From positions 22,258,001-22,322,000 of the forward strand of contig CM119374.1 in assembly GCA_051294905.1 (NCBI GenBank): a stretch of 64,000 nucleotides of DNA. The letters are read 5' to 3'. Positions 1 through 64,000 of this stretch are shown here, piece after piece; position 1 is the first letter of the stretch; every line of letters starts with the position of its first letter. The translations under genes and the position numbers were made by a program. The notes under the pieces are model-generated. The model did no database searches. It saw only the letters and a list, made by a program, of their open reading frames with translations, and was not told where the DNA came from. The stretch is from Botryllus schlosseri (taxonomy: Eukaryota).

Positions 1-383
1 GATGAATGCGGTGCAAATCCAACTTGGCCTTTCACAGAATACTCAAGACGAATGTACGATCTGTTTTGTCGCCGTGATCATCTCGAGAGTGCTTGTTATG
101 AAGAAGTCGAAGACACTGCAAAGAGCTACAACTTCATCCAGGAACCAACCAACGGGAGCTGGAAACACCTCATCGAGACACTGGATTCGAGTCACATGCA
201 TTTCCGCGATCTCACAAAGTCGTGCATACAAGTTGCGCTGTTCGATCGCTTGGATGGCGGGCCTGGTAGATTCCATGAAGTTGTAGAGCCGTTCGCCCCG
301 TTCTGCGGACTCCAGTGGCAGGGCTACGATTACAACACGGCGCAATATCGCGATGTCTCTCCGTGGACAGGCATGAGTATATG
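1..383 (+). CDS. Ectodomain-GPCR copy 1, exon 1 (5'-truncated by window edge): C-terminal half of the Cys-rich ectodomain
   Basis: Frame 1 is open from base 1 (DECGANPTWPFTEYSRRMYDLFC...GVSPWTGMSIW-type sequence) and aligns with ORFs 6762, 44059 and 60850. Donor TG|GTACGT at 383/384 splits the Trp codon. Confidence 0.9.
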
Positions 384-526
384 GTACGTAAAGTGCAGTT
401 ATGAAGTAACCAAGGATTATACTCGGAGATTTGAGAATTGTCCGTGAGATCCTCAAGAGCTTATATTACAAAATGAACCGAGCCGCCAGAATATACATTG
501 TTTGGTGAATTATATCCTGTCGGACT

Positions 527-969
527 TAGGGTTGCATTTAAAACAAACGGTGTTTTGAAACACTTTGTTCAAAACATGTTTTAAACAGTGTTTCAAACAA
601 AGGCCCTTAAAAAATTTGAGATTTTTTAAGTTGTAAAATTATGTCATAATTGTGTAAATACTTTCCAAAAAACATGCACCGCGAGCCTACGGACAATTGC
701 CGCCCGATATGGCCGACGTATATCGATATGGGATGGTTGGAACCCTCGAAATTGTCGGTTCAACATTAATACTACAGATATTTCGTCAAACGAGCTACAT
801 TTACCCTAGATTTTTAATAGTCAATGTCAACCACTACGACGTCAGAATTGAAAATTCGTGATGTCATGATTTAAAAAAAAAGAAAAAAGAAATAAAAACA
901 AGTTTTAAACAAGGGCCTTGTTTTAAACATGTCTGTTTTAAATTGATTTTTGTTTTAAATGCATCCCTA
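527..969. mobile_element. hAT MITE in intron of copy 1
   Basis: 21-bp TIR TAGGG(T/A)TGCATTTAAAACAAA; perfect 8-bp TSD GTCGGACT (519-526 and 970-977). Confidence 0.92.
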
Positions 970-1235
970 GTCGGACTCATTTCCGTTATTAGACTTTTTC
1001 ACATCTTGTAATTTTATAATCATCCCGTAAGCATATTTCGTACATGTACCCGACATAGGATATAAGCCCTATGTGCAATATGTGCAACAGGCATTACCAT
1101 ATATTTCTTCGGGGCCACGAGACAAAAAGTTATAGACTACCCAACCATTTGTGGCTTCTACACGTTATTCATAACTACTTGTCAATATCATACTAGCGCT
1201 CTGTTTTTATTAGGGTATTTATCCAGTCCCGAATG

Positions 1236-1813
1236 CAGGGTTGTAACAATGTCACAAGGTTCCGAGTCACAAGTCAATCTCCCTTTTATAGTTTTGACTC
1301 GAGTCAAGTCGAGTCATTTTTAATTCACCACCGAATCAAGTCATAGTCCAAGCCAGTGAGTAGAGGGTCGAGTCCGAGTCATAGGGTTGTTACCCGAGTC
1401 CGAGTCAAAGTCATTGTCTTCACTGTTAAGTTTTGAGTTCAATCCTGTCCAATCCACTTTCTTCAGCTCTGCTCGAGGTATATAGAATGACTCGCATTCA
1501 TAATTTTTAAATTTTACTCAGTCTTAACAGTTTCTGGTCCTATTTTTAATAACCAGGACTGATTGACAAAATACCAATAATGTGGTGATTTTACTATTCT
1601 TCGAAGTTACAATGAAATGTGTGTCTTGGCCGTCCTAGTCTCGAGTCATATGACTTGCTTCGATTAATGGACAACCACACGAGTACAAGTCGAGTCAATA
1701 TCCAAATTGACTCGAGTCGAGTCGAGTCATTTAACGCAGTTGAAAAATTACTCGAGTCAAATCGAGTCACCTAAAATCGTGACTCGAGTCGGACTCTAGT
1801 CATCACAGCCCTG
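1236..1813. mobile_element. hAT MITE with GACTCGAGTC subterminal repeats, in intron of copy 1
   Basis: CAGGGTTG...CAGCCCTG ends; TSD CCCGAATG/TCCGAATG (7/8 match). Confidence 0.85.
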
Positions 1814-1891
1814 TCCGAATGCCAACATTCGATTCGACACAATAATTTTAACACACTATCGAATTCATAATGTAATTTTCTATTTTTCTAG

Positions 1892-3383
1892 GTGCCGTTC
1901 AAGCATAATAATATGCGTCCTCGTGATGGCGATAGCGGGGACCGCGACAATACTTTCCAACATCCTGATTCTGGCTGTATTTGGAACATCAGAAAGATTA
2001 CGGAATAGCCAGGCAGTTTATAAAATGTCCTTGGCCGCCGCCGACTTGATGGTGGGGTTGGTAGTTTGGCCGAATATGATTGTACTGCAATATCTGACCT
2101 TCTGGCAACCACGCGGCATGGGACCGATGATCAGAAATCCTTACCGTGAAACGAAGGATATGACACCGTACGATAACGCAAGCTTGGTGTACCGGTACGG
2201 CGGAGGCGTGTTCAGCAATATATTTCCGGATGAATATGTGCGCACAATGGGATTCTGCACCATGCTCGGTCTTATGGTGTCGATATACACTCTCATGGTG
2301 GCCAGTTTTGACCGTTTCTATGCTGTATTCAAGCCGCTTAGGTATAACCGCTTTAACGCAAAGCGACAAGCGATCATTCTTTGTGCAATTTTGTGGATCA
2401 TTTCGGTAATAGTGTGCGTATTGCCAACTTTTGTTCCTGGCTTAGTATACCAGGTGATGTCATCGATTTTGATAAATATGGAAGGATTGCCAGCGCTTGT
2501 ATTTCTCTTCGTCGCATTGTTGCTGCCACTGGTGATCACTTGGATTGTTACGTCACTCACATTTCACATGTCGCGACAACATGCCAGAGCACGCGAAAAA
2601 ATTGTGTCCGCCATATCTAGCAGCTCTCAATCATTGGAAAGGAGGCTCGCAAAAACCTTATCAATTATGGTAGGGGTATTCACTCTATCCTTGTTACCGG
2701 TAATATGCTGTACCTTAGCGGGCTTCATATCATCGAATACCGTATGGGAGCAGCCCAGAAACCTGAGCATCAGCGCTGCCACCGTATACACTACGAGTGA
2801 ATACCTGGCAATCATAATTTTGACGAGTAATAGCTTGTGGAATTGTATCATCTACAGCTTGAGAACCAGAGGCTTTCGAGAGGCGGCAGCATCCATCATG
2901 CAAGATATGGGCGAAATGTCGGGCTTTAGAAAGCTACGTCAAGGTGTTGCTAACGTGATCGATGGTGCGAGACGCGTTAGTCTTTCAACTATGATGAACA
3001 TGAGACGCTTCAGTACCCCTGATTCATCAGACTCTCGCAAAAAAAGCGTTACGTCTCTGACAGCTACGAGCAAATTCTCGGACACATCTAGTGCACGACC
3101 GAGCATGGACATTGGAGATTCGTCTGTGTTTGCAGCTTCCTCGACTGATAACACCGCCAATTCCAGATACACGAAATCCACGACAAAAGTATCGAAGACA
3201 AGTTCGGGAGTGGAAGCCAGAGCAGGGCGTAAAAAAGCTTTGAAGAAAGAAGAGAGTGAAGAATACGCGGGCGAGGACTCGACGTTTGGATCGTTTGCCA
3301 TAAATGCAGGAACTGATAGGTTGTTCGAGTCGGTAATGGAAAATGTACCGGAAGAGATCGAGATTGTTGACAGTGATGTATAG
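1892..3383 (+). CDS. Ectodomain-GPCR copy 1, exon 2: rhodopsin-class 7TM domain plus long Ser/Thr-rich C-tail
   Basis: Acceptor TTTTTCTAG|G at 1891/1892 gives in-frame W-C-R-S-S-I-I-I-C-V-L-V-M-A-I. Seven hydrophobic segments with SN (TM1), LAAAD (TM2), DRF (TM3), W (TM4), LP (TM5), LLP (TM6) and NSLWNCIIY (TM7). Stop at 3381-3383. Confidence 0.93.
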
Positions 3384-3606
3384 AAGTATAAGGAACGATT
3401 TACTTTCATTATGGCTAAATTTGTCAGGGGTTGCAGATAACAACTTCTGTGTTAGGCCGACGCATGCCCGAGTGTTATTTGTACGATGGAAGACATACAT
3501 ATTCGCGTGTTGGTTATCTGCCGTAGTGATATATGATCATGAGCTCATCGCACAGTCGATTATCGCGTATGTCGGATGGTTATAAGGATGTTCTGTAGTG
3601 TATACG

Positions 3607-3949
3607 TAGGGTTACCATGCGTCCTCTTTGTAAAGGATTTGTCCTCTTTGATTTTTTTGAAAGTGTCCTCGGAGGACGCTCAAATGTCCTGTTTTTTGAG
3701 ATTTGTCCTCTTTTTGAAAATTTCAGTTAAATAGAGGGGGAAATCCGACTGAGATACAGTAAATCAGCACTGAAGTGACGCTGCGGCGGCTATTTCGGGA
3801 ACTGAGCCGGAAAGTTGACCATTTATTTTAGTCGATCGACCACGAAATGGGAAAAATTTACCATTTTTTCAGGATTTCCATCCGGTATCGCAAGTTTGAA
3901 ATTCTGAAAAAGTGTCCTTTTTTCAGATCTCCAAAATATAGTAACCTTA
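3607..3949. mobile_element. hAT-type MITE, TAGGGTTACCA family
   Basis: Imperfect TIR and AGGAC/GTCCT subterminal repeats; related to 45135-45587 and 26876-27312. No clear TSD. Confidence 0.7.
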
Positions 3950-5037
3950 TATAAGTGGATTTTCTATTCACATATGCGACCCGACTAAATGTGTTCTCCC
4001 ATGTCATAATGATGCTGATAATATTATGCACTCATTTAGTCATTCAATTTATTCATATCGTACAAGTTTCGATTGGAATATCGTTGAGGTAATACGGCCC
4101 GTTTGCGTTTGGTTTGGTGGTACAGTGCATGGATTGTATTCGTGTTTATGATATGTACCTTACACTTATGGTTGGTTGCGTGGTCGGTTTTACATGTAAG
4201 ATGTGTTGCCTATGATCATTTCATGTATGTTGCCTATCGACAACACTGCAGTCCGTCTGAAATATAGGTATTTCTAACAGCGATTAGTATAGGTATAAGC
4301 TACGAAATCAATACGAAGTAGAACATACCACCACAGGCGTGATCAGGATGAGAATTTGTGAGGGGGCAGATTTATTTTACCGATGGCGTGTCATGTCAGA
4401 TTCATTAGGCGAAGACTTTGATAAGATTGGTGTGACAAGTCGAGCTCACTCAGTACAGTGAATCTAAATCCACCCGAGACAATATTAACCAATTCCAATA
4501 TGTCCAGCTGTTACGGACTAAATTAGAAATTTAAGTGAAACATACGTACAAATTATGCATATTTGAATATGGAAAAAGAACAAATTAGTGCGTTAAATGC
4601 GCATCGTTATCATAGCTTAACCAGTATAGCACACATCCAAGATGATATCTGGTTTGATAGGACCGGAAATTACTGCACTGACTACAGCGGATGCAACGAT
4701 AGCACCCAAAATCCGACTTCACAATTACTAAGAATATCAACAAATCATGCTGCTTCATGGTAAACTATTTCTATATCACGAGGGATATCATACTAGGAAT
4801 CCGAAAAGTTTTCGAGTTATAATAAATGTACAGACCTACTGTGGATGTCGTGATGAAATTTAATATGCGGTTTGTGCGGTACTTGATTATTACCCTGGTT
4901 CCCACGTATGCTGCCATTCCTGACATTGAAGGTCGTCCCCCATAATAACTCCAATCTTAATTTTAATCTAAACTGATATGTCAGAATCAACAGCTACTTA
5001 TATTGCAATAAAATGAACACACGCCCATGCGCTAGAT

Positions 5038-5433
5038 CAGTGGTTCCCAACGTGGGCGATATCGCCCACCAGTGGGCGACTTTGAGCCACAAAGGGGCGG
5101 AAATACCAATGGGGGCGATAGGGGGCGAAAATGTTAGAATGTCCGGTGAGATTTATTTAATTATCACTGCCAAAAATTGCACGTCAAGACGGCTTACTCT
5201 GCATATACCGCGAAATAAAGTGAATTCAACGGAAAGTAGACACGTAAAGCGGTTTTTCGAGCACCTATCACCTCGTAAAATGGCCTTTTTTAAAATAAAT
5301 TCACCAACGATCAGATTTAGGTGGATAAATTTCACGTTTATATGTCCTTTTTCGGATCTGTAAATACAGGGGGCGAAAATTTGTTTCGAGCTTGATAAGG
5401 GGGCGATGCGTCGAGAAAGGTTGGGACCCACCG
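5038..5433 (+). mobile_element. hAT (Charlie-like) MITE, deletion derivative of the 33131-34391 element
   Basis: CAGTGGTTCCCAAC TIR; TSD CGCTAGAT/CGCTAGAC; both ends match 33131-34391 in reverse orientation. Confidence 0.88.
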
Positions 5434-6821
5434 CGCTAGACGAATTTCGTGGCTTATCAGTAGGAATGTGACTGTCAGTGCCTAGCTACAGCGATACGAC
5501 TATGACTAATGACTATATGCAAAACAATAAACCCGCGTGTTTTGTCGAAATTAGTACTAACCAATACGGAGAGGACATATCTCAAATTACAAATTCGCCG
5601 CAAATTTGATTCTATCACAACCCCAAAGCGAAGATTTAAAATGATAAGTTTTCCAAAGCACAGATGCAACCAATCACGTATCCGTGCCGTCGGTCCGTAT
5701 GCACATGGCCTATTGCATGAACCATTGAGATTCCGTGCACTAATAGCGTGGCCCACGCACTAAATTGAGTGACTGCGACTTATCTATCTTGGAAAAGCAA
5801 ACGTGGCAACACATTCTACCATATCCAAGCACTAGTAACATGCAAACATCATATGGTGCTATCACATAAACTGGTGATATTTTAGGTTTCATCTCACGAC
5901 AACGAAGAAGCCGCTTGGTAGTCAGTTTCGCTCTAAAGCCATCGGAAATTCAACGCAATAAGAGCCGACGTTTTATGTAGAAGCGGGTTTGACCGACTGC
6001 TCATGCCAAAGTAATATCTCCACTCTGCAAAGTCGTCAATGGATTGAATGGCAGGGTGGCACGAACATGTAACGACGCTGTCGTGTGAGTAATAACAAAT
6101 AACAGTTGGGACTGGTATGATACATTACATTGTTTAATATTTTTCTTTTTTTTTTGTCTGTATATCTTTCTAGATAATACACATCTTGCTATCGACATAT
6201 GTCATGCATTGTGTTTTGGTCAGTTTTGTGTGCAATTAATCATCGCTACAAGATGATCAGCTTTAATCGCACAATGAGTCATTTATCTGATGATACTAAA
6301 CACAATATTCTATTGAACCACATGGAAGTTGGTAATTGCCTGAGAAAAGGGAGATCACTGGGAAACCTTAGTGATCTTTCGAATTGAGTAAGTATAATTT
6401 CTCATGTCGTGAAATCGTCTGTACCTCCTCAACGTAAATTGAAATATATAAGTTCTACTGCATTTTTTATCGTAAATTACTATACTTCTCTTCTAATGTC
6501 GAGAAAGCAAATGTTTCATTTAGACTTCATATCTAATTTAGAATATTATCATATCCTAGTAAATTTTGGCCGATCTTCGATGCATTTGATTGGAGTCCAG
6601 AATGACTGACTGTGGAACTTACCTTTTTACCTTGCTCACTGCAAAGCGCGTTGCTGTTATTAATTTAGAAGATGTTATGGATTTGGTCACCTTTCTGATG
6701 CGTTGCAGAGCTTAGAACTGATTTTAATACCGCATACTTTACTAAGTTGCTATAGAGCAGCATGATCCGTCAAAAGCAGAAGGGCGGGGAGAAAGAAGAG
6801 AGAAGAATACATGGAAGGTCA

Positions 6822-7654
6822 ATGTCAAAGTTTCTTCAGATTATTACGCTCACAATGATGCTACTTTCCTACACCAATGTTTGTAAATCGGATGTTAGCG
6901 CTAGAAATGAGACAACGCCGAAGTCCATGGAAGCCATGAATCGGCTTGTAGCAACAACAGCAGGAAACCATACGAGAATCGCATCCGTAATCCTCTCAGT
7001 CCATCAGAGTCTGAACATGAATAAGTTGACGAATTCGTCGACCAAAGAACAGAAAACAGAAAGAATTATATCAACTAACAATCACTCCGATGAAGTGGAA
7101 TTAGACAGAAAAGTTTGCATGCACTTTCCAACGCCTAAAATTGAAAACAAAGAACAATGCTGTCAACTTCTTTACAAGACGTACGCAAACGTTTGGATCA
7201 ACAGGGGACGCTACCTCGTTGTTATGCTGGAACGCTTGAAAAGATGGCGTTGCAAGGAATTTGATGATGAATGCAAACGCCCGACTTGGTCTTTTAGCGA
7301 GTACACCAGGCGTATGTACGATCTGTTTTGCAACAGGAATATAGTTGAAACGACCTGCTACGCCGATATCGCTCAAGTCGCTCAGCGGTATCAATTTGTG
7401 AACGAGTTAATCATCCCCGGCGCGATGACTTGGCAAGTTTTGATTGAGAAGCTAGACTCAAGCGCGATGAAACTCGAAGACTTGGCGACACCGTGCGTAC
7501 AAGCTGCCTTATTCGACCGAGCTGACGGTGGGGTGGGGCGGTTCCACGAAATTATCGAGCCATACGCACCATTTTGCGGTCTGCAGTGGCACGGATACGA
7601 TTTTCACACGGCGCAATTTCGCGGAGTATCGCCGTGGACCGGAATGCCTTTGTG
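6822..7654 (+). pseudogene. Ectodomain-GPCR copy 2, exon 1: signal peptide, stalk and Cys-rich ectodomain (open frame; upstream in-frame ATG at 6762)
   Basis: MSKFLQIITLTMMLLSYTNVCKS signal-like segment, four N-x-S/T sequons in the stalk, 9 Cys in the domain. Donor TG|GTAAGC at 7654/7655. Gene is disabled or truncated by a stop in exon 2. Confidence 0.85.
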
Positions 7655-7953
7655 GTAAGCCTGGGTCATATTCTCGAATGATTACACTACGGTAATTTAC
7701 ATTCTCTGTTTATCTATTAAATAATCCTTCTTCTTGGCTTTATTAAATAGAAACAACGATAATGCACATCTCACACTGTTAGGTTAAAAAAAGGTGCGCT
7801 TTACAAGCCGGAAAGATTTATCACGTTACAATGACCCATACTTCAACCGTAGAAAATATTCAAATATGAATTGCTGTATTTTCGGATATTATATATTGGG
7901 AAACTTAGCCTTGGCGCTATGACTTCTGTCAGATATATATGAATCTATTTCAG

Positions 7954-9148
7954 GTGCCGATACAGCATCATGGCATGCATTGCCTTCATGGGAGTAGCAT
8001 GCATCACAACGATCCTTGGTAACATATTCATTCTGAGCGTATTCGGGACTACCGCTAAACTGCGAGACACCCAAGGCGTTTATAAAATATGTCTCGCTCT
8101 CGCCGATTTAATGATAGGACTCGCAGTGTGGCCGAATATGATTATATTGTAATATCTCACGTTCTTCAAGCCGCGACACATGGGAGAGCTCATAAAACGA
8201 CCGTATAGTCAAACTGCCAATATGACGCCTTACGACAATAGAGATCTGGTTTACCGCTACAGCGGTGGTGAATTTGGAGACGTTTACGATCAGGATTCCG
8301 TGAGTGCAATGGGATTTTTCTCACTTCTAAGCACGATTTTATCGATTTACATACTCATGTTTGCGAGCGTGGACCGATTCTGGGCCGTGTATCGACCGCT
8401 AACGTACAACCCATACGTTGCCAAACGTCGTGCTGTCAGGCTGAGCGGATTGTTATGGTTCGTGTCTGTAGTGATCGGTCTACTCCCCGTCTTCACACCT
8501 GGATTTTCGTATAAAGTCATGAGCTCTAATTTCATATTCGCTAATGGAAAACCAGCATTCATAGTGTCGGCTGGGACTGTCTTTATCCCGCTGGTAGTGA
8601 TGTGGATTCTTACCGGGATGACATATTACGCGTGTCGGAAACATAGCCTCGCGCGAAGAAAATTAATTACTTGTCAATTCGATTCCCGGAGGGATTTGGA
8701 GACTAGACTTGCTGGCACGCTATCGATAATGGTGATGGCATTTTCCATATCGTTAGTGCCGGTGATTTGCATTACCACTGTGTGGTTTACGCCTGCTATC
8801 ACAAACTGGGAGCAGCCGCGAACGCTGAGAATAAAGAATGCGACGGCGTACACTACCAGCGAATACTTGGCGATTATCGTGTTGACAAGTAACAGCTTGT
8901 GGAATTTCTTCATATACAACTGGCGGGTAAAGGAATTTCGGAATGCTGCTATTCGAATGTTTCGGGAGAGGTTCAAACCGTACGTATTGCGCCGCAGAGG
9001 CGCAAAAGTCTACCGTAATACGAAGGGTACTCGCGGGAAGAACGCTACTAACGTGGCGCTTTCAGATAACGCGGGTAACCATCAACACCCTGCGTATGAG
9101 ACGGGAATTGGACGACGGGTCTCTACCGTTACGACCCCAGCTACTTAG
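7954..9148 (+). pseudogene. Ectodomain-GPCR copy 2, exon 2: 7TM with in-frame TAA after TM2 and a shortened C-tail
   Basis: Acceptor TATTTCAG|G at 7953/7954 gives WCRYSIMACIAF. ORFs 7970-8152 and 8180-9148 are one frame separated by TAA at 8150-8152, where paralogs have CAA (Gln). Confidence 0.88.
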
Positions 9149-12100
9149 CACCGTATTTGTAATACTGCAAACCTCTACCAATCGTCTTGAGTAGATTGAG
9201 TCAATTAACGGAAAGGGCAAGCAATAATGAGTCTTCAGGATGATTTCGATTTATAATCACGCCTATATGCTTATTAATCTGATTTATACTTCACACCTTC
9301 CAAGCGCCAGTCACGTTTAAAGCCTTGGTGAGACCTGAGAATTGGATCAATCTCTTTCGTGGCAATATCATTTGTATTTGAGCATTCTTATTGCCTAAAG
9401 CACTTTATTTTACTTTCTTATCTTTTATAATCCGAATGGTCTTACTTCCTATAGGCCTTATCCGCAATCTCGGATGTTTTATGCCAATCAGTACCAACCT
9501 TTTTGGTGCCGTGTACCCCTTCCGCCGAACATTATTGTACACTACCTCAGTATTGCAAAGGATAACCGGGGCCGGGGATAACTAAATGGGAAATTTACGT
9601 ACGATAGCATACATTTAAACCTAGCCTCATAATCTCCACTTATATTGCTACACTCGCCAGCATTTACTACAACGAAATAAACCCGCACATTTATACTAGA
9701 CGAATTTGATATCTCGATGTCAGTGGAACGTAAGTACTGCAATACGACCATACAGAGTCAGGTACTTCTGTGTATTGCTGTGGAAAAGAGTAGCAATCAC
9801 TCACGGATCAGGCACATCTAACATTGTCAAGTCTGAAGTTACTTTACTGCAAATAACTGATGCCATTACATTTTACAACATATTTTTGGAATGATAACTT
9901 TACCATAAGGACGGAGACCAGAGAGAGGAACTCGCTAATATCGATCGTTACTATGCGCAACCAATCACATTCGTAAGACCTGCAAATAGCCAATCACGTA
10001 TCAACACAGATTGCTAAGCTAAAACCGCAATGAAATCAGTTTTCTGAAATTGAGCGTGAATAACAAAGTTACCTCGCTCATCGACTTTAGCGAAATGTCT
10101 TTATGTCATAGCAAAACCGCGTGCGTTTCTGTGTCGTAGCACTGCCATTCTAGACAACACAAAAATAATCTACTCACGCCTCCACAGCTTCCTGACACGA
10201 AACTGCCTTATTAGAGATTTTCAGGCATTGATGATCGGATTTCCTCTTGATAAAGCCTTTCGGGCAGCGACACCTTTGCTGTTTCGTGCAGTCTGAAACA
10301 GCAAGTATAAACAATAACGGTCTAATTACAGCAAAACAATCACAACACCCGCCAATTGCAACAAGCCTTACGTATGCGCGTGTAATGTCGTGTAAATGCG
10401 CAAGCTGAATTGTTCGGGAATGTACGCAACCGAAATATCCGAAAAAATTAGTATTGTATCACGTTTCCCATGGATACCCCTAGGGTTGGCCGAAACCCCA
10501 CACCATTTTGATGGATGTACTGCCAGCCATTTTGAGGCATATTCGCAGTTTCGATTGTAAACATTCCCGTCTGTTGCTCGGAAATATTTTTTAGAATATC
10601 TCACTGGAGATTAACGCCTTGTAAATAGAGCAGACGTATCCCTTACAATATTAAACCAAATTCGCACAACTCACTGTTTAGGGAAAGTATGTGAGCCGAT
10701 AAACAGGAATTAGCGACCACTTGTCCACAGTATTGCCTATTTATATATTTCATTAGTTGTAATGTACGATATACCACAATTTTCTCCTGGAGTTCCCGAA
10801 TTCTCATACCAAGGTGTATGAATATTATATACACATACACACGAATTACAACAATTTCTTGGTTTGTATTGTGATATATCCCCCTGTCCATTGACGCCAG
10901 ATTGGTGCTTAGACGCAATTAGCCAGCGAAATAGCTGTTTCGACGCAATTACATAATCAGCTCTATTTTGTGGTCTTCGATGTAACGCAAGGTAACGCCA
11001 CAGTGATTGAATTTAGTATATTTGAGATGTGACGTATAGACAAAATACAATGTGCTCAAGTGGTAGCCATGCGATAGCCATCAGTCAATTTGTACGTACA
11101 AGCCAGCGAAGTTTAATTCCCATTCTCGAGGTAATTGATCGAAATCAAGTCACTTAGAATACCAGGTATATGAAATTGTGTCAAAAAGGGACACGGAATG
11201 ATCTGTTAAACGGAATGCGTCACCTTAATTATGCCAAAATATTTGTTTTCGATCCTTGCGAAAACGAGATACGATGTCAGATATTAAATGTAACCAAAGA
11301 GTTGATGCGAGGCTGGGTGTTACGTGGATAGTTTCCGTGAATCAATTGATACACATACTTTTAAATATCTTCTTCTTAAATTTATTGCTTGTTCAGGACA
11401 TTTGCCCACCTACTTGTCGCGGGTATAATTTTGGGTAGCGAGGGCACCAGAGCGAGCTTTTAATATGTATGTCATATTTGATGAATGTCTTGCAACGAAA
11501 AATTTCTTCTCGCTTCTCGCGATTACCTGTATATTGTGTGTACGCGTTCGAGGTCACTGTATAGGTAGGGCATACTAGCCAATAAGCGAGACACACAGAA
11601 AAGTCGTTGCAACAATATGGCTTGATCACTAAAATGTGTCGACCTTTGCATTATACAAATTCGTCTGAATTTCGACATTGGTTGGTCTGGAAAATACCGT
11701 CGGATATCGTTGGCATGCTTTACTGTAGGGGTGTGATAAAACGGATGCGGGATCATGTGACACAGTTATTTCGGGGTCAACCCATTCCGCGCCGGAACAG
11801 ATGTAGGCGTGGAGTTTTAACCAACACAGGGCTGGGTTAAGTGCGCTGCCAGCACTATCAGGGGCCCTACCCTGGCTAAAATGACCATCGCTGGTTGACA
11901 AAAACCTTGGATTTTATTGATATATCCGGTCGCCGAAATGGTACAGTTCTGTCTTTGCAATCTGCGCCGACAGTAGTGCAAATGCAGTTGAAATGCGACC
12001 CGCAGCGGAAAATAATGCACCATGATTTGAAAGCGTCCGAAAAAATGTTTCATAGCGCTACGTTGCGTACGACTGTCCTCTGCGCTTTCTATATGTCATT

Positions 12101-15092
12101 CATGCCCAGAAAAAGGTAGCATACTAATATTAGAAATGCATTCTTTGGGATGTGTGATGCTGGGGTCGCAAGATGTCACTAAACTCAGATTTGGGTCGCG
12201 GCCCAAAAAGTTTCAGAACCACTGCCATATCAGGACATGAGTGCATAGTAAACATGTATAGTAAGCATCATGTCGCTTGGAGGTTGTGAGTAATCATGCC
12301 CATGAATAGAAGTCGTCCGCGAAGTTTTCAAAAAGCAAAGCAACCGAACTGTGACCTATGACCATGCTTTGTCGTGGCGCGCAATTCTTGTGATACCGAG
12401 ATAAGCGCTATTGTCGTTGTTACGTGAATAATAACAAGAACCACAGAACAAACCAGTATGTTGTAACCTGATGCAGACAACGGCTGCTCATTACTGGCTA
12501 TAAATATAAAACGGTGCAATTATCGGATTAGGAGAAGAGGCGGTATCATGCACCTTGGTGACTCGGGATTGGCAATTGTACATCATGACTTTAAGTCAAA
12601 TCCTAAATTTCATAAATATGAGGTCAGTAGGTTCCCAAAAAAACAGAAGACTAAATCGAATGGTTCTTTGATCGATATCAAAACAGAATTATCATCCGTT
12701 TAATTCGTATTTTAATCTTTGTTTTCCGAAGAATACGGCTATACAAGGGACCAACGAGACAGAAATAGCATAACCCGTAGATATGTGTAAATTCGAGGCG
12801 AAAACGCCAAAAAAATATCTACATTATTATCTATTACTAGAATGTGTTGATTAATTATTACTTGATTTCTATAAATGTCAACAGCGACCTCGAGTGAGCG
12901 TATAGGTAGAATGGACGCGATGAGCATTTACAAAATCTTTTCACAAGCAATCATCCGTACGTGCAACAATCAATGTAAGCTGGGCAGGAGGCATAATTGC
13001 CCACATTGCAGCATGCACGGATCGCAAGCACGCAGTAAAAGGCTTACAGTGTAATCCTTATCGGGGTATATTTGACGGTTCAATTGAAACGGTGCTTCAA
13101 AACAATGATCATTTTACACAAGATCTTAAATCTTCACCTACTGTAGTCTAGACTATAATTTCTATAAATCATATCCTTCAACCGTTTTATGGATCGTTTC
13201 TAATGTATAAGAACCATATCTATAGCGCAGATCACATATTCTTTAATTTACATGCCCGATAACTTTTAGATATATTTTCTGAATTGAATAAGGTATGTTA
13301 TTACGGATTGTCTTGTGGCTTAGAACGTTTGTATTGTATCTTCTTGGAAAAAGAGCCATGATTACGGTGACAAACAGCTTTCTAACAATAATAATTAGAG
13401 TCCTCCATGATACGGGAATATGCTACATCCGCAATTGCAAAAATCCTTCACGTTACAGGCGGTAATCCAAGCTCGATATTGAGTGACTGCGACTTGAATG
13501 TGCTAGATTCCATGATGTCGTATATACTCAGCAATTATAGTGGAAGTTGCATTTCAATTCTTGCCGCTTCATAGCGAAGGCATTTCGCATGCATCGCGAC
13601 ATATCTATCATTATTATCAATCTGAGTATACGCATGTTGAAACTCTTGACTTCTAATGTGAACCATTGCATCCCTCAACTTACTGCCCTGCTATGAGCGA
13701 TATTGGCTTTGGTGGATTTATTGGGAGCTTTCCACTCCATTTACAAATCACACTAATAGATGGTGGGTCTTCCTTCACGGATATGGGAATTGCAATAAGT
13801 TTAGTGAGCGACCGTGGTTACGAAATCAGCATCTGTGAAATCAACGCTGTGAAAATCTATTTTCAGTTCATAGAATAGGGCCGCTGTGTTGGGTCGTTCC
13901 GTGCAGATGTGAATAAATTCGATCGTTCCTCTTTTAGACGCCGGGAGCATGTGATCAAGATCTCGTAAATGAACATTGAGCAACTCAGCTGTATGATTAC
14001 TGCTTGACATAATCACCAAAGAGGGATGATCGATTATTATAAACCAATGTCAGTCACTCAGGACACCTGTCGGTGCTATTGCAGTGGGGATTTTAATCCG
14101 TTCCTACTTCGTTTGAACAATTCGAACAGCAAATGCTTGAACGAAGCTAAGCTGTAATTTTTTTTATTGTGAATTAAACCTTATGCAATGTGGTTGATAT
14201 CACCCTATGTTGATTAAGCACCTCTTTTTGTAATGGTCTCAATCCATCGGTCTCGACTTGTAACTATAAAGTACAGATTCCGCGATCGTATGACAGGTCA
14301 ATAAAACGCATATATAAACTCGGATTCAAGTTGATGTCGGTTTGGAATTGACGAATCATCTTTATAATGAGTATGTGTCGTCATTAATTACTACATCAAA
14401 ATCACTAATGACTTCACATCAAAAGCTAAGTGATCGATCAGGATAAGTAATTGACACGCCCTTCACATCAGTAACAACCATGATCTCATTCCAACAAGTT
14501 CTGAATCAAATCGCGGACCGGTATTTATCTGGTTATAGTCAAGGTCAGGTATGTAAGATGGTGATCGACAGCCAATATGACTGCACGCCCCATTCGAAAA
14601 TATATAGGTAGGAAGGTGCATCGGTATTACATCGAGCAAAATGGCGAAGCGTAACTTATGTCCGACATTCGTCCATCGACCTATGACCAGGATGGAATTC
14701 GGGAGTAAAAGTCATTGCAACAATGAAGCGAAATCCTCATCACGTGCGGAACAAGCGTGATGTCATCAGACTTGTACGAACTCACAGTCTAGTTGATTGA
14801 CGACCAACTAACTACCGGTTTGGTTTATTGGGTAGTTCTGGTTCTAGTTAACTGTGTGTTTTGAAAAGTGAGTAGTACTAGTTCTAGTTCTATAGTTATC
14901 GTTTCGAAATTTGAAAATCCAGTATAGTTTTTGCAAGACGGGTGTCATAATGCGCGAGTAAAAACCTTTATTAGCAGGACAGACGTTTGGATCCAAACAG
15001 ATTACGGTCAGGGCCTGTCACTGTTACAACCCGCACGATATAGACACTGTCCACAGTTGGCATGAACATATCCTACTATCGTTGAACCATAC

Positions 15093-15396
15093 CGTGTGCG
15101 ATTTTCTTGATTTTTGCGATGACCTCGTCCAAGGCGGGCGGTTTCTGCTCCCGCCTCCGTTTTAAACTCCCTTTCGTGCTCCCGGTGTACTCGGCGATCA
15201 CGTCGTGCATTTTCCGCATCGCCGGCTTCGCGCAATCGCACAGCTTCATCCATTTCGGGTCCTCCCGCACGATTCTCGAAGACTTGCTGTTCTCCTCGTC
15301 TAGCATTCGTTTGTCTTTCTCTCCCGGTTTTACCCCGTTGACGCCGGAGAGTACATATGTGACTAAAACCAGTGCTATCACTTTGTGAAAAGTCAT
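15093..15396 (-). CDS. Small secreted protein / prohormone-like precursor, first coding exon (unspliced stop at 15076)
   Basis: MTFHKVIALVLVTYVLSGVNG signal peptide, then basic sites DKR, RIVR and KRRR, and a CDC motif. TATA-like element ~70 nt upstream. Probable donor G|GTATGG at 15093/15092; a phase-compatible candidate exon 2 lies at 14680-14463. Confidence 0.7.
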
Positions 15397-15464
15397 GCTG
15401 GCGCACAAACGTTGAAATTGAGTCAAAAGGCTACAGCCGTCCCACGCTGCAAAGTAGTTCTATG

Positions 15465-15474
15465 CTTATAAATA
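15465..15474 (-). promoter_or_regulatory. TATA-like box for the 15396 gene
   Basis: TATTTATAAG on the minus strand, ~70 nt upstream of the ATG. Confidence 0.4.
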
Positions 15475-15555
15475 GTAAGGTTGCGTCTCTGATTCTGTTT
15501 CAATTCTAAATTATGAAAGCAGGAGGAATATGAGCTTAGAATTCCACATTCGGCG

Positions 15556-15831
15556 CTATAGCCGAAATAACAACTGGTATATTGCAAAGTCATCAGAACC
15601 TATATAGGAAGTGGGTGTGTCAGTTCGCTCTATCACAAAATCATATTTCTCGGTTTGTTCTGTTACAACAGGTCGCTGGCAGTAACCAATACTTCGCTGA
15701 TTTCGTACAATTTTGTGAGACAATTCTAGAGAATCGGTGCAAACCGGCTGAATCTGCTCACGGCTTACAGGTAAACAATAACACACGAAAAGGACAACAT
15801 ATAATCGGTAAATCCAGGGCGCATCACGCAT
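15556..15831 (-). CDS. Possible second small secreted protein (91 aa)
   Basis: ATG followed by hydrophobic WIYRLYVVLFVCYCLPVS, then an RNQR site and Cys residues. No paralog in the window to confirm it. Confidence 0.35.
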   Translation of the reverse strand: MRDAPWIYRLYVVLFVCYCLPVSREQIQPVCTDSLELSHKIVRNQRSIGYCQRPVVTEQTEKYDFVIERTDTPTSYIGSDDFAIYQLLFRL

Positions 15832-16863
15832 TCCTTCTTGTCAACTTTTCCAAGATTTGTTTGAGATATACAAGGGATTTTATACGTACTCCATATTCGG
15901 AGAATAAGCTTTGCTGCATGTCCTGCAGTTTTTACCACGGTCCTTGTTGGTAAACTACTATATTTGGATCAGTGCTATTTCAGAACCGGAGATGAACTGG
16001 CTCAGTGATCTTCCTACATAGAAATATATGTATATAGTTCTTGCCCTCAACTTGGAAACCCACCGAAATGCAAACGCTGCGAAGGCTATTGATTCTCCAG
16101 ATGACATGTAATAAATCTGGTACCAAACTTATAACTGGACATTACAGTTGAAACATTGTACTATTATTCAATATAATTGCAGTAACAGTTGAAAAACGAT
16201 TCAGTAATGAGGTGGATGGGATGAGCCTATTGAGGTAACGAGCAAATTCAGAACATGCCGAGATAATTGTCTTACCCTGATGTTCAACCTGCATCAGGGG
16301 CGTAGATTTGTCTTGACAATCAGGCCAGTCGTATATAACACCGGGAAACCGGGGGCCGAATATTGGCTTCCCAAGTTGCAACGCGCCAGACTTTATTAGG
16401 GATTGGTATCGGTATTGGTTAGACTTGACATCATCGGGCTACGCACATCTTATCTCAAAAATGCTTAGAGAGATAGTGGGCCGTGGTACACCGTACAAGT
16501 CGGCAGATCAAGGAATATCGGTCTGGTGTAAATTGACCATGGATGTCGAAACACCGTGAACACTAAACCACCACCACCACCAACAACAACACACCTTATC
16601 TGCGGGCCGCAACTAGTCCACGAGATGCTATAGCTACACACCCCTGGTCTATAATCTAACTGACCCGACACACGGCAGAAAACTGTTCACCATATGTCCA
16701 TCCCTAATGTACAAAATATTCCAGTAAATCTGTCTCCCACACACACCTACATCGCAATCGTAGTAATATCATTATTATAATGGATTATTGGTATTTACAC
16801 TTTCTTGACGAATACTGAGATCGGAGCATTAGCAGTAAAAAGACTTCTCGAATTAATCTAGAG

Positions 16864-17846
16864 CAGTGGTTCTCAACCGGGGGTCAGCGGACCCCTAGGG
16901 GTCTGCGAAACAATTCCAGGGAGTCCGCGAGACCTCTAAATTTGCAAAATGATAGATAGCCTAATTTGTAGGCTTTTTTAATTAGGGACAGCATGAGGAA
17001 GTTTCGCTCCACAACTGCTAAATCCTCATGACTCATATCATCAGAATAATCGTCTGACACGAAATATCCTACTGTGCAAATACCTTTTTAATTGCCAAAT
17101 TGCCAATTACCTACTGATACAAACATGTTTCTGTTTAGAGATGTTTTTTTGGGGGGTTGTGGGAAAAATATGGAAATAGTAAGGTCAATCAGGGTGACTT
17201 CGTAATGTTTGCGATTTGAATTTATCAGTCTCATCAAATAGTGAACAGTCGTTTGAAATAAAAATTCTTGAAGTATTTTCGCTAATTTGTCCTAATGAAA
17301 GAACTGAAACTTCGTCACGAAATTCATTTTAGCCTGTGATATAAATAACCACTGTTCCTAATAACTTCGAAAGGAGATGTTAGATAAAAAAGACTAGGCT
17401 CGTTCATCAAAAATATGTTTCTTCATTTTGGGGCAATAAATGTTGCGATCACACCAAAAGTGTCGTCGGAAGCGTTACGCGTTAATATTACATTAACCAA
17501 CATACATCTTTGTGGAAATGGATTTTCGGCACTTGTCCATATCAAATCGAAGACGCGGTTTTTCAAGGCACGGCCACAGCCACGTAGGCCTACTTCAAGA
17601 ATTACACCTGCAAAAATAGCTTTGAAATAGAAAAAGTCTACACAATTTCTACCTAAAAAGTATGATGTTATTTTCAAGAAACATCATTTTGTTGCTGTTT
17701 GTCACAAGCCTACTGTTCATATTTGCATAAGACAGATGACAGTTGCAGCCATAATGGAGCTAAATTTTAACTAAAACTGGGGGGTCCGCGAGAGTCCCTT
17801 ACGGTCAAAAAGGGGTGCGCGAAGACAAAAAGGTTGAGAACCACTG
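16864..17846. mobile_element. hAT (Charlie-like) MITE
   Basis: TIR CAGTGGTTCTCAACC; perfect TSD ATCTAGAG. Confidence 0.92.
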
Positions 17847-20800
17847 ATCTAGAGACTAAATGCTCAATTATATAGTATGGTGACTACTGTCAAGAGTCAA
17901 AGATTACTATCATTGTTATGTATGTGTATGTGTATGTATTCTGGGACCTCGTAGTGAACTGCTAGCATGCCGCCTACCGAACTGACATACCTCATATATA
18001 CTATTTCTTTCATGATTTAATTCAGTAACAAGAAAAGCATCGGAGAAGATATCCCGTTACAGGAAACATCTTTTTCGGTGAGGCCAAAATACTGATGGCA
18101 ACCACGTAGGGTTTTAATTTACGTCTTTATCTACTCTGGCTTCGGTTCATATAACTTGAAAATTAACTAAATCAACTCGGATATAATATATCGGGTCTCA
18201 TGCTCGCAGTGCCACTGCTATCAGTTTTCGATTCCAATCTGCAATATCTTATGAACCTGTAGTACCCGTTTAGAAAGACTATATCAGCAGATGCTATATG
18301 TGACACAGAATTAGTAGCGGATGGCTTAGCGATGAAAGCTCGTGAACAAGATTGCGCCTGGGGCGAGACTTTCGTCCAAAGCGTACAGCGCGATCGCTAG
18401 AACTTTTTGAGGTTGGAACACTTGATCTCTCGCACTTTTTGAATGAACTCATTTCCTAAATACTTTCGCTCTGCCGTTTGGAATGACAGACGTGACGCTG
18501 TAATCCCCCATTCACGGTGGAGGTATGTCTACACAATTTTTCGTAATATATCGAACGAACTTTTTTGCAATATGATAAAATTAACACCAGAAAAAAATAT
18601 GTATCAGTCTATTCACATATCGTACTTCATTTTTCGAACACAATATATCTGTAACTTCCTAAGATAATATTATAGCTTCAATCTCATTTTGTTGCGTTTA
18701 TCCCTTATTAGTGTGGCTGCTACGGTTCCAATCTAAAGTTTCGATCGATAAGAAACATTTGGGTATTCAACTCGTGGCAGGTATATTTCTATTGAAATTA
18801 ACTAGTTTTCGGTAGCTGATGATGGGAAACAGTGGTTCGCAAAAAAAAGTATTTTCTTTTGAATCGTTCAATTCTCTATATAATCAACATAGTCTCCTTG
18901 CACATCGATATATCAACAGGATATCTATATAAACAACTGTTTTACCCGGATATCCATTATATAAAATAAGACAATAATTTAGCAGTTGTCCAATGAATAA
19001 ATGAATATCATCGACGTTTAGTAGATGATAAAACTTCCTCAAAAATTCAATCGACATAAAATTCAATTTATGTGTTATAGTTTGGTAATGGAAGGTAGAA
19101 AGTTGTAACGTAAAGTATCATCATATATCTTTGAGGTGTGCACACAGCTGACATATCTCCTAACGAAAATACCACGAAATAAAACGGCAATTACCTGGTA
19201 TGTATGTAATGTATGTATATCTGCATTATCTAATAGCCCTCATCATTGGCGAAGCTTCACGTCATCGGGTTATAACATGTATACGTGCACCGTGTGTAAC
19301 ACCTTTTTGTGACATGCATTTTTTTCTTCTAATTCTCAACCAGTATTAATTGCTTCAGATAAATATCAGTAGGTAGCTCGCCCACCGATATATACAATAT
19401 AACCAATCTAATCACTGAATCGTCACATTAATTGCATCGGCTAAATCATATAGATCGATTCCATTTTAATGTACATTGTAAATAGTCTAGCCTTTAGGTT
19501 TACAACCATCTTGATGCAATCGTAAGATTGTGATCGTGTAGATATAAGGTCATTGTGTCTGATCTTATATGACGTATATAAATCGGCATATCCACTACTT
19601 GAGAAACATAGAAACGGTGGGTATGAATTCCTGATCACGATAAGCTGGCAAAACTAGACATATGACGACATATTAGAAATAATAGGAAATTTCTAGAATT
19701 CTTGTCGCATTTTTCTCTCTAGTAAGACAGAAGCTCGAGAATGGGTCTAAAATAAATGGAGGCACGTTGTACAAAGGTGTGTTATGCTATGGATATATAT
19801 TTATCTAAATATTATATATTTCATAAGTTTTAACAGTCGGTGATGTTACAGTTGAATATTTTATTTCAATACTGCGACAACAAATATTTTATTTTTTATC
19901 CTCGCCTAGTTCAATGTAATAAACAAGTCTGCTTGCGTCTTCCAAAATATTCGCAATGGTCTCACATTCTAACATCCCCACTCTATCTGTAAACTTATAT
20001 CAATAGGTAACATGCAGCAGAATTGATGCGGCCCTTGATATATGTCAGGTATATGATGCGATTACCTATACCGGACACTTTCACAACTTTACCACAAACT
20101 GCAGCCCGAATTTTCTGTATCACTAGCACAAGGGCGATTAATCAGAGATTAGGCATCTTGCCGTCCGTCGCATTTCATCGTTCTATAATGTCGTCTCTTT
20201 AAACGTGACTGATTGCGTTTCTAAGAGCGACTCTGTCAGACTAATATTGCTTTGTTTAAGACATAACTATTTATGTTGGCAACATCGCTTCTAACGCCCG
20301 AGGAAGAATGGTGTCGCGATCACCATAGACCAGTACGCCAGGTTTGTTCCTCTCGATTCTCGGATCTAAAAGCATTTCGGCTGTCGGATTTATGAGACAG
20401 GAAGTACGCAGTGATGGGAAGCTAAGCTTCTGTTGAACAACGCCAATAATATTGTACAATGCTGATCCGTTATATTATATTGCATTGGAAATTTGAAAGT
20501 TGACGAATTGTATTCAAAAAATTAAATCCAACCTGAAGCAGTAAATGATTTATTAACATTTTATTGCAGCGAGAGTTATAGACTGTATCTCGCTGTTCAT
20601 GTGCAAAATATTACGGCTGGGTGGTAAACTTAGCAAATTTGTTTTCTATACCCTTCAAAGTTTTAGAGATTAGTACATTGAATATATAACAAATGCGAAA
20701 TAGAGTGTAATAGTCAGTAAATATTTCCCCGCCTGCCATTTTCATTCTCTAGAATCCGACCCGTGACCCCATCTTGAAGAGAATATGACTGAACGATATC

Positions 20801-23800
20801 CCAACATAAATTTTCGACCATTCAGGGCCTAATGCAGTTACATATTCAGGTGTGTAATACGCTGATATCGCCGATACTTTCAGCGGGTGAGCCCGCACAA
20901 TAATCTTTTAACAGTCTACTCTATATGCTGGCGAATCTTTGCATCCAACACAGGACACATCATCCCATCAAGTTCTAACTGTAGTCTAATTGTGCATTGT
21001 CCGCGACACATATGTATTGCTATTTCCTTTGTACTCTTTCATGTATATAATTAACTCCCAAAATGATGCACTTAAGTCTAAATTATGTAATTAGCGATGA
21101 CGTCGTCTTGTGGATGCTGGCGTTCTCGTTTCTAAATTGTTTGAGTGAGATTCCCAACCAAATCAATGACTACCCGCTTGCCAACCCATGCCGAAACACT
21201 CCCACGGTGGGAACGATATGTCGTCCGTTATCACTGCCTCCAGCAACGACAAAGACTTGAGATGCATATGATTATTGCGCGGTATCGAGTAGTTAAAAAG
21301 AATATCGCCTTCTTTACTGCCTTTTAAAGAGTTGTCAAAACAGTAAACGCGGATGGAATAACCACTGAGCTGTGATTGGCGGTTACCTGAAGCATTGATC
21401 GAGAATCGTAATACGTATCATGAATTTTACGGCATCTTCACTTCTGCAGGTTCTGATATACGGCGAGGCGCAAATCGCGGTTAGGCGAGATAACGAGAAG
21501 CATGAATACTTCATTTCCATAGAGTCACTGTGTCATAGAAGTACTTCGTTACTGACCACTTCTGATTATACATTATGGCCCTGCCATTAATTGATTCCGT
21601 TACTATCAACGCTGGTCGCAGCATGGTGCTCGGGAATCAGAAATTTATTTTCCATGGCGTCACTTGGTGTTATCTGCTCTGACCACGGAAAACTGCTTTT
21701 CTATAAGGAAATTTGTAATTTTAGCATGCTCCTTCCTCTGAGCGTGACGACATGAGCTATTATTGACGTGAATCAGTTAGCGACCTTTATTCGAAAATAT
21801 CATATGCCAATTCTCGACATTTGGAGCGCTTCGCCCGAATCTGCGGTATCAGAATTTGCCTTTCTCAAATTTAAATTCAGAGTTGCTATCAATACTTAGG
21901 AGCTTTCAACCTGACGAAATACACATTACACAGCCTGTATTATAGGAATATTATATAACGTAACCAACTCCTGGCGATCTGTATTATAGTTTGTTGAGAT
22001 CTAATATTCCCATACCTTATGATTTCTGTTCCCAGCCTCGAAACGCAGCGTAATTTTAGCCTGAGGATGTATATGTATTTATATCGGCTTATTGCTAATG
22101 GCTTATTTAACCTGGAATCGCCTTTGTCGACAGTCGCTTAAACATTCCAAGGTACATGCATCAAAGAATCTCCGATTCCATTACACGTAACGCAGGAAAT
22201 ATCAGCACCCATAAGGAATATTCTAAACTATTTTATATATTAGCATGTAAATAGCATGTACCGAACCTTATGTAAATATTAGGATTTTAGCATGGGTGTT
22301 GACCGAAAACACTGATTTTCAGTTTCTAATATTTAGTAATATTTTTTCGAAACTGAACCAGGATAACGAAACCTCGGCAATCAAACAATATTAAACAAGA
22401 ACAAGAACATGTATTCATCATCATCATTGGTTTATTAGCAATTTGATCAGTTCAATACACCACAAAAATGCGATACAATGAAAAGACAGGAAGATGTCGA
22501 AGCGACTTGGAGTAGTCTATGGAATCAGACACCCACCCACCACATCGCTGGATTTATTCACTAATGAATTAATCCGCTATATGAGCACGGAATCGCATCA
22601 TAGACGATGCTTTAGTATTTTTATCTAGCCAATAAATTTCATATTTAATGTTATAGTCATACATCCATGCTATGAGATCACCTTCACCATACGGTGTTCT
22701 GCGGTAATAGCAAAATACTTTGCAACCTTCTAAGCATGACTATCTGTGTATGTCACCAGAGGGCAGTATTGCCCAAACACAGTGACAATTTCCTCCGCGG
22801 ATTGTGCTACATTGGGAAGGTTTTTTAATGACTCTCTGTGAATTTTTGCAATCGATGAACATGAATGAACATACTCCTAAATGCAGACGCGCATAATAAT
22901 TGCATTGAAAGATCATGCATTTCTTTTATGAGTTGAATAATCATAACACTCTGCACGGTGGTAACACGGTATATATTAGTATGCGCGCCTCTTCATAGGA
23001 CTATCAACCACTGCTGGTCACCAGACGGCGTTCATTACAGTTTCTAGCGTGTTATACTTGCCTATGAATTATACCATTGTGGGGGTCATAATATCAAACA
23101 GATGTTTGAACGTGTTCACTCGTCAACGATGAAGTCATTCAGATTACTGTTTTAGTTAAAGGTTTAAACCCCGTATATTCGTTTGAAACGATTGCTTCAT
23201 GCAGACTTGAAATAGACGAATGAGTGCGTAGTAAATGCGTTATTTTATGACAACGATAGATCATCATCATCTTATATTTCAGTATATTGATCTTACTGTA
23301 TATTAGCGACCGTCATCTTGTAATATACACGTTAATAGTGTCATATAGTTCGTAGCCGTGACGTACACGGTTGATAGGCAGGCACATTAGATAAGGAGAT
23401 TATTAATTTATTTACACTGTCAAGCGCTTTTCCTAGAACGAATTAGTCGGATGGAAATGGCATGTACATCCTGACACAGTGTACTTTCGGAGTACCCGAT
23501 TGAGTACCGATTTCCTGTAACGATATTGAGGACTATAATCACATAACCACATCATTGCACAGCATCAATATTTCATGACCTTTTTGACGTGTTCAAATGG
23601 TTCGCCAAGGTGATATATGTGGGATGAATGTGAGTTGAGGTTGCTATCTCGATCGTCATATTCTGCTGTTGATATTCGCTATGGGATCCGTGATATGGTA
23701 ATTGGTTCATATGATTGATGTTCGACTTTTACTGCAACCGGTTTTACAGTTTGTGGAATCTTTTGCGTTGATGCGGGCAGACTTGTTGGCAGTGATAGTC

Positions 23801-23849
23801 GACGTAGTCATCATTTGTACTCGAGTACGAGTAGAAGTAGCGATTTCTA

Positions 23850-24010
23850 TGACATTTCAAAACTACAGACAGTGGAAATAGAAAATGAAAGTTTGAAAAG
23901 TAGTCACGTAAGCAATTTTAAAAAGTATATTTGATGGGTCACACACTTTTAGCAGTTAATCGGATGTGACTGCTTTTGAAATTGCTATGCGCATCTTTGG
24001 GACCAACGCA
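23850..24010. repeat. Dispersed repeat, also present at ~50370-50500 (boundaries approximate)
   Basis: Shared ACTTTTAGCAGTTAATCGGA and flanking similarity. Confidence 0.55.
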
Positions 24011-24268
24011 AAATGATCAATGACCCTGGTTGCAATTTTCAAAAATATATTCAGTTACCGTGATACAGTGGCCATTTCAACACGCCGTTATGACTACTTC
24101 ACTCATAAACGTCATGGAAACATATCCCAATACTACTTTCAACTTTACTAAATTCAGTCAAAAACCTTTAGTAGTCTGAATACATAACCACATGTGTAAG
24201 TAGCGCAAGTATAGGCAAAGCCTACTTCAGTACTGGGAAAAAAGTACTTAGTAGCTGACCCCCTACTG

Positions 24269-24885
24269 CAGTGGTTCCCAACCGGGGGCGAATTCCCGCC
24301 TTTGGCAGGAATTTTGAAATTTTTAGGGGGGAGTCTGGCTTCAGAACTGTATCGGAAGATACATTGGGTTCACATGGTTTTGGAGATTTTTATGGTAGAA
24401 CGGTTAAGTATGAAACTAGCTATTTACTACTGTATCTTTCTTGGGGCAGATAATTAGCTAGATGTATGTTCAAATGCCTTCCATAGCAATTCCATCCCTG
24501 ATAAAGTGAGACTCGCGAGACGATTTCATTAGGCCCGCGACAGCCTCTTGATCAAATTGCTAATAAGCAGGAAAAAGTCATGACGAATTCGCAAGGTCGC
24601 TGGTGAAAATGTTTACCATTTTAAGCCAACATCTGAGCTAACGTGAAAAACATACGAAATTCATCGATTCAATTCAAGGCCATCGCAAGCGCACTTGGTT
24701 ATTAACTATCCGTCAGGAGCTACCCAGCCGGTTTAAAAAAACAGGACAAATCTGGCGCAATGTTGTCGCAGAGGAAAGTGACAACCAAATTTAATTTTAG
24801 TCACAGGCAACTTTTTCGTAGGGGAGGATGTTAGCTCAAATATCGGACACGGAGTCCACGAGACGAAAAAGGTTGGGAACCACTG
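24269..24885. mobile_element. hAT (Charlie-like) MITE
   Basis: TIR CAGTGGTTCCCAACC at both ends; TSD not preserved. Confidence 0.75.
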
Positions 24886-24944
24886 ACCGTCTGTCTGGTT
24901 TCATATGAAGTGGCTGCAATTGTTCTTACTTGTAAGCAGCACGT

Positions 24945-25213
24945 GGCGAGATAGCGTAGTGGTATAATCCACAGCTACAACACCAATAGGTTGCGGGCTC
25001 AAGTCCGACCAAGGTCGACTGCAGCGTGTTGGAGCTTTATCTAGGCTCCTCCTCGCCAACTCATCCGTGTGAGCGGTGTCTTATAAGAAGTCAAGAAGTG
25101 GGCCGTGCTACAAGTCAGCAGCTACGGAGTAATAATGAAGAAAATTGGCCTGGTGTAAATGACCAATGACCATAGTAGTCGACAAACACCATGAATACAT
25201 AAAACAAACAAAC
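24945..25213 (+). mobile_element. tRNA-derived SINE
   Basis: A-box-like TAGCGTAGTGG, B-box-like GGGCTCAAGTCC, core GTGGGCCGTGCTACAAGTC, and (AAAC)n tail. Related pieces at ~16470-16590, ~41385-41480, ~44325-44375 and 46605-46750. Confidence 0.7.
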
Positions 25214-25396
25214 GTGCATACAGCAATGTACAGCATGCAATTGGCTCGCTCGTTGTCGGCGAATATAAATGACTGTAAGTTTAAGCAATTCTCTGTTCAC
25301 ATTTAATTCTGTTATAGATATCACGACAGGGTGTTTGCGACATGAAAGTTTCCTGCACCCACCTGGATTTGAATTAGTTCATGGTTATTATCATTC

Positions 25397-25418
25397 TTTC
25401 TCTCTCTCTCTCTCTCTC
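25397..25418. repeat. (CT)n microsatellite
   Basis: Direct reading of the sequence. Confidence 0.85.
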
Positions 25419-26356
25419 CATTTATCGCTATCTCCTGCTGATATTTCCTTCTCTCCTATTACGCATCTCGAATACTGACAGGTATTTTTTCGCGCACCGG
25501 CCATCACGTATTCGTAGTCTGTATTTCCAGTAGCTAAGCGAGCATTCAGCGGATAATCAGAACCCTCATCTCTGAAGTTGAAACATTTGCAATATGTAAA
25601 AGAGCAATAGCCTCACTTGCGGCATGGACTTCGTTGGATTAAGCGCTGTGACGATTCCTGCGAGCGTGACTACAAGCACAGGCGAAGACTATTGGGCTGT
25701 TGCTAACAGTCTCAGTGACACTCAGACGCGAAGCATGGTTTTCAATTATGCAACCGCTTCAGCCAACTGGTAATCGGGAATTTATATACCGATGTATGAG
25801 TATGGAATACTTTCAGCACTGAATGCAGAGGGTTACTAAGGAGAGTATTGGAAGTGACGAGTAATAAAGTTCTTATAAATTTTCGGAGTACTGAAGTAGT
25901 TTGACTACTTGTTACTCAAATGGATATGCTTTTAGACTATTTCCACTTATATTTGCCGGTTTTTAAGCTAAACTATTTACTTTTATACGCTTTGGATTTT
26001 ATTAAGTAGAAAGTGGGTGTGGATGGGTTTGCACCACTTTTACGAGTTAAATCGTCACGACAACAGCACGGAATTGCTACGGTATAATGGGGACTGAATA
26101 TTTGCATACTCGCCGACATTTGTATTGTCATTGGAAATTTTGTGTTAGTTGCGATGTTACAATTGTAAAGTAACCTTCTCTCATCGACTGCAAAAGGGAT
26201 GCGAAGTCACGATCAAATCTATTTTGTGAAAATACTAATTTGACTTCGTTTGAGACATGTTTTGGACATCGCTACTCAGAGGTAAGATTCCGACTTCTCC
26301 ACCGAACTCCTGTGTATCTGCGCTGCCATGATAGCTCTTTGTCCGCCAAGTTACGA

Positions 26357-29300
26357 ATGCAGCATGTAGCGCATGGTCTCAACTACCTTACAGAACCTTT
26401 TCTCACTTCCAAATCTCCACCTCTTTTTCCGTACCAATCGATCTCAGCCAATAACGATACAAGAAAGGTCCGGTGAAGTGTGGGACGACACTATATAGCC
26501 ATAGTTTCTTCCTGACGACGGAATCTCATCGAGACAACATGATTAGAAGCTGAGGATTGTGAAACTGGGTCCGTTTGATATCATCCCTTAGTACCCATCT
26601 CCGCAAGGAATTGTATTTAAACTTGATAGAAATAGTGGTCGTATAGTGCTTAATAGCAAGCAGACAAACCAAACGACGTTAATTTCTAATCAATTGCAAG
26701 TAGGCCTATAAATAGAGATTTCCGTGACATGTCAGAACTACTTTTAGTGGAAGCAGAATATGAAGGTCTGTTCAAGTTAGTGGTGAAGGAGTCGCATTCA
26801 TTTAGAAGTAAATTTTCGGCAGCTACTTAATAAATCACAGGGTGCATCTACGTCACTAGCATAGTATACCTCTTGTGGAGTTACCATATTTTGGACTACG
26901 GAAAGAAGGACACTTTTTCAAAATCAGAAAAGTTAGTTTACCGACGCTGAAAACGGCTGATTTTGAAATAGTTACTGGAAATCGTGTTGTGTAGATTAAA
27001 AATGGGTCATCACGTTGACTCGACCGACGCATTACCTTTTTTTACGAGACTTCTGTCGTGATGACTAACAAATTAATAAAAAAAGTCATCACTCCGATTC
27101 GACTCCCAAATGACCGGATCGAAAGTCCGCATTACCTATTTCACGACATTTAAACCAATATTCAGTAGACCCTGTCCATTAGCCTATCTGTAAAAGCTGC
27201 AAAGGAAAACGAATTTCCAAAAATTAGGACATTTAGGCGTCCTCGTAGGACATTTTCAATTTCCTGAACCTTGAGGACAAATCCTCCTGAAAGAGGACGC
27301 ATAGTAACCCTACCTAACGACACCACAGATAGGTACAATTTTGGCGATTGTTTTCATAACCGCGATACGGGAGCTATCTCATCCCGTTCTTATGTCAATT
27401 TCACTCACAAAATGATGCAAACATATCTCAAAACTACTTTAAACTTTACAAGATCTAAAGTGGAAAAAGCAAGTACTTTAACCTGAAAACTGTTACGTAG
27501 AAGAGAATTGAAAAGACTAATACTTCGTTACTGACGACCACCTCTGAATCTATTAACAATAGTTATCTGAAAACGAAATTTACTTTGCTTTTTGTCGCAA
27601 ATGTAACAGTTGTTATTCTAGGTCGGTGTCACTGAAACCTGCAGAAGAAGCGATCACCCGTCTCCGAAGTGTGACGGCTGGCGTTATCATACCGGTTATC
27701 TATTCCGTACTGTTTTTGCTTGGCGCTGCCGGCAATTCAATGGTGATCTACTACACGTTCATCAAGGACGGCTTATCTGAACAGGCGGTAGGTGAGAAGA
27801 AGTATTTATTAGTTCTGCGCCGCATCAATTAACCGCTAGCGAATTTCAAAGCATTCGAGCTTCCTATATCTAATTTATAGGTAATATTCCTGTGATGGCT
27901 CATAACGATATTTTCGCCAAACAAAATTCGGAACCAATACCCATTTACTGGGTTAACAGCGAATTTAATTAACGGGAGAGGAATGCAGTGTGTAGCAGCG
28001 GTCCCCCAACTATATTCTTGTTGTTCCTAAGGCTTATCAACGCTAGCGGCTCCCTAATTAATTACAAATTTTGAAATTATCGACACAGTACCACATGGTA
28101 TTACAAACTTCTATTTGCTCAAAATGCATATTACCGAAATCATTTGACGGACGCATCTCGCGATGTTAATTTATTGTGGTAGCCCAAATAGATTGATTAC
28201 CGCTACCGGCTTATAGCTTAATTTTGCGAGAATACGGACAGATACACTCGCTGTAGAAATTCAAACTGAGCTGATTTGAGTAAATGGTAGGATTGTAAAA
28301 AATATGATTCCCAAGGTAAGATCTGTAGAGAGATGACAAATCACATTTAGATTGTCCCAAATTGTACTATATAAATATATTTCACAAAAGGTGATATGAG
28401 AGCTACCTAAACACATCTTTACATCAACCACATCGGTATTTTACAGGAGAGCATGTCAAATCGAGAGTATAAATAGGATCGTAATGGTGGAAAACGATGA
28501 TATTTTTCGTTATTTATTATCAGATCAATTTTGTACAACTTCCATTTTCATTGGGGCATTTTTTTTCTAGAATTGATATATTTAACTGTCTCAATATTTT
28601 TCAAAATATCACGGCCATAAGCCTATTTGGTCAGAAGAACGCACCAATGAGTCTGGTATTGGCAACTGGTATGGTATTGGCCACGGTGACACTTTTTAGG
28701 TTTTATGACTTAATAAAATGAAAGCGCAAAACCTTAAATGAGAAAGAGGAGACTTGCATTTCAACGTGGGGCAATAGTGCTACATTGAATGCATCAATGG
28801 GTCTGTTCTGTGTGTTCATGCGCTGTACCGTCCCAATACGTAACAGTAAATCGTGAATTTGAAAAATGCCCCTGTCTCCCCAGAGCTCCACGAAGCCCAG
28901 TTGAAGAATCGTTGCTGTATAGCCAAAATTAGCGAGCGCCCTTCCAAGTTGTTGTCAGCGTAAATACATCATAAGTTATCTTGAAAACCGGATATCATCC
29001 ATTGCTTTTACTCTTCCAGATCGATATTTACATCGGCAACCTCGCTGTCGCAGATCTTCTATTGATAATGACTGTCCCGTGTTGGGGACTAACGCACATT
29101 CTTAATGGAGATTGGATGTTTGGAGACATAGGGTATGTTAAACATTCCATTCTCCCTGCGCGAGATCACCGATACTGATTTAACATCTTGTTGCTGCGCT
29201 AATTTACTGTTGCTTATTCCCGATTAAAAGCGGTTATTGATTTTGCGCCTCTATAATGTCGCCTTGCTTATTCGCTACTACACGGACCCGTTATGTTTGC

Positions 29301-32300
29301 ATGGTGATAATTGGAATATATTCACAAGACACAGCTTAGGAAAACTGAATTTCATGGAGGCTTTGCGTGCCTAATTCCCTTGCGGCTTTATGGTGAGCGT
29401 GTGTCGGTATGCGAGCCTTGACTTTAATTGTAATGGGTTCGATGTGGATAAGAGCAATAAGCATGAATAAAATACAGTAGATTTAGATGTTTAGCCGCAT
29501 TTAAAGTGGGTTTTTATTTTCCATTGGGGTGGGTAATTTTAAGGGACTCCGTGTGTTCCAGCAGCTTTAAATCTATAATGAGTGCATACTGCACGAATCT
29601 GCTGGGATTTAGACGAAATATGGATAGGATTAGATATTTAGATTCATAAATAGGCTATGTATGTTCAATAAGGATCATTCATTGTATGTGAAAACATCCA
29701 ATGCACTCAAATTCAATCACAAGGCTTTCATAAGATTATAATGCCAACTGTGGCTTCACGTTAATTATATATTCTACAATGATTTCTTGCATTTGCCTGT
29801 TTGGTGTAACGAAATACAAGTGGCTTCTGTAAGATATATACAGCCAGAGATCAATATGTAATAGTGTCCACTGTCCATTGATATATAGAGCTTCACACAA
29901 CCAATTCGGTGTCGTGTTTGAATGTGTGAGGTACGACTGAGATTGTGATGTAATATATTGTATATCTATATCACCAATCATCCGATAGAGTGAAGGATAA
30001 CTCCTGTTACATCCATCAAACCAATATTTTGTAATTCACAAAAGAATTGTGTATTCACTAGATGCAAAAGCACTCCATTTTCCGTACAAGCTCTCGCCAG
30101 TAATCAATCAAAGTCTGGAATCTCTTCAAACCTAAATAATTAAGTATACACGTACGATATCGGTGAGATTTCGTTATTTTTCAACGTTCCCCAAGTGTAC
30201 GTTTTAACTACATTCGGTTCAACGCCACAGAGTATCATTATCGATATACCTATTACAAAGGTTTTCGTGAATTAGAGAAATTGTGGCCGTGAAATGAATT
30301 GCGGAAATGCAGAATTCCTCACATACTATGATATCCTCAGAGTGAGGCATGAGTTGTCGAGAATAAGACATACCTTTATATTCTATACCCCAACAGATGT
30401 GTTGCATAACATATGTAAATCTAACAGTTACCAAACGAGATAACATCTCGCGATCGTAACAGATATCAGCGAAATTGCATAAACTTGAGAATCCTTTTTC
30501 CTAGTTTTCCCCGGGATATTGCCAAAATCTACAATTGTGACGTTTGCTGTTGTAACCGTGTGCATTGTGCGTCACCTGTAACCATATACCCCCGCAATTT
30601 TGAACATATTTGTATCGCTGGGGTTGTATTATGCTAAAATGGAAGGGTGTCACAAAATAGACGTGGTCCCCGTTTGCTTTGTCATTGTATCGCAAATCTC
30701 AGTTAGTGTAACTATAACCACCTCTTTACCAAACTTTATATCATTAGTAGGGCAATTTTTTGCAACTTTTGTAACTCTTTTTTACATTCCGGCAGATTCC
30801 TATAGATATTCGGAATTTATGTACCATAATGTTTTACGTTATTAGTAGGGATTTTATATTGCAACTTTTTGCGACACGTAGAGTAGCTTTTCCATTTTAA
30901 TCAAACATGATGTTTGAAACCACAAAGGGTAAATTTGGATTTGAATTGAAAGGAAACCGGCCTTGGTGAAGATTTTGGTCTCATGTTAAATTTCTCTAAC
31001 TGGTTTCAGGATTTCGATTTGGACCTGAAACATTTCATTTTCTTGAATTTCAATGTCATATTTTAGTTGATTTGATTACGATTAGGTTAGGATTGTGATT
31101 CAAAAACACGAAAATTCAGACCACCACCACTGGTTTCCTTATATTGGTGTAGGTCGCGTAACCATTACCATGAGACTGCAGTATATGGTATGTGTTGGGA
31201 TAATAATACAGGTATCCGGGATGAAAGGAGTGTAGGGTATTAGGATTCTGGTGGATACTTATTCTGGCGTGACTTCAGTAGCTTTCAGGCTCATTATGAC
31301 ATCGTTAACATAGATGACATCGCAATATCCTGGTCGGTATTCCAGAGAAAATGATAGATTTTTCATTGAGTAAACAGCGGGAATTACAGCACCGGGCATA
31401 GCGTAAACACGCCTGCCGTATTAACATTTTGTTCAGGTGTAAACTGATGAGTTTCCTGCTACACATAAACATGTTCTCGAGTATCTTCATAATTGCGGCA
31501 ATGGCTGTCAACAGATATCAAGTCGTCGTTTCGGGTAAGTTTGATCCTGCGTATAGATCAATTTACCATCAGCAGTTGAATTCGCGAGATAACATAAGTG
31601 ATTCATGATATTCCACGCGTCTCTTGCAATGTGATTCGTCGTCACTGGTGTAGTTTTCGGTATGAAATATACATAGGCAATTCCATAACTGTCGCACTTA
31701 AGGCCCAAACGAGATTGAACATTATTTCGCCTCAATATTCTAAGTCAAAATGTTATACAGTGGGATGTTTTAATAACGGCGACGGGGCTAATTAGGCGTC
31801 AGAAATGGCTACTGTTTGATGAATTTCTGCTAAAGGTCGATATACTTATATGTGGAAAGTCATTTGTGAAACAGCGAAGTTTGTTCTCTCAAGGGTAACT
31901 ATGTAGATATGGTACATCCGACATCTTTCCATCAGGCTGGCCATAGTCGTATGTAAAATTCGAAGACACGCCAGTGCAAAGTCCGCACAAACATACGCGC
32001 TGGTCTTGGTATAATATGCTTTCATCAATATGAAATCAGAAATAAATAATTCATATATTCTGAAACTTTGATGTATATACTGGGAGATTTATAATGGCAT
32101 ATAACTATCGTTATTTGTACCTCAACAATATATATATGCGCAGGCGCGTTGCGGAACACAGCCAAGCCAAAGAGAAAATGGGACACGATACGGTATTGCG
32201 TCATAATTTGGCTTACATCGTGCGTGCTCTCTACGCATACGCTATTTCTACGAAAAACCATGCCGCGCAAAAATCGGAACCTATGCAGGTAAGGTGTGCG

Positions 32301-35300
32301 TTCAAGATTCCAAACGCGGACATTATCAATTTCACTATACTTTTCAGTTGGGACTATCCCGACGACACCGCGGCATTTTGGTGGATTGAACATATGATAT
32401 CGCGCAATCTTGTAGCTTTCGTCATACCGTTGACAGTCATTTCGTTTTGCTACTGGAAAATCGTGGCGAAAGTGAAACACCACTCGTTCAAGGGTCGGAC
32501 GGCGGCCGGGCGCAGCAGCGTGAAGAGGGTTCGTTATAAAAAAAAATGTGAAATTGTATCGATATACTACGAGTCGTTCGCTTCTACGCCGCAGGCCCGG
32601 CACGTCACCCGGACAGTGTCGGTTTTCGTGGTTACTTTCGTGATATGCTGGCTTCCGAATCAGTTGTCGAATTTTCTTCAGAGCTTATGGCACTTTCGGT
32701 AAGTGAATGTAAACGTAAACGACTTCAGTGAAAAATTGATATTTTGTTTCCGATCTGAAAGTCGACCTCTATTTCGCGTTTCCGATAAATAATTGAATAT
32801 CTGAGACTCCCTGACAGGCTATAATGTCTTGATGGAAATTGGCAACATACGTAGGCTGTGTTCATAATACATCATTCTGTTGGAAATTTATTCAGATGCA
32901 TGTTTATAGGGAATCTATGTTTTGAAACGTATGCTTATTTTACACGTTTGATCGAGAATCGTTGTCCCCACCCCAACCCCGCTTCTGACAACCTACCTAC
33001 CGTGGGTATCGGTAACTAAAGCCCCACCCATCGTTATTGTTTTCGTTACGCCTAAATCCACGCTCTTACTACAATTTGCTTTCTTTACACAGCTTTTAGG
33101 AATGATATACGAGACGATAAACATCTAAAGCAGTGGTTCCCAACCTATTTCGAATAATCGCCCCTTATCAAGCTCGACACAAATTCTCGCCCCCCAATAT
33201 TTACGGATCGAAAAAAGAGGAAAATACGGGAAATTTATTCACCTAAAATTGATCGCTGGTGAATTGACTAAAAATAAGGTCATTTTCCCAGTAGCTGATC
33301 TGAAAACCGGTTTGCCCGTCCATTTTCAGTTTAGTTATGCATATGGCGATGTTTTTACCTAAAAAGAGAAGATTTTCACCTAAAAATCACAATTTTGACA
33401 TTTTTTGACCTTAAAAATCTTAATATATCAAAATTTTGACCTCATGTATGTAAATTAGGTGTTTTCCCGCATAATGTTAGAATTGTACTACTTATCTTCA
33501 TTTCTGGTTGGATATGTCTGTCCTTTCAAAGTAGTTTGGCCTGAAAACTTAGCTGACTTGGAAACTGACAAATTTTTACATGAAAAATCTTAATTTTAAC
33601 GAAATCTGGACCTACGAAGAATTCCAGTGGTTACATCACGCATTATGCTAGAAATAATTAAAATTTGTTGTAGTACAACGAAAGACACTTTCTTACATTC
33701 TTGGGAAGAAAGTGTCTGTCCTTACTAAGCAGCTTGCCAAGAATGGAGAAAGAACGTTCAACAGCAGCAGTTGCTGGCTGGCAACGCTGAAGTTGTGCGT
33801 ACATTGCGTGTTGCTTCATTCTGACAATGTTCTCTAGATCACATATTTTCATCGTGCGCTTCTTGGTATAAGAACCAATGCCCATACAGTTTCGCTCCAG
33901 TTAGGATATTGCGGTGCGTTGACCATAACACCATGTCAACCTAGTTGTTTCATTTGTCCGTTTATGATTCACAATTAGCAGATAATGTGGCGTCTACAAC
34001 GGTGGGCCTATAAAGTAGGCTAAAAGCTGTAAAATGTCGTATGATAATCCCACCGACAGTGCAAACATATACGATACAAACGAAATGCAGGTGGCAAATT
34101 TTTTTTGACTTGGTAAACAATTTTGGTAATAGTTTGACTAAACGCTACAAATTTGAATAAATATTTTGACATGTTAAAAACGTTGCTCTAGAATGACCTT
34201 TTTTAGTCAACTTTCGTGTCGTATGCAGAATAAGCCGTCGTCACATATATTTTCGACCGTGCTAATTAAATATATATCACAGGACTTTCTAACATTCCCC
34301 CGATCGCCCCCAATCATCCGTTGGTATTTTCACCCTTATGTTTCTCAAAATCACCCCCAGTGGGTGATATCGCCCACGTTGGTAATCACTGATCTAAAAC
34401 AAAACATTAAAATTATATGTAATTGAATAAATCAAATTGGAAATTATTAAACTAAAATCTTTCAAATATTAACACATCATTCAATTGTTCATTAAAGTTT
34501 TAAGCCTTGAAAGTCTCTTCAAATTATATGTAAAAGTGAGTAATGTGAATGCAGTGGAGTTTTTGTTACTTTATTGCGCCTACACTAACGGGTCTAAATC
34601 AACAGAAGGAACCGCGGTTATGAGTTTACTATCCCGTCGCTGATGATAAACTGTTTCGACCCTAAAGTCAACGTTTTCCATAAAAGCACAAGCCATTGTT
34701 CACGTTCTAAAATGGATTTGCCAGAATGGCTCAAATCAGCAAAGATATATCGGATTCTCTCAGACAGCCTGCTGCGCGTACTATCCGCTATATGGCGAAT
34801 TTGCAGTCACTGCGAACGCAGAATGTTATATTTGAATGTGGCCGCTCGCTGAATCAAACGTTTCGAAAAGGGCCATCGTGGTCCTTGACTGGGTACCGGG
34901 ACACGATGATGTCAGTGGTGACGAGTTGGTCGACAAAATGACTTGTCAAGCTGTCAGGACCGAGAGCGAAAATCCCCTTCCTCTGACATTTCCGAGTGAA
35001 ATTCGCCATATTGAGGCGAAAGCCAAAGTACTACAATACCGTAGAGCAGTGGTCGGGAACCTATGACTCGCGAGCCAGATATGGCTCTTCTGGGTATAAG
35101 ATATGGCTCCTTGAGAAATTTTTAATTTTGTACTTTTGTACAATATTCCAGCAACTTCTTAGCAAATTTTCATGAAGGCTACAATAATTATTGTGGTGGC
35201 AGCATAAACATGTCTTTGAGAGGTCAAGACATTGGCGTGTCGAGGGTTAGGGGCTCGTAGCGCCCTTTTTTCAACATCCCTAAATTCAAGTTGCTGTCGC

Positions 35301-36976
35301 ACCGGCGACTAACACCAATCGCGAATTCGATGTACCCACCATTGCGCGCCTGGAAATCTTGGATTGCACGATACCTTGATTGACGAAAGAGAATGGCAGA
35401 ACCGGCGGCACTTGTAGGACAATGCAGTTTTTAAATACATATTGCCTTCCTGATCTACGTCGAGAAATAAAATGCCTTGGAAGTGACATTCAAAATCGCA
35501 AATTCGAATTAAAAACAACGCCATAGCTATCCATTTTCTTGATTGGTTAGTAGCTTTCTAGCATCGCCATAAAAATGAAGGTGTGTAACGCAACGTTACG
35601 TAACGCCGAATATTTTAGAACTCTATCAATACTTGGATTTTCATAACCAGCGCGACAGTTACATTTCATAAATAAATATCAGTGATTTTTAATTCTAAGC
35701 TTTTTACGATGAGTTGTGCTGTCACAGGTGAGGCCTGGGCCGTCTGTGCCTCATCCGAGCCTTTCCTCTTTTCGCAGTTTATTTTCGAACACTAAATATG
35801 TAAATTGCGTGATTTTGGGAATAAAAATGTTCAAAATCTAGTCATTCATAAAATAGATGGGAGGTACCAATAACCATAGAAGGGTTAACAATTTTCGTTC
35901 ACTCATCACTGACGACATCTGAGACACTGCCTCATTTGCCTTCCCTAACCCCACGTCACTGACGTATCGCAGGGTGGGTATCAACTGCTGTAGTGACCAT
36001 ATTTGGCTCCACCTATACCCATGCGGGCAGAAAAGTATGGCGCACACTATACGAATCCCTTATGTTAGTGCTACCAATATGCCTGGGGTGATCAATTGTG
36101 ACGTAACAGTTGTTTGACATGTATGGCTCTTTGGGAGTTACAATTAAAAATATTGGGCCAATATGGCTCTTCGGTCGAAAAAGGTTCCCGACCATTACCG
36201 TAGAGCGACCTGGAACACCGAATATCATCGAAAAGAGCAAGAAGCGCACTATCAAAACTTCCATAGATCATTGACTAATTGAAACTTTCCGTCGATGCAT
36301 AGACTAGACATAGGCTTTAGGAATGCTTAATATTTAGGCTTCGTTCAGGCTATTGCCGCCTAAACGCGGACTTATACAAAATTGGATGTAGCTTTAACGA
36401 TCTATGCGAACATTACACAGAACCTGAAACAGTGGAACATTATATGCTGCACAGCCATCGATATGATTTTCATAGAACCTTATGATTCAACCGGGTATAC
36501 GTGAGCTCAAAATAGCCGCAACACTCAAAAATTTACTGATCGTTCCCGACATGTTATCCCATGTTGCAGAGTTCGTTCTGTGTATTTGTAATTCTGTACT
36601 TGCCCACATAATGTCCCAATAGTTGCACTTTCCCGACTGGCAAATGCTCGAAAGTACTTTTTTAAAAGTAACTGTCTCTAATTTGGTATACTGCCCGCAC
36701 ATTTAAGTCCGTGACGCACCTGGCCTTACTGACGAAAAGCGTCATTTTTCTTTTCATTAATAATAATAATACTAATATTGTTTTGTTGCACTCTGCAGAG
36801 TCTTGGCGCGACCTGTTGCGAAGTACGACCAGGAGCTGGCGTATTTAGCGCATATTTTCACCACCGTTCTCTGCTTCTCCAACAGTATTATCAATCCAAT
36901 GATATATTCCGCCTGTAGAAACAAGAAATGCTCCATACAGGTAACTGCTTCCTTCGTGTCGCTAGAGTTACATTAA
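26357..36976 (+). CDS. Multi-exon rhodopsin-class peptide GPCR, angiotensin/apelin/bradykinin/chemokine-receptor type, about 355-366 aa
   Basis: Exons 26357-26472 (tentative), 27622-27787, 29020-29132, 31437-31534, 32144-32288, 32348-32528, 32595-32698 and 36799-36940 (read-through stop at 36974-36976, or a further exon). All junctions are GT-AG with compatible phases. Motifs GN, NLAVADL, TVPCW, WMFGDIGCK, AVNRY, W, FVIP..VISFCY, CWLPNQ and NSIINPMIY. Confidence 0.88.
26876..27312. mobile_element. hAT-type MITE, TAGGGTTACCA family, in intron 1 of the peptide GPCR
   Basis: Degenerate left TIR; right end ATAGTAACCCTA; homologous to 45135-45587. Confidence 0.7.
27622..27787 (+). CDS. Peptide GPCR exon: N-terminus end and TM1
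   Basis: TTCTAG| ... IIPVIYSVLFLLGAAGNSMVIY ... |GTAGGT. Confidence 0.82.
29020..29132 (+). CDS. Peptide GPCR exon: TM2 and ECL1
   Basis: TTCCAG| IDIYIGNLAVADLLLIMTVPCWGLTHILNGDWMFGDIG |GTATGT. Confidence 0.9.
31437..31534 (+). CDS. Peptide GPCR exon: TM3 (not in the ORF track)
   Basis: TTCAG| CKLMSFLLHINMFSSIFIIAAMAVNRYQVVVS |GTAAGT. Phases 2 in and 1 out match the neighbouring exons. Confidence 0.9.
32144..32288 (+). CDS. Peptide GPCR exon: ICL2, TM4 and ECL2
   Basis: GCGCAG| ALRNTAKPKRKWDTIRYCVIIWLTSCVLSTHTLFLRKTMPRKNRNLC |GTAAGG. Different frame from the overlapping ORF 32094-32702. Confidence 0.85.
32348..32698 (+). CDS. Peptide GPCR exons: TM5 and TM6, separated by a probable 66-nt intron at 32529-32594
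   Basis: WDYPDDTAAFWWIEHMISRNLVAFVIPLTVISFCYWKI... then ARHVTRTVSVFVVTFVICWLPNQLSNFLQSLWHF |GTAAGT. Confidence 0.88.
33131..34391 (-). mobile_element. Non-autonomous hAT element retaining a transposase C-terminal fragment
   Basis: TIRs CAGTG(G/A)TT(C/A)CCAAC; TSD ATCTAAAG/ATCTAAAA. ORF 33658-33885 contains PATAAVERSFSILGKLLSKDRHF, resembling the hAT C-terminal dimerisation motif. Confidence 0.88.
34575..36769 (+). mobile_element. 5'-truncated, decayed non-LTR retrotransposon with RNase H domain (I/Loa/R1-like), interrupted by a MITE
   Basis: YTNGSK (34581), ILSDS, and WVPGHDDVSGDELVD RNase H motifs. RLRSGYCRLN...LC....ETVEHY C-terminal knuckle (~36335-36470). (TAA)4 tail at 36758-36769. Confidence 0.82.
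35047..36197. mobile_element. hAT MITE nested in the LINE
   Basis: TIR CAGTGGTCGGGAACCT / AGGTTCCCGACCATTA; perfect TSD CCGTAGAG. Confidence 0.9.
36799..36940 (+). CDS. Peptide GPCR exon: ECL3 and TM7 (not in the ORF track)
   Basis: CTGCAG| VLARPVAKYDQELAYLAHIFTTVLCFSNSIINPMIYSACRNKKCSIQ |GTAACT. Confidence 0.9.
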
Positions 36977-38856
36977 AAACAAGAATTAATTTAAAACGAA
37001 CATGTTAAAAGCATGGCTTATTCGCTCATGCTCATGACGTCACGAATATTTAGTTGTAACGTCACAGTGGATTGAAATTGGCAATTGAAATTATAGTGTA
37101 GAAACATGGCTCATTTGACGAAACAGTCTTAAAATTCTTAAGATCCCTGTCATAAACGGACAGAAAATATCCCTAAGATGAACTATAGTATCGTTTTCCC
37201 GCGTTTTTACAGTCGGCGGTCACCATCATCATCATCATAGCATTCATTCCGCACCAATTATCCATATCTACGTGAAACAGCGGTTGAGCCGATGACGATA
37301 TCGAGGGGTCTAAACATTCCATTATGAATAAGTTGACTAGATCGAGTGCAAATCGTCCGTAGGCCTATACTAAATGTTTTTTCGAACGTATTAACACAAC
37401 TATGGCATATTATACAATTTTTGAAGAACATGTATGCATGTTTAAACATAGTGTTTTAAAACATCAATTGTTTCAACTACAACCCTATGTGTCGCCGATA
37501 TGTCTACAGCACTTGACATGCCGATGATATAGAACGCGATAATTCTTGCTTCTTCGCCGGTATAAGCGTGCAACTGTCCCATACAGTCTCGATCATCCGA
37601 ATGCGAAGATTTGCGTTGCGATGTGTGTGATTTTCTACCATCGATTACTGTGTACATCCGATTGTCCATTGACTGAATATCCAGTCCTAGATATTAATCT
37701 GACGCCTTTACAAAAGCAAAAGTAATATGATATTGATGATATTACATGTCGCCATGTTAAGTGCTCTCGCGAATTATTCTCTGGTTAGAGTCCCTCGAGA
37801 AAACCAAAATGCTGAAGATGAAACTTACAATAAGGCTTGTCCAATGTCCGTTCGCGGTGCAAGAAAAAGATTGAAAGTTTCAAAGTGCATTCTCACATTA
37901 CGTTCCATTATTCATCTATTTATGGAGCTGGAGCCTATTGAGTATCGCGGGCCGCATGAATTTCATAACATCTTAAGCGGATCTCATTTTATTTATACGG
38001 TATTTTCAAATTCCAAAGCACGAGAGTTCGGTTATTGTAATAAAGAGCAAAAAGGACTCTGGTGGAGATGACTGAATGAACCATCTGTGGTTACGAAGCA
38101 TTCGGTGATTACTCAGACCAAACACGTTGCCCTTGGCAATTTTCATAGCAACGTTCTAGTCAGTAAATCAGTATTGGAACCGACTTTGCAGCAAAGGAGG
38201 AATAATCGGGGCGTATACATTGGATCAAAACCGATGGTTGGTTGGACCAACCTGAGACCTTCTGACTCAGAAAACTATGATAAATTCATGTCGCTTATAT
38301 AGGTCGAGCGGGCATCAGACGAATGTATGCCTGGAACGTTATTCAAACTCGACCCCGAATCCAGCCTGAAAAGCTTGACACGACTTCTGACTCTGCTGTA
38401 AGGATTCACTGTAGAAATATTTTCTCGATGGAGCATCAGATTCCAAAGTGGTTATAGCACAAGTTTATAACTTACCCAACTACGTTTTCATTTCTACAGG
38501 TGGATTGAATAGATTACATTCATAAGGAATGATCTAACAATTGTGCATTGAACTAATACATTTAGAATCGCTTTCCAACGTCGAGCACAAAATGATTGAT
38601 TTGTTTACTGTGAAAAGGGGCAGTGGGGTGGCTATATGACAAATATAGAAAGTGGTTGCACGTGTCACAATTTGTACGAGAGTCCGACGTCAAGAAGTTT
38701 AATGGGGGTAAATTACATATAAATCATCAATATATTGAATTCATTTCGTGAGTTATACAAACACATTGACACGTGCCGGCGGCAGATTCCCGCCCCGATC
38801 TATAGTCATTGTAGCGACGGTGACAATGCTATCAATTCGGCTCCGCCACGCGGCAA

Positions 38857-39298
38857 ATGCAATCGATCACTTCGCCACTTTCCTCGACATTCACAAAACA
38901 TTGAAATTTTTATATCAATATTCCGACAGCAGTTGCTTATGACGGCCTTCACAAAGTGCTCTACCTCAAACAAGCGCCAATCGTCTCGGGGGGCTCAAGA
39001 TGGAGCGGATCGCAAACTAACGAGTAAGTTTATATGTGGTATAAGATATCGAAGCTTGACATAACTGCACAGCACACATAGGTTAGAGTGCATTGTAAAT
39101 GCATGGGTGCAAGATGTGGGAACAAATCGGGCCATGCTTTCGTAACCATTACATAACGATGAAACGAGTAGAATTCCCCAATTCTTATGCACATATGTCT
39201 CGAAGGTGAGTCAGAGTCATGCGCGTAGGATATGTCCATCATGGAGCTGTACACCAGCGCTGCTATATATTTCGGCCGAAGGGGTCAACGAGACTTAA
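38857..39298 (+). pseudogene. Decayed two-exon gene, copy A, convergent with GPCR copy 3
   Basis: Frame ...YINIPTAVAYDGLHKVLYLKQAPIVSGGSRWSGSQTNE |58-nt GT-AG intron 39024-39081| LECIVNAWVQDVG...LYISAEGVNET*. Internal stops at 38902 and 39143. Confidence 0.55.
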
Positions 39299-39344
39299 AG
39301 GTTTGGAAATTAGTGTCACATAACATGCGAGAGTGCTAATCCAG

Positions 39345-39359
39345 TTTATTGGGAATAAA
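39345..39359. terminator. Back-to-back poly(A) signals TTTATT-GGG-AATAAA
   Basis: Minus-strand AATAAA ~210 nt after the copy 3 stop (also present in copy 4 at 51357-51362). Plus-strand AATAAA ~55 nt after the relic-gene stop. Confidence 0.5.
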
Positions 39360-39560
39360 ATTTCCTAAAATTCAGAATATCAGCAGGAAAAATAAGACAC
39401 TTTTGGTTATGCCATCTATCAAATAATAACGGCATTACCCAAAACGACTAGGATCCAATCCTCGACCAAGTTTCACCAAAGCTACAAAACTGACCGGCGC
39501 TTTCATGGCGTAAAATATATATCACATTACGGCGAATACATGTGTAACTGCAGTTGGCAA

Positions 39561-41031
39561 TCATGTTGAACCCTCCGCATGCCTCGAGGTTTCCATATAT
39601 TCAGTCAAGTTACTCATAACGGATTGGTAGAGGTCTGCAGTATTAGCGCTGATGACAAACGATCCGAATGCCGTGCTACGTCGTCCACGTGTCTCCGGCA
39701 CACTAGTCACAGTAGGTGACTGATACCATCTTGTGTTACACGATTTTGGGAGTCGTCGTCTGTCATACTTCGACTGCGCATCGTCATCACGCGCTATTTC
39801 ACAAACTGAATCCTCGGTGATCATACGGTCCGAGGTACAAGGTCCGTCTACGTGCGACTCTGCCATCTCCAAGTAGTCACTGTGCGGCTCAGACGCGGGA
39901 AGTTGGCGGCTAGTCGAGTTATTTGAACGTACCACGTTAATAGCGATCTTCCGATAACCACCATGCGTGTTATTGGAGGGATTTGCGACACCGCGGCGCA
40001 GTATGCACGGTGTGAACCTCTCCCGAAACATCCTAAGTGCAGCCTTCCGAAATTCTTTCACCCGCCAATTGTAGATGAAGAAATTCCATAAGCTGTTACT
40101 TGCTAACATGATAATCGCCATGTATTGGCTTGTGGTGTACGCCGCCGCACGACTTCGACTTAGCATCCATGGCCGTTGCCAATGTGTGACAGCAGGGGTA
40201 AAACTCACGACTGTGGTGCCAATTACTGGCACCAACGATACCGAAAAGGCCATCACCATCATTGATAACGTGCTAGCAAGTCTATAGTCGAAATCCCGCC
40301 GGGAAATTGAAGGACATGTAATTATACTTCTTCTCGCGATAGCGTGTTTCCGACACATGTAGTATGTCATTCCGTTTAGGATCCACATCGTGACCAGTGG
40401 TATAAGGAGAGTTCCAGACACTATGAATGCTGCGTCTCCTTCAGCGAATATGAAATTAGAGCTTGTGACTTTATACGAGAACCCTGGGATGAAAATGGGG
40501 AGTAGACACAACACTATGCACACGAACCATAACAAAACGTTTAATCTGACGGCGCGGCGTTTGGCGATGTATGGGTTGTATGCTAGCGGTCTGTACACAG
40601 CCCAAAATCGATCTACGCTCGCAGACATGAGTATGAAAATCGACAATATAACGCCTGGTAGAGAGAAAAATCCCATTGCGATCACAAAGTGATTATCGTA
40701 AATTTCTCCACGTTCACCACCGCTGTAGCGATAAACCAAATCTGCATTGTCGTAAGGTGTCATATTAGCAGTTCGTATGTACGGCCGCATGATGACCGCT
40801 CCCATGTGTCTCGGCTTGAGGAACGTGAGATATTGTAATATAATCATATTCGGCCACAGCACGACTCCTATCATTAGATCGGCGAACGCGAGGGATATTC
40901 TGTAAACGCCTTGGGTGTTTCGCAGTTTAGCTGTGGTCCCGAATACGCAGATAATGAATACGTTTCCAAGGATCGTTGTGATGCATGCCGCTATCATGAA
41001 GGCAATGCATGCGATGATGCTGTGTCGGCAC
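39561..41031 (-). CDS. Ectodomain-GPCR copy 3, exon 2: intact 7TM plus C-tail (spliced product 772 aa)
   Basis: Acceptor GTATTTTAG|G at 41032/41031 gives WCRHSIIACIAF. Motifs GN, LAFAD, DRF, SLVP and NSLWNFFIY. Exon lengths 848+1471 nt = 773 codons including the stop. Confidence 0.93.
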
Positions 41032-41502
41032 CTAAAATACATTCATATGTGTCTAACATGAGTCAGTCCATTACGACTTCGTTCCCCGTTATATTGCGCA
41101 TAATTTATTCGTTCTAGAGCAGTGCTGGCAATTCGTGACTGGATTCGAATTGGAACCACGGGTTGAATCCTAACTTACCTTTCGTAATGATCAACGTAAG
41201 AAGTGCACTTGGCTTAACAGCAGGTTAAATTTTGATGTGGGAATACTGTAACCTGGTTCGATAGACGGAAATCATGTATTCAATCTATTTCCACCATAGA
41301 ACGGGGTTGCAATCAGTCCAATAGCACTCTCAGGTACAAGATATTGCTCACACACCCATAGTATCATCAGCGACAATGAACCAAATACGTCAGCTACGGA
41401 ATAAAAATGGAAAATATTGGCCTGGTGCAAATGACCAAAGTAGTTCACAAACAAAATTAATACCACAAACAACAGCAACTGCAATTCATATGAGAGTATA
41501 TC

Positions 41503-42771
41503 CCAGGGGTTCTCAACTTTCCTTGCATAACGGGCCGCACCTTAACAGCAAAAACCGCTGCGGGCCGCAGAACATTATTACCGTATATTTGTGGACTGCT
41601 CACTTATTTAGGCTAATATAGCCTATTAACCAGTCGTATATGGGCATTTAGTACATTTGTATGCATTCTACAGCATTAATGGACACTATGGACAGCGTTC
41701 GTAAGCTTTCAGTTGCTGTTTTTAGTGAGATTATGTCATCTTCCAACGGAACAAGTAAATCCCTTCATGAAGCGTGCATTGCATTCGTTCCCAAGTCGGT
41801 ATGTCCAGTGTGCACCTTCAAACCCTTGCACCACACAACCGAACTCTCTGTTTCAATGCGTGAGCGAGCAAGTATACAATTACGGTAACTTTTTCGTTGC
41901 AGAGGCCATTGTCACTTTGAGCTCTCAGTGATATGATAAGAAGTCTCATGGCCGGGGTAATTTCTGAGCAAACCAATCAACCCTTATCATTCCCTTCCAT
42001 GGCTGATGCCCTGCACCAATAGTTACAGAAGTCAGCTTTGTCAAGATGATGTTGTTTACTAGTCCCCTCCCCCCACGTTTTGCCGGCCAGAATTGCGTCT
42101 ACGAATATATCGACTGCGATAGAATACTCCAGTACAATTAGCGTTGCAATGTCCGTGGATTTTGTCCAATGCTAGGTTAAAGTAGTCTACGCGGCAACGT
42201 GTTTCAAAACATGCGACAAAAGATTAACTAGCATTGCTGTTACTCTTCTTGTCACGGTTGAATCGCACAACTGCAGCTTCGAAATTTGTTAGATGAAGTT
42301 GTCCTTGCTGCTAAATTTCGGAAACAGCGGAGATTCGTACAGTATAGTAACGTTTTGTTGAAAACACACCTTTTCCAGCAGATTTCATGGGTTTAGCGAT
42401 ATACCAAGCAATTTTGAACCATGCGTCTTTAACGTCGTCGGCAATCTCGAAATGCCTCAAAATATGGATTGCTGGGCATGAGACCTGGCTAGCAACACTT
42501 TTTTCTAAGATCAGGTGATATGTATAACTCCGGACGGAACTGTCCGAAAACCTATTCAAAACAATAAGAATCTAAACTCGGCCATCTATCAAGAAACCAG
42601 AACACATTGAAGAATGAGAATAAATCAAACGAAATAGAGACGGTGCGATAAGAGAGCTTAAGTGCTAAATTATTATGTAACAATACTGTGCCGGTAGTGA
42701 TTGCGATCATATTGAAAGATCTCGCGGGCCGCAGAAGAAGCGTTTGCGGGCCGCGGGTTGAGAACCCCTGG
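41503..42771. mobile_element. hAT-type MITE in intron of copy 3
   Basis: 15-bp perfect inverted repeat CCAGGGGTTCTCAAC and GGGCCGC subterminal repeats; TSD unclear. Confidence 0.8.
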
Positions 42772-43211
42772 ATCCTATGGGCCAGTCATGGAATCTGGCT
42801 ACGTGTAACATCTTTTGGGGTGGTATGCGTCAACGCTCTTCGAGCTATTCCGGGATGGGACACCTTTCCACCTTTACACAACAGCTAAGCACTGAAATGC
42901 TGATGATTACAAAAGGTCAAGACTCTTTCCCAGTCCTAATATCCCGCCGTTACTAGTATCGCCGCGGCTGACTAAGAGCTGCAAGCTTAAATGTGCCCTA
43001 TAGTCGCGGTGTCTGGTAGGCCTACGTACGCGCTACACATGACCCGGTTGAAGTGCACTGGAATACGTACTCTTTTCGCTATCATTGTGTCAAGCGCATG
43101 ATCGTAGTTTATAGTAAATCCCTAACACAACTTATGCTTGATAGATAAAAAAAAAGTTATATACTGTAAGTTAACGTTTTCTATCCATTCGAGAATATTC
43201 TATGCTCTTAC

Positions 43212-44059
43212 CAGGAAGGCATCCCCATCCAAGGCGACACTCCGCGATATTGCGCTGTTTGCAAATCATATCCTTGCCACTGTAGACCGCAAAATGGTGC
43301 GTACGGTTCGATAATTTCGTGGAACCGTCCGACTCCCCCATCGCTTCGATCGAATAAAGCCGCTTGTACGCATGATTTAACCAAGTCTTCAAGTTCCATC
43401 GCGCTTGAGTTTAGCTTCTCAATCAAAACCATCCAAGTCATGGCGCCTGGAAAGAGTGATTCGTTCACAAATTGATATCGTCGAGCGACGTGTACGATAT
43501 CGGCGTAACATGCCGTTTCAACTTTACTTCGGTTGCAAAACAGATCGTACATACGCTTGGTGTATTCGCTAAAAGACCAAGTCGGGCGTTTGCACTCATC
43601 TTCAAATTCCTTGCAACGCCATCTATTCAAGCGTTCCAACATGACAACGAGATAGCGTCCACCGTTGTTCCAATCGTTTACGTACGTCTTGTAAACATGT
43701 TGACAACACTTGTCTTTGTAATCAATATTCGGCGTTGGAAAGTATGTGCAGACGTTTCCATCAAATTCCAATTCCTCTTGGTAATGAGTCTTCGATTTAT
43801 TTCGCTCTGTTGTCGGTTCTCTGGTCGATGAATTCATGAACTCCTTCGAGTTAGGACTTTGATGGGTTGACAGGAATGAGGTTGCGATTTGCGCATGGCT
43901 TCCTGCTCGCGCTGCAACAAGCCGACTGATGTCTTCCACGGACTTTGTTTTTGACGCCTTTTTTGTGCTAACATCCGATTTACAAGCAATAATGTGTGAA
44001 AGTACAATCATTGTGACCGCTATAAGCTGGTGGAACCCTGACAACGATCTTCCGTGCAT
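43212..44059 (-). CDS. Ectodomain-GPCR copy 3, exon 1: signal peptide, stalk and Cys-rich ectodomain
   Basis: ORF 43208-44059 begins MHGRSLSGFHQLIAVTMIVLSHIIACKS. Donor TG|GTAAGA at 43212/43211. Confidence 0.9.
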
Positions 44060-44405
44060 CTTCTCTCATCTATACCTTCCCGCCCCTCTGGTTTTGTCGT
44101 ACTCGTCTGCAGCAGCGCCACATGATGTGTGGTGTTAACATTAGCTCCGAGTTCTTCAACACACCAGAAAGGTAACCGGATTCTCGATATCGTATTAATA
44201 CCAGCAATAATACACTTTGCAGTAAGGGGGCTACAAGGCAAGAGGATATTTTAAAGACAAAAAGTGCGCCACGTCCAGCTAAATTGAATCCTGAATATAC
44301 ATTCATGGAGAAATAAATTCGATATGGTGTCTTACAAAAGCCTTGAAGTGGGCCGTGCTACAAGTCTGCAGTTACGGAATCTAGTATTACGATTTCACTG
44401 AACAT

Positions 44406-44953
44406 TAGGGCTGGGTGATACAGTTCAGTACCTGTGCGATTCAATTCCGAATCGAGTATTATGCTTCTCGACAAGTATTCGAGTATCAAACATGATGACA
44501 TCACAAGAGTATCGATGACTTGAACAGCTGTGTACACTTTAGGCGACCGCATGAAATAAAACGTTAGTTCTAAACCGCATAAAAATAGATAAGTTGGTAC
44601 CTTGTATGCCACCGCAAAGAACATAGCGCGTGTTATCCATCACATTAACGATACTTTAATTTCATTGCACTTGTTGACAATGTTGGGGGCTGACCATTAC
44701 TACGGAAATGTGTTATGTCCAGTAACGTTCCTAGCTTTGCACTGTGTCTCGTAGGTTGCGACACAGCCAATCAAAGTTTCAAGGCTTCAAGGCTTCCTTT
44801 GTGGAAAATAGTATCAAAGCCGTAATTCTCGTTAGTAAATTAACATACGTATAATTTCAGTTCCCGAAAAAATCGTCTTTACTACTCGACTCGAATCATT
44901 AAAATCAATACTCGATTCAGATTCGAGTACTCGAATCATTATGCCCAGCCCTA
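44406..44953. mobile_element. MITE, TAGGGCTGGG family with TCGAGTA repeats
   Basis: TAGGGCTGGG...CCCAGCCCTA ends; inverted homolog at 51367-51846. Confidence 0.8.
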
Positions 44954-45134
44954 CCTAGGAGACAATCGTTACGGTCATTATCGGATATATTTGTGCGTAG
45001 GAATGTAACCCAGTGTACATGTTTGCTCTGGTTTGTTAAATCATGGTATCGAAACTAACTTCATGCGCTGCGATCAACCGCTTTCTTAATTCTGGGTTGC
45101 TAAATCCTGATGAATGCGAAAATCGACATTATCG

Positions 45135-45587
45135 TAGGTTTACCATATTTTGGAAATCTAAAAAGAGGACACTTTTTCAGAAACTTGAGACTTGCAAAAC
45201 CGGAGAAGAATTCTCAAACACCGGTGAATTTTTCCCACTTTGTGATCGGTTGACTAAAAAAAATGGTCATCCTTTCGCTCAGAGCTCAAAATACCGTTTT
45301 TCTTTCCGCATTGCTATGTGGATGACTAAGAAAAAAATAAAATAAAAAAAGGGTCATTTTCCGCCCAGAGCTAAAATCACCGTTTTCACTCTGAAATAAC
45401 CGCCGGAGCGTCACTTCTGAGCTAATTTACGGCATATCACTCGCAATTTGCTCTAATTCTGACCTAAATTTTCAAAAAAGAGGACAGAATCTCAAAAAAG
45501 AGGACAAAAGGGCGTCCTCCGAGGACACTTTCAAAAAAGTCAAAAAAGAGAACAAATCCTCTTAAAAGAGGACGTATGGTAAGCCTA
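45135..45587. mobile_element. hAT MITE, TAGGGTTACCA family
   Basis: TAGGTTTACCATA...TATGGTAAGCCTA ends; perfect TSD CATTATCG. Confidence 0.9.
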
Positions 45588-46604
45588 CATTATCGATAAT
45601 CCAACTTTATGATCTCCTCCTTCTGTGGCAAAGAGCATAAAATTTCAGTACTTGGCCTACTCCATTAGGATTCGTGTTCTCGAATCGTTGTTACCATAAC
45701 ATAACCTACTCAACATGACTCCTCGATATGGTAACGGATTAATAGCGATTCTAGCGACCATCGATGCGACATGCTGCGGCACCTTGATTGACATAGTCGT
45801 CACAGTCTCATCCCATGTTCATTTGTTGTTGTTGCTATTGTCAGTAAAACCACAAAAAGTCAATAAAAATCATGATTTGAATTAGGTCTGCGAAGCAAAA
45901 TGATTTTTCATAACCCTGCTGCTAACGTCTCCTAAATATCCGGTGCCGCTCATAATGTAAACTGAAAATTTAGAGTTCATCATGGTATCCGATTCTTTAG
46001 ATTTTTATTTACTTTTCTTCATTATAGTTAATAAATACATCAATCATCACAGTACGAGAGCAATACGGGGTATTGAGTGATGCAGTATCATAGAACCTTT
46101 GCCGTAGCTTCCAACTTATTTATGTTTCGATATTGTGATATAGCGGCCCGCAGCGCCTACCAAGTTGGAATAGAGGGCCTTTGCCATTTTTAGTTGGTGA
46201 CCCCTGGAGTACAGCTTATAGAAATTCAGGAAGTGATTTCACTTAATCAATACCAAGGCTCGCTAATCTATCTCAATAATATCCCTTCCTCCTGCAATTG
46301 CCAACTCTCGTGTGATTCAATAAGACGTTCCGTTGTGTTACATCATGTCAGAAACTTCTATGTACGAACAAAGTCGACCATATTGTAGCGATGATTCATC
46401 GCACTCTAAACTGTCGAATACTTAGTGTACGACTGTTAACCAAAGCGTATTGTGTAGATTGTAGACCATGTACCATGTCAATCCCGATTGCTAATGAATA
46501 GTGAATACTAACACGACACTTTTGCTAGGTTTGAGCCGGTCAGCCATTCGTGCCGTTACCGAATTTGCAGAACAACCATAATAACGGTTGCTTTGGAATT
46601 AACT

Positions 46605-46750
46605 GAGAGATAGCGCAGTGGTATAATCCGCGGTTGCAACACTAGTCAGTGCGGGTCTTACAAAAAGCCTAGAGGTGGGCCGTGCTATAAGTCGGCAGTT
46701 ACGAAAAATACTGAAGACAAACACCATGAATACCTCAAAACAAACAAACA
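46605..46750 (+). mobile_element. tRNA-derived SINE, internally deleted copy
   Basis: GAGATAGCGCAGTGGTATAATCC head, GTGGGCCGTGCTA core and AAAC tail, matching 24945-25213. Confidence 0.65.
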
Positions 46751-47740
46751 GACTGTATGTCAAAACTCGCTTCCACCCATATCGGTACGAATAGTTCCAT
46801 TACCACTCTTGTCGAGAATCACGAATAATCATTTTGAACAATTAATCCGGATGCTTGCGAATTTCGACAAGCGGGTTCAAGGATGCAATATCTGTTAACT
46901 GTAAACACACACATAGTTATATATCAACATTTTCGCATACATGGATATAGTCAAAGCAAACACCTATTATATTTTTGATGAACTGCACAATGGCTATCTC
47001 ATGTAATTGCGTTTTCAACAAGTATTGTACACGTGTTCATTTATACCGGAAAAGTACCAGTCCGACGCCACGTGACGTCAGAGGTTCGTGGTCACAGCGA
47101 ACGTTTTATTAAAGTTCGTATTCACACGGACCAGAACCTTCCCGTGGTTCGTACGATCCCTAATGTGCCGCACTCTACTTTTCAGGTTGTCGTAAATCGA
47201 ACGGTTGCAATAAACCGGAATTTCTTTGAAAAATCCAAGCTTGATGAGGTGAACATTCAAAACGCGCATCAACGCGCGTTTGAATCGCTGCTGTGGTTTT
47301 ACCGGACTTCAGCGCATTCCGGAGAGCAAACACAACTCCTGAAATGTACCAGGAATATATAGTTAATGCACTTTGAAATTTTAAGACTTTTTCATGTAAA
47401 ATATAAATACATTTTCTGTTCGCCTGTATGCAGCAGTGGTACTATGACAAAGTGGCAGAAGTTTCGATACTGGCCTACCAGCAAAACAAGCGGTCAATTG
47501 GTCATTGCTACGGTCATTGTCTTGCGTCTTGTTCAAGATATTACAGATTTTCGACTGGACAATAATGCGGTATTTAACTGTGCTTAGACGCTCAAGACCT
47601 TTTTTATTTATTTTGCGCTCCGGTCGCAAGCTGTGACATTACCATATGGGTTAGCGTAACGGCAAGGAAATGCTATCCGTATCTTCATGCCAAACCTTGC
47701 AGTCACATATTTCACATCCATAGGATATTGTCTATTAGTT

Positions 47741-48240
47741 CAGTGGCTCTCAACCTGGGGTCCGCGAAGCATTTTCAGGGGATCCGCGAAACCTATAAAT
47801 TTTTAAAATGATTGATAACCTAATTCGTATTTTTTTAGGGAGAGCATGAAACAGTTTCGTTTCATAATTGCTAAAAGTTTAGGACTCACCTCATTAAAAT
47901 GGTCGTCCGAGATGAAATATACGATTGTGCCAACTCATTTTTAGTGTCAAATTGCCAATAGCCTGCATATGCTAACATATTGCGGTTTAGAGATATTTTG
48001 TTGGGGTTTGTGGAAAAATGAAATGTTGGAGATAATAATGACGGACAGGGGGACTTCGAAATGTTTGCAAAACATTTTGGATTTGGAGTTGACAGTCTCA
48101 GCAAATTAGTCAACAGTCGTTTGAAATAGAAATTCCTGACTATTTTTTCTAATCTGTCCCAATGAAGGAATTGAAACCTCTCCACGAGAACTTCCAGGAT
48201 TAGACGCTTGACGCCAAACTTAACTGATATAAATATGCGA
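47741..48240. mobile_element. Partial copy of the 16864-17846 hAT MITE (left portion; right boundary approximate)
   Basis: CAGTGGCTCTCAACCTGGGGTCCGCG start and colinear similarity for ~0.5 kb. Confidence 0.7.
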
Positions 48241-50844
48241 CCTGTTGACGTCATCCACTTTTTGACACCACTTACTTGAGCATTTTTCAGATCTTCATTT
48301 TATACTTCTATTTCGTGTAGTTTGGATGTGTCCTCGAAAGGACTACTTCTATTTGGATGCGTTAAAAATGTAGCATTACGGCCCCATGACCAATTACCAT
48401 GACCATTGACCATTGATGTCGAAATACATTACGAAAAGAACAATATCATATAACAAGCATCTGGAAGGTTCTATACCAGGCGGTTCGTTGTGGTCTTTAT
48501 ATTTTTTGCATCGTGTCCCTGCATTGAGAGTTCAATTCCGAGTCCGCACTCAATGATAAAACTATTGTATTTCTATTACTAATATTTCGAATATACAATT
48601 CGATATATGTGAATATCAGTTGACGTTTTTTTGTCAGTTGTACAGCAAGATGTATCTTAAGCCTGATGAAAATATCGTTTAGGAGGATGAAGGTATTTTA
48701 GTCTTTTTGAATGTCTGCTGTCCGACATAAACATCAGGGTTACATGTGCATTTTTATCGCCTGACCTATATGAAAACACAATGTTTCAAAGCTGACATAT
48801 ATTATCCAGTCTTAATCGTGCTTGTGATATTGCAACGATTCAATGTTTCTGTATTATTATCAATGTTTCCGTATTATTCACGAAGACTGAGTGTGCAATT
48901 GTTACTGCACCTAAGTCGTTGCGATTTTGGAGAATGTCATACTTTAGGATCCTTTTGAGATATCAATAGACATTTGCCATTAACTTGAGTTGTAAATCGG
49001 GATTCCTACCTTCTCCAGTAACCCATCGTCACAGTATCATGTCTCCCGAAAGTAGCCCTACGATGAAAAAGCCGTTTCTTATGATCGAAAATGAAATATC
49101 TTCGCTCTCTTGACAAATAATCTTTTCTCAATTCGCAAGGATGCTAAAAGTTCCAAATATTTCTCTTCCAAGTCCCAAAGCCTATGTCAGATCATTTAAC
49201 TTGTGTTGATGGACTACTCTATACTTTCTGAATCATCTTCGATTTCAAAATTTTCATCAGTATGCCTGCCATCCCTAAGATCTTCATGATGATACAAATT
49301 ATCGAGCTTATAGGAGTTTCAAGATACACTGGATAAGCTGAATGGGGCATTGGAACTATAGGTGATAGTAAATGTAATGCTTATTTTTCTTGCCATATCC
49401 TGCAGTTTGCATCATATATGTGTGTCTGAAATATGCTTGGACGATTGCATCCTCTATCCAAAAATTGGTGAAAGCATCGGCGTAGATCGATACCATTACC
49501 TTTTTTCCTAATAATTCAATTGACCCGTTGGCTGTATACCTTAATATATGATAAAAGGGTGGATTTCGATATAGGCCTATGGTATGGAAATGTAATATGG
49601 CTAAATTCGGTGAAATTTTGCATATTTTTGGCATATGTCGTAGAGCAAAAACGTGACGTGACACAAGAAAACCAGCGGCACTTTTGGAATCAGCATACCA
49701 AAATTAGCCTAAATCAAGGGCAAAATCAAAGTCAACAAATTTTTCGTTCAAAATTGTTGCCCATTGTAATGATAGATTCGAGTGTCAAACAAATCGGTTT
49801 CCACTCATTTCTCCACTATGCATCAGGCTAATAGTAGCCTAGCTAAGAGATCTATTCACTACTCAAGACCTATCAGTTGGAAGCCACTACCCCAATAATT
49901 ATGTAAACTGCCGTATAATAGATCTAAGAATGATATTGCATTTTTTCTCAGCTGGAGAACAAAATAGCCTCATTATCCGTACAATTTATTACTCAAATCA
50001 CGAAGATTGCGTGCTGAAATGATGCGGACACTTGCTATGCGAATACTGTGTGCGGAAAATGAATAGCGACAATAACGCCCCAGGACGTTCTTTCAAGTGC
50101 CCTCAGTGTTTAGTCTCTAGATTGTAAGGTTTTATCTCGCATGGCATGTCAACCGCAAACCTCGCTCTTGGCAAACCAGTGAACACTGAACAGTCAAGTG
50201 TTACCGGTCTGGCTTCCAACTTCCGATGCCCAAGGTTGAATTTATGGATTGACATTGGCACGCATAGGTGGTCAATGTAGTCACCGTTGGTACTCATGTA
50301 GAAGTAGAACCAACGCCGTATATTTCTACTAATTACAAGTCATAGTGGCTATTTTCAATACATTTCAGAATAACTTTAAATGGAAGTGAAAAATGAAGCT
50401 ATCAAAAGTATTCTAGTAGTTTCAAAAAGTACATTTGGTCGAAGGATCATACTTTTAGCAGTTAATCGGACGTGGCAATTATTGAAATTGCACAACTGTC
50501 TTAGCGGCTTACGATACTAGAAATAACTGCATACTTCGAAAATATACTCCTTTACGGCGACATAGAGGCTATTAGGTCCGGTCGGTAGGACAATTCCACT
50601 CACAGTGCGGAAAACACGGGGCCTACGATATTCGGTATCGTAGGCCCCGGTTGAATGTGTCACAATTTGTACGAGAGTTTGATTTCAAGAAAATTTAATA
50701 TATAGCCTATCATCGATGTATATATAATTCATTTCGTGAGTTATACAAAGACATTGACACGAGACCGCTGCAGATTCCCGCCCCGATCTATATTCGCTGT
50801 AACGACGATGACGATTTTAATAATTTGGATCTGCCGCACGGTAA

Positions 50845-51310
50845 ATGCGGACCATCACTTCATTACTTGCCTTGACATTCAGCAAACGCCCAAATTTATA
50901 TATCAATATTCCGACAGCAGTTGCATATGATGGCCTTCATGAAATGCTCTATACCTCAAATAAGCGCCGTTCGTCTCAGGGGACTTAAGCTGGAACGGAT
51001 CGCAAACTAACGAGTAAGTTTATATGTGGTATATGATATTGATGACTGATATAACTGTACACAGACGTTAGAGTGCGTTGTAAATGCATGGGTGCAAGAT
51101 GTGGGCGCAAATCAGGCCATTGATACCTTCTTGTACCAAATTTTGCTTTCGTACCTGTTACAAAAGGATAATTCGAGTAGAATGCACCAATTCTTATTCG
51201 GATATGTCTCATCAAAGGTGAGTAGGAGTCATGCGCGTAGGATCTGTCCTTCATAGAGCTGTAAACCAGCGCAGCTATATATTTCGGCCGAAGGGGTGAA
51301 CGAGACCTAA
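50845..51310 (+). pseudogene. Decayed two-exon gene, copy B, convergent with GPCR copy 4
   Basis: Same frame and same terminal NET-TAA as copy A. Carries a 2-nt insertion near 50950, a degraded acceptor, and TAG at 51254. Confidence 0.55.
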
Positions 51311-51366
51311 GGGTTTGAAAACCAGAGTCATATAACATGCGGGCGTGCTAATCCAGTTTATTGGTA

Positions 51367-51846
51367 TAGGGCAGGACATAATAATTCGAGTACTCGAATC
51401 TGAATCAGGTATAAATTGTGATGATTCGAGTCGAGTAGTAAAAAAACGATTTTTTCGAGTACTGGAAATATACGCTCCTCGCAACCGGAAGTAAATTTAT
51501 CAACGAGAATTACAGTTTCGGCACTGTTGAAGCCTTATAACCTTGATTGTTCGTATCGTGGCATATGAAGCATAGTAGCCTACAAAGCTACGAACGTTAC
51601 TGGAACTAGCAGATTTCCGAGTGCAATAAAATCGGTATGGTCGAAGAAATACCAAAGTATGTTTAATGTTACAGATAACAGGTATTATATTCTCTGTGGT
51701 GGCATGAAAGGTCCATAATTGAACTTTCACATATTACGTTGTATTATGACGTCATAACGAATGATACTCGATTACTCGACTCTACTCGAAGCATATTACG
51801 TGATTAGGAATCGAATCACTCAGGTACTCGATTTTGCCCAGCCCTA
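51367..51846. mobile_element. MITE, TAGGGCTGGG family, in the 3' UTR region of copy 4
   Basis: Inverted homolog of 44406-44953; absent from the paralogous site near 39355. Confidence 0.82.
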
Positions 51847-52066
51847 GTAATATGATGCTTTATATTTCAGAATATCAGCATAGGGAAAATACCAACCACG
51901 CTTTTCGTTACACAATCGATCAAATACTACCGACTTGAACCCTAACGCGGAGAATCCAATCCTCGATCAGGTCCCACCAAATCTGCAAAACTGACCGGAG
52001 CTTTCTTGGTGTAAAATATAAATCGCATTACGACGAATATCCTGCATGTGTGACTGTATTTCGCAA

Positions 52067-54499
52067 TCACGTTCAACCCTCTGCATGCTTTGAGGTTTCC
52101 ATATATTCAGTGAAGTTACTCATAACTGATTGGTACAGGTCTGCAGTATTAGCACAGATGACAAACGATCCGAATGCCGTGCTACGTCGACCACGTGTCT
52201 GTGGCACATTAGTCGCTGTGGGTGACTGGTGCCATCTTGTATTACACGATTTCGGTAGTCGTCGTCTGTCATACTACGAATGCGAATCGTCATCACACGC
52301 TATTTCACAAACTGAATCCTTGCTGAATATGTGGTCCGATATTCAAGGTCCGTCTAAGAGCGACTCTGCCATCCCTACGTAGTCGCTGTACGGCTCCGAC
52401 ACGGGAAGTTGGGGGCTGGTCGAGTTAATTGAACATACCACGTTCATAGCGATCTTCCGATTACCACCCTGCACGTGATTGGATGGGACTTGTAACACCG
52501 CGGCGCAGTATGCACGGCTTGAACCTCTGCCGAAACATTCGAAGTGCAGCCTTCCGAAATTCTTTCACTCGCCAATTGTAGATGAAGAAATTCCATAAAC
52601 TATTAGGGGAGATGTGGTACCGATGGATCAAAAATTGCAAAATGATCCCTGGCCCTCAAATCTTCAGCCGAGAATAGCAGATCTTTTGCTGTCTCAACAC
52701 TTCGATACAAGCTCTACCTATCGCAGACATTTACATGAATATCCGCCTTTTCAAAAAATATTTATAAACGTTTAAAATTTGTTGCTCGAACGTGTCATCG
52801 GTCCCCACCCGGTGGGTCCAAAGGCACACGACCATGGGACCTATGAGACATACGCTCAAAAACTCAAATTTGTTCACTTGTTTTGTTGTGTACTATAAGC
52901 TAAGCTACAGCAAGTCAATGAAGAATGTTTCGTCGTGACCTTCAAAAATAAATTAGATTACATCAACTCAAATATTGGCATAAAATCTTGTTTTGATTTA
53001 CGCTAAAATTTACAAAATTAATGCCACATACATATTACCCGCAAATCGAGATTTTGACTTTCAAATACCTCGTAATAGCGATAAAACACCACAGGTAACT
53101 ATGATTTACAGCCTATATATATGTAGGCGAGTTTCTGTTATTAAGTGATTAGTTGGTCCATCTATTTTGCTTGATTTGTTCATGGTACCATAGGTCCCCC
53201 ACCCCATAAATATTGTAATTGACTTGAATATAGTCCACTCGAGGACGGTATTGATTAAAAAAATATGTGCCATTATATAGCCTGATACAAGCCCTATACT
53301 TCACATCAAAAATTATGGCGGGTTTGTTAGTCTGAAAGGTGATATAGAAAAATGCAAATGTCGATCCAAATTTACTTTACACCCCCTAAAACGTAAATCA
53401 TTCGTCACAGACCCCATAACTCACGCAGGTCGAATTTTTTTGCATGTGAGGAAAGATTCTGCCAGCATGCAATTGTAGACAAATTCACGGAATGTAATCA
53501 TGGAATTATCATGGAGAATTTTTCAAGTATTTTCGGTTCCAGTGATCCATCGGTACCACATCTCCCCTACTTGTTAACATGAAAAACGCGACGTACTCGC
53601 TTGTAGTGTTCGCCGCTGCACTTTTTGTATTAATCGTCTGCGGTCGTTGCCAATTGGTGCCAGCAGGTGTATAGATCAGCACGACATTGCAAATCGCCGG
53701 CACCACCGATACCGAAAATGCCACAACCATCATCGATAGCGTGCGAGCAAGTGTGTTATCCGAATCCTGTCGGGAATCTGAGGGACTAATTATCCTTCTT
53801 CGCGCTATAGCGTGTTTCCGATATACGAAATATGTCGTTGCTGTTAGGATCCATACGATGACCAGCGGGATAATGGGAGTTACCAACGCTATCCATTTCG
53901 CGTTTCCACTGACGGATATGAAATTAGAGCTCACGACTTTATACGAGCTTCCTGGGATGACAACAGGAAGTAGACATAGCACTATGCACACGAACCATAA
54001 CGATACGTTTACTCTTTCGGCGCGACGTTTGGCAACGTATGGGTTGTATTCTAGCGGTCTGGACACGGCCCTAAATCGATCTACGCTCGCGAACATCAGT
54101 ATGAAAATAGACAATATTATGCCTGATACAGAGAAAAATCCCATTGCGATCACAAAGTGATTAGCGTAAATTTCTCCACGTTCACCAGCGCTGTAGCGGT
54201 AAACCAAATCTCCATTGTCGTAAGGAGTCATATTGGCAGTCATTCTATACGGCCGCTTGATGACTGCTCCCATGTGCCTCGGCTTGAAGAACGTGAGATA
54301 TTGTAATATAATCATATTCGGCCATACCACGACTCCTATCAATAAATCGGCAAAAGCGAGGGACATTTTATAAACGCCCTGGGCATCTCGCAGTTTAGCT
54401 GTAGTTCCGAATACGCACAGAATGAGTATGTTACCGAAGATCGATGTGATGCATGCTACTCCCATGAAGGCAATGCCTGTTATGATGCTGTGTCGACAC
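52067..54499 (-). pseudogene. Ectodomain-GPCR copy 4, exon 2: 7TM split in TM7 by a 962-bp MITE, plus a +1 frameshift in the tail
   Basis: Acceptor ATATTTTTAG|G at 54500/54499 gives WCRHSIITGIAF. Homology to copy 3 stops at LTS (53570), resumes at NSLWNFFIY (52605) and runs to ~52067. One extra base near 52484 relative to copy 3. Confidence 0.92.
52606..53567. mobile_element. 962-bp MITE with TA duplication (Tc1/mariner-superfamily-like) inserted in TM7 of copy 4
   Basis: Perfect 25-bp TIR GGGGAGATGTGGTACCGATGGATCA; TA on both sides (52604-5 and 53568-9). Removing the element and one TA restores LTSNSLWN. Confidence 0.95.
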
Positions 54500-55280
54500 C
54501 TAAAAATATTGATATTTATCCAACAGATGTCAGTACATTACGACTACGTTCCTCATTATATGGTAACCACGTATGGATATAAATTGAAACCATTGTTCAA
54601 ACCCTGATTTCAGTTGATAATACGCGATTTGGCGCCAAAACACGCTTACATCTGATGTGAAAATATTAGAACTTGGTTCGATAAATGAAAAGCGTGTATT
54701 ATTTTAAACATAGCTGTAAATCAGGTAAATGGCACTCTTTTGTATAAGATATTGCTGTCAGACTCATTCCAGTCGAAACCAGTTACGGCGAGACAAATAC
54801 GCCAATTACCATGAGCATATATCCCAGGGGCGGTTAACTTCTCCAGTCGGCGGACCGGAATAGGGAACATGGAGTACTTGGAGGGCCGTATTTCTGAATC
54901 GACACAGTAATCGTGATGGCCAAACCAGTATTTAAGGGACTTATTAACGTAATATACTTTAATAGGTGTTGAAGTCAATGGCATCAATGGTCGATCAAAG
55001 TTGTCGACAAGTTCTTAGAGCTTTGGTTGCATGTTAGACGTAAAAACCCTTGGTAACGACTACACGTGATGGAAAGATAGATTTACGGCTTTGTCTGTTC
55101 CTTTTCATGGTCGAAAATGTTTGCTCGCAAATTTATGTAGACCGCCTGAACAGAATAAGTCTTTTCATGGCCAGCTTTCTCCGGTAGCGAGCCGCTTTAT
55201 CATGTAAGACCGAAAACTCTCTGCCGGCCGCTTAAAATCCCTTCGTATGTTGCCCGCCCCTGATGTATCCTCTAGCTAGG

Positions 55281-56154
55281 GCGAGGTGTCAAACTCGACT
55301 AGCGTCGCGGGCCGGATTCAAACCTTCATATCCGGACTAGTCAAATGATACCAAAATGTTTCCTAAAATTCCATGCCCTTGATTTCCACTTTACTGTGCA
55401 ATTTTTCATCAAAGCGATAGTACATCACATTATATTCGGATTACGGGTTGCATTCTAGCAAACCTTTACCCGCGAACAATGGAATTGGCGGAGATACGAT
55501 GGTTGAATACAGTTATAATCTGGTAAAACGATGGCTCTAACGGCGATACATAAGTCTGCCAATTTCTATGCCCCTTTGTTTCAGTCGTAAACTGACTTTA
55601 TTTAACCCTGCATATGAGCTGTGCGCACTGCAAGATATTTGACTGTAAGTGTGAACGTTTGAATTTGGTTCAATAATAAATCGCGATTACGCTTGCTCTG
55701 AAGGCCGGGAACCTTTTGAGTCAGAACTGATACAGTATAGTGCGACTGGAGATATTTTGATGATATTTATATGTACTATAACGGTTTCGTATGGTGGTTT
55801 TCGCTTCTGTTAATAACTGCTTTTTTGTCCATTTTTGCATAAAACACTAAACTCAGTTTTCACATTTTTTTCCTTCTCGGAATCAAGTCTCAATGTCGGT
55901 GACTTGTTCCTATAAGGGTGACTAGGGTAAAACCACAAAACCGCTGAAGGGTTTGGCCTATGAATATACTCTACATTTTCTGTGCTGAGGGGTCATTCGA
56001 TGGAAGTTTTTTTGCTGAAAATTTCAAATTCGTCAAAAATGTACTGGATAATACAAGTATATAATTTTCAAGATACTTGAAATTGCTTAGCAGGCCGGAT
56101 GAAATCGTCTGACGGGCAAGATGAGGCCCGCGGTCCATATGTTTCACAGCCCTG
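55281..56154. mobile_element. Probable old hAT MITE in intron of copy 4
   Basis: Degenerate ends (GAGGTGTCAAACTC ... GTTTCACAGCCCTG) and GGGCCG motifs; no TSD. Confidence 0.5.
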
Positions 56155-56361
56155 TCCTGGGGCGAGACATGGAAACTGGTTTGAATAACATTTGTGTGGT
56201 ATACGTCAGTACTTTTCAACCTATATTTGAATAGCACACCCTTTTAAAATTTACACAAAAGCTATGCATCCCAGTTCTGATGACTTATAAAAGGTCAAAC
56301 ACTCTCGCCCAGTAGTATCTACCATCTAGCATCATGATGATTTACTAGATACTAGCTAGAA

Positions 56362-57482
56362 CAGGGGTGGGCAAACTTTTGAGCTCGCAGGCCGCACTGT
56401 ATAAAATTGTGATTTTAAACCAAAACGCAATATCGGTACATAATTATATAATGAGAACATGGAGATAATATATATGCCTATTTAAAACTAAACAAACAGT
56501 GCTTTGATGATATCGTGCACGCGTCAAAACAGTGGCGAGATTTTATAGGCTGGTCGACCTCAATAACCGATATGAAAGTCGGGTGTCTCAATTCTTAGCA
56601 AATCATTGAAATTTAAATCTGTTTGCAGCGATCTGTGTACTAAATCCACTTTTGGTTCAATTCGAGGACACACAATGCTGGCAGCATCATATACATGTTA
56701 TCTTCACACACGCTTCTACTATGTGTAGATAAAATATAAATACCCTATTTCTTCGCATACAGAGAACGAATCTGCCTAAGACACGCATGAATCGTTTTTA
56801 TAAGCACAGCACGGAAATGATTAAAACATGAGTGGCCAATCTGAAATCACACTCGTGATCCGAATTATGTCAATCTCATTTAGGATTTCTGTGATGTTTA
56901 GCAGTTGAAACCTTTCAAACTGCGTGGGCCTTGAGATCGGAATGTCGCGCAGGAGATTAAACATAAAAAAACATAGGAAGTATTTACCTTGTAACAGTGG
57001 TTCTCAAACTTTTTAAGTCACGACCCCCCCCCCGCTTGTGATGGTGAAAGATTTCGCGCCCCCTTATCGTCATATCACAAAACGAAACCAGGATGCTAGC
57101 AAACCTATAACGGATAGTTTGATGGAATGGAACGTCACGACTGTGAAAGAGAGATTTTTAAATATGAAATTTAGACTAAATACAGAGCAACAATTTTGAA
57201 TTGGATCTGATTCACGCAGAGCGCGAAAAAACTTTCAGCTGAGGTCACCTTCGCACCACCCTTCAGATGCTTTCACGCCCCCAAGGGGTCGAGCCCCCCA
57301 GTTTGAGAACCACTGCCTTAGAATTATCATGGTGAAATATACTAAGAAATAGTTTAATCAAGTCCCTGCATTAATTCGATTTTTAGTACGCATTTTATCA
57401 ATATTTTTAATAAGTTTCTTTAGGCTCTCGCGAGCTGAACATAAGGATGGGGTGGGGGTGGGCCCTAGTTTATCCACCCCTG
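56362..57482. mobile_element. hAT MITE hosting a nested MITE
   Basis: CAGGGGTGG...CCACCCCTG ends; TSD AGCTAGAA/CGCTAGAA. Confidence 0.8.
56995..57315. mobile_element. hAT (Charlie-like) MITE nested in 56362-57482
   Basis: TIR CAGTGGTTCTCAAAC; TSD CCTTGTAA/CCTTAGAA (6/8 match). Confidence 0.82.
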
Positions 57483-57831
57483 CGCTAGAAGGTAATCATC
57501 GAATCTAAGCTACATTGTGTCCTAAACGCGGTATATGCTAATCCCTGTTCAGCCCCTTAAAGTGATACAACCTTGAAATGTTCTGGGGAAAACTAGGATG
57601 TACCCAGGACCGTAACGGCCGCACGCCCAACCCGACAATAGGGGGCAGGCTTGAAGGGACCCAAAATTAGTTCGTGAATTACCATAAATTATAAATTTTT
57701 CATATCTTTTTTTAAAATTTATGCATTTATACAACTTTTTAAAAGAAATTCGCACTCGGCGTGATTTACTGCTGACAAATGTCTTGATTATCGGGTACCC
57801 CTCTCCAAAGAAAAATAAGCATGATTTATAT

Positions 57832-59040
57832 CAGAGGTCTCAAACTCAAATGTGGGTCAGTTTTCCAGTTTTGCGACGCCATGGGCCGCAGCACTTATAG
57901 GGGTATTGTATATCTTTCCAAGTGGGCCTTATTTGGGGGGAATGAATTGTCCTATTGAAAGTGAGCCGATCCGGCAGACTGACAGTAAACACACATCGTC
58001 AAAATGTGATTTACTCTTGTATTAATTTAGTCCTGGCACGAAAAGAATCATCACATTTATAACTATTTGAATAGAATTGTTGTTGTACTTGATATGTATT
58101 AATTATAAGATATATACACGATATGGGCGAACAAATGTATGATGAAATCATAAAAGCTATCGGGTTATAATTTTGCAGCTACTATGAATATTTTGAATTT
58201 AGCAGATTGATAGGCTAATAGAGACTGATCTGATATCAAAACATTTTTAGGTTGAGCATTGTAATTCAAATCCAGGATTCGGGTGTACTTCTGATATGTA
58301 GGCTATTAATCTCATTGTCAAATATCTTCAAATACAGGAGCAGAAAAAAATATAAATATAATATAAATATATTAATGAATGTGTCTTAGTGATTGAAATG
58401 TCGGAACGCCGAACGGCCCATTGTTGTTACATCGTTGGAGCGTACCACTACGGTACTCGGTATCTTGAAGTGGCCTTAATAACACGGTTTAGCGACCAAA
58501 GATGTAACTAACAGATTGCCAATGGTTGCCATGACTACTTGCTTAGTTAGCGAAATATCAAGCTGCGACTTTTCGATCTATTACTATTCCCCTGATACGC
58601 GATAAGTTTGTTGCGTCCATGGTTCTAACAAATTCACGGCATTCCTAGTCACTCCGAGTCCACTCGAGTCATTTTCATTTTGCCATCGAGGAAGCCCGAG
58701 TCTGAGTAATTCTAAAAAAGGTCGCGTCCAAGTCCAACTCATACATTTCAGTCACGAATCGTCTAAGGGTCAGGTTTTGTCAGCATGAATTGGAAATGTG
58801 GCGAAATAGTGAATCTTCCCCTGCATGGTAGCGTTTGCAATAGATGTGATAGTGAAGTTTGATGAATAGTTTCAGGCTTTCGGAGCAATTTAAGAGGGAA
58901 TTTTGACTTTATAACCTGAAAAGATATATGTGACACTTATATATTGTCAAATTATTAAAAATCTAAAATGTCGTCGCGGGCCGCACAAAATGCTCTAGCG
59001 GGCCGCATGCGGCCCGTGGGCGGCGTGTTTGAGACCTCTG
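57832..59040. mobile_element. hAT MITE in intron of copy 4
   Basis: Perfect 14-bp TIR CAGAGGTCTCAAAC; TSD ATTTATAT/ATTTTTAT. Confidence 0.88.
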
Positions 59041-59948
59041 ATTTTTATGATTGGCATTTCGGTGTCAGCCATTACAGCGCAACGACGCAACGAGACGTAC
59101 GAAGTTTTAGGCCATGTACTCCGAAAACTGTCCCAGAACGATCGCCAGTAAGAAAACTGTGGTCGAAAAGGACTGCCCATATTCTGACCGAAAACTTCCA
59201 TACATACATATCCATATATATTTAATTGTCCTTATAGGCGCCTAAATGGCTCGTCCGAATGTCCCTCTCGGGCCAATCTGAACCCCACAAGACAAATACC
59301 ATACCGCAGAGAAAACTTATTTGCTCTCAGTGAAGAATATCAATTTGAAATCGTGTGCGTCTTTTAGTTTAGTGTTTGGGTGACTTCAATATATTTTAAC
59401 ATAACAGACATGAGGTTACGAAATAACATCATGTAACGAAGTCATTATACCAGCGGGTCCGCCCGAATATGTTTGAATATCATTTACGCCCGGTTCATTT
59501 TCCAAGCCAACACCTTGCTAAGCTCTACCGGTAAATCTGATTGTGTGAGCAGAGAGAGGATAAAAAAGTTGTTAGCAATATATATATGCAATTCCTATTA
59601 TATTGGCCGATTCAATCATGAATTCTAGAAAATTATTGCGCTACGCGCGATTAGGTGACATAAGCTGTCTCACCAAACTGCACAGCAAATCTCGCTGACA
59701 AGTAGCGGCCAAAAGGTATAGAATGAAGGATCGCTTCGGATAAGTTTGCATAATCACCCTGGGCTGTTTCAGCCCGTGATGTACCGAGCCCCCGCTAAAG
59801 AGCACAGGTGTGCGAACTTTTTTCGCTAACCTTGTGCGACGTGTTTGGTCGCAGTCTTTATTAAATACGAAAAGGAGAATGCTTGATCGATATACAAATA
59901 ACGTAAGTTATCGTGGTGTATCAATTTGAGAATATTTCATATGCTCAC

Positions 59949-60796
59949 CAGGAAGGCATCCCGGTCCATGGCGATACTTCGCGAAATTGCGCCGTGTGGA
60001 AATCATACCCGTGCCACTGTAGACCGCAAAATGGTGTGTACGGCTCGATAATCTCGTGGAACCGCCCGACACCCCCGTCGCGTCGATCGAATAAGGCAGT
60101 TTGTACGCATGATTTCACCAAGTCCTCAAAAGCCATCGCGCTTGAGTCTAGCTTCTCAATCAAAACCCGTCAAGTCATCACTCCCGAAATGAAAGACTCA
60201 TTAACAAATTGATATCGTCGAGCGACGTCTGTGATATCGCCGTAACATGCCGTCTCAACTTTACTTCTGTTGCAAAACAAATCGTAGATTCGCCCCGTGT
60301 ATTCACTAAATGACCAAGTCGGGCGTTTGCATTCATCATCAAATTCCTTGCAACGCCATCTTTTCAAGCGTTCCAAAATGACAACGAGATAGCGTCCCCT
60401 GTTGATCCAATCGTTTGCGTACGTCTCGTAAAGATGTCGGCAACAGTTGTCTTTGTATTTGTTATTCGGCGTTGGAAAGTTTGTGCAAACGTTTCCATCA
60501 AATTCCAATCCATGGGGGTTATTGGTCGTTGATTTATTTCGCTCCGTTGTCTTTTCTCTGGTCGATGATTTCGTGAACTTCTTCGAACCCGGACTTAGAG
60601 GGTTTGCGAAGTGTGCGGTTGCGTGTCGCACATGGTAATCTACTGGCGTTACGACAACTCGATTCATGTTTTCCGTGGACGTTGGTGCTGACTCATTTCT
60701 AGTGCTAACATCCGATTTACAAACATGGATGCACGAAAGTAATATCGTTGTGACCGCTATAATCTGGTGGAACTCTGACAACGCCCTTCCACGCAT
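59949..60796 (-). pseudogene. Ectodomain-GPCR copy 4, exon 1, with TGG>TGA nonsense codon (upstream in-frame ATG at 60850)
   Basis: ORFs 60170-60850 and 59945-60163 are one frame. TGA at 60172-60170 replaces the W of MTW seen in paralogs. Donor TG|GTGAGC at 59949/59948. Confidence 0.9.
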
Positions 60797-61372
60797 TCTT
60801 CCCTCTTCTACCTCCCCGTCGCTCTGGTTTTGTCGGATAATGCTGTTCATTAGTAAGACAACATTATATGTGGTATTAAAATTAGTTTTGAGTTTTAAAA
60901 CTTAACAGAGAGGAAACCAAATTCTCGACACCTTATTATTGACAACAACAACGCTCTAAGCAGAAAGGAGGGTTACATGGCAATAGGATATATTAAAAAC
61001 GAAAACTGAGTTATGGGTGGAAAAAGTGAATATTACATTCACAGTGAATTAGGTTCGTATATTTTCGGCAGACGCTCGTTGGGATCAATCGCGGAAACGT
61101 ATGCCTGGCCATAAGCTAAATCTAAAACCAAGTAATAGCGCGGGCCGCACAACGCCATTCGAACATGGCACTTCTTCGTGGGACTAAGAATTTTTCTGTG
61201 TGGGTCGTAGGTGTTCAACAAGAGAATATTTCAGTTGAGTACTTTTGGGCTGCCACACAATGCATTTCATAAGAGATTCATTCTACAAAATGTTGGCTAA
61301 TTGATTATAATCAGGGTGGCTACTTCGATGTTGTTTCTTAGATTCAAAAGGTATATTATAAATGGTATATCA

Positions 61373-62086
61373 AAGGGGTGGGCAGACCTGCTTCATGCGC
61401 GAGGCGCAAATCTAAAATCTTAGCTTTCAAAGAGCCACAACTCCAAAAGTGAAAAAATGTGACGTCACAATGAAATGTAGGCTATCGAATGAAGTTTGTT
61501 ATTGTGTGTTCTCAACCTGGGCTGCGAGGTGTCCGAGATCTGACTGATATGACGTGTAAGCAGTGCGGAGCAGCTCCTTGAAGTGCTGATAAGAATTTAA
61601 GGAAGATTTTAGCTCGGTAATCTCGACGACATTTCCTTGGCCAAACTCTGCAGTTATAGATTGCCTTTACGATACAAACGGAATAGCCGTATTCACCATT
61701 GCTAGCCCGAAAATGATTGTGACCTGCGCTGGCGTGATTAATAATCAAGTCCATCGTTGAACGCTATGATTTATCATTGATTGATGACCAGGCATACATT
61801 GTTACCGGTGAAACGCTTATGTGAACTCATTTCGAGAGTTCAATTGCTAATTTCTAACCATGAAGTGCCACCGTCCCCTAAATTTTACGAGTCCTGCGTA
61901 AACAATATGAAAAGAAACAACACGAAAACAATACACATATTGTTTATACGCGATAAAAGGCATCAATTTAAAATCTGGGTAATCATATCTAGCTAAATGG
62001 CGAAGCGCGTGTGCATGTGCAATGTGCATTTGTGTAATCATTAATTAGCCGCATGTGGCTCGCAATCCGCACTTTGCCCACCCCTG
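61373..62086. mobile_element. hAT MITE upstream of copy 4
   Basis: AAGGGGTGGGCA...TGCCCACCCCTG ends; TSD GTATATCA/GTATATAA. Confidence 0.82.
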
Positions 62087-64000
62087 GTATATAATATGAC
62101 CTTGTAAGGAAATATCTTCTTTCTCCATAACTTTGTCCCTTTCCACGCACTCTGCACAGATGCTTGGACAGCTAATAACTACACTCATTCACCAGTTACT
62201 CTTAATTCAGAGACATCTTATGATAGGTGCAAGGTCCAGTATCAGTCAAAATCTATAGCATCGACGTATGGAAGGTACGACGCAAACAAATCGTAATGCA
62301 ATTAGTATTACTGCTGTTGCTGATACTGCTGCTGTTTCAGGACACATTGAACGCATTCCTAGTGGAAGAAACATCATTTCTCTCTCAGATGGTCTCACGC
62401 CATCCAAGAGGGGCGTGCCCCCAGTTTGAGAACCACTTATAGCGTGTACGCTATAGATACCTATATATTACTTACATATGTTTCAATATTGCAATATGGT
62501 TTCCATGGTGCATACCAAGTTGGACGAGGGGCGGTTGAACAATTTACAGTTGGAGAATCCAGGAATATAGCAACTTTCATTGCTGGGGTATAGACAAATT
62601 CAAGACGTAAGTCATTACGCTCGCACAATGCCAAGGCTTACTAAGCTATCTAAGTAATCTCCCTTTCATCACACAACTACCAAGTTCCGTGTGATTCAAT
62701 AAAATATTTCGTTATGCAACATCAGATAAGTGACATGTATGCGAATAAAGTCCACCATATCTTAGCGATGATTCATTGCACTCTTTTTGCCAAAATTCTT
62801 AGTGCACGATGGTTGGAAGATGCGTGTTAGACCATGCATCATACTAGTCCCGAATAATGATGAATACTAACACGATACTGGCTCTACATATTTAAGTTGG
62901 CGATTCATTCGTGCCGTTAACGAATTACAGCATGAAGATAACAACGAGATCTTTGGAGTGAACGCTAGGTGAAACACGTTTCCACCCACATCGGTATGAT
63001 TCATGTCAAGAATGTTACCAACTGAATTTTGATTATTGGCTACCACTGAGATAACAGGCAGGCACGTGAAAGGAAAGACAAAAATGACATTCCGATATAC
63101 TTCCCTTGTCAAAAAAGACGAAACATGAAATCTGAAACAATTAATCTCGCTTGCTTGATTCTTGCTAAGAATGGGTTCAAGAATGATTGTAATATATTTA
63201 TCACTCTAACTAAACATTTACAAGAACATTTTACATAGGCCTACATAAATATGGTCAGAGGGCGTCACGTCACGCCACGGAATTTCAGAAGTCAACATAC
63301 ATTTTAATAACGCTCGTATCCACGGGAACCAGATCCTTCCAGGGGTTCGCACGATCTTTGCACTCTGCTTTTCAGATTGTCGTAAGTCGAGCGATCGCAA
63401 TAAACCGGAATTATACTCTGAAAAATCCAAGGTGGACGAGGCCAACATTTGTATACGCGGATCATTGCACACTTGAATCGCTGATGTGGTTTTTTCTTGA
63501 TTAAAACGCCTTTCGAAGAGCACACACAAATGAAGAATAGCACCAGAAAAATATAGTGCACACTGCATACACTTAGCAATTTTACGATGTTATATAGGTA
63601 CGCCAATATGCAGCAGTGGAACTATGACAGAACAGTGGCAGAGTTTTATAGACTGGCTGTTCCGGAGTATAGGCCTATCAGCACAGGTGATTAAAGAGTT
63701 ATTGATATCACTTTAACCTTTATAAATTTTGAAGTGTAGGCCCTAGGTAGAATTCGCAGCTTCCCAACACAACCCACTGCTTCATGAACAGGTCTGCAAC
63801 CTCTAATTTTGAGTCAAACTAGGTCTGGGTTTTCACCGCCATCTCCATTAGAAATTGATCAAGAGTAGACACCAGCCCATGACGTCGTTCACACACTACC
63901 AGTCATCGTCAATTCAGAATCGATTAGAGACAGAAATATATCCTTTAGTAGGTCATCGACGGTACTGAACTTGAATATTTCGTAAATGCTGCTCTCTGGA

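Follow-up and report, generated by a model that had tools for sequence, protein, structure and literature searches.

The 64,000-nucleotide stretch of Botryllus schlosseri DNA analysed here (contig CM119374.1; the window) very probably holds a tandem cluster of four paralogs from a tunicate-specific family of class A GPCRs, the Ciona members of which have been cloned as receptors for short, Ciona-specific 'LF' neuropeptides. The receptors add new members to a family whose Ciona representatives were cloned and deorphanised before, and as comparative genomics the cluster itself is ordinary. What has been under-reported is the ectodomain, which is highly conserved, confidently modelled and disulfide-rich, and which is present on every long member of a family that responds to peptides in the nanomolar range.

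All four copies are built from two exons, one for the ectodomain and one for the 7TM core, separated by a GT..AG intron in phase 2 that splits a Trp codon (Table 1). The donors read TG/GTACGT at 383 in copy 1, TG/GTAAGC at 7654 in copy 2, TG/GTAAGA at 43212 in copy 3 and TG/GTGAGC at 59949 in copy 4 (the slash marks the exon end), while the acceptors at 1892, 7954, 41031 and 54499 consist of a pyrimidine-rich tract and AG, followed by G TGC/TGT CG. Splicing brings W-C-R into frame at all four junctions. The ORF pairs, splice sites and junctions thus lie where the preliminary description had placed them, and the intron lengths of copies 1 to 4 (1508, 299, 2180 and 5449 nt) match its range of 299-5449 nt with fixed position and phase. 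Copies 1 and 3 are intact, copy 1 being cut by the window edge, beyond which the 5' end of its exon 1 lies; copies 2 and 4 are pseudogene-like. Copy 2 is probably a pseudogene or a null allele. Copy 4 is, to judge from its sequence, a pseudogene: its TM7 coding sequence is interrupted by an insertion of about 950 bp (it breaks off at 53569 and resumes at 52613), and its tail contains a frameshift and stops. With two of four copies broken, the earlier proposal that the family has expanded in this lineage and evolves by birth and death fits well. The spliced translation of copy 3 is intact, with 772 aa and no stop, and has the signal peptide, Cys domain, 7TM and tail previously assigned to it, but the 'stalk' does not link domain and membrane: it is a disordered N-terminal leader rich in Ser, Thr and Asn, distal to the Cys domain, which in the full-length model directly enters TM1. 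The window contains no tRNA genes.

Table 1. Features of the four receptor copies in the window.
Feature	Position	Strand	Remarks
Copy 1 exon 1	1..383	+	3' part of ectodomain exon, ending in TG of the split Trp codon; ectodomain (ECD) HMM E 3.9e-47
Copy 1 intron	384..1891	+	1508 nt, GTACGT...TTCTAG, phase 2
Copy 1 exon 2	1892..3383	+	Intact; last Trp base, junction Cys, 7TM, long tail with conserved C-terminal motif; Pfam 7tm_1 E 1.5e-25
Copy 2 exon 1	6762..7654	+	Signal peptide, Ser/Thr-rich leader, 10-Cys ectodomain; HMM E 5e-68
Copy 2 exon 2	7954..9148	+	7TM with in-frame TAA at 8150-8152 (CAA in copy 3); tail truncated, without C-terminal motif
Copy 3 exon 1	43212..44059	-	Met at 44059, signal peptide, leader, Cys domain (aa about 101-283); AF2 pLDDT 95
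Copy 3 intron	41032..43211	-	2180 nt; high-copy repeat at about 41460-42850
Copy 3 exon 2	39561..41031	-	7TM and tail; Pfam 7tm_1 E 5.5e-19; covered by RNA-like runs X1 and X6
Copy 4 exon 1	59949..60850	-	TGA in place of Trp at 60170-60172
Copy 4 exon 2 remnants	52076..54499	-	7TM 54499-53569; TM7 and tail remnants 52613-52076

The fusion of ectodomain and 7TM is real, since ascidian gene models and cloned cDNAs show the same domain directly entering TM1, and they support the gene model of the preliminary description, in which splicing joins an exon for the ectodomain to one for a class A 7TM. The named long relatives are all ascidian proteins. RefSeq has models from Styela, Ciona and Clavelina, and GenBank has protein entries from Phallusia and Botryllus. 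Each of the 33 long relatives carries 7tm_1, and the ectodomain is kept in every long family member. Two Styela RefSeq models (P0001 and P0002) share both the domain and the SPW..W/CR junction with the window copies, at 44-48% identity (E 9e-66 and 2e-60); copy 1 is the window copy closest to P0001 (LOC120335855), with 55% identity over 543 columns. A 3160-nt Logan contig encodes domain and 7TM in a single 712-aa ORF, and the two also share one frame in the Phallusia entries, which we take to be mRNA-derived. Neither tblastn nor a profile HMM revealed an ectodomain exon in the 10 kb upstream of P0003 (locus L001), a related ORF with the 7TM only.

Among the Ciona receptors, Ci-LF-2-R (P0175, BBC53702.1) matches the window proteins in the ectodomain (E 2e-28, 30% identity) as well as in the 7TM (E 3e-52, 33% identity); the entry is presumably the cDNA deposited with the paper that deorphanised this receptor. 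The ECD HMM recovers Ci-LF-2-R (A0A1W5BPN7), Ci-LF-5/6-R (A0A1W2WNF0) and Ci-LF-8-R (A0A1W2W8Y7) at E <= 1e-61, these entries being identified as Ci-LF-Rs by their UniRef names. These three have been cloned and deorphanised and are activated by nanomolar LF peptides (Shiraishi 2019, PMC6475428, a study that used an Sf9 / G-alpha-q16 calcium assay). They belong to a clade confined to urochordates, whose closest neighbours are the cannabinoid, adenosine and adrenergic receptors, with 21-26% identity to the nearest receptors (PMC6475428), a placement with which our PDB and Swiss-Prot matches of the 7TM agree. The Ci-LF-Rs share with the window copies a Cys-rich ectodomain joined directly to a 7TM core of the same type, the DRF and WN.xIY motifs, a long ECL1, restriction to tunicates and the occurrence of tandem paralogs. 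However, the window copies are only 30-33% identical to them and fall into a Styela-type subclade apart; they have ten Cys, whereas the three Ci-LF-Rs and most of the family add a WCG/C(M/L/I)P Cys pair; and the tail of Ci-LF-2-R, the one Ci-LF-R tail compared, does not have the C-terminal motif DSTFGSFAI..DRLF.SVMEN of copies 1 and 3. In an ML tree of 41 rows with an unresolved backbone, the window copies group with Styela in one starred clade, and the Ci-LF-Rs fall into a separate starred clade of Ciona, Phallusia and Clavelina sequences. The window copies thus appear to belong to the same superfamily as the Ci-LF-Rs and to a different subfamily, and because identity to Ci-LF-2-R is only 30-33%, their ligand class is extrapolated. 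The preliminary description had named a characterised family with this architecture as grounds for its refutation; in part, the Ci-LF-2, -5/6 and -8 receptors, with exactly this architecture, are such a family, but the ectodomain is apparently still undescribed.

Indeed, the main text of the deorphanisation paper (PMC6475428) contains no description of the ectodomain, which has apparently never been described before. Exon 1 encodes a signal peptide and the leader, followed by a disulfide-rich domain about 190 aa long, which AF2 predicts to be mostly helical with one beta-hairpin (pLDDT 95, pTM 0.89). The AlphaFold model proposed in the preliminary description accordingly gives a confident ectodomain, a helix of which continues into TM1 without a linker when the full-length protein is modelled. 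Among the paralogs, the ECD has a dN/dS of 0.21-0.27, compared with 0.28-0.40 in the 7TM and about 1 in the leader, so that the strongest constraint in the gene lies on the ectodomain. That the domain had been called unrecognised is borne out by every library searched. Pfam returned nothing with E below 0.04 for two ectodomains, sequence searches of PDB and Swiss-Prot no relative, and Foldseek against PDB only matches with E > 1. A wide VIA-align search gave a best Z of 4.3 over 56 residues, and the ESM Atlas gave TM <= 0.38 by shape and a score < 0.9, with low recognition, by features. The AFDB clusters returned only the family itself and one partial match, E4YX06, a 480-aa GPCR. Apart from tunicate GPCRs, the PDB, AFDB and ESM Atlas libraries gave the domain no structural counterpart. 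A likeness of the stretch DLFCNRS..ETACY to GLP-1R/HRM (phmmer E 0.26 over 49 residues) comes with neither a Pfam HRM nor a structural match and is attributed to chance; class B ECDs were absent among the Foldseek and VIA matches of the ectodomain.

The 7TM core encoded by exon 2, which lies between the junction Cys and a long tail, is of the alpha-group (MECA/amine-like) and has an ECL1 of about 40 residues; 7tm_1 (PF00001) scores 69.1 bits in copy 3 and 90.6 bits in copy 1 against a gathering cut-off of 30.5. Where canonical class A receptors have the micro-switches D/ERY, CWxP and NPxxY, the copy 3 translation has DRF, LVP without the Trp in TM6, and in TM7 NSLWNFFIY, with another residue at the Pro position of NPxxY. 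The consensus of the relatives' alignment has the same variant forms, with WN.xIY in place of NPxxY. Not one Cys is invariant or nearly invariant in the 7TM region of the 33 long relatives, and a conserved TM3-ECL2 disulfide is therefore unlikely, a disulfide that CB1 and S1P receptors likewise are not known to have. The nearest solved or reviewed 7TMs are those of the MECA/amine cluster (CB1, adenosine A2A, 5-HT2, GPR50), at E about 1e-8 by sequence and about 1e-11 by Foldseek, but identity to the window 7TM is only 14-20% in the fold-search alignments, and these receptors have no folded ectodomain: all Swiss-Prot alignments begin at query residue >= 287, at the junction or later. Automatic names on relatives ('thyrotropin receptor-like', 'cannabinoid receptor', 'histamine H2', 'dopamine D1B', 'S1P3-like', LGR) reflect only generic class A similarity.

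Other receptors place a rhodopsin-class 7TM behind a folded, disulfide-rich ectodomain, namely the LGR/glycoprotein-hormone and relaxin receptors, which have LRRs with or without LDLa, and the LDLa-repeat GPCRs of Ciona (Kamesh 2008, PMC2396169). A lineage-specific expansion in ascidians is a further point of likeness. The window ectodomain, however, has no LRR or LDLa match and is helical rather than a solenoid, the 7TM is alpha-group-like and not delta-group or LGR-like, and the domain abuts TM1 with no hinge region. Class B1 receptors (secretin-type, HRM) are no more than functional analogues, in that a peptide receptor carries an ectodomain stabilised by disulfides; the window ectodomain has no Pfam HRM or structural match, and the 7TM is class A.

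What the ectodomain does can be framed as a tentative proposal: it may be a tunicate-born domain with a fold absent from PDB, joined by exon fusion to an intronless MECA-like class A receptor as a peptide-recognition module. On the extracellular face, probably together with ECL1, it would form a ligand-recognition vestibule, and by analogy with the Ci-LF-Rs in Ciona, copies 1 and 3 would be receptors for short secreted peptides of their own species. That the ectodomain 'captures the ligand', in the words of the preliminary description, is something we infer. If it joins in ligand recognition, it would show that a class A receptor had gained a folded ectodomain of its own, which is rare, and would amount to an independent, class-B-like, two-module mode of peptide sensing inside class A. 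It would also account for the failure of ligand pairing by homology and for the difficult expression of some receptors. Such a role is directly testable, since nanomolar agonists and clones exist for the Ciona members.

Perhaps, although we would not give this even chances, the ectodomain is not the primary binder and instead serves as a structural cap, assists folding or trafficking, or has an autoregulatory role as a tethered inverse agonist or agonist; the peptide would then bind within the 7TM pocket, the usual site in class A peptide receptors. In MECA-type receptors without the TM3-ECL2 disulfide the N-terminus acts as a lid, and linker-free joining to TM1 suits a lid better than a flexible capture domain of the class B style. 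The LF-R agonists are short (PMC6475428), such that a class A pocket could hold them, and several Ciona GPCRs failed to express, for which swaps of the N-terminal region were suggested (PMC6475428). However, no other region is as constrained among the paralogs as the ectodomain, and it occurs in every long member, with which a specific recognition role is at least equally compatible.

It is rather improbable that the subclade in the window has left peptide signalling and consists of chemosensory receptors whose ectodomain samples waterborne external cues. A tandem expansion in which pseudogenes are frequent (two of the four window copies), the position of the window copies outside the deorphanised clade and weak Srx/Srsx Pfam matches would suit such receptors. 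But any class A receptor may give Srx matches, endogenous neuropeptides are the ligands of those members for which a ligand is known, and an ECD dN/dS of about 0.2 signals conservation, where the binding sites of chemoreceptors typically show diversifying selection.

That each ORF pair represents separate genes, a secreted Cys-rich protein and an intronless GPCR with coincidental splice signals, can hardly be entertained: an in-frame ATG does open the copy 3 exon-2 ORF 11 nt upstream of the acceptor, and no contig bridging 43212 to 41031 was recovered among the Logan contigs for copy 3, but in copies 1 and 2 no ORF containing TM1 starts with an ATG, and the four paralogs agree in donor, acceptor and phase. 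The cloned Ciona receptor entries, the Phallusia entries and the 712-aa-ORF contig have domain and 7TM in one frame, and the cDNAs of the homologues already contradict separate genes. Moreover, of the 78 short ORFs in other assemblies that consist of exon 1 alone, most share the same end position, which, together with cDNA-derived relatives with the same junction, makes the junction more than chance. The Logan contigs are too fragmented because of polymorphism or paralogs; one contig from run X2 extends about 35 nt beyond the donor, and those of run X7 are unspliced across both boundaries, as in DNA or pre-mRNA. The check for junction reads proposed earlier gave, for copy 3, exon-only coverage in the two RNA-like runs X1 and X6, in which both exons are covered at similar depth and the unique stretches of the intron at zero depth.

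Each of the four tandem copies in the window pairs an ectodomain exon (exon 1) with a 7TM exon (exon 2). The preliminary description had read four same-strand pairs, a 'secreted protein' ORF lying upstream of a 7TM ORF and joined to it by an intron that splits a Trp codon, and both the ORF listing and direct reading of the sequence, eukaryotic DNA of ~40% GC, agree with it. TG|GT(A/G)(A/C)G donors end the upstream ORFs at the positions claimed, the acceptors consist of a pyrimidine-rich tract and then "AG|G TG(C/T) CG.", the intron is in phase 2 in all four copies, and Trp-Cys-Arg is regenerated at every junction. Copy 3 is open throughout, and copy 1, cut by the left edge of the window, is open over the remainder. 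An ectodomain profile HMM finds no ectodomain exon in the window beyond these four. Exon 2 matches Pfam 7tm_1 (E 5.5e-19 in copy 3 and 1.5e-25 in copy 1), and exon 1 has no Pfam match.

Positions of junctions, lesions and other features discussed in the text
Feature	Position	Strand	Detail
Copy 1 junction	donor 383, acceptor 1892		intron 1508 nt
Copy 2 junction	donor 7654, acceptor 7954		intron 299 nt
Copy 3 junction	donor 43212, acceptor 41031	-	intron 2180 nt
Copy 4 junction	donor 59949, acceptor 54499		intron 5449 nt
Copy 3 coding sequence	44059-43212 joined to 41031-39561	-	772 aa without stop
Unique stretches of copy 3 intron	41114-41287, 42854-43201		
High-copy repeat, inside copy 3 intron	41460-42850		
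High-copy repeat, just upstream of copy 3	44246-44400		
In-frame TAA, copy 2	8150-8152		CAA at copy 3 equivalent
TGA in place of Trp, copy 4	60170-60172		
Insertion in TM7 coding sequence, copy 4	52614-53568	-	~950 bp; coding breaks at 53569, resumes 52613
C-terminal motif, copy 1 tail	~3290-3380		
C-terminal motif, copy 3 tail	~39590-39680		
Different class A GPCR exon	32350-32702	+	in ORF 32094-32702; Pfam 7tm_1 E 2.4e-14
P0003, related 7TM ORF	10001-11518 of L001 (ENA contig ERZ25067576:ctg8035)		505 aa

That the two exons form one gene is supported by relatives in which domain and 7TM are joined. A word-indexed search with exon 2 finds two Styela clava RefSeq proteins of 798 and 727 aa (P0001 and P0002), both of which carry the window-type ectodomain at the N-terminus (44-48% identity, E 9e-66 and 2e-60) and the identical junction pattern "SPW..(S/M)..W|CRG". 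An exhaustive HMMER search with the copy 3 ectodomain against 1.84 billion representatives gives 143 matches at E <= 1e-3 (102 at E <= 1e-10), and their lengths are bimodal: those of ~540-730 aa hold the domain at the N-terminus, with 7tm_1 present in 33 of the 33 long matches, and those of ~200-270 aa, with the domain at the C-terminus, are exon-1-only ORFs. In most of the 78 short ORFs the reading frame closes where the junction codon would lie, typically with "...S.WTCMP.R" and a stop, as expected if a gene caller reads on through a donor of the form GTAA or GTGA; the whole family thus conserves the position and phase of the intron. Relatives provide support at the level of transcripts: the Ciona Ci-LF-2 receptor (BBC53702.1), which we take to be a cDNA deposited with the Ci-LF receptor study, Phallusia mammillata CAB3262686 and CAB3262030, presumably mRNA-derived, and a 3160-nt Logan contig that holds a single unbroken 712-aa ORF across domain and 7TM.

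For Botryllus schlosseri itself, sequencing runs were compared with copy 3. In the RNA-like runs X1 and X6, depth is similar on both exons and zero in the unique stretches of the intron. No contig bridges donor and acceptor among the assembled contigs aligned to copy 3. One contig from run X2 extends ~35 nt beyond the donor, and in run X7 coverage is unbroken through both boundaries; this last run looks like DNA or pre-mRNA. The repeat within and beside copy 3 has a depth of 10 to >100x that of the exons in all four sequencing runs, and joints linking its two stretches point to a dispersed element.

The results do not support the idea that this receptor family is new: relatives exist as gene models and are partly deorphanised. 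Searching with Ciona members reaches the UniRef entries for the Ci-LF-2, Ci-LF-5/6 and Ci-LF-8 receptors, and the ectodomain HMM matches all three (E <= 1e-61, from residues ~5-27 to ~216-229). The Ci-LF-2 receptor aligns to the window ectodomain over residues 41-208 (E 2e-28, 30% identity) and, directly thereafter, to the window 7TM (E 3e-52, 33% identity). A family with this architecture, the kind of finding that the preliminary description had named as refuting it, has therefore been characterised in part: the Ci-LF receptors, obtained by cloning from the Ciona CNS, were deorphanised in an Sf9/G-alpha-q16 calcium assay, where their cognate LF peptides had EC50 values of 0.71-5.25 nM, and they fall in a clade confined to urochordates, with Botryllus and Oikopleura sequences among its members, the nearest vertebrate relatives being cannabinoid, adenosine and adrenergic receptors at 21-26% identity (Shiraishi et al., 2019; PMC6475428). 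Our PDB and Swiss-Prot searches agree on the nearest relatives: the best PDB sequence matches of the 7TM are A2A, 5-HT2C and CB1 (E ~1e-8), the best Swiss-Prot structural matches are GPR50, A2A, 5-HT2A, melanopsin and the beta-1 adrenergic receptor, and all these alignments start at or past the junction. The window genes thus add members to the tunicate LF-receptor superfamily. All named long relatives are ascidian (Styela, Ciona, Clavelina, Phallusia, Botryllus), and their public annotation is inconsistent, with conflicting automatic names (cannabinoid, thyrotropin, histamine H2, dopamine D1B, S1P3, "uncharacterized"). Gq-rhodopsin is a further such name, and a Botryllus schlosseri protein with both ectodomain and 7TM (P0048, GenBank ART85726.1) was deposited as 'histamine receptor h2'.

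In a maximum-likelihood tree of 41 full-length rows, the backbone of which is unresolved, the window copies group in one starred clade with Styela P0001, P0002, P0023 and P0025; copy 1 has 55% identity to P0001, and copies 2 and 3 share a long branch. The Ci-LF receptors occupy a separate starred clade with Ciona, Phallusia and Clavelina sequences. Thus, the window genes belong to the LF-receptor superfamily but lie outside the deorphanised subfamily, so that their ligands are a matter of inference. The related 7TM ORF P0003 is 41% identical to the Ci-LF-2 receptor over 55% of its length and is flanked by hAT-type transposase genes. Neither tblastn nor HMM finds an ectodomain exon within 10 kb upstream of it; either its intron exceeds 10 kb or it is a relative without ectodomain.

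What remains new is the ectodomain, which appears to be unannotated, tunicate-restricted and without known structural relative. It had been called unrecognised, and this was borne out: it has no Pfam family and no relative among PDB sequences (best E 0.25). The AlphaFold2 model, built from 88 aligned ectodomains, is of very high confidence (mean pLDDT 95, pTM 0.89) and has ~ten helices and one beta-hairpin. Foldseek against the PDB returns only E > 1 and TM <= 0.31, VIA-align against 48,161 PDB representatives gives at best Z 4.3 over 56 residues, under the tool's noise level for helical proteins, and the ESM Atlas yields TM <= 0.38 by shape and no credible match by features. Failure to find a structural match is no proof that the fold is new. 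Among AFDB clusters, the family members A0A6F9DI97 and F6UX23 match (TM 0.85), as does, in part, the N-terminus of E4YX06, a 480-aa GPCR (TM 0.45, E 0.02) that we take from its accession series to be from Oikopleura; if so, the ectodomain is older than the ascidian-larvacean split. We found no description of the ectodomain in the literature searched. The main text of PMC6475428 does not contain the word "extracellular" and refers to N-terminal regions only as a swap target for better expression. Ciona receptors whose N-termini are unrecognised have been listed under "Other Rhodopsins" and "Unclassified LGR-like" (Kamesh, 2008; PMC2396169), and these may include the family.

The ectodomain alignment has nine conserved Cys columns, and the exon 2 Cys at the junction is the tenth; the window copies have this 10-Cys form. 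Most members carry two extra Cys, one in a WCG and one in a C(M/L/I)P motif. Of 88 sequences, 63 have both, 24 have neither and one is discordant, a pattern that marks a disulfide whose two Cys are gained or lost together. Among copies 2-4, dN/dS is 0.21-0.27 in the ectodomain, 0.28-0.40 in the 7TM, 0.7-1.2 in the N-terminal Ser/Thr-rich leader and ~1 in the tail, so that no other part of the gene is as constrained as the ectodomain. Copies 2 and 4 must each have stayed functional through most of their history. Copy 2 now has a single in-frame stop and a shortened tail, and copy 4 has lost a Trp codon to a stop, carries the insertion in TM7, and has a frameshift and additional stops in its tail. 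Two copies (1 and 3) are thus intact and two pseudogene-like, which supports the birth-and-death evolution proposed for the family.

How the ectodomain might work is suggested by the receptor core. The full-length model of Styela P0001 (pTM 0.68) has a signal peptide, ~70 disordered residues and then a folded domain (pLDDT > 90), the final short helix of which enters TM1 without a linker. The 7TM core carries N1.50, D2.50 and DRF, LVP replaces CWxP in TM6, WN.xIY replaces NPxxY in TM7, and ECL1 is unusually long (~40 residues). Since no Cys is invariant or nearly so at any position past the junction, a conserved TM3-ECL2 disulfide is unlikely. In MECA-type receptors without the ECL2 disulfide, the N-terminus is a lid over the pocket. 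The ectodomain would lie on the extracellular face and, with ECL1, would form a vestibule for recognition of a short peptide. It might instead gate access rather than bind the ligand itself, or it might serve only in folding or export. With the Ciona reagents, these possible roles are directly testable. At the other end of the receptor, the tails of copies 1 and 3 share a motif, DSTFGSFAI.AGTDRLF.SVMEN and then acidic residues, that is common to Styela P0001 and P0002, Phallusia P0047, Clavelina P0110 and the 7TM-only ORF P0003 and absent from copy 2; a putative role in trafficking or effector docking is possible. Between the two pairs of family copies lies an exon from another, different class A GPCR gene, which covers roughly TM4/5 to TM6 and has a canonical CWLP.

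What the first reader, a model, noticed from the sequence alone, without database searches (positions are those of the whole stretch)
7113..7957. A ~190-aa 10-cysteine domain whose tenth Cys is supplied by exon 2
Seen: the pattern C-x13-CC...WRC...DEC...LFC...C...C...PFC...WC is conserved across the copies (copy 1 shows only the C-terminal part). It includes near-invariant blocks such as GRYLVV(M/I)LERL, PTWxFxEYxxR(M/I)YDLFC and GRFHE(I/V)(I/V)EP(Y/F)xPFCGLQWxGYD. Exon 1 contributes nine Cys after the signal peptide; the even tenth appears only after splicing, which independently supports the fusion. The preceding stalk is much more divergent, Ser/Thr-rich and carries several N-glycosylation sequons. 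I recognise no LRR, LDLa, EGF, CUB, Ig, Frizzled-CRD or Venus-flytrap signature. Inference: a probably helical, disulfide-bonded, unnamed domain.
Basis: partly seen in the sequence, partly recalled or inferred. Interest (0 to 1): 0.8.

Follow-up and report, generated by a model that had tools for sequence, protein, structure and literature searches.

The report
Unnamed cysteine-rich ectodomain of sea-squirt peptide receptors
The stretch encodes a real, strongly conserved, roughly 190-residue disulfide-rich outer domain found only on one sea-squirt (tunicate) family of class A receptors, which includes the known Ci-LF-1 neuropeptide receptor. Its predicted fold matches nothing solved or named, and its last cysteine is the first codon of the next exon, at the top of the first membrane helix.

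Summary
All four paralogues in the window carry the Cys pattern. In each, a phase-2 intron splits a Trp codon, so Cys is the first whole codon of exon 2.

Beyond the window:
- A profile of the domain finds 155 cluster representatives. Every named one is a tunicate protein.
- The domain sits either directly before a class A 7TM (50 hits) or in an exon-1-only ORF (114 hits). It never occurs in another architecture.
- The nine exon-1 Cys are 83-100% conserved.
- Most of the family has an extra Cys pair that appears or disappears together, making 12 Cys.
- The pre-TM1 Cys is present in 30 of 31 full-length relatives.

The AlphaFold model is confident (pLDDT 94) and consists of about nine main helices plus one beta-hairpin. 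It has no neighbour in PDB, AlphaFold DB or the ESM Atlas other than family members. None of the 99 members scanned has a meaningful Pfam hit.

The family is not orphan. One member is the deposited Ci-LF-1 receptor of Ciona (Shiraishi 2019), but that paper never mentions the ectodomain.

Co-loss of cysteines suggests that the exon-2 Cys bonds to the Cys of the PFC motif in the hairpin, stapling the domain to TM1.

Two caveats apply. The copy at the given coordinates has an in-frame TAA in exon 2 and may be a pseudogene. No RNA read spanned the junction.

The scan had already flagged this family on other DNA of this genome.

The parts
7113..7654 (+). Copy 2: exon-1 part of the Cys-rich ectodomain (nine Cys), up to the TG of the split Trp codon
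6762..7112 (+). Copy 2: start codon, signal peptide and divergent, glycosylation-sequon-bearing stalk
   Evidence: stalk 45% identity, dN/dS 0.8-1.55
7655..7953 (+). Copy 2: phase-2 intron (GTAAG...TTTCAG)
7954..7957 (+). Copy 2: the G that completes Trp, plus the TGC of the tenth Cys (first full codon of exon 2)
7958..9148 (+). Copy 2: class A 7TM exon, with an in-frame TAA at 8150-8152 (Gln in copy 3)
1..383 (+). Copy 1: C-terminal two thirds of the ectodomain (cut by the window edge), donor at 384
1892..3383 (+). Copy 1: exon 2 (Cys codon 1893-1895, 7TM, long C-tail), intact
43212..44059 (-). Copy 3: exon 1 (signal peptide, stalk, ectodomain from Cys codon 43750-43748), intact
39561..41031 (-). 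Copy 3: exon 2 (Cys codon 41030-41028, 7TM, C-tail), intact. Pfam 7tm_1 E 5.6e-19
59949..60850 (-). Copy 4: exon 1 with an in-frame TGA at 60172-60170 (Trp in the other copies)
53509..54499 (-). Copy 4: exon 2 (Cys codon TGT 54498-54496). The frame is lost inside TM7, so this is a probable pseudogene

Best explanation
What is shown. The stretch encodes a genuine, undescribed protein domain. It is the N-terminal ectodomain of a tunicate-restricted class A GPCR family. That family includes the experimentally deorphanised Ci-LF-1 neuropeptide receptor of Ciona.
- The domain is always the first structured module after a signal peptide and a fast-evolving glycosylated stalk.
- It is followed by TM1 with no linker.
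- It is predicted with high confidence as a compact bundle of about nine main helices plus one beta-hairpin, with no detectable structural relative.
- Its cysteine columns are conserved family-wide.
- The last Cys is encoded by the first codon of exon 2 and lies in the first turn of the TM1 helix.

What is inferred from co-loss and gain patterns. The cysteines form five disulfides in the window's clade and six in most of the family.
- C1 pairs with one Cys of the CC doublet.
- The other Cys of the doublet pairs with the WxC Cys.
- Two bonds form among the four invariant central Cys; these are unresolved.
- The PFC Cys of the hairpin pairs with the exon-2 Cys.
- The optional pair (W-C-G in the hairpin strand and W-x-C in the tail) lies in antiparallel register beside that last bond.
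- Together these bonds would staple the ectodomain rigidly onto the top of TM1.

What is inferred about function. The most conserved face (the helix PC-x-Q-x-A, the hairpin hE...PFC...W-x-G and the tail S-x-W) is the membrane-proximal one. It probably forms a lid and the outer wall of the binding site for a short peptide ligand over a 7TM that lacks the usual TM3-ECL2 disulfide. The ligand of the window's own receptors is unknown.
For: Family and architecture:
- A profile search found 155 representatives, 112 of them at E up to 1e-10.
- 50 hits are domain plus 7TM, 114 are exon-1-only ORFs (most ending 0-6 residues after the profile end), and none has another architecture.
- The named members come from Styela, Clavelina, Ciona, Phallusia and Botryllus.
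- The 90% cluster of P0101 contains 'Ci-LF-1 receptor' (BBC53701.1, A0A1W5B9R1).
- BLASTP of the window ectodomain against that protein gives E 1e-23; the 7TM gives E 4e-43, with the alignment starting at the shared Cys.
- Ci-LF-1 activates that receptor at 5.25 nM (PMC6475428).

Fold:
- Ectodomain model: pLDDT 94.4, pTM 0.88.
- Full-length model of the closest full-length relative: pLDDT 87.8, pTM 0.84. TM1 starts at model residue 193 and the Cys is residue 195.
- No fold match and no Pfam hit.

Cysteines:
- Column conservation.
- The extra pair is present together in 70 sequences, absent together in 27 and split in 2.
- No Cys column in the 7TM part exceeds 45%.
- Three genes that lack the PFC Cys (L002, L003, L004) have Gly, Ser or Tyr at the pre-TM1 Cys position. 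They lie in at least two separate clades.
- Positions 162+189 and 167+184 give the same sum, as expected for two bonds in antiparallel register.

Constraint:
- dN/dS is 0.20-0.28 for the domain, 0.31-0.41 for the 7TM and 0.8-1.55 for the stalk.
Against:
- There are two exceptions to the PFC-Cys/exon-2-Cys co-loss. P0042 (L006) lacks the PFC Cys but keeps the exon-2 Cys. P0086 keeps the PFC Cys but lacks the last Cys. Either may be a degraded gene or a wrong gene model.
- No RNA read or contig spans the exon 1-exon 2 junction in this species.
- Among the recent paralogues the ectodomain is more conserved than the 7TM. This argues against the ectodomain being the main determinant of ligand specificity.
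- The window clade is only 26-30% identical to Ci-LF-1-R and is not its orthologue, so a peptide ligand is an extrapolation.
- Copies 2 and 4 carry stop codons.
Confidence: 0.65

Rival explanations
1. The domain is a very diverged member of a known helical cysteine-rich fold (Frizzled/Smoothened CRD, GFR-alpha/GAS1, a saposin-like or folate-receptor-like fold) that the searches missed.
For: It has ten cysteines, is mostly helical and sits on a 7TM, as in class F receptors. The makers of VIA-align warn that helical folds often score low.
Confidence: 0.07
2. The ectodomain does not bind ligand. It is a structural cap needed for folding or trafficking, or a tethered modulator (agonist or inverse agonist) held on TM1, and the peptide binds only in the 7TM pocket.
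For: The domain is under stronger purifying selection than the 7TM among the recent paralogues. There is no linker to TM1. The known ligands are very short peptides active at nanomolar level (PMC6475428), which could fit entirely in a 7TM pocket.
Against: Nothing here speaks directly against it. Variable segments (N-terminus, residues 82-131, 171-176) leave room for specificity surfaces. The family-wide retention of about 190 residues and 5-6 disulfides is costly for a mere cap.
Confidence: 0.25
3. The exon-2 Cys is not part of the domain's disulfide set. It is free, lipid-facing, or forms an intermolecular bond, and the even count is a coincidence.
For: It lies in the first turn of TM1. There are two exceptions to the co-loss pattern. 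A further Cys near the signal-peptide cleavage site could change the parity.
Against: It is present in 30 of 31 full-length relatives. It is co-lost with the PFC Cys in three genes from at least two clades. No conserved partner exists in the extracellular loops. The CKSD Cys is not conserved outside the window's own copies.
Confidence: 0.12

Closest known systems
Ci-LF-1 receptor of Ciona intestinalis type A (KH.C4.122; BBC53701.1; Shiraishi et al. 2019, PMC6475428) and the 'urochordate LF-R clade'
   Same: Same architecture: signal peptide, this ectodomain, Cys directly before TM1, and an alpha-group class A 7TM without the TM3-ECL2 disulfide. The ectodomain matches at BLASTP E 1e-23 and the 7TM at E 4e-43. 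Both are tunicate-only.
   Different: Identity is only 26-30%. Ci-LF-1-R lacks the first Cys pair and has the extra hairpin-tail pair. It sits in a different part of the family tree. The ligand of the window's receptors is unknown. The paper does not describe the ectodomain: the words 'extracellular' and 'cysteine' do not occur in it.
Class B1 (secretin-type) GPCR extracellular domain
   Same: A disulfide-stabilised N-terminal domain on a peptide-activated GPCR. This is a possible analogy for how the domain works (two-site peptide binding).
   Different: Class B1 ECDs are about 120 residues with three disulfides and an alpha-beta-beta-alpha fold, joined to TM1 by a stalk, on a class B 7TM. Here there is no sequence or structural match, the 7TM is class A, there is no linker, and the last Cys lies in TM1's first turn.
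Frizzled/Smoothened cysteine-rich domain
   Same: A mostly helical ten-cysteine ectodomain on a 7TM receptor.
   Different: No Pfam Fz hit in 99 members and no Fz or Smo CRD among the structural matches. That domain is about 120 residues with a long linker and a class F 7TM.
N-terminal helical cap of lipid-type alpha-group receptors (S1P1, LPA1, CB1)
   Same: The 7TM is closest to alpha-group receptors such as A2A, beta-adrenergic, 5-HT2 and CB1. Like S1P1, LPA1 and CB1 (from my own knowledge) it lacks the TM3-ECL2 disulfide, and its N-terminal region sits directly on the bundle.
   Different: Those caps are a single short helix without a disulfide-rich domain. Here the cap is a module of about 190 residues with 5-6 disulfides, and the only known family ligand is a peptide.

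Membership tests
Tunicate LF-type receptor family (contains Ci-LF-1-R, Shiraishi 2019) | 7TM closer to Ci-LF-1-R than to any non-tunicate GPCR | tested here: met
   BLASTP against Ci-LF-1-R gives 30% identity over the whole 7TM, E 4e-43. The best solved non-tunicate GPCR (A2A) reaches E 1e-08. The best database hits are all tunicate.
Tunicate LF-type receptor family (contains Ci-LF-1-R, Shiraishi 2019) | Shares the N-terminal ectodomain, with a Cys directly before TM1 | tested here: met
   Ectodomain BLASTP E 1e-23, 26% identity. The junction ...C-R-x-x-(I/V) aligns.
Tunicate LF-type receptor family (contains Ci-LF-1-R, Shiraishi 2019) | Orthology to a deorphanised Ci-LF receptor | tested here: not met
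   The window copies lie in a well-supported 16-row clade with Styela proteins. P0101 (the Ci-LF-1-R cluster) lies outside it. The window genes are therefore a paralogous subfamily.
Tunicate LF-type receptor family (contains Ci-LF-1-R, Shiraishi 2019) | Activation by a short C-terminal Leu-Phe peptide | not testable with these tools
   This needs a cell-based assay such as the one in PMC6475428.
Rhodopsin-class (class A) GPCR, Pfam PF00001 | 7tm_1 profile match above the gathering score in the downstream exon | tested here: met
   Copy 3 scores 69.1 bits and copy 1 scores 90.7 bits against a cut-off of 30.5. The full-length model superposes on A2A and beta1AR with target TM 0.8.
Frizzled/Smoothened CRD (PF01392) | Profile match or shared fold | tested here: not met
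   No Pfam hit in the window copies or in 99 relatives. It is absent from the Foldseek and VIA matches.
GDNF/GAS1 (GFR-alpha) domain (PF02351) | Profile match or shared fold | tested here: not met
   Same searches.
Class B hormone-receptor domain, LDLa, LRR, EGF, CUB | Profile match | tested here: not met
   Only three single-member chance hits at E above 0.001.

The most novel reading that the evidence does not exclude
The domain is a new protein fold that arose in the tunicate stem lineage. Stapled by a disulfide to the first turn of TM1, it is an obligatory part of the peptide-binding and activation machinery of a class A GPCR. That would be an independent invention of a two-module, class-B-like peptide receptor, with a rigid rather than flexible ectodomain-7TM coupling.
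Probability: 0.3. Interest if true: 0.75.

Novelty: new variant of a known kind. Interest (0 to 1): 0.6.

Why it matters
Class A peptide receptors normally bind their ligands with loops and a short N-terminus. Here a large, rigidly attached, disulfide-rich domain of unknown fold sits on a whole expanded receptor family in the sister group of vertebrates.

At least one member has a known nanomolar peptide ligand and a working assay. The role of the ectodomain (ligand capture, lid, or tethered modulator) can therefore be tested directly.

The result also gives a name-worthy domain family for databases. Its members are currently mislabelled as cannabinoid, histamine, dopamine, S1P or thyrotropin receptor-like. 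It also gives a rule for gene prediction in tunicate genomes: exon 1 plus the 7TM exon, joined by a phase-2 intron directly before the Cys.

Tried and rejected
- The search for homologous proteins with exon 1 alone found nothing, and with the 99-sequence profile found one protein. Its word index and length window make it insensitive here, so I relied on the exhaustive HMMER search.
- The protein-atlas feature search gave only low-recognition, unrelated hits.
- RNA evidence was weak. Logan contigs of three runs and raw reads of one covered copy-3 exons at low depth. Strong depth appeared only over a repeat inside the intron, and no junction-spanning record was found. The splice is therefore supported by site consensus, by conservation and by annotated orthologues, not by reads.
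- Model coordinates are not exposed to scripts, so I could not measure disulfide distances or the ectodomain-7TM interface.
- Dataset S3 of Shiraishi 2019 is not held, and no paper maps the KH gene ids. Only Ci-LF-1-R could be tied to the family, through a database name. The other Ci-LF and Ci-YFV receptors remain unchecked.
- I considered a chemosensory, hypervariable-ectodomain reading because of the tandem clusters and pseudogenes, and ranked it lower. The ectodomain is the most constrained part of the protein, and a family member is a neuropeptide receptor.
- I found no paper that describes the domain.

Full report
**What is in the window**

The window is eukaryotic DNA of about 40% G+C. 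It holds four paralogous two-exon genes.
- Copy 1 (+): exon-1 tail 1-383, exon 2 1892-3383.
- Copy 2 (+): exon 1 6762-7654, exon 2 7954-9148.
- Copy 3 (-): exon 1 44059-43212, exon 2 41031-39561.
- Copy 4 (-): exon 1 60850-59949, exon 2 54499-53509.

A tblastn of family proteins against the window finds no further copy.

In all four copies exon 1 ends in TG followed by GT(A/G)(A/C)G. Exon 2 begins, after a pyrimidine-rich tract and AG, with G-TG(C/T)-CG. The junction therefore reads Trp-Cys-Arg across a phase-2 intron.

Copies 1 and 3 are open throughout. The other two are damaged.
- Copy 2 has an in-frame TAA at 8150-8152 where copy 3 has Gln.
- Copy 4 has an in-frame TGA at 60172-60170 where the others have Trp. 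Its 7TM frame is also lost in TM7.

The four copies share the pattern C-x13-CC, WRC, DEC, LFC, C, C, PFC and then W|C.

Between copies 2, 3 and 4:
- The domain is 79-80% identical, with dN/dS 0.20-0.28.
- The 7TM has dN/dS 0.31-0.41.
- The stalk between signal peptide and domain is 45% identical, with dN/dS 0.8-1.55 and two to four N-x-S/T sequons.

The domain is therefore the most constrained part of the protein.

**It is a family, and only in one architecture**

A profile of the window copies was searched with HMMER against 1.84 billion representatives. It found 155 proteins at E up to 0.001, 112 at up to 1e-10 and 21 at up to 1e-30.

Re-scored locally, the hits fall into two classes.
- 50 carry the domain followed by a 7TM that matches the window's 7TM.
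- 114 are short ORFs that stop a few residues after the profile end, mostly 0-6. That is what a prokaryote-style gene caller produces at a conserved exon boundary.
- None has the domain with any other partner. One weak hit, P0161, is a repeat protein and spurious.

Every member that carries a name is from a tunicate: Styela clava, Clavelina lepadiformis, Ciona intestinalis, Phallusia mammillata or Botryllus schlosseri. Their automatic names are contradictory: cannabinoid, S1P, histamine H2, D1B dopamine, thyrotropin and melatonin receptor-like.

One relative's contig (L001) shows the same intron position and phase, with Cys as the first codon of exon 2. Contigs L002-L006 show the same two-ORF layout.

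**Cysteines in the wider family**

In a 99-sequence alignment (A2) the nine exon-1 Cys columns are Cys in 82, 84, 95, 95, 99, 99, 98, 99 and 94 rows.

Two further columns correspond to positions 167 and 184 of the copy-3 domain. They are Cys together in 70 rows, absent together in 27, and split in only 2. Most of the family therefore has 12 Cys, and the window's clade is a 10-Cys variant.

The Cys before TM1 is present in 30 of 31 full-length relatives, zero to three residues before the hydrophobic helix.

No Cys column in the 7TM part exceeds 45%. So there is no conserved loop partner, and the canonical TM3-ECL2 disulfide is absent. The extracellular Cys count is even only if the exon-2 Cys is included.

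**Which Cys pairs with which (inference)**

- Sequences that lack C1 usually also lack one Cys of the CC doublet. Two that lack one doublet Cys also lack the WxC Cys. This fits two bonds: C1 to one doublet Cys, and the other doublet Cys to the WxC Cys.
- Five sequences lack the PFC Cys. For four of them I could read exon 2.
  - In L002, L003 and L004 the pre-TM1 position is Gly, Ser and Tyr.
  - In L006 it is still Cys, but that gene also lacks the N-terminal part of the domain.
- One gene model (P0086) shows the converse pattern.
- Before the L006 case, the table (30, 1; 0, 3) gave a Fisher p of 7e-4.
- In the family tree the co-losing genes lie in at least two separate clades.
- Positions 162 and 189, and positions 167 and 184, have the same sum. 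This is expected if the tail runs antiparallel along the hairpin and is bonded to it twice.
- I take PFC Cys to exon-2 Cys as the likely bond, but it is not measured.
- The four invariant central Cys cannot be paired by this kind of evidence.

**Fold**

AlphaFold2 on A2, with copy 3 as target, gives pLDDT 94.4 and pTM 0.88. The model has eleven DSSP helices of four or more residues (about nine main ones; helices at 114-119 and 128-131 are short). It also has one hairpin with strands 151-156 and 165-170.

No search found a structural relative outside the family.
- Foldseek against PDB: best E 1.1, TM at most 0.31.
- Swiss-Prot AlphaFold models: best E 0.86.
- ESM Atlas: TM at most 0.38.
- AlphaFold DB clusters: three matches, all N-termini of proteins of this family. 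They are A0A6F9DI97 (Phallusia), F6UX23, and E4YX06 at TM 0.50. From memory, the accession series of E4YX06 is that of Oikopleura dioica; I did not verify this.

Sequence-based searches agree.
- Pfam gives nothing meaningful for the window proteins or for any of the 99 members.
- PDB sequence profiles give nothing.

A full-length model of the closest full-length relative (P0023 residues 36-579, 33-row alignment A3) has pLDDT 87.8 and pTM 0.84.
- The TM1 helix starts at model residue 193 and the Cys is residue 195.
- I read the high pTM as a defined ectodomain-7TM packing. This is inference, because I could not see the error map.
- Its 7TM superposes on A2A, beta1 and other alpha-group receptors.

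**What the family does**

An earlier scan note on another cluster of this genome (s1-253979) said that some members bind short peptides. I tested this.
- The 90% cluster of P0101 (Ciona LOC104265620) contains a protein that UniRef and NCBI call 'Ci-LF-1 receptor' (A0A1W5B9R1, BBC53701.1).
- That protein aligns to the window ectodomain at E 1e-23.
- It aligns to the window 7TM at E 4e-43, with the alignment beginning at the shared Cys.

Shiraishi et al. 2019 (PMC6475428) is consistent with what I see.
- They showed that Ci-LF-1 activates this receptor (KH.C4.122) with an EC50 of 5.25 nM.
- They described a tunicate-only 'LF-R clade' 21-26% identical to cannabinoid, adenosine and adrenergic receptors.
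- They found most Ci-LF receptors expressed in the siphons.
- The paper does not contain the words 'extracellular' or 'cysteine'.

No other paper I could search describes the domain.

The window's genes are paralogues, not orthologues, of Ci-LF-1-R.

**Mechanism proposed**

Three things are shown:
- a conserved, constrained, disulfide-rich module;
- no linker to TM1;
- membership of a family with a peptide-activated member.

The rest is inferred. The membrane-proximal elements are the most conserved. They are the helix PC-x-Q-x-A, the hairpin with the nearly invariant Glu and the PFC...W-x-G motif, and the tail S-x-W. The N-terminus and the segments 82-131 and 171-176 vary. I therefore propose that the conserved face is stapled to TM1 and lies over the 7TM opening as a lid and outer wall of a peptide site.

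The main rival is a non-binding cap or tethered modulator. It is favoured by the fact that the ectodomain evolves more slowly than the 7TM.

**Novelty**

- The receptor family is known in part.
- The ectodomain as a domain family and fold is, as far as these searches reach, undescribed.
- The scan had already noted the same family on other pieces of this genome and next to this window.

Noticed in passing
window 8150-8152; 60170-60172; 53509-53560: Copy 2 has an in-frame TAA (Gln in copy 3) near the end of TM2. Copy 4 has an in-frame TGA (Trp elsewhere) inside the ectodomain and loses its frame in TM7. So two of the four paralogues look like recent pseudogenes, or strain-specific null alleles.
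   Followed up: partly
window 41500-42900 (intron of copy 3): RNA-library contigs pile up here at up to about 1,800-fold word depth with many loose ends, while the flanking intron has none. This looks like a transcribed high-copy repeat inserted in the intron.
   Followed up: no
window 15076-15426 (-): A 116-residue ORF with a signal-peptide-like start and several dibasic sites lies inside the receptor cluster. It would be worth testing as a candidate ligand precursor.
   Followed up: no
window 32094-32702 (+): This ORF has TM5-TM6-like text of another class A GPCR (a C-W-L-P motif) and no similarity to the four copies. It may be an unrelated receptor gene or a fragment.
   Followed up: no
L004 and L005 (ocean metagenome contigs; L004 is a TARA record): A family member with an intron of only about 100 bases lacks both the PFC Cys and the pre-TM1 Cys. 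It comes from marine metagenomes (L004 from TARA) and presumably belongs to a pelagic tunicate.
   Followed up: partly
P0055, P0059, P0081, P0127, P0143 (database names): Members of this family are auto-named histamine H2, cannabinoid 1B-like, D(1B) dopamine-like, thyrotropin-like and S1P3-like receptors. The names are mutually inconsistent and misleading.
   Followed up: no
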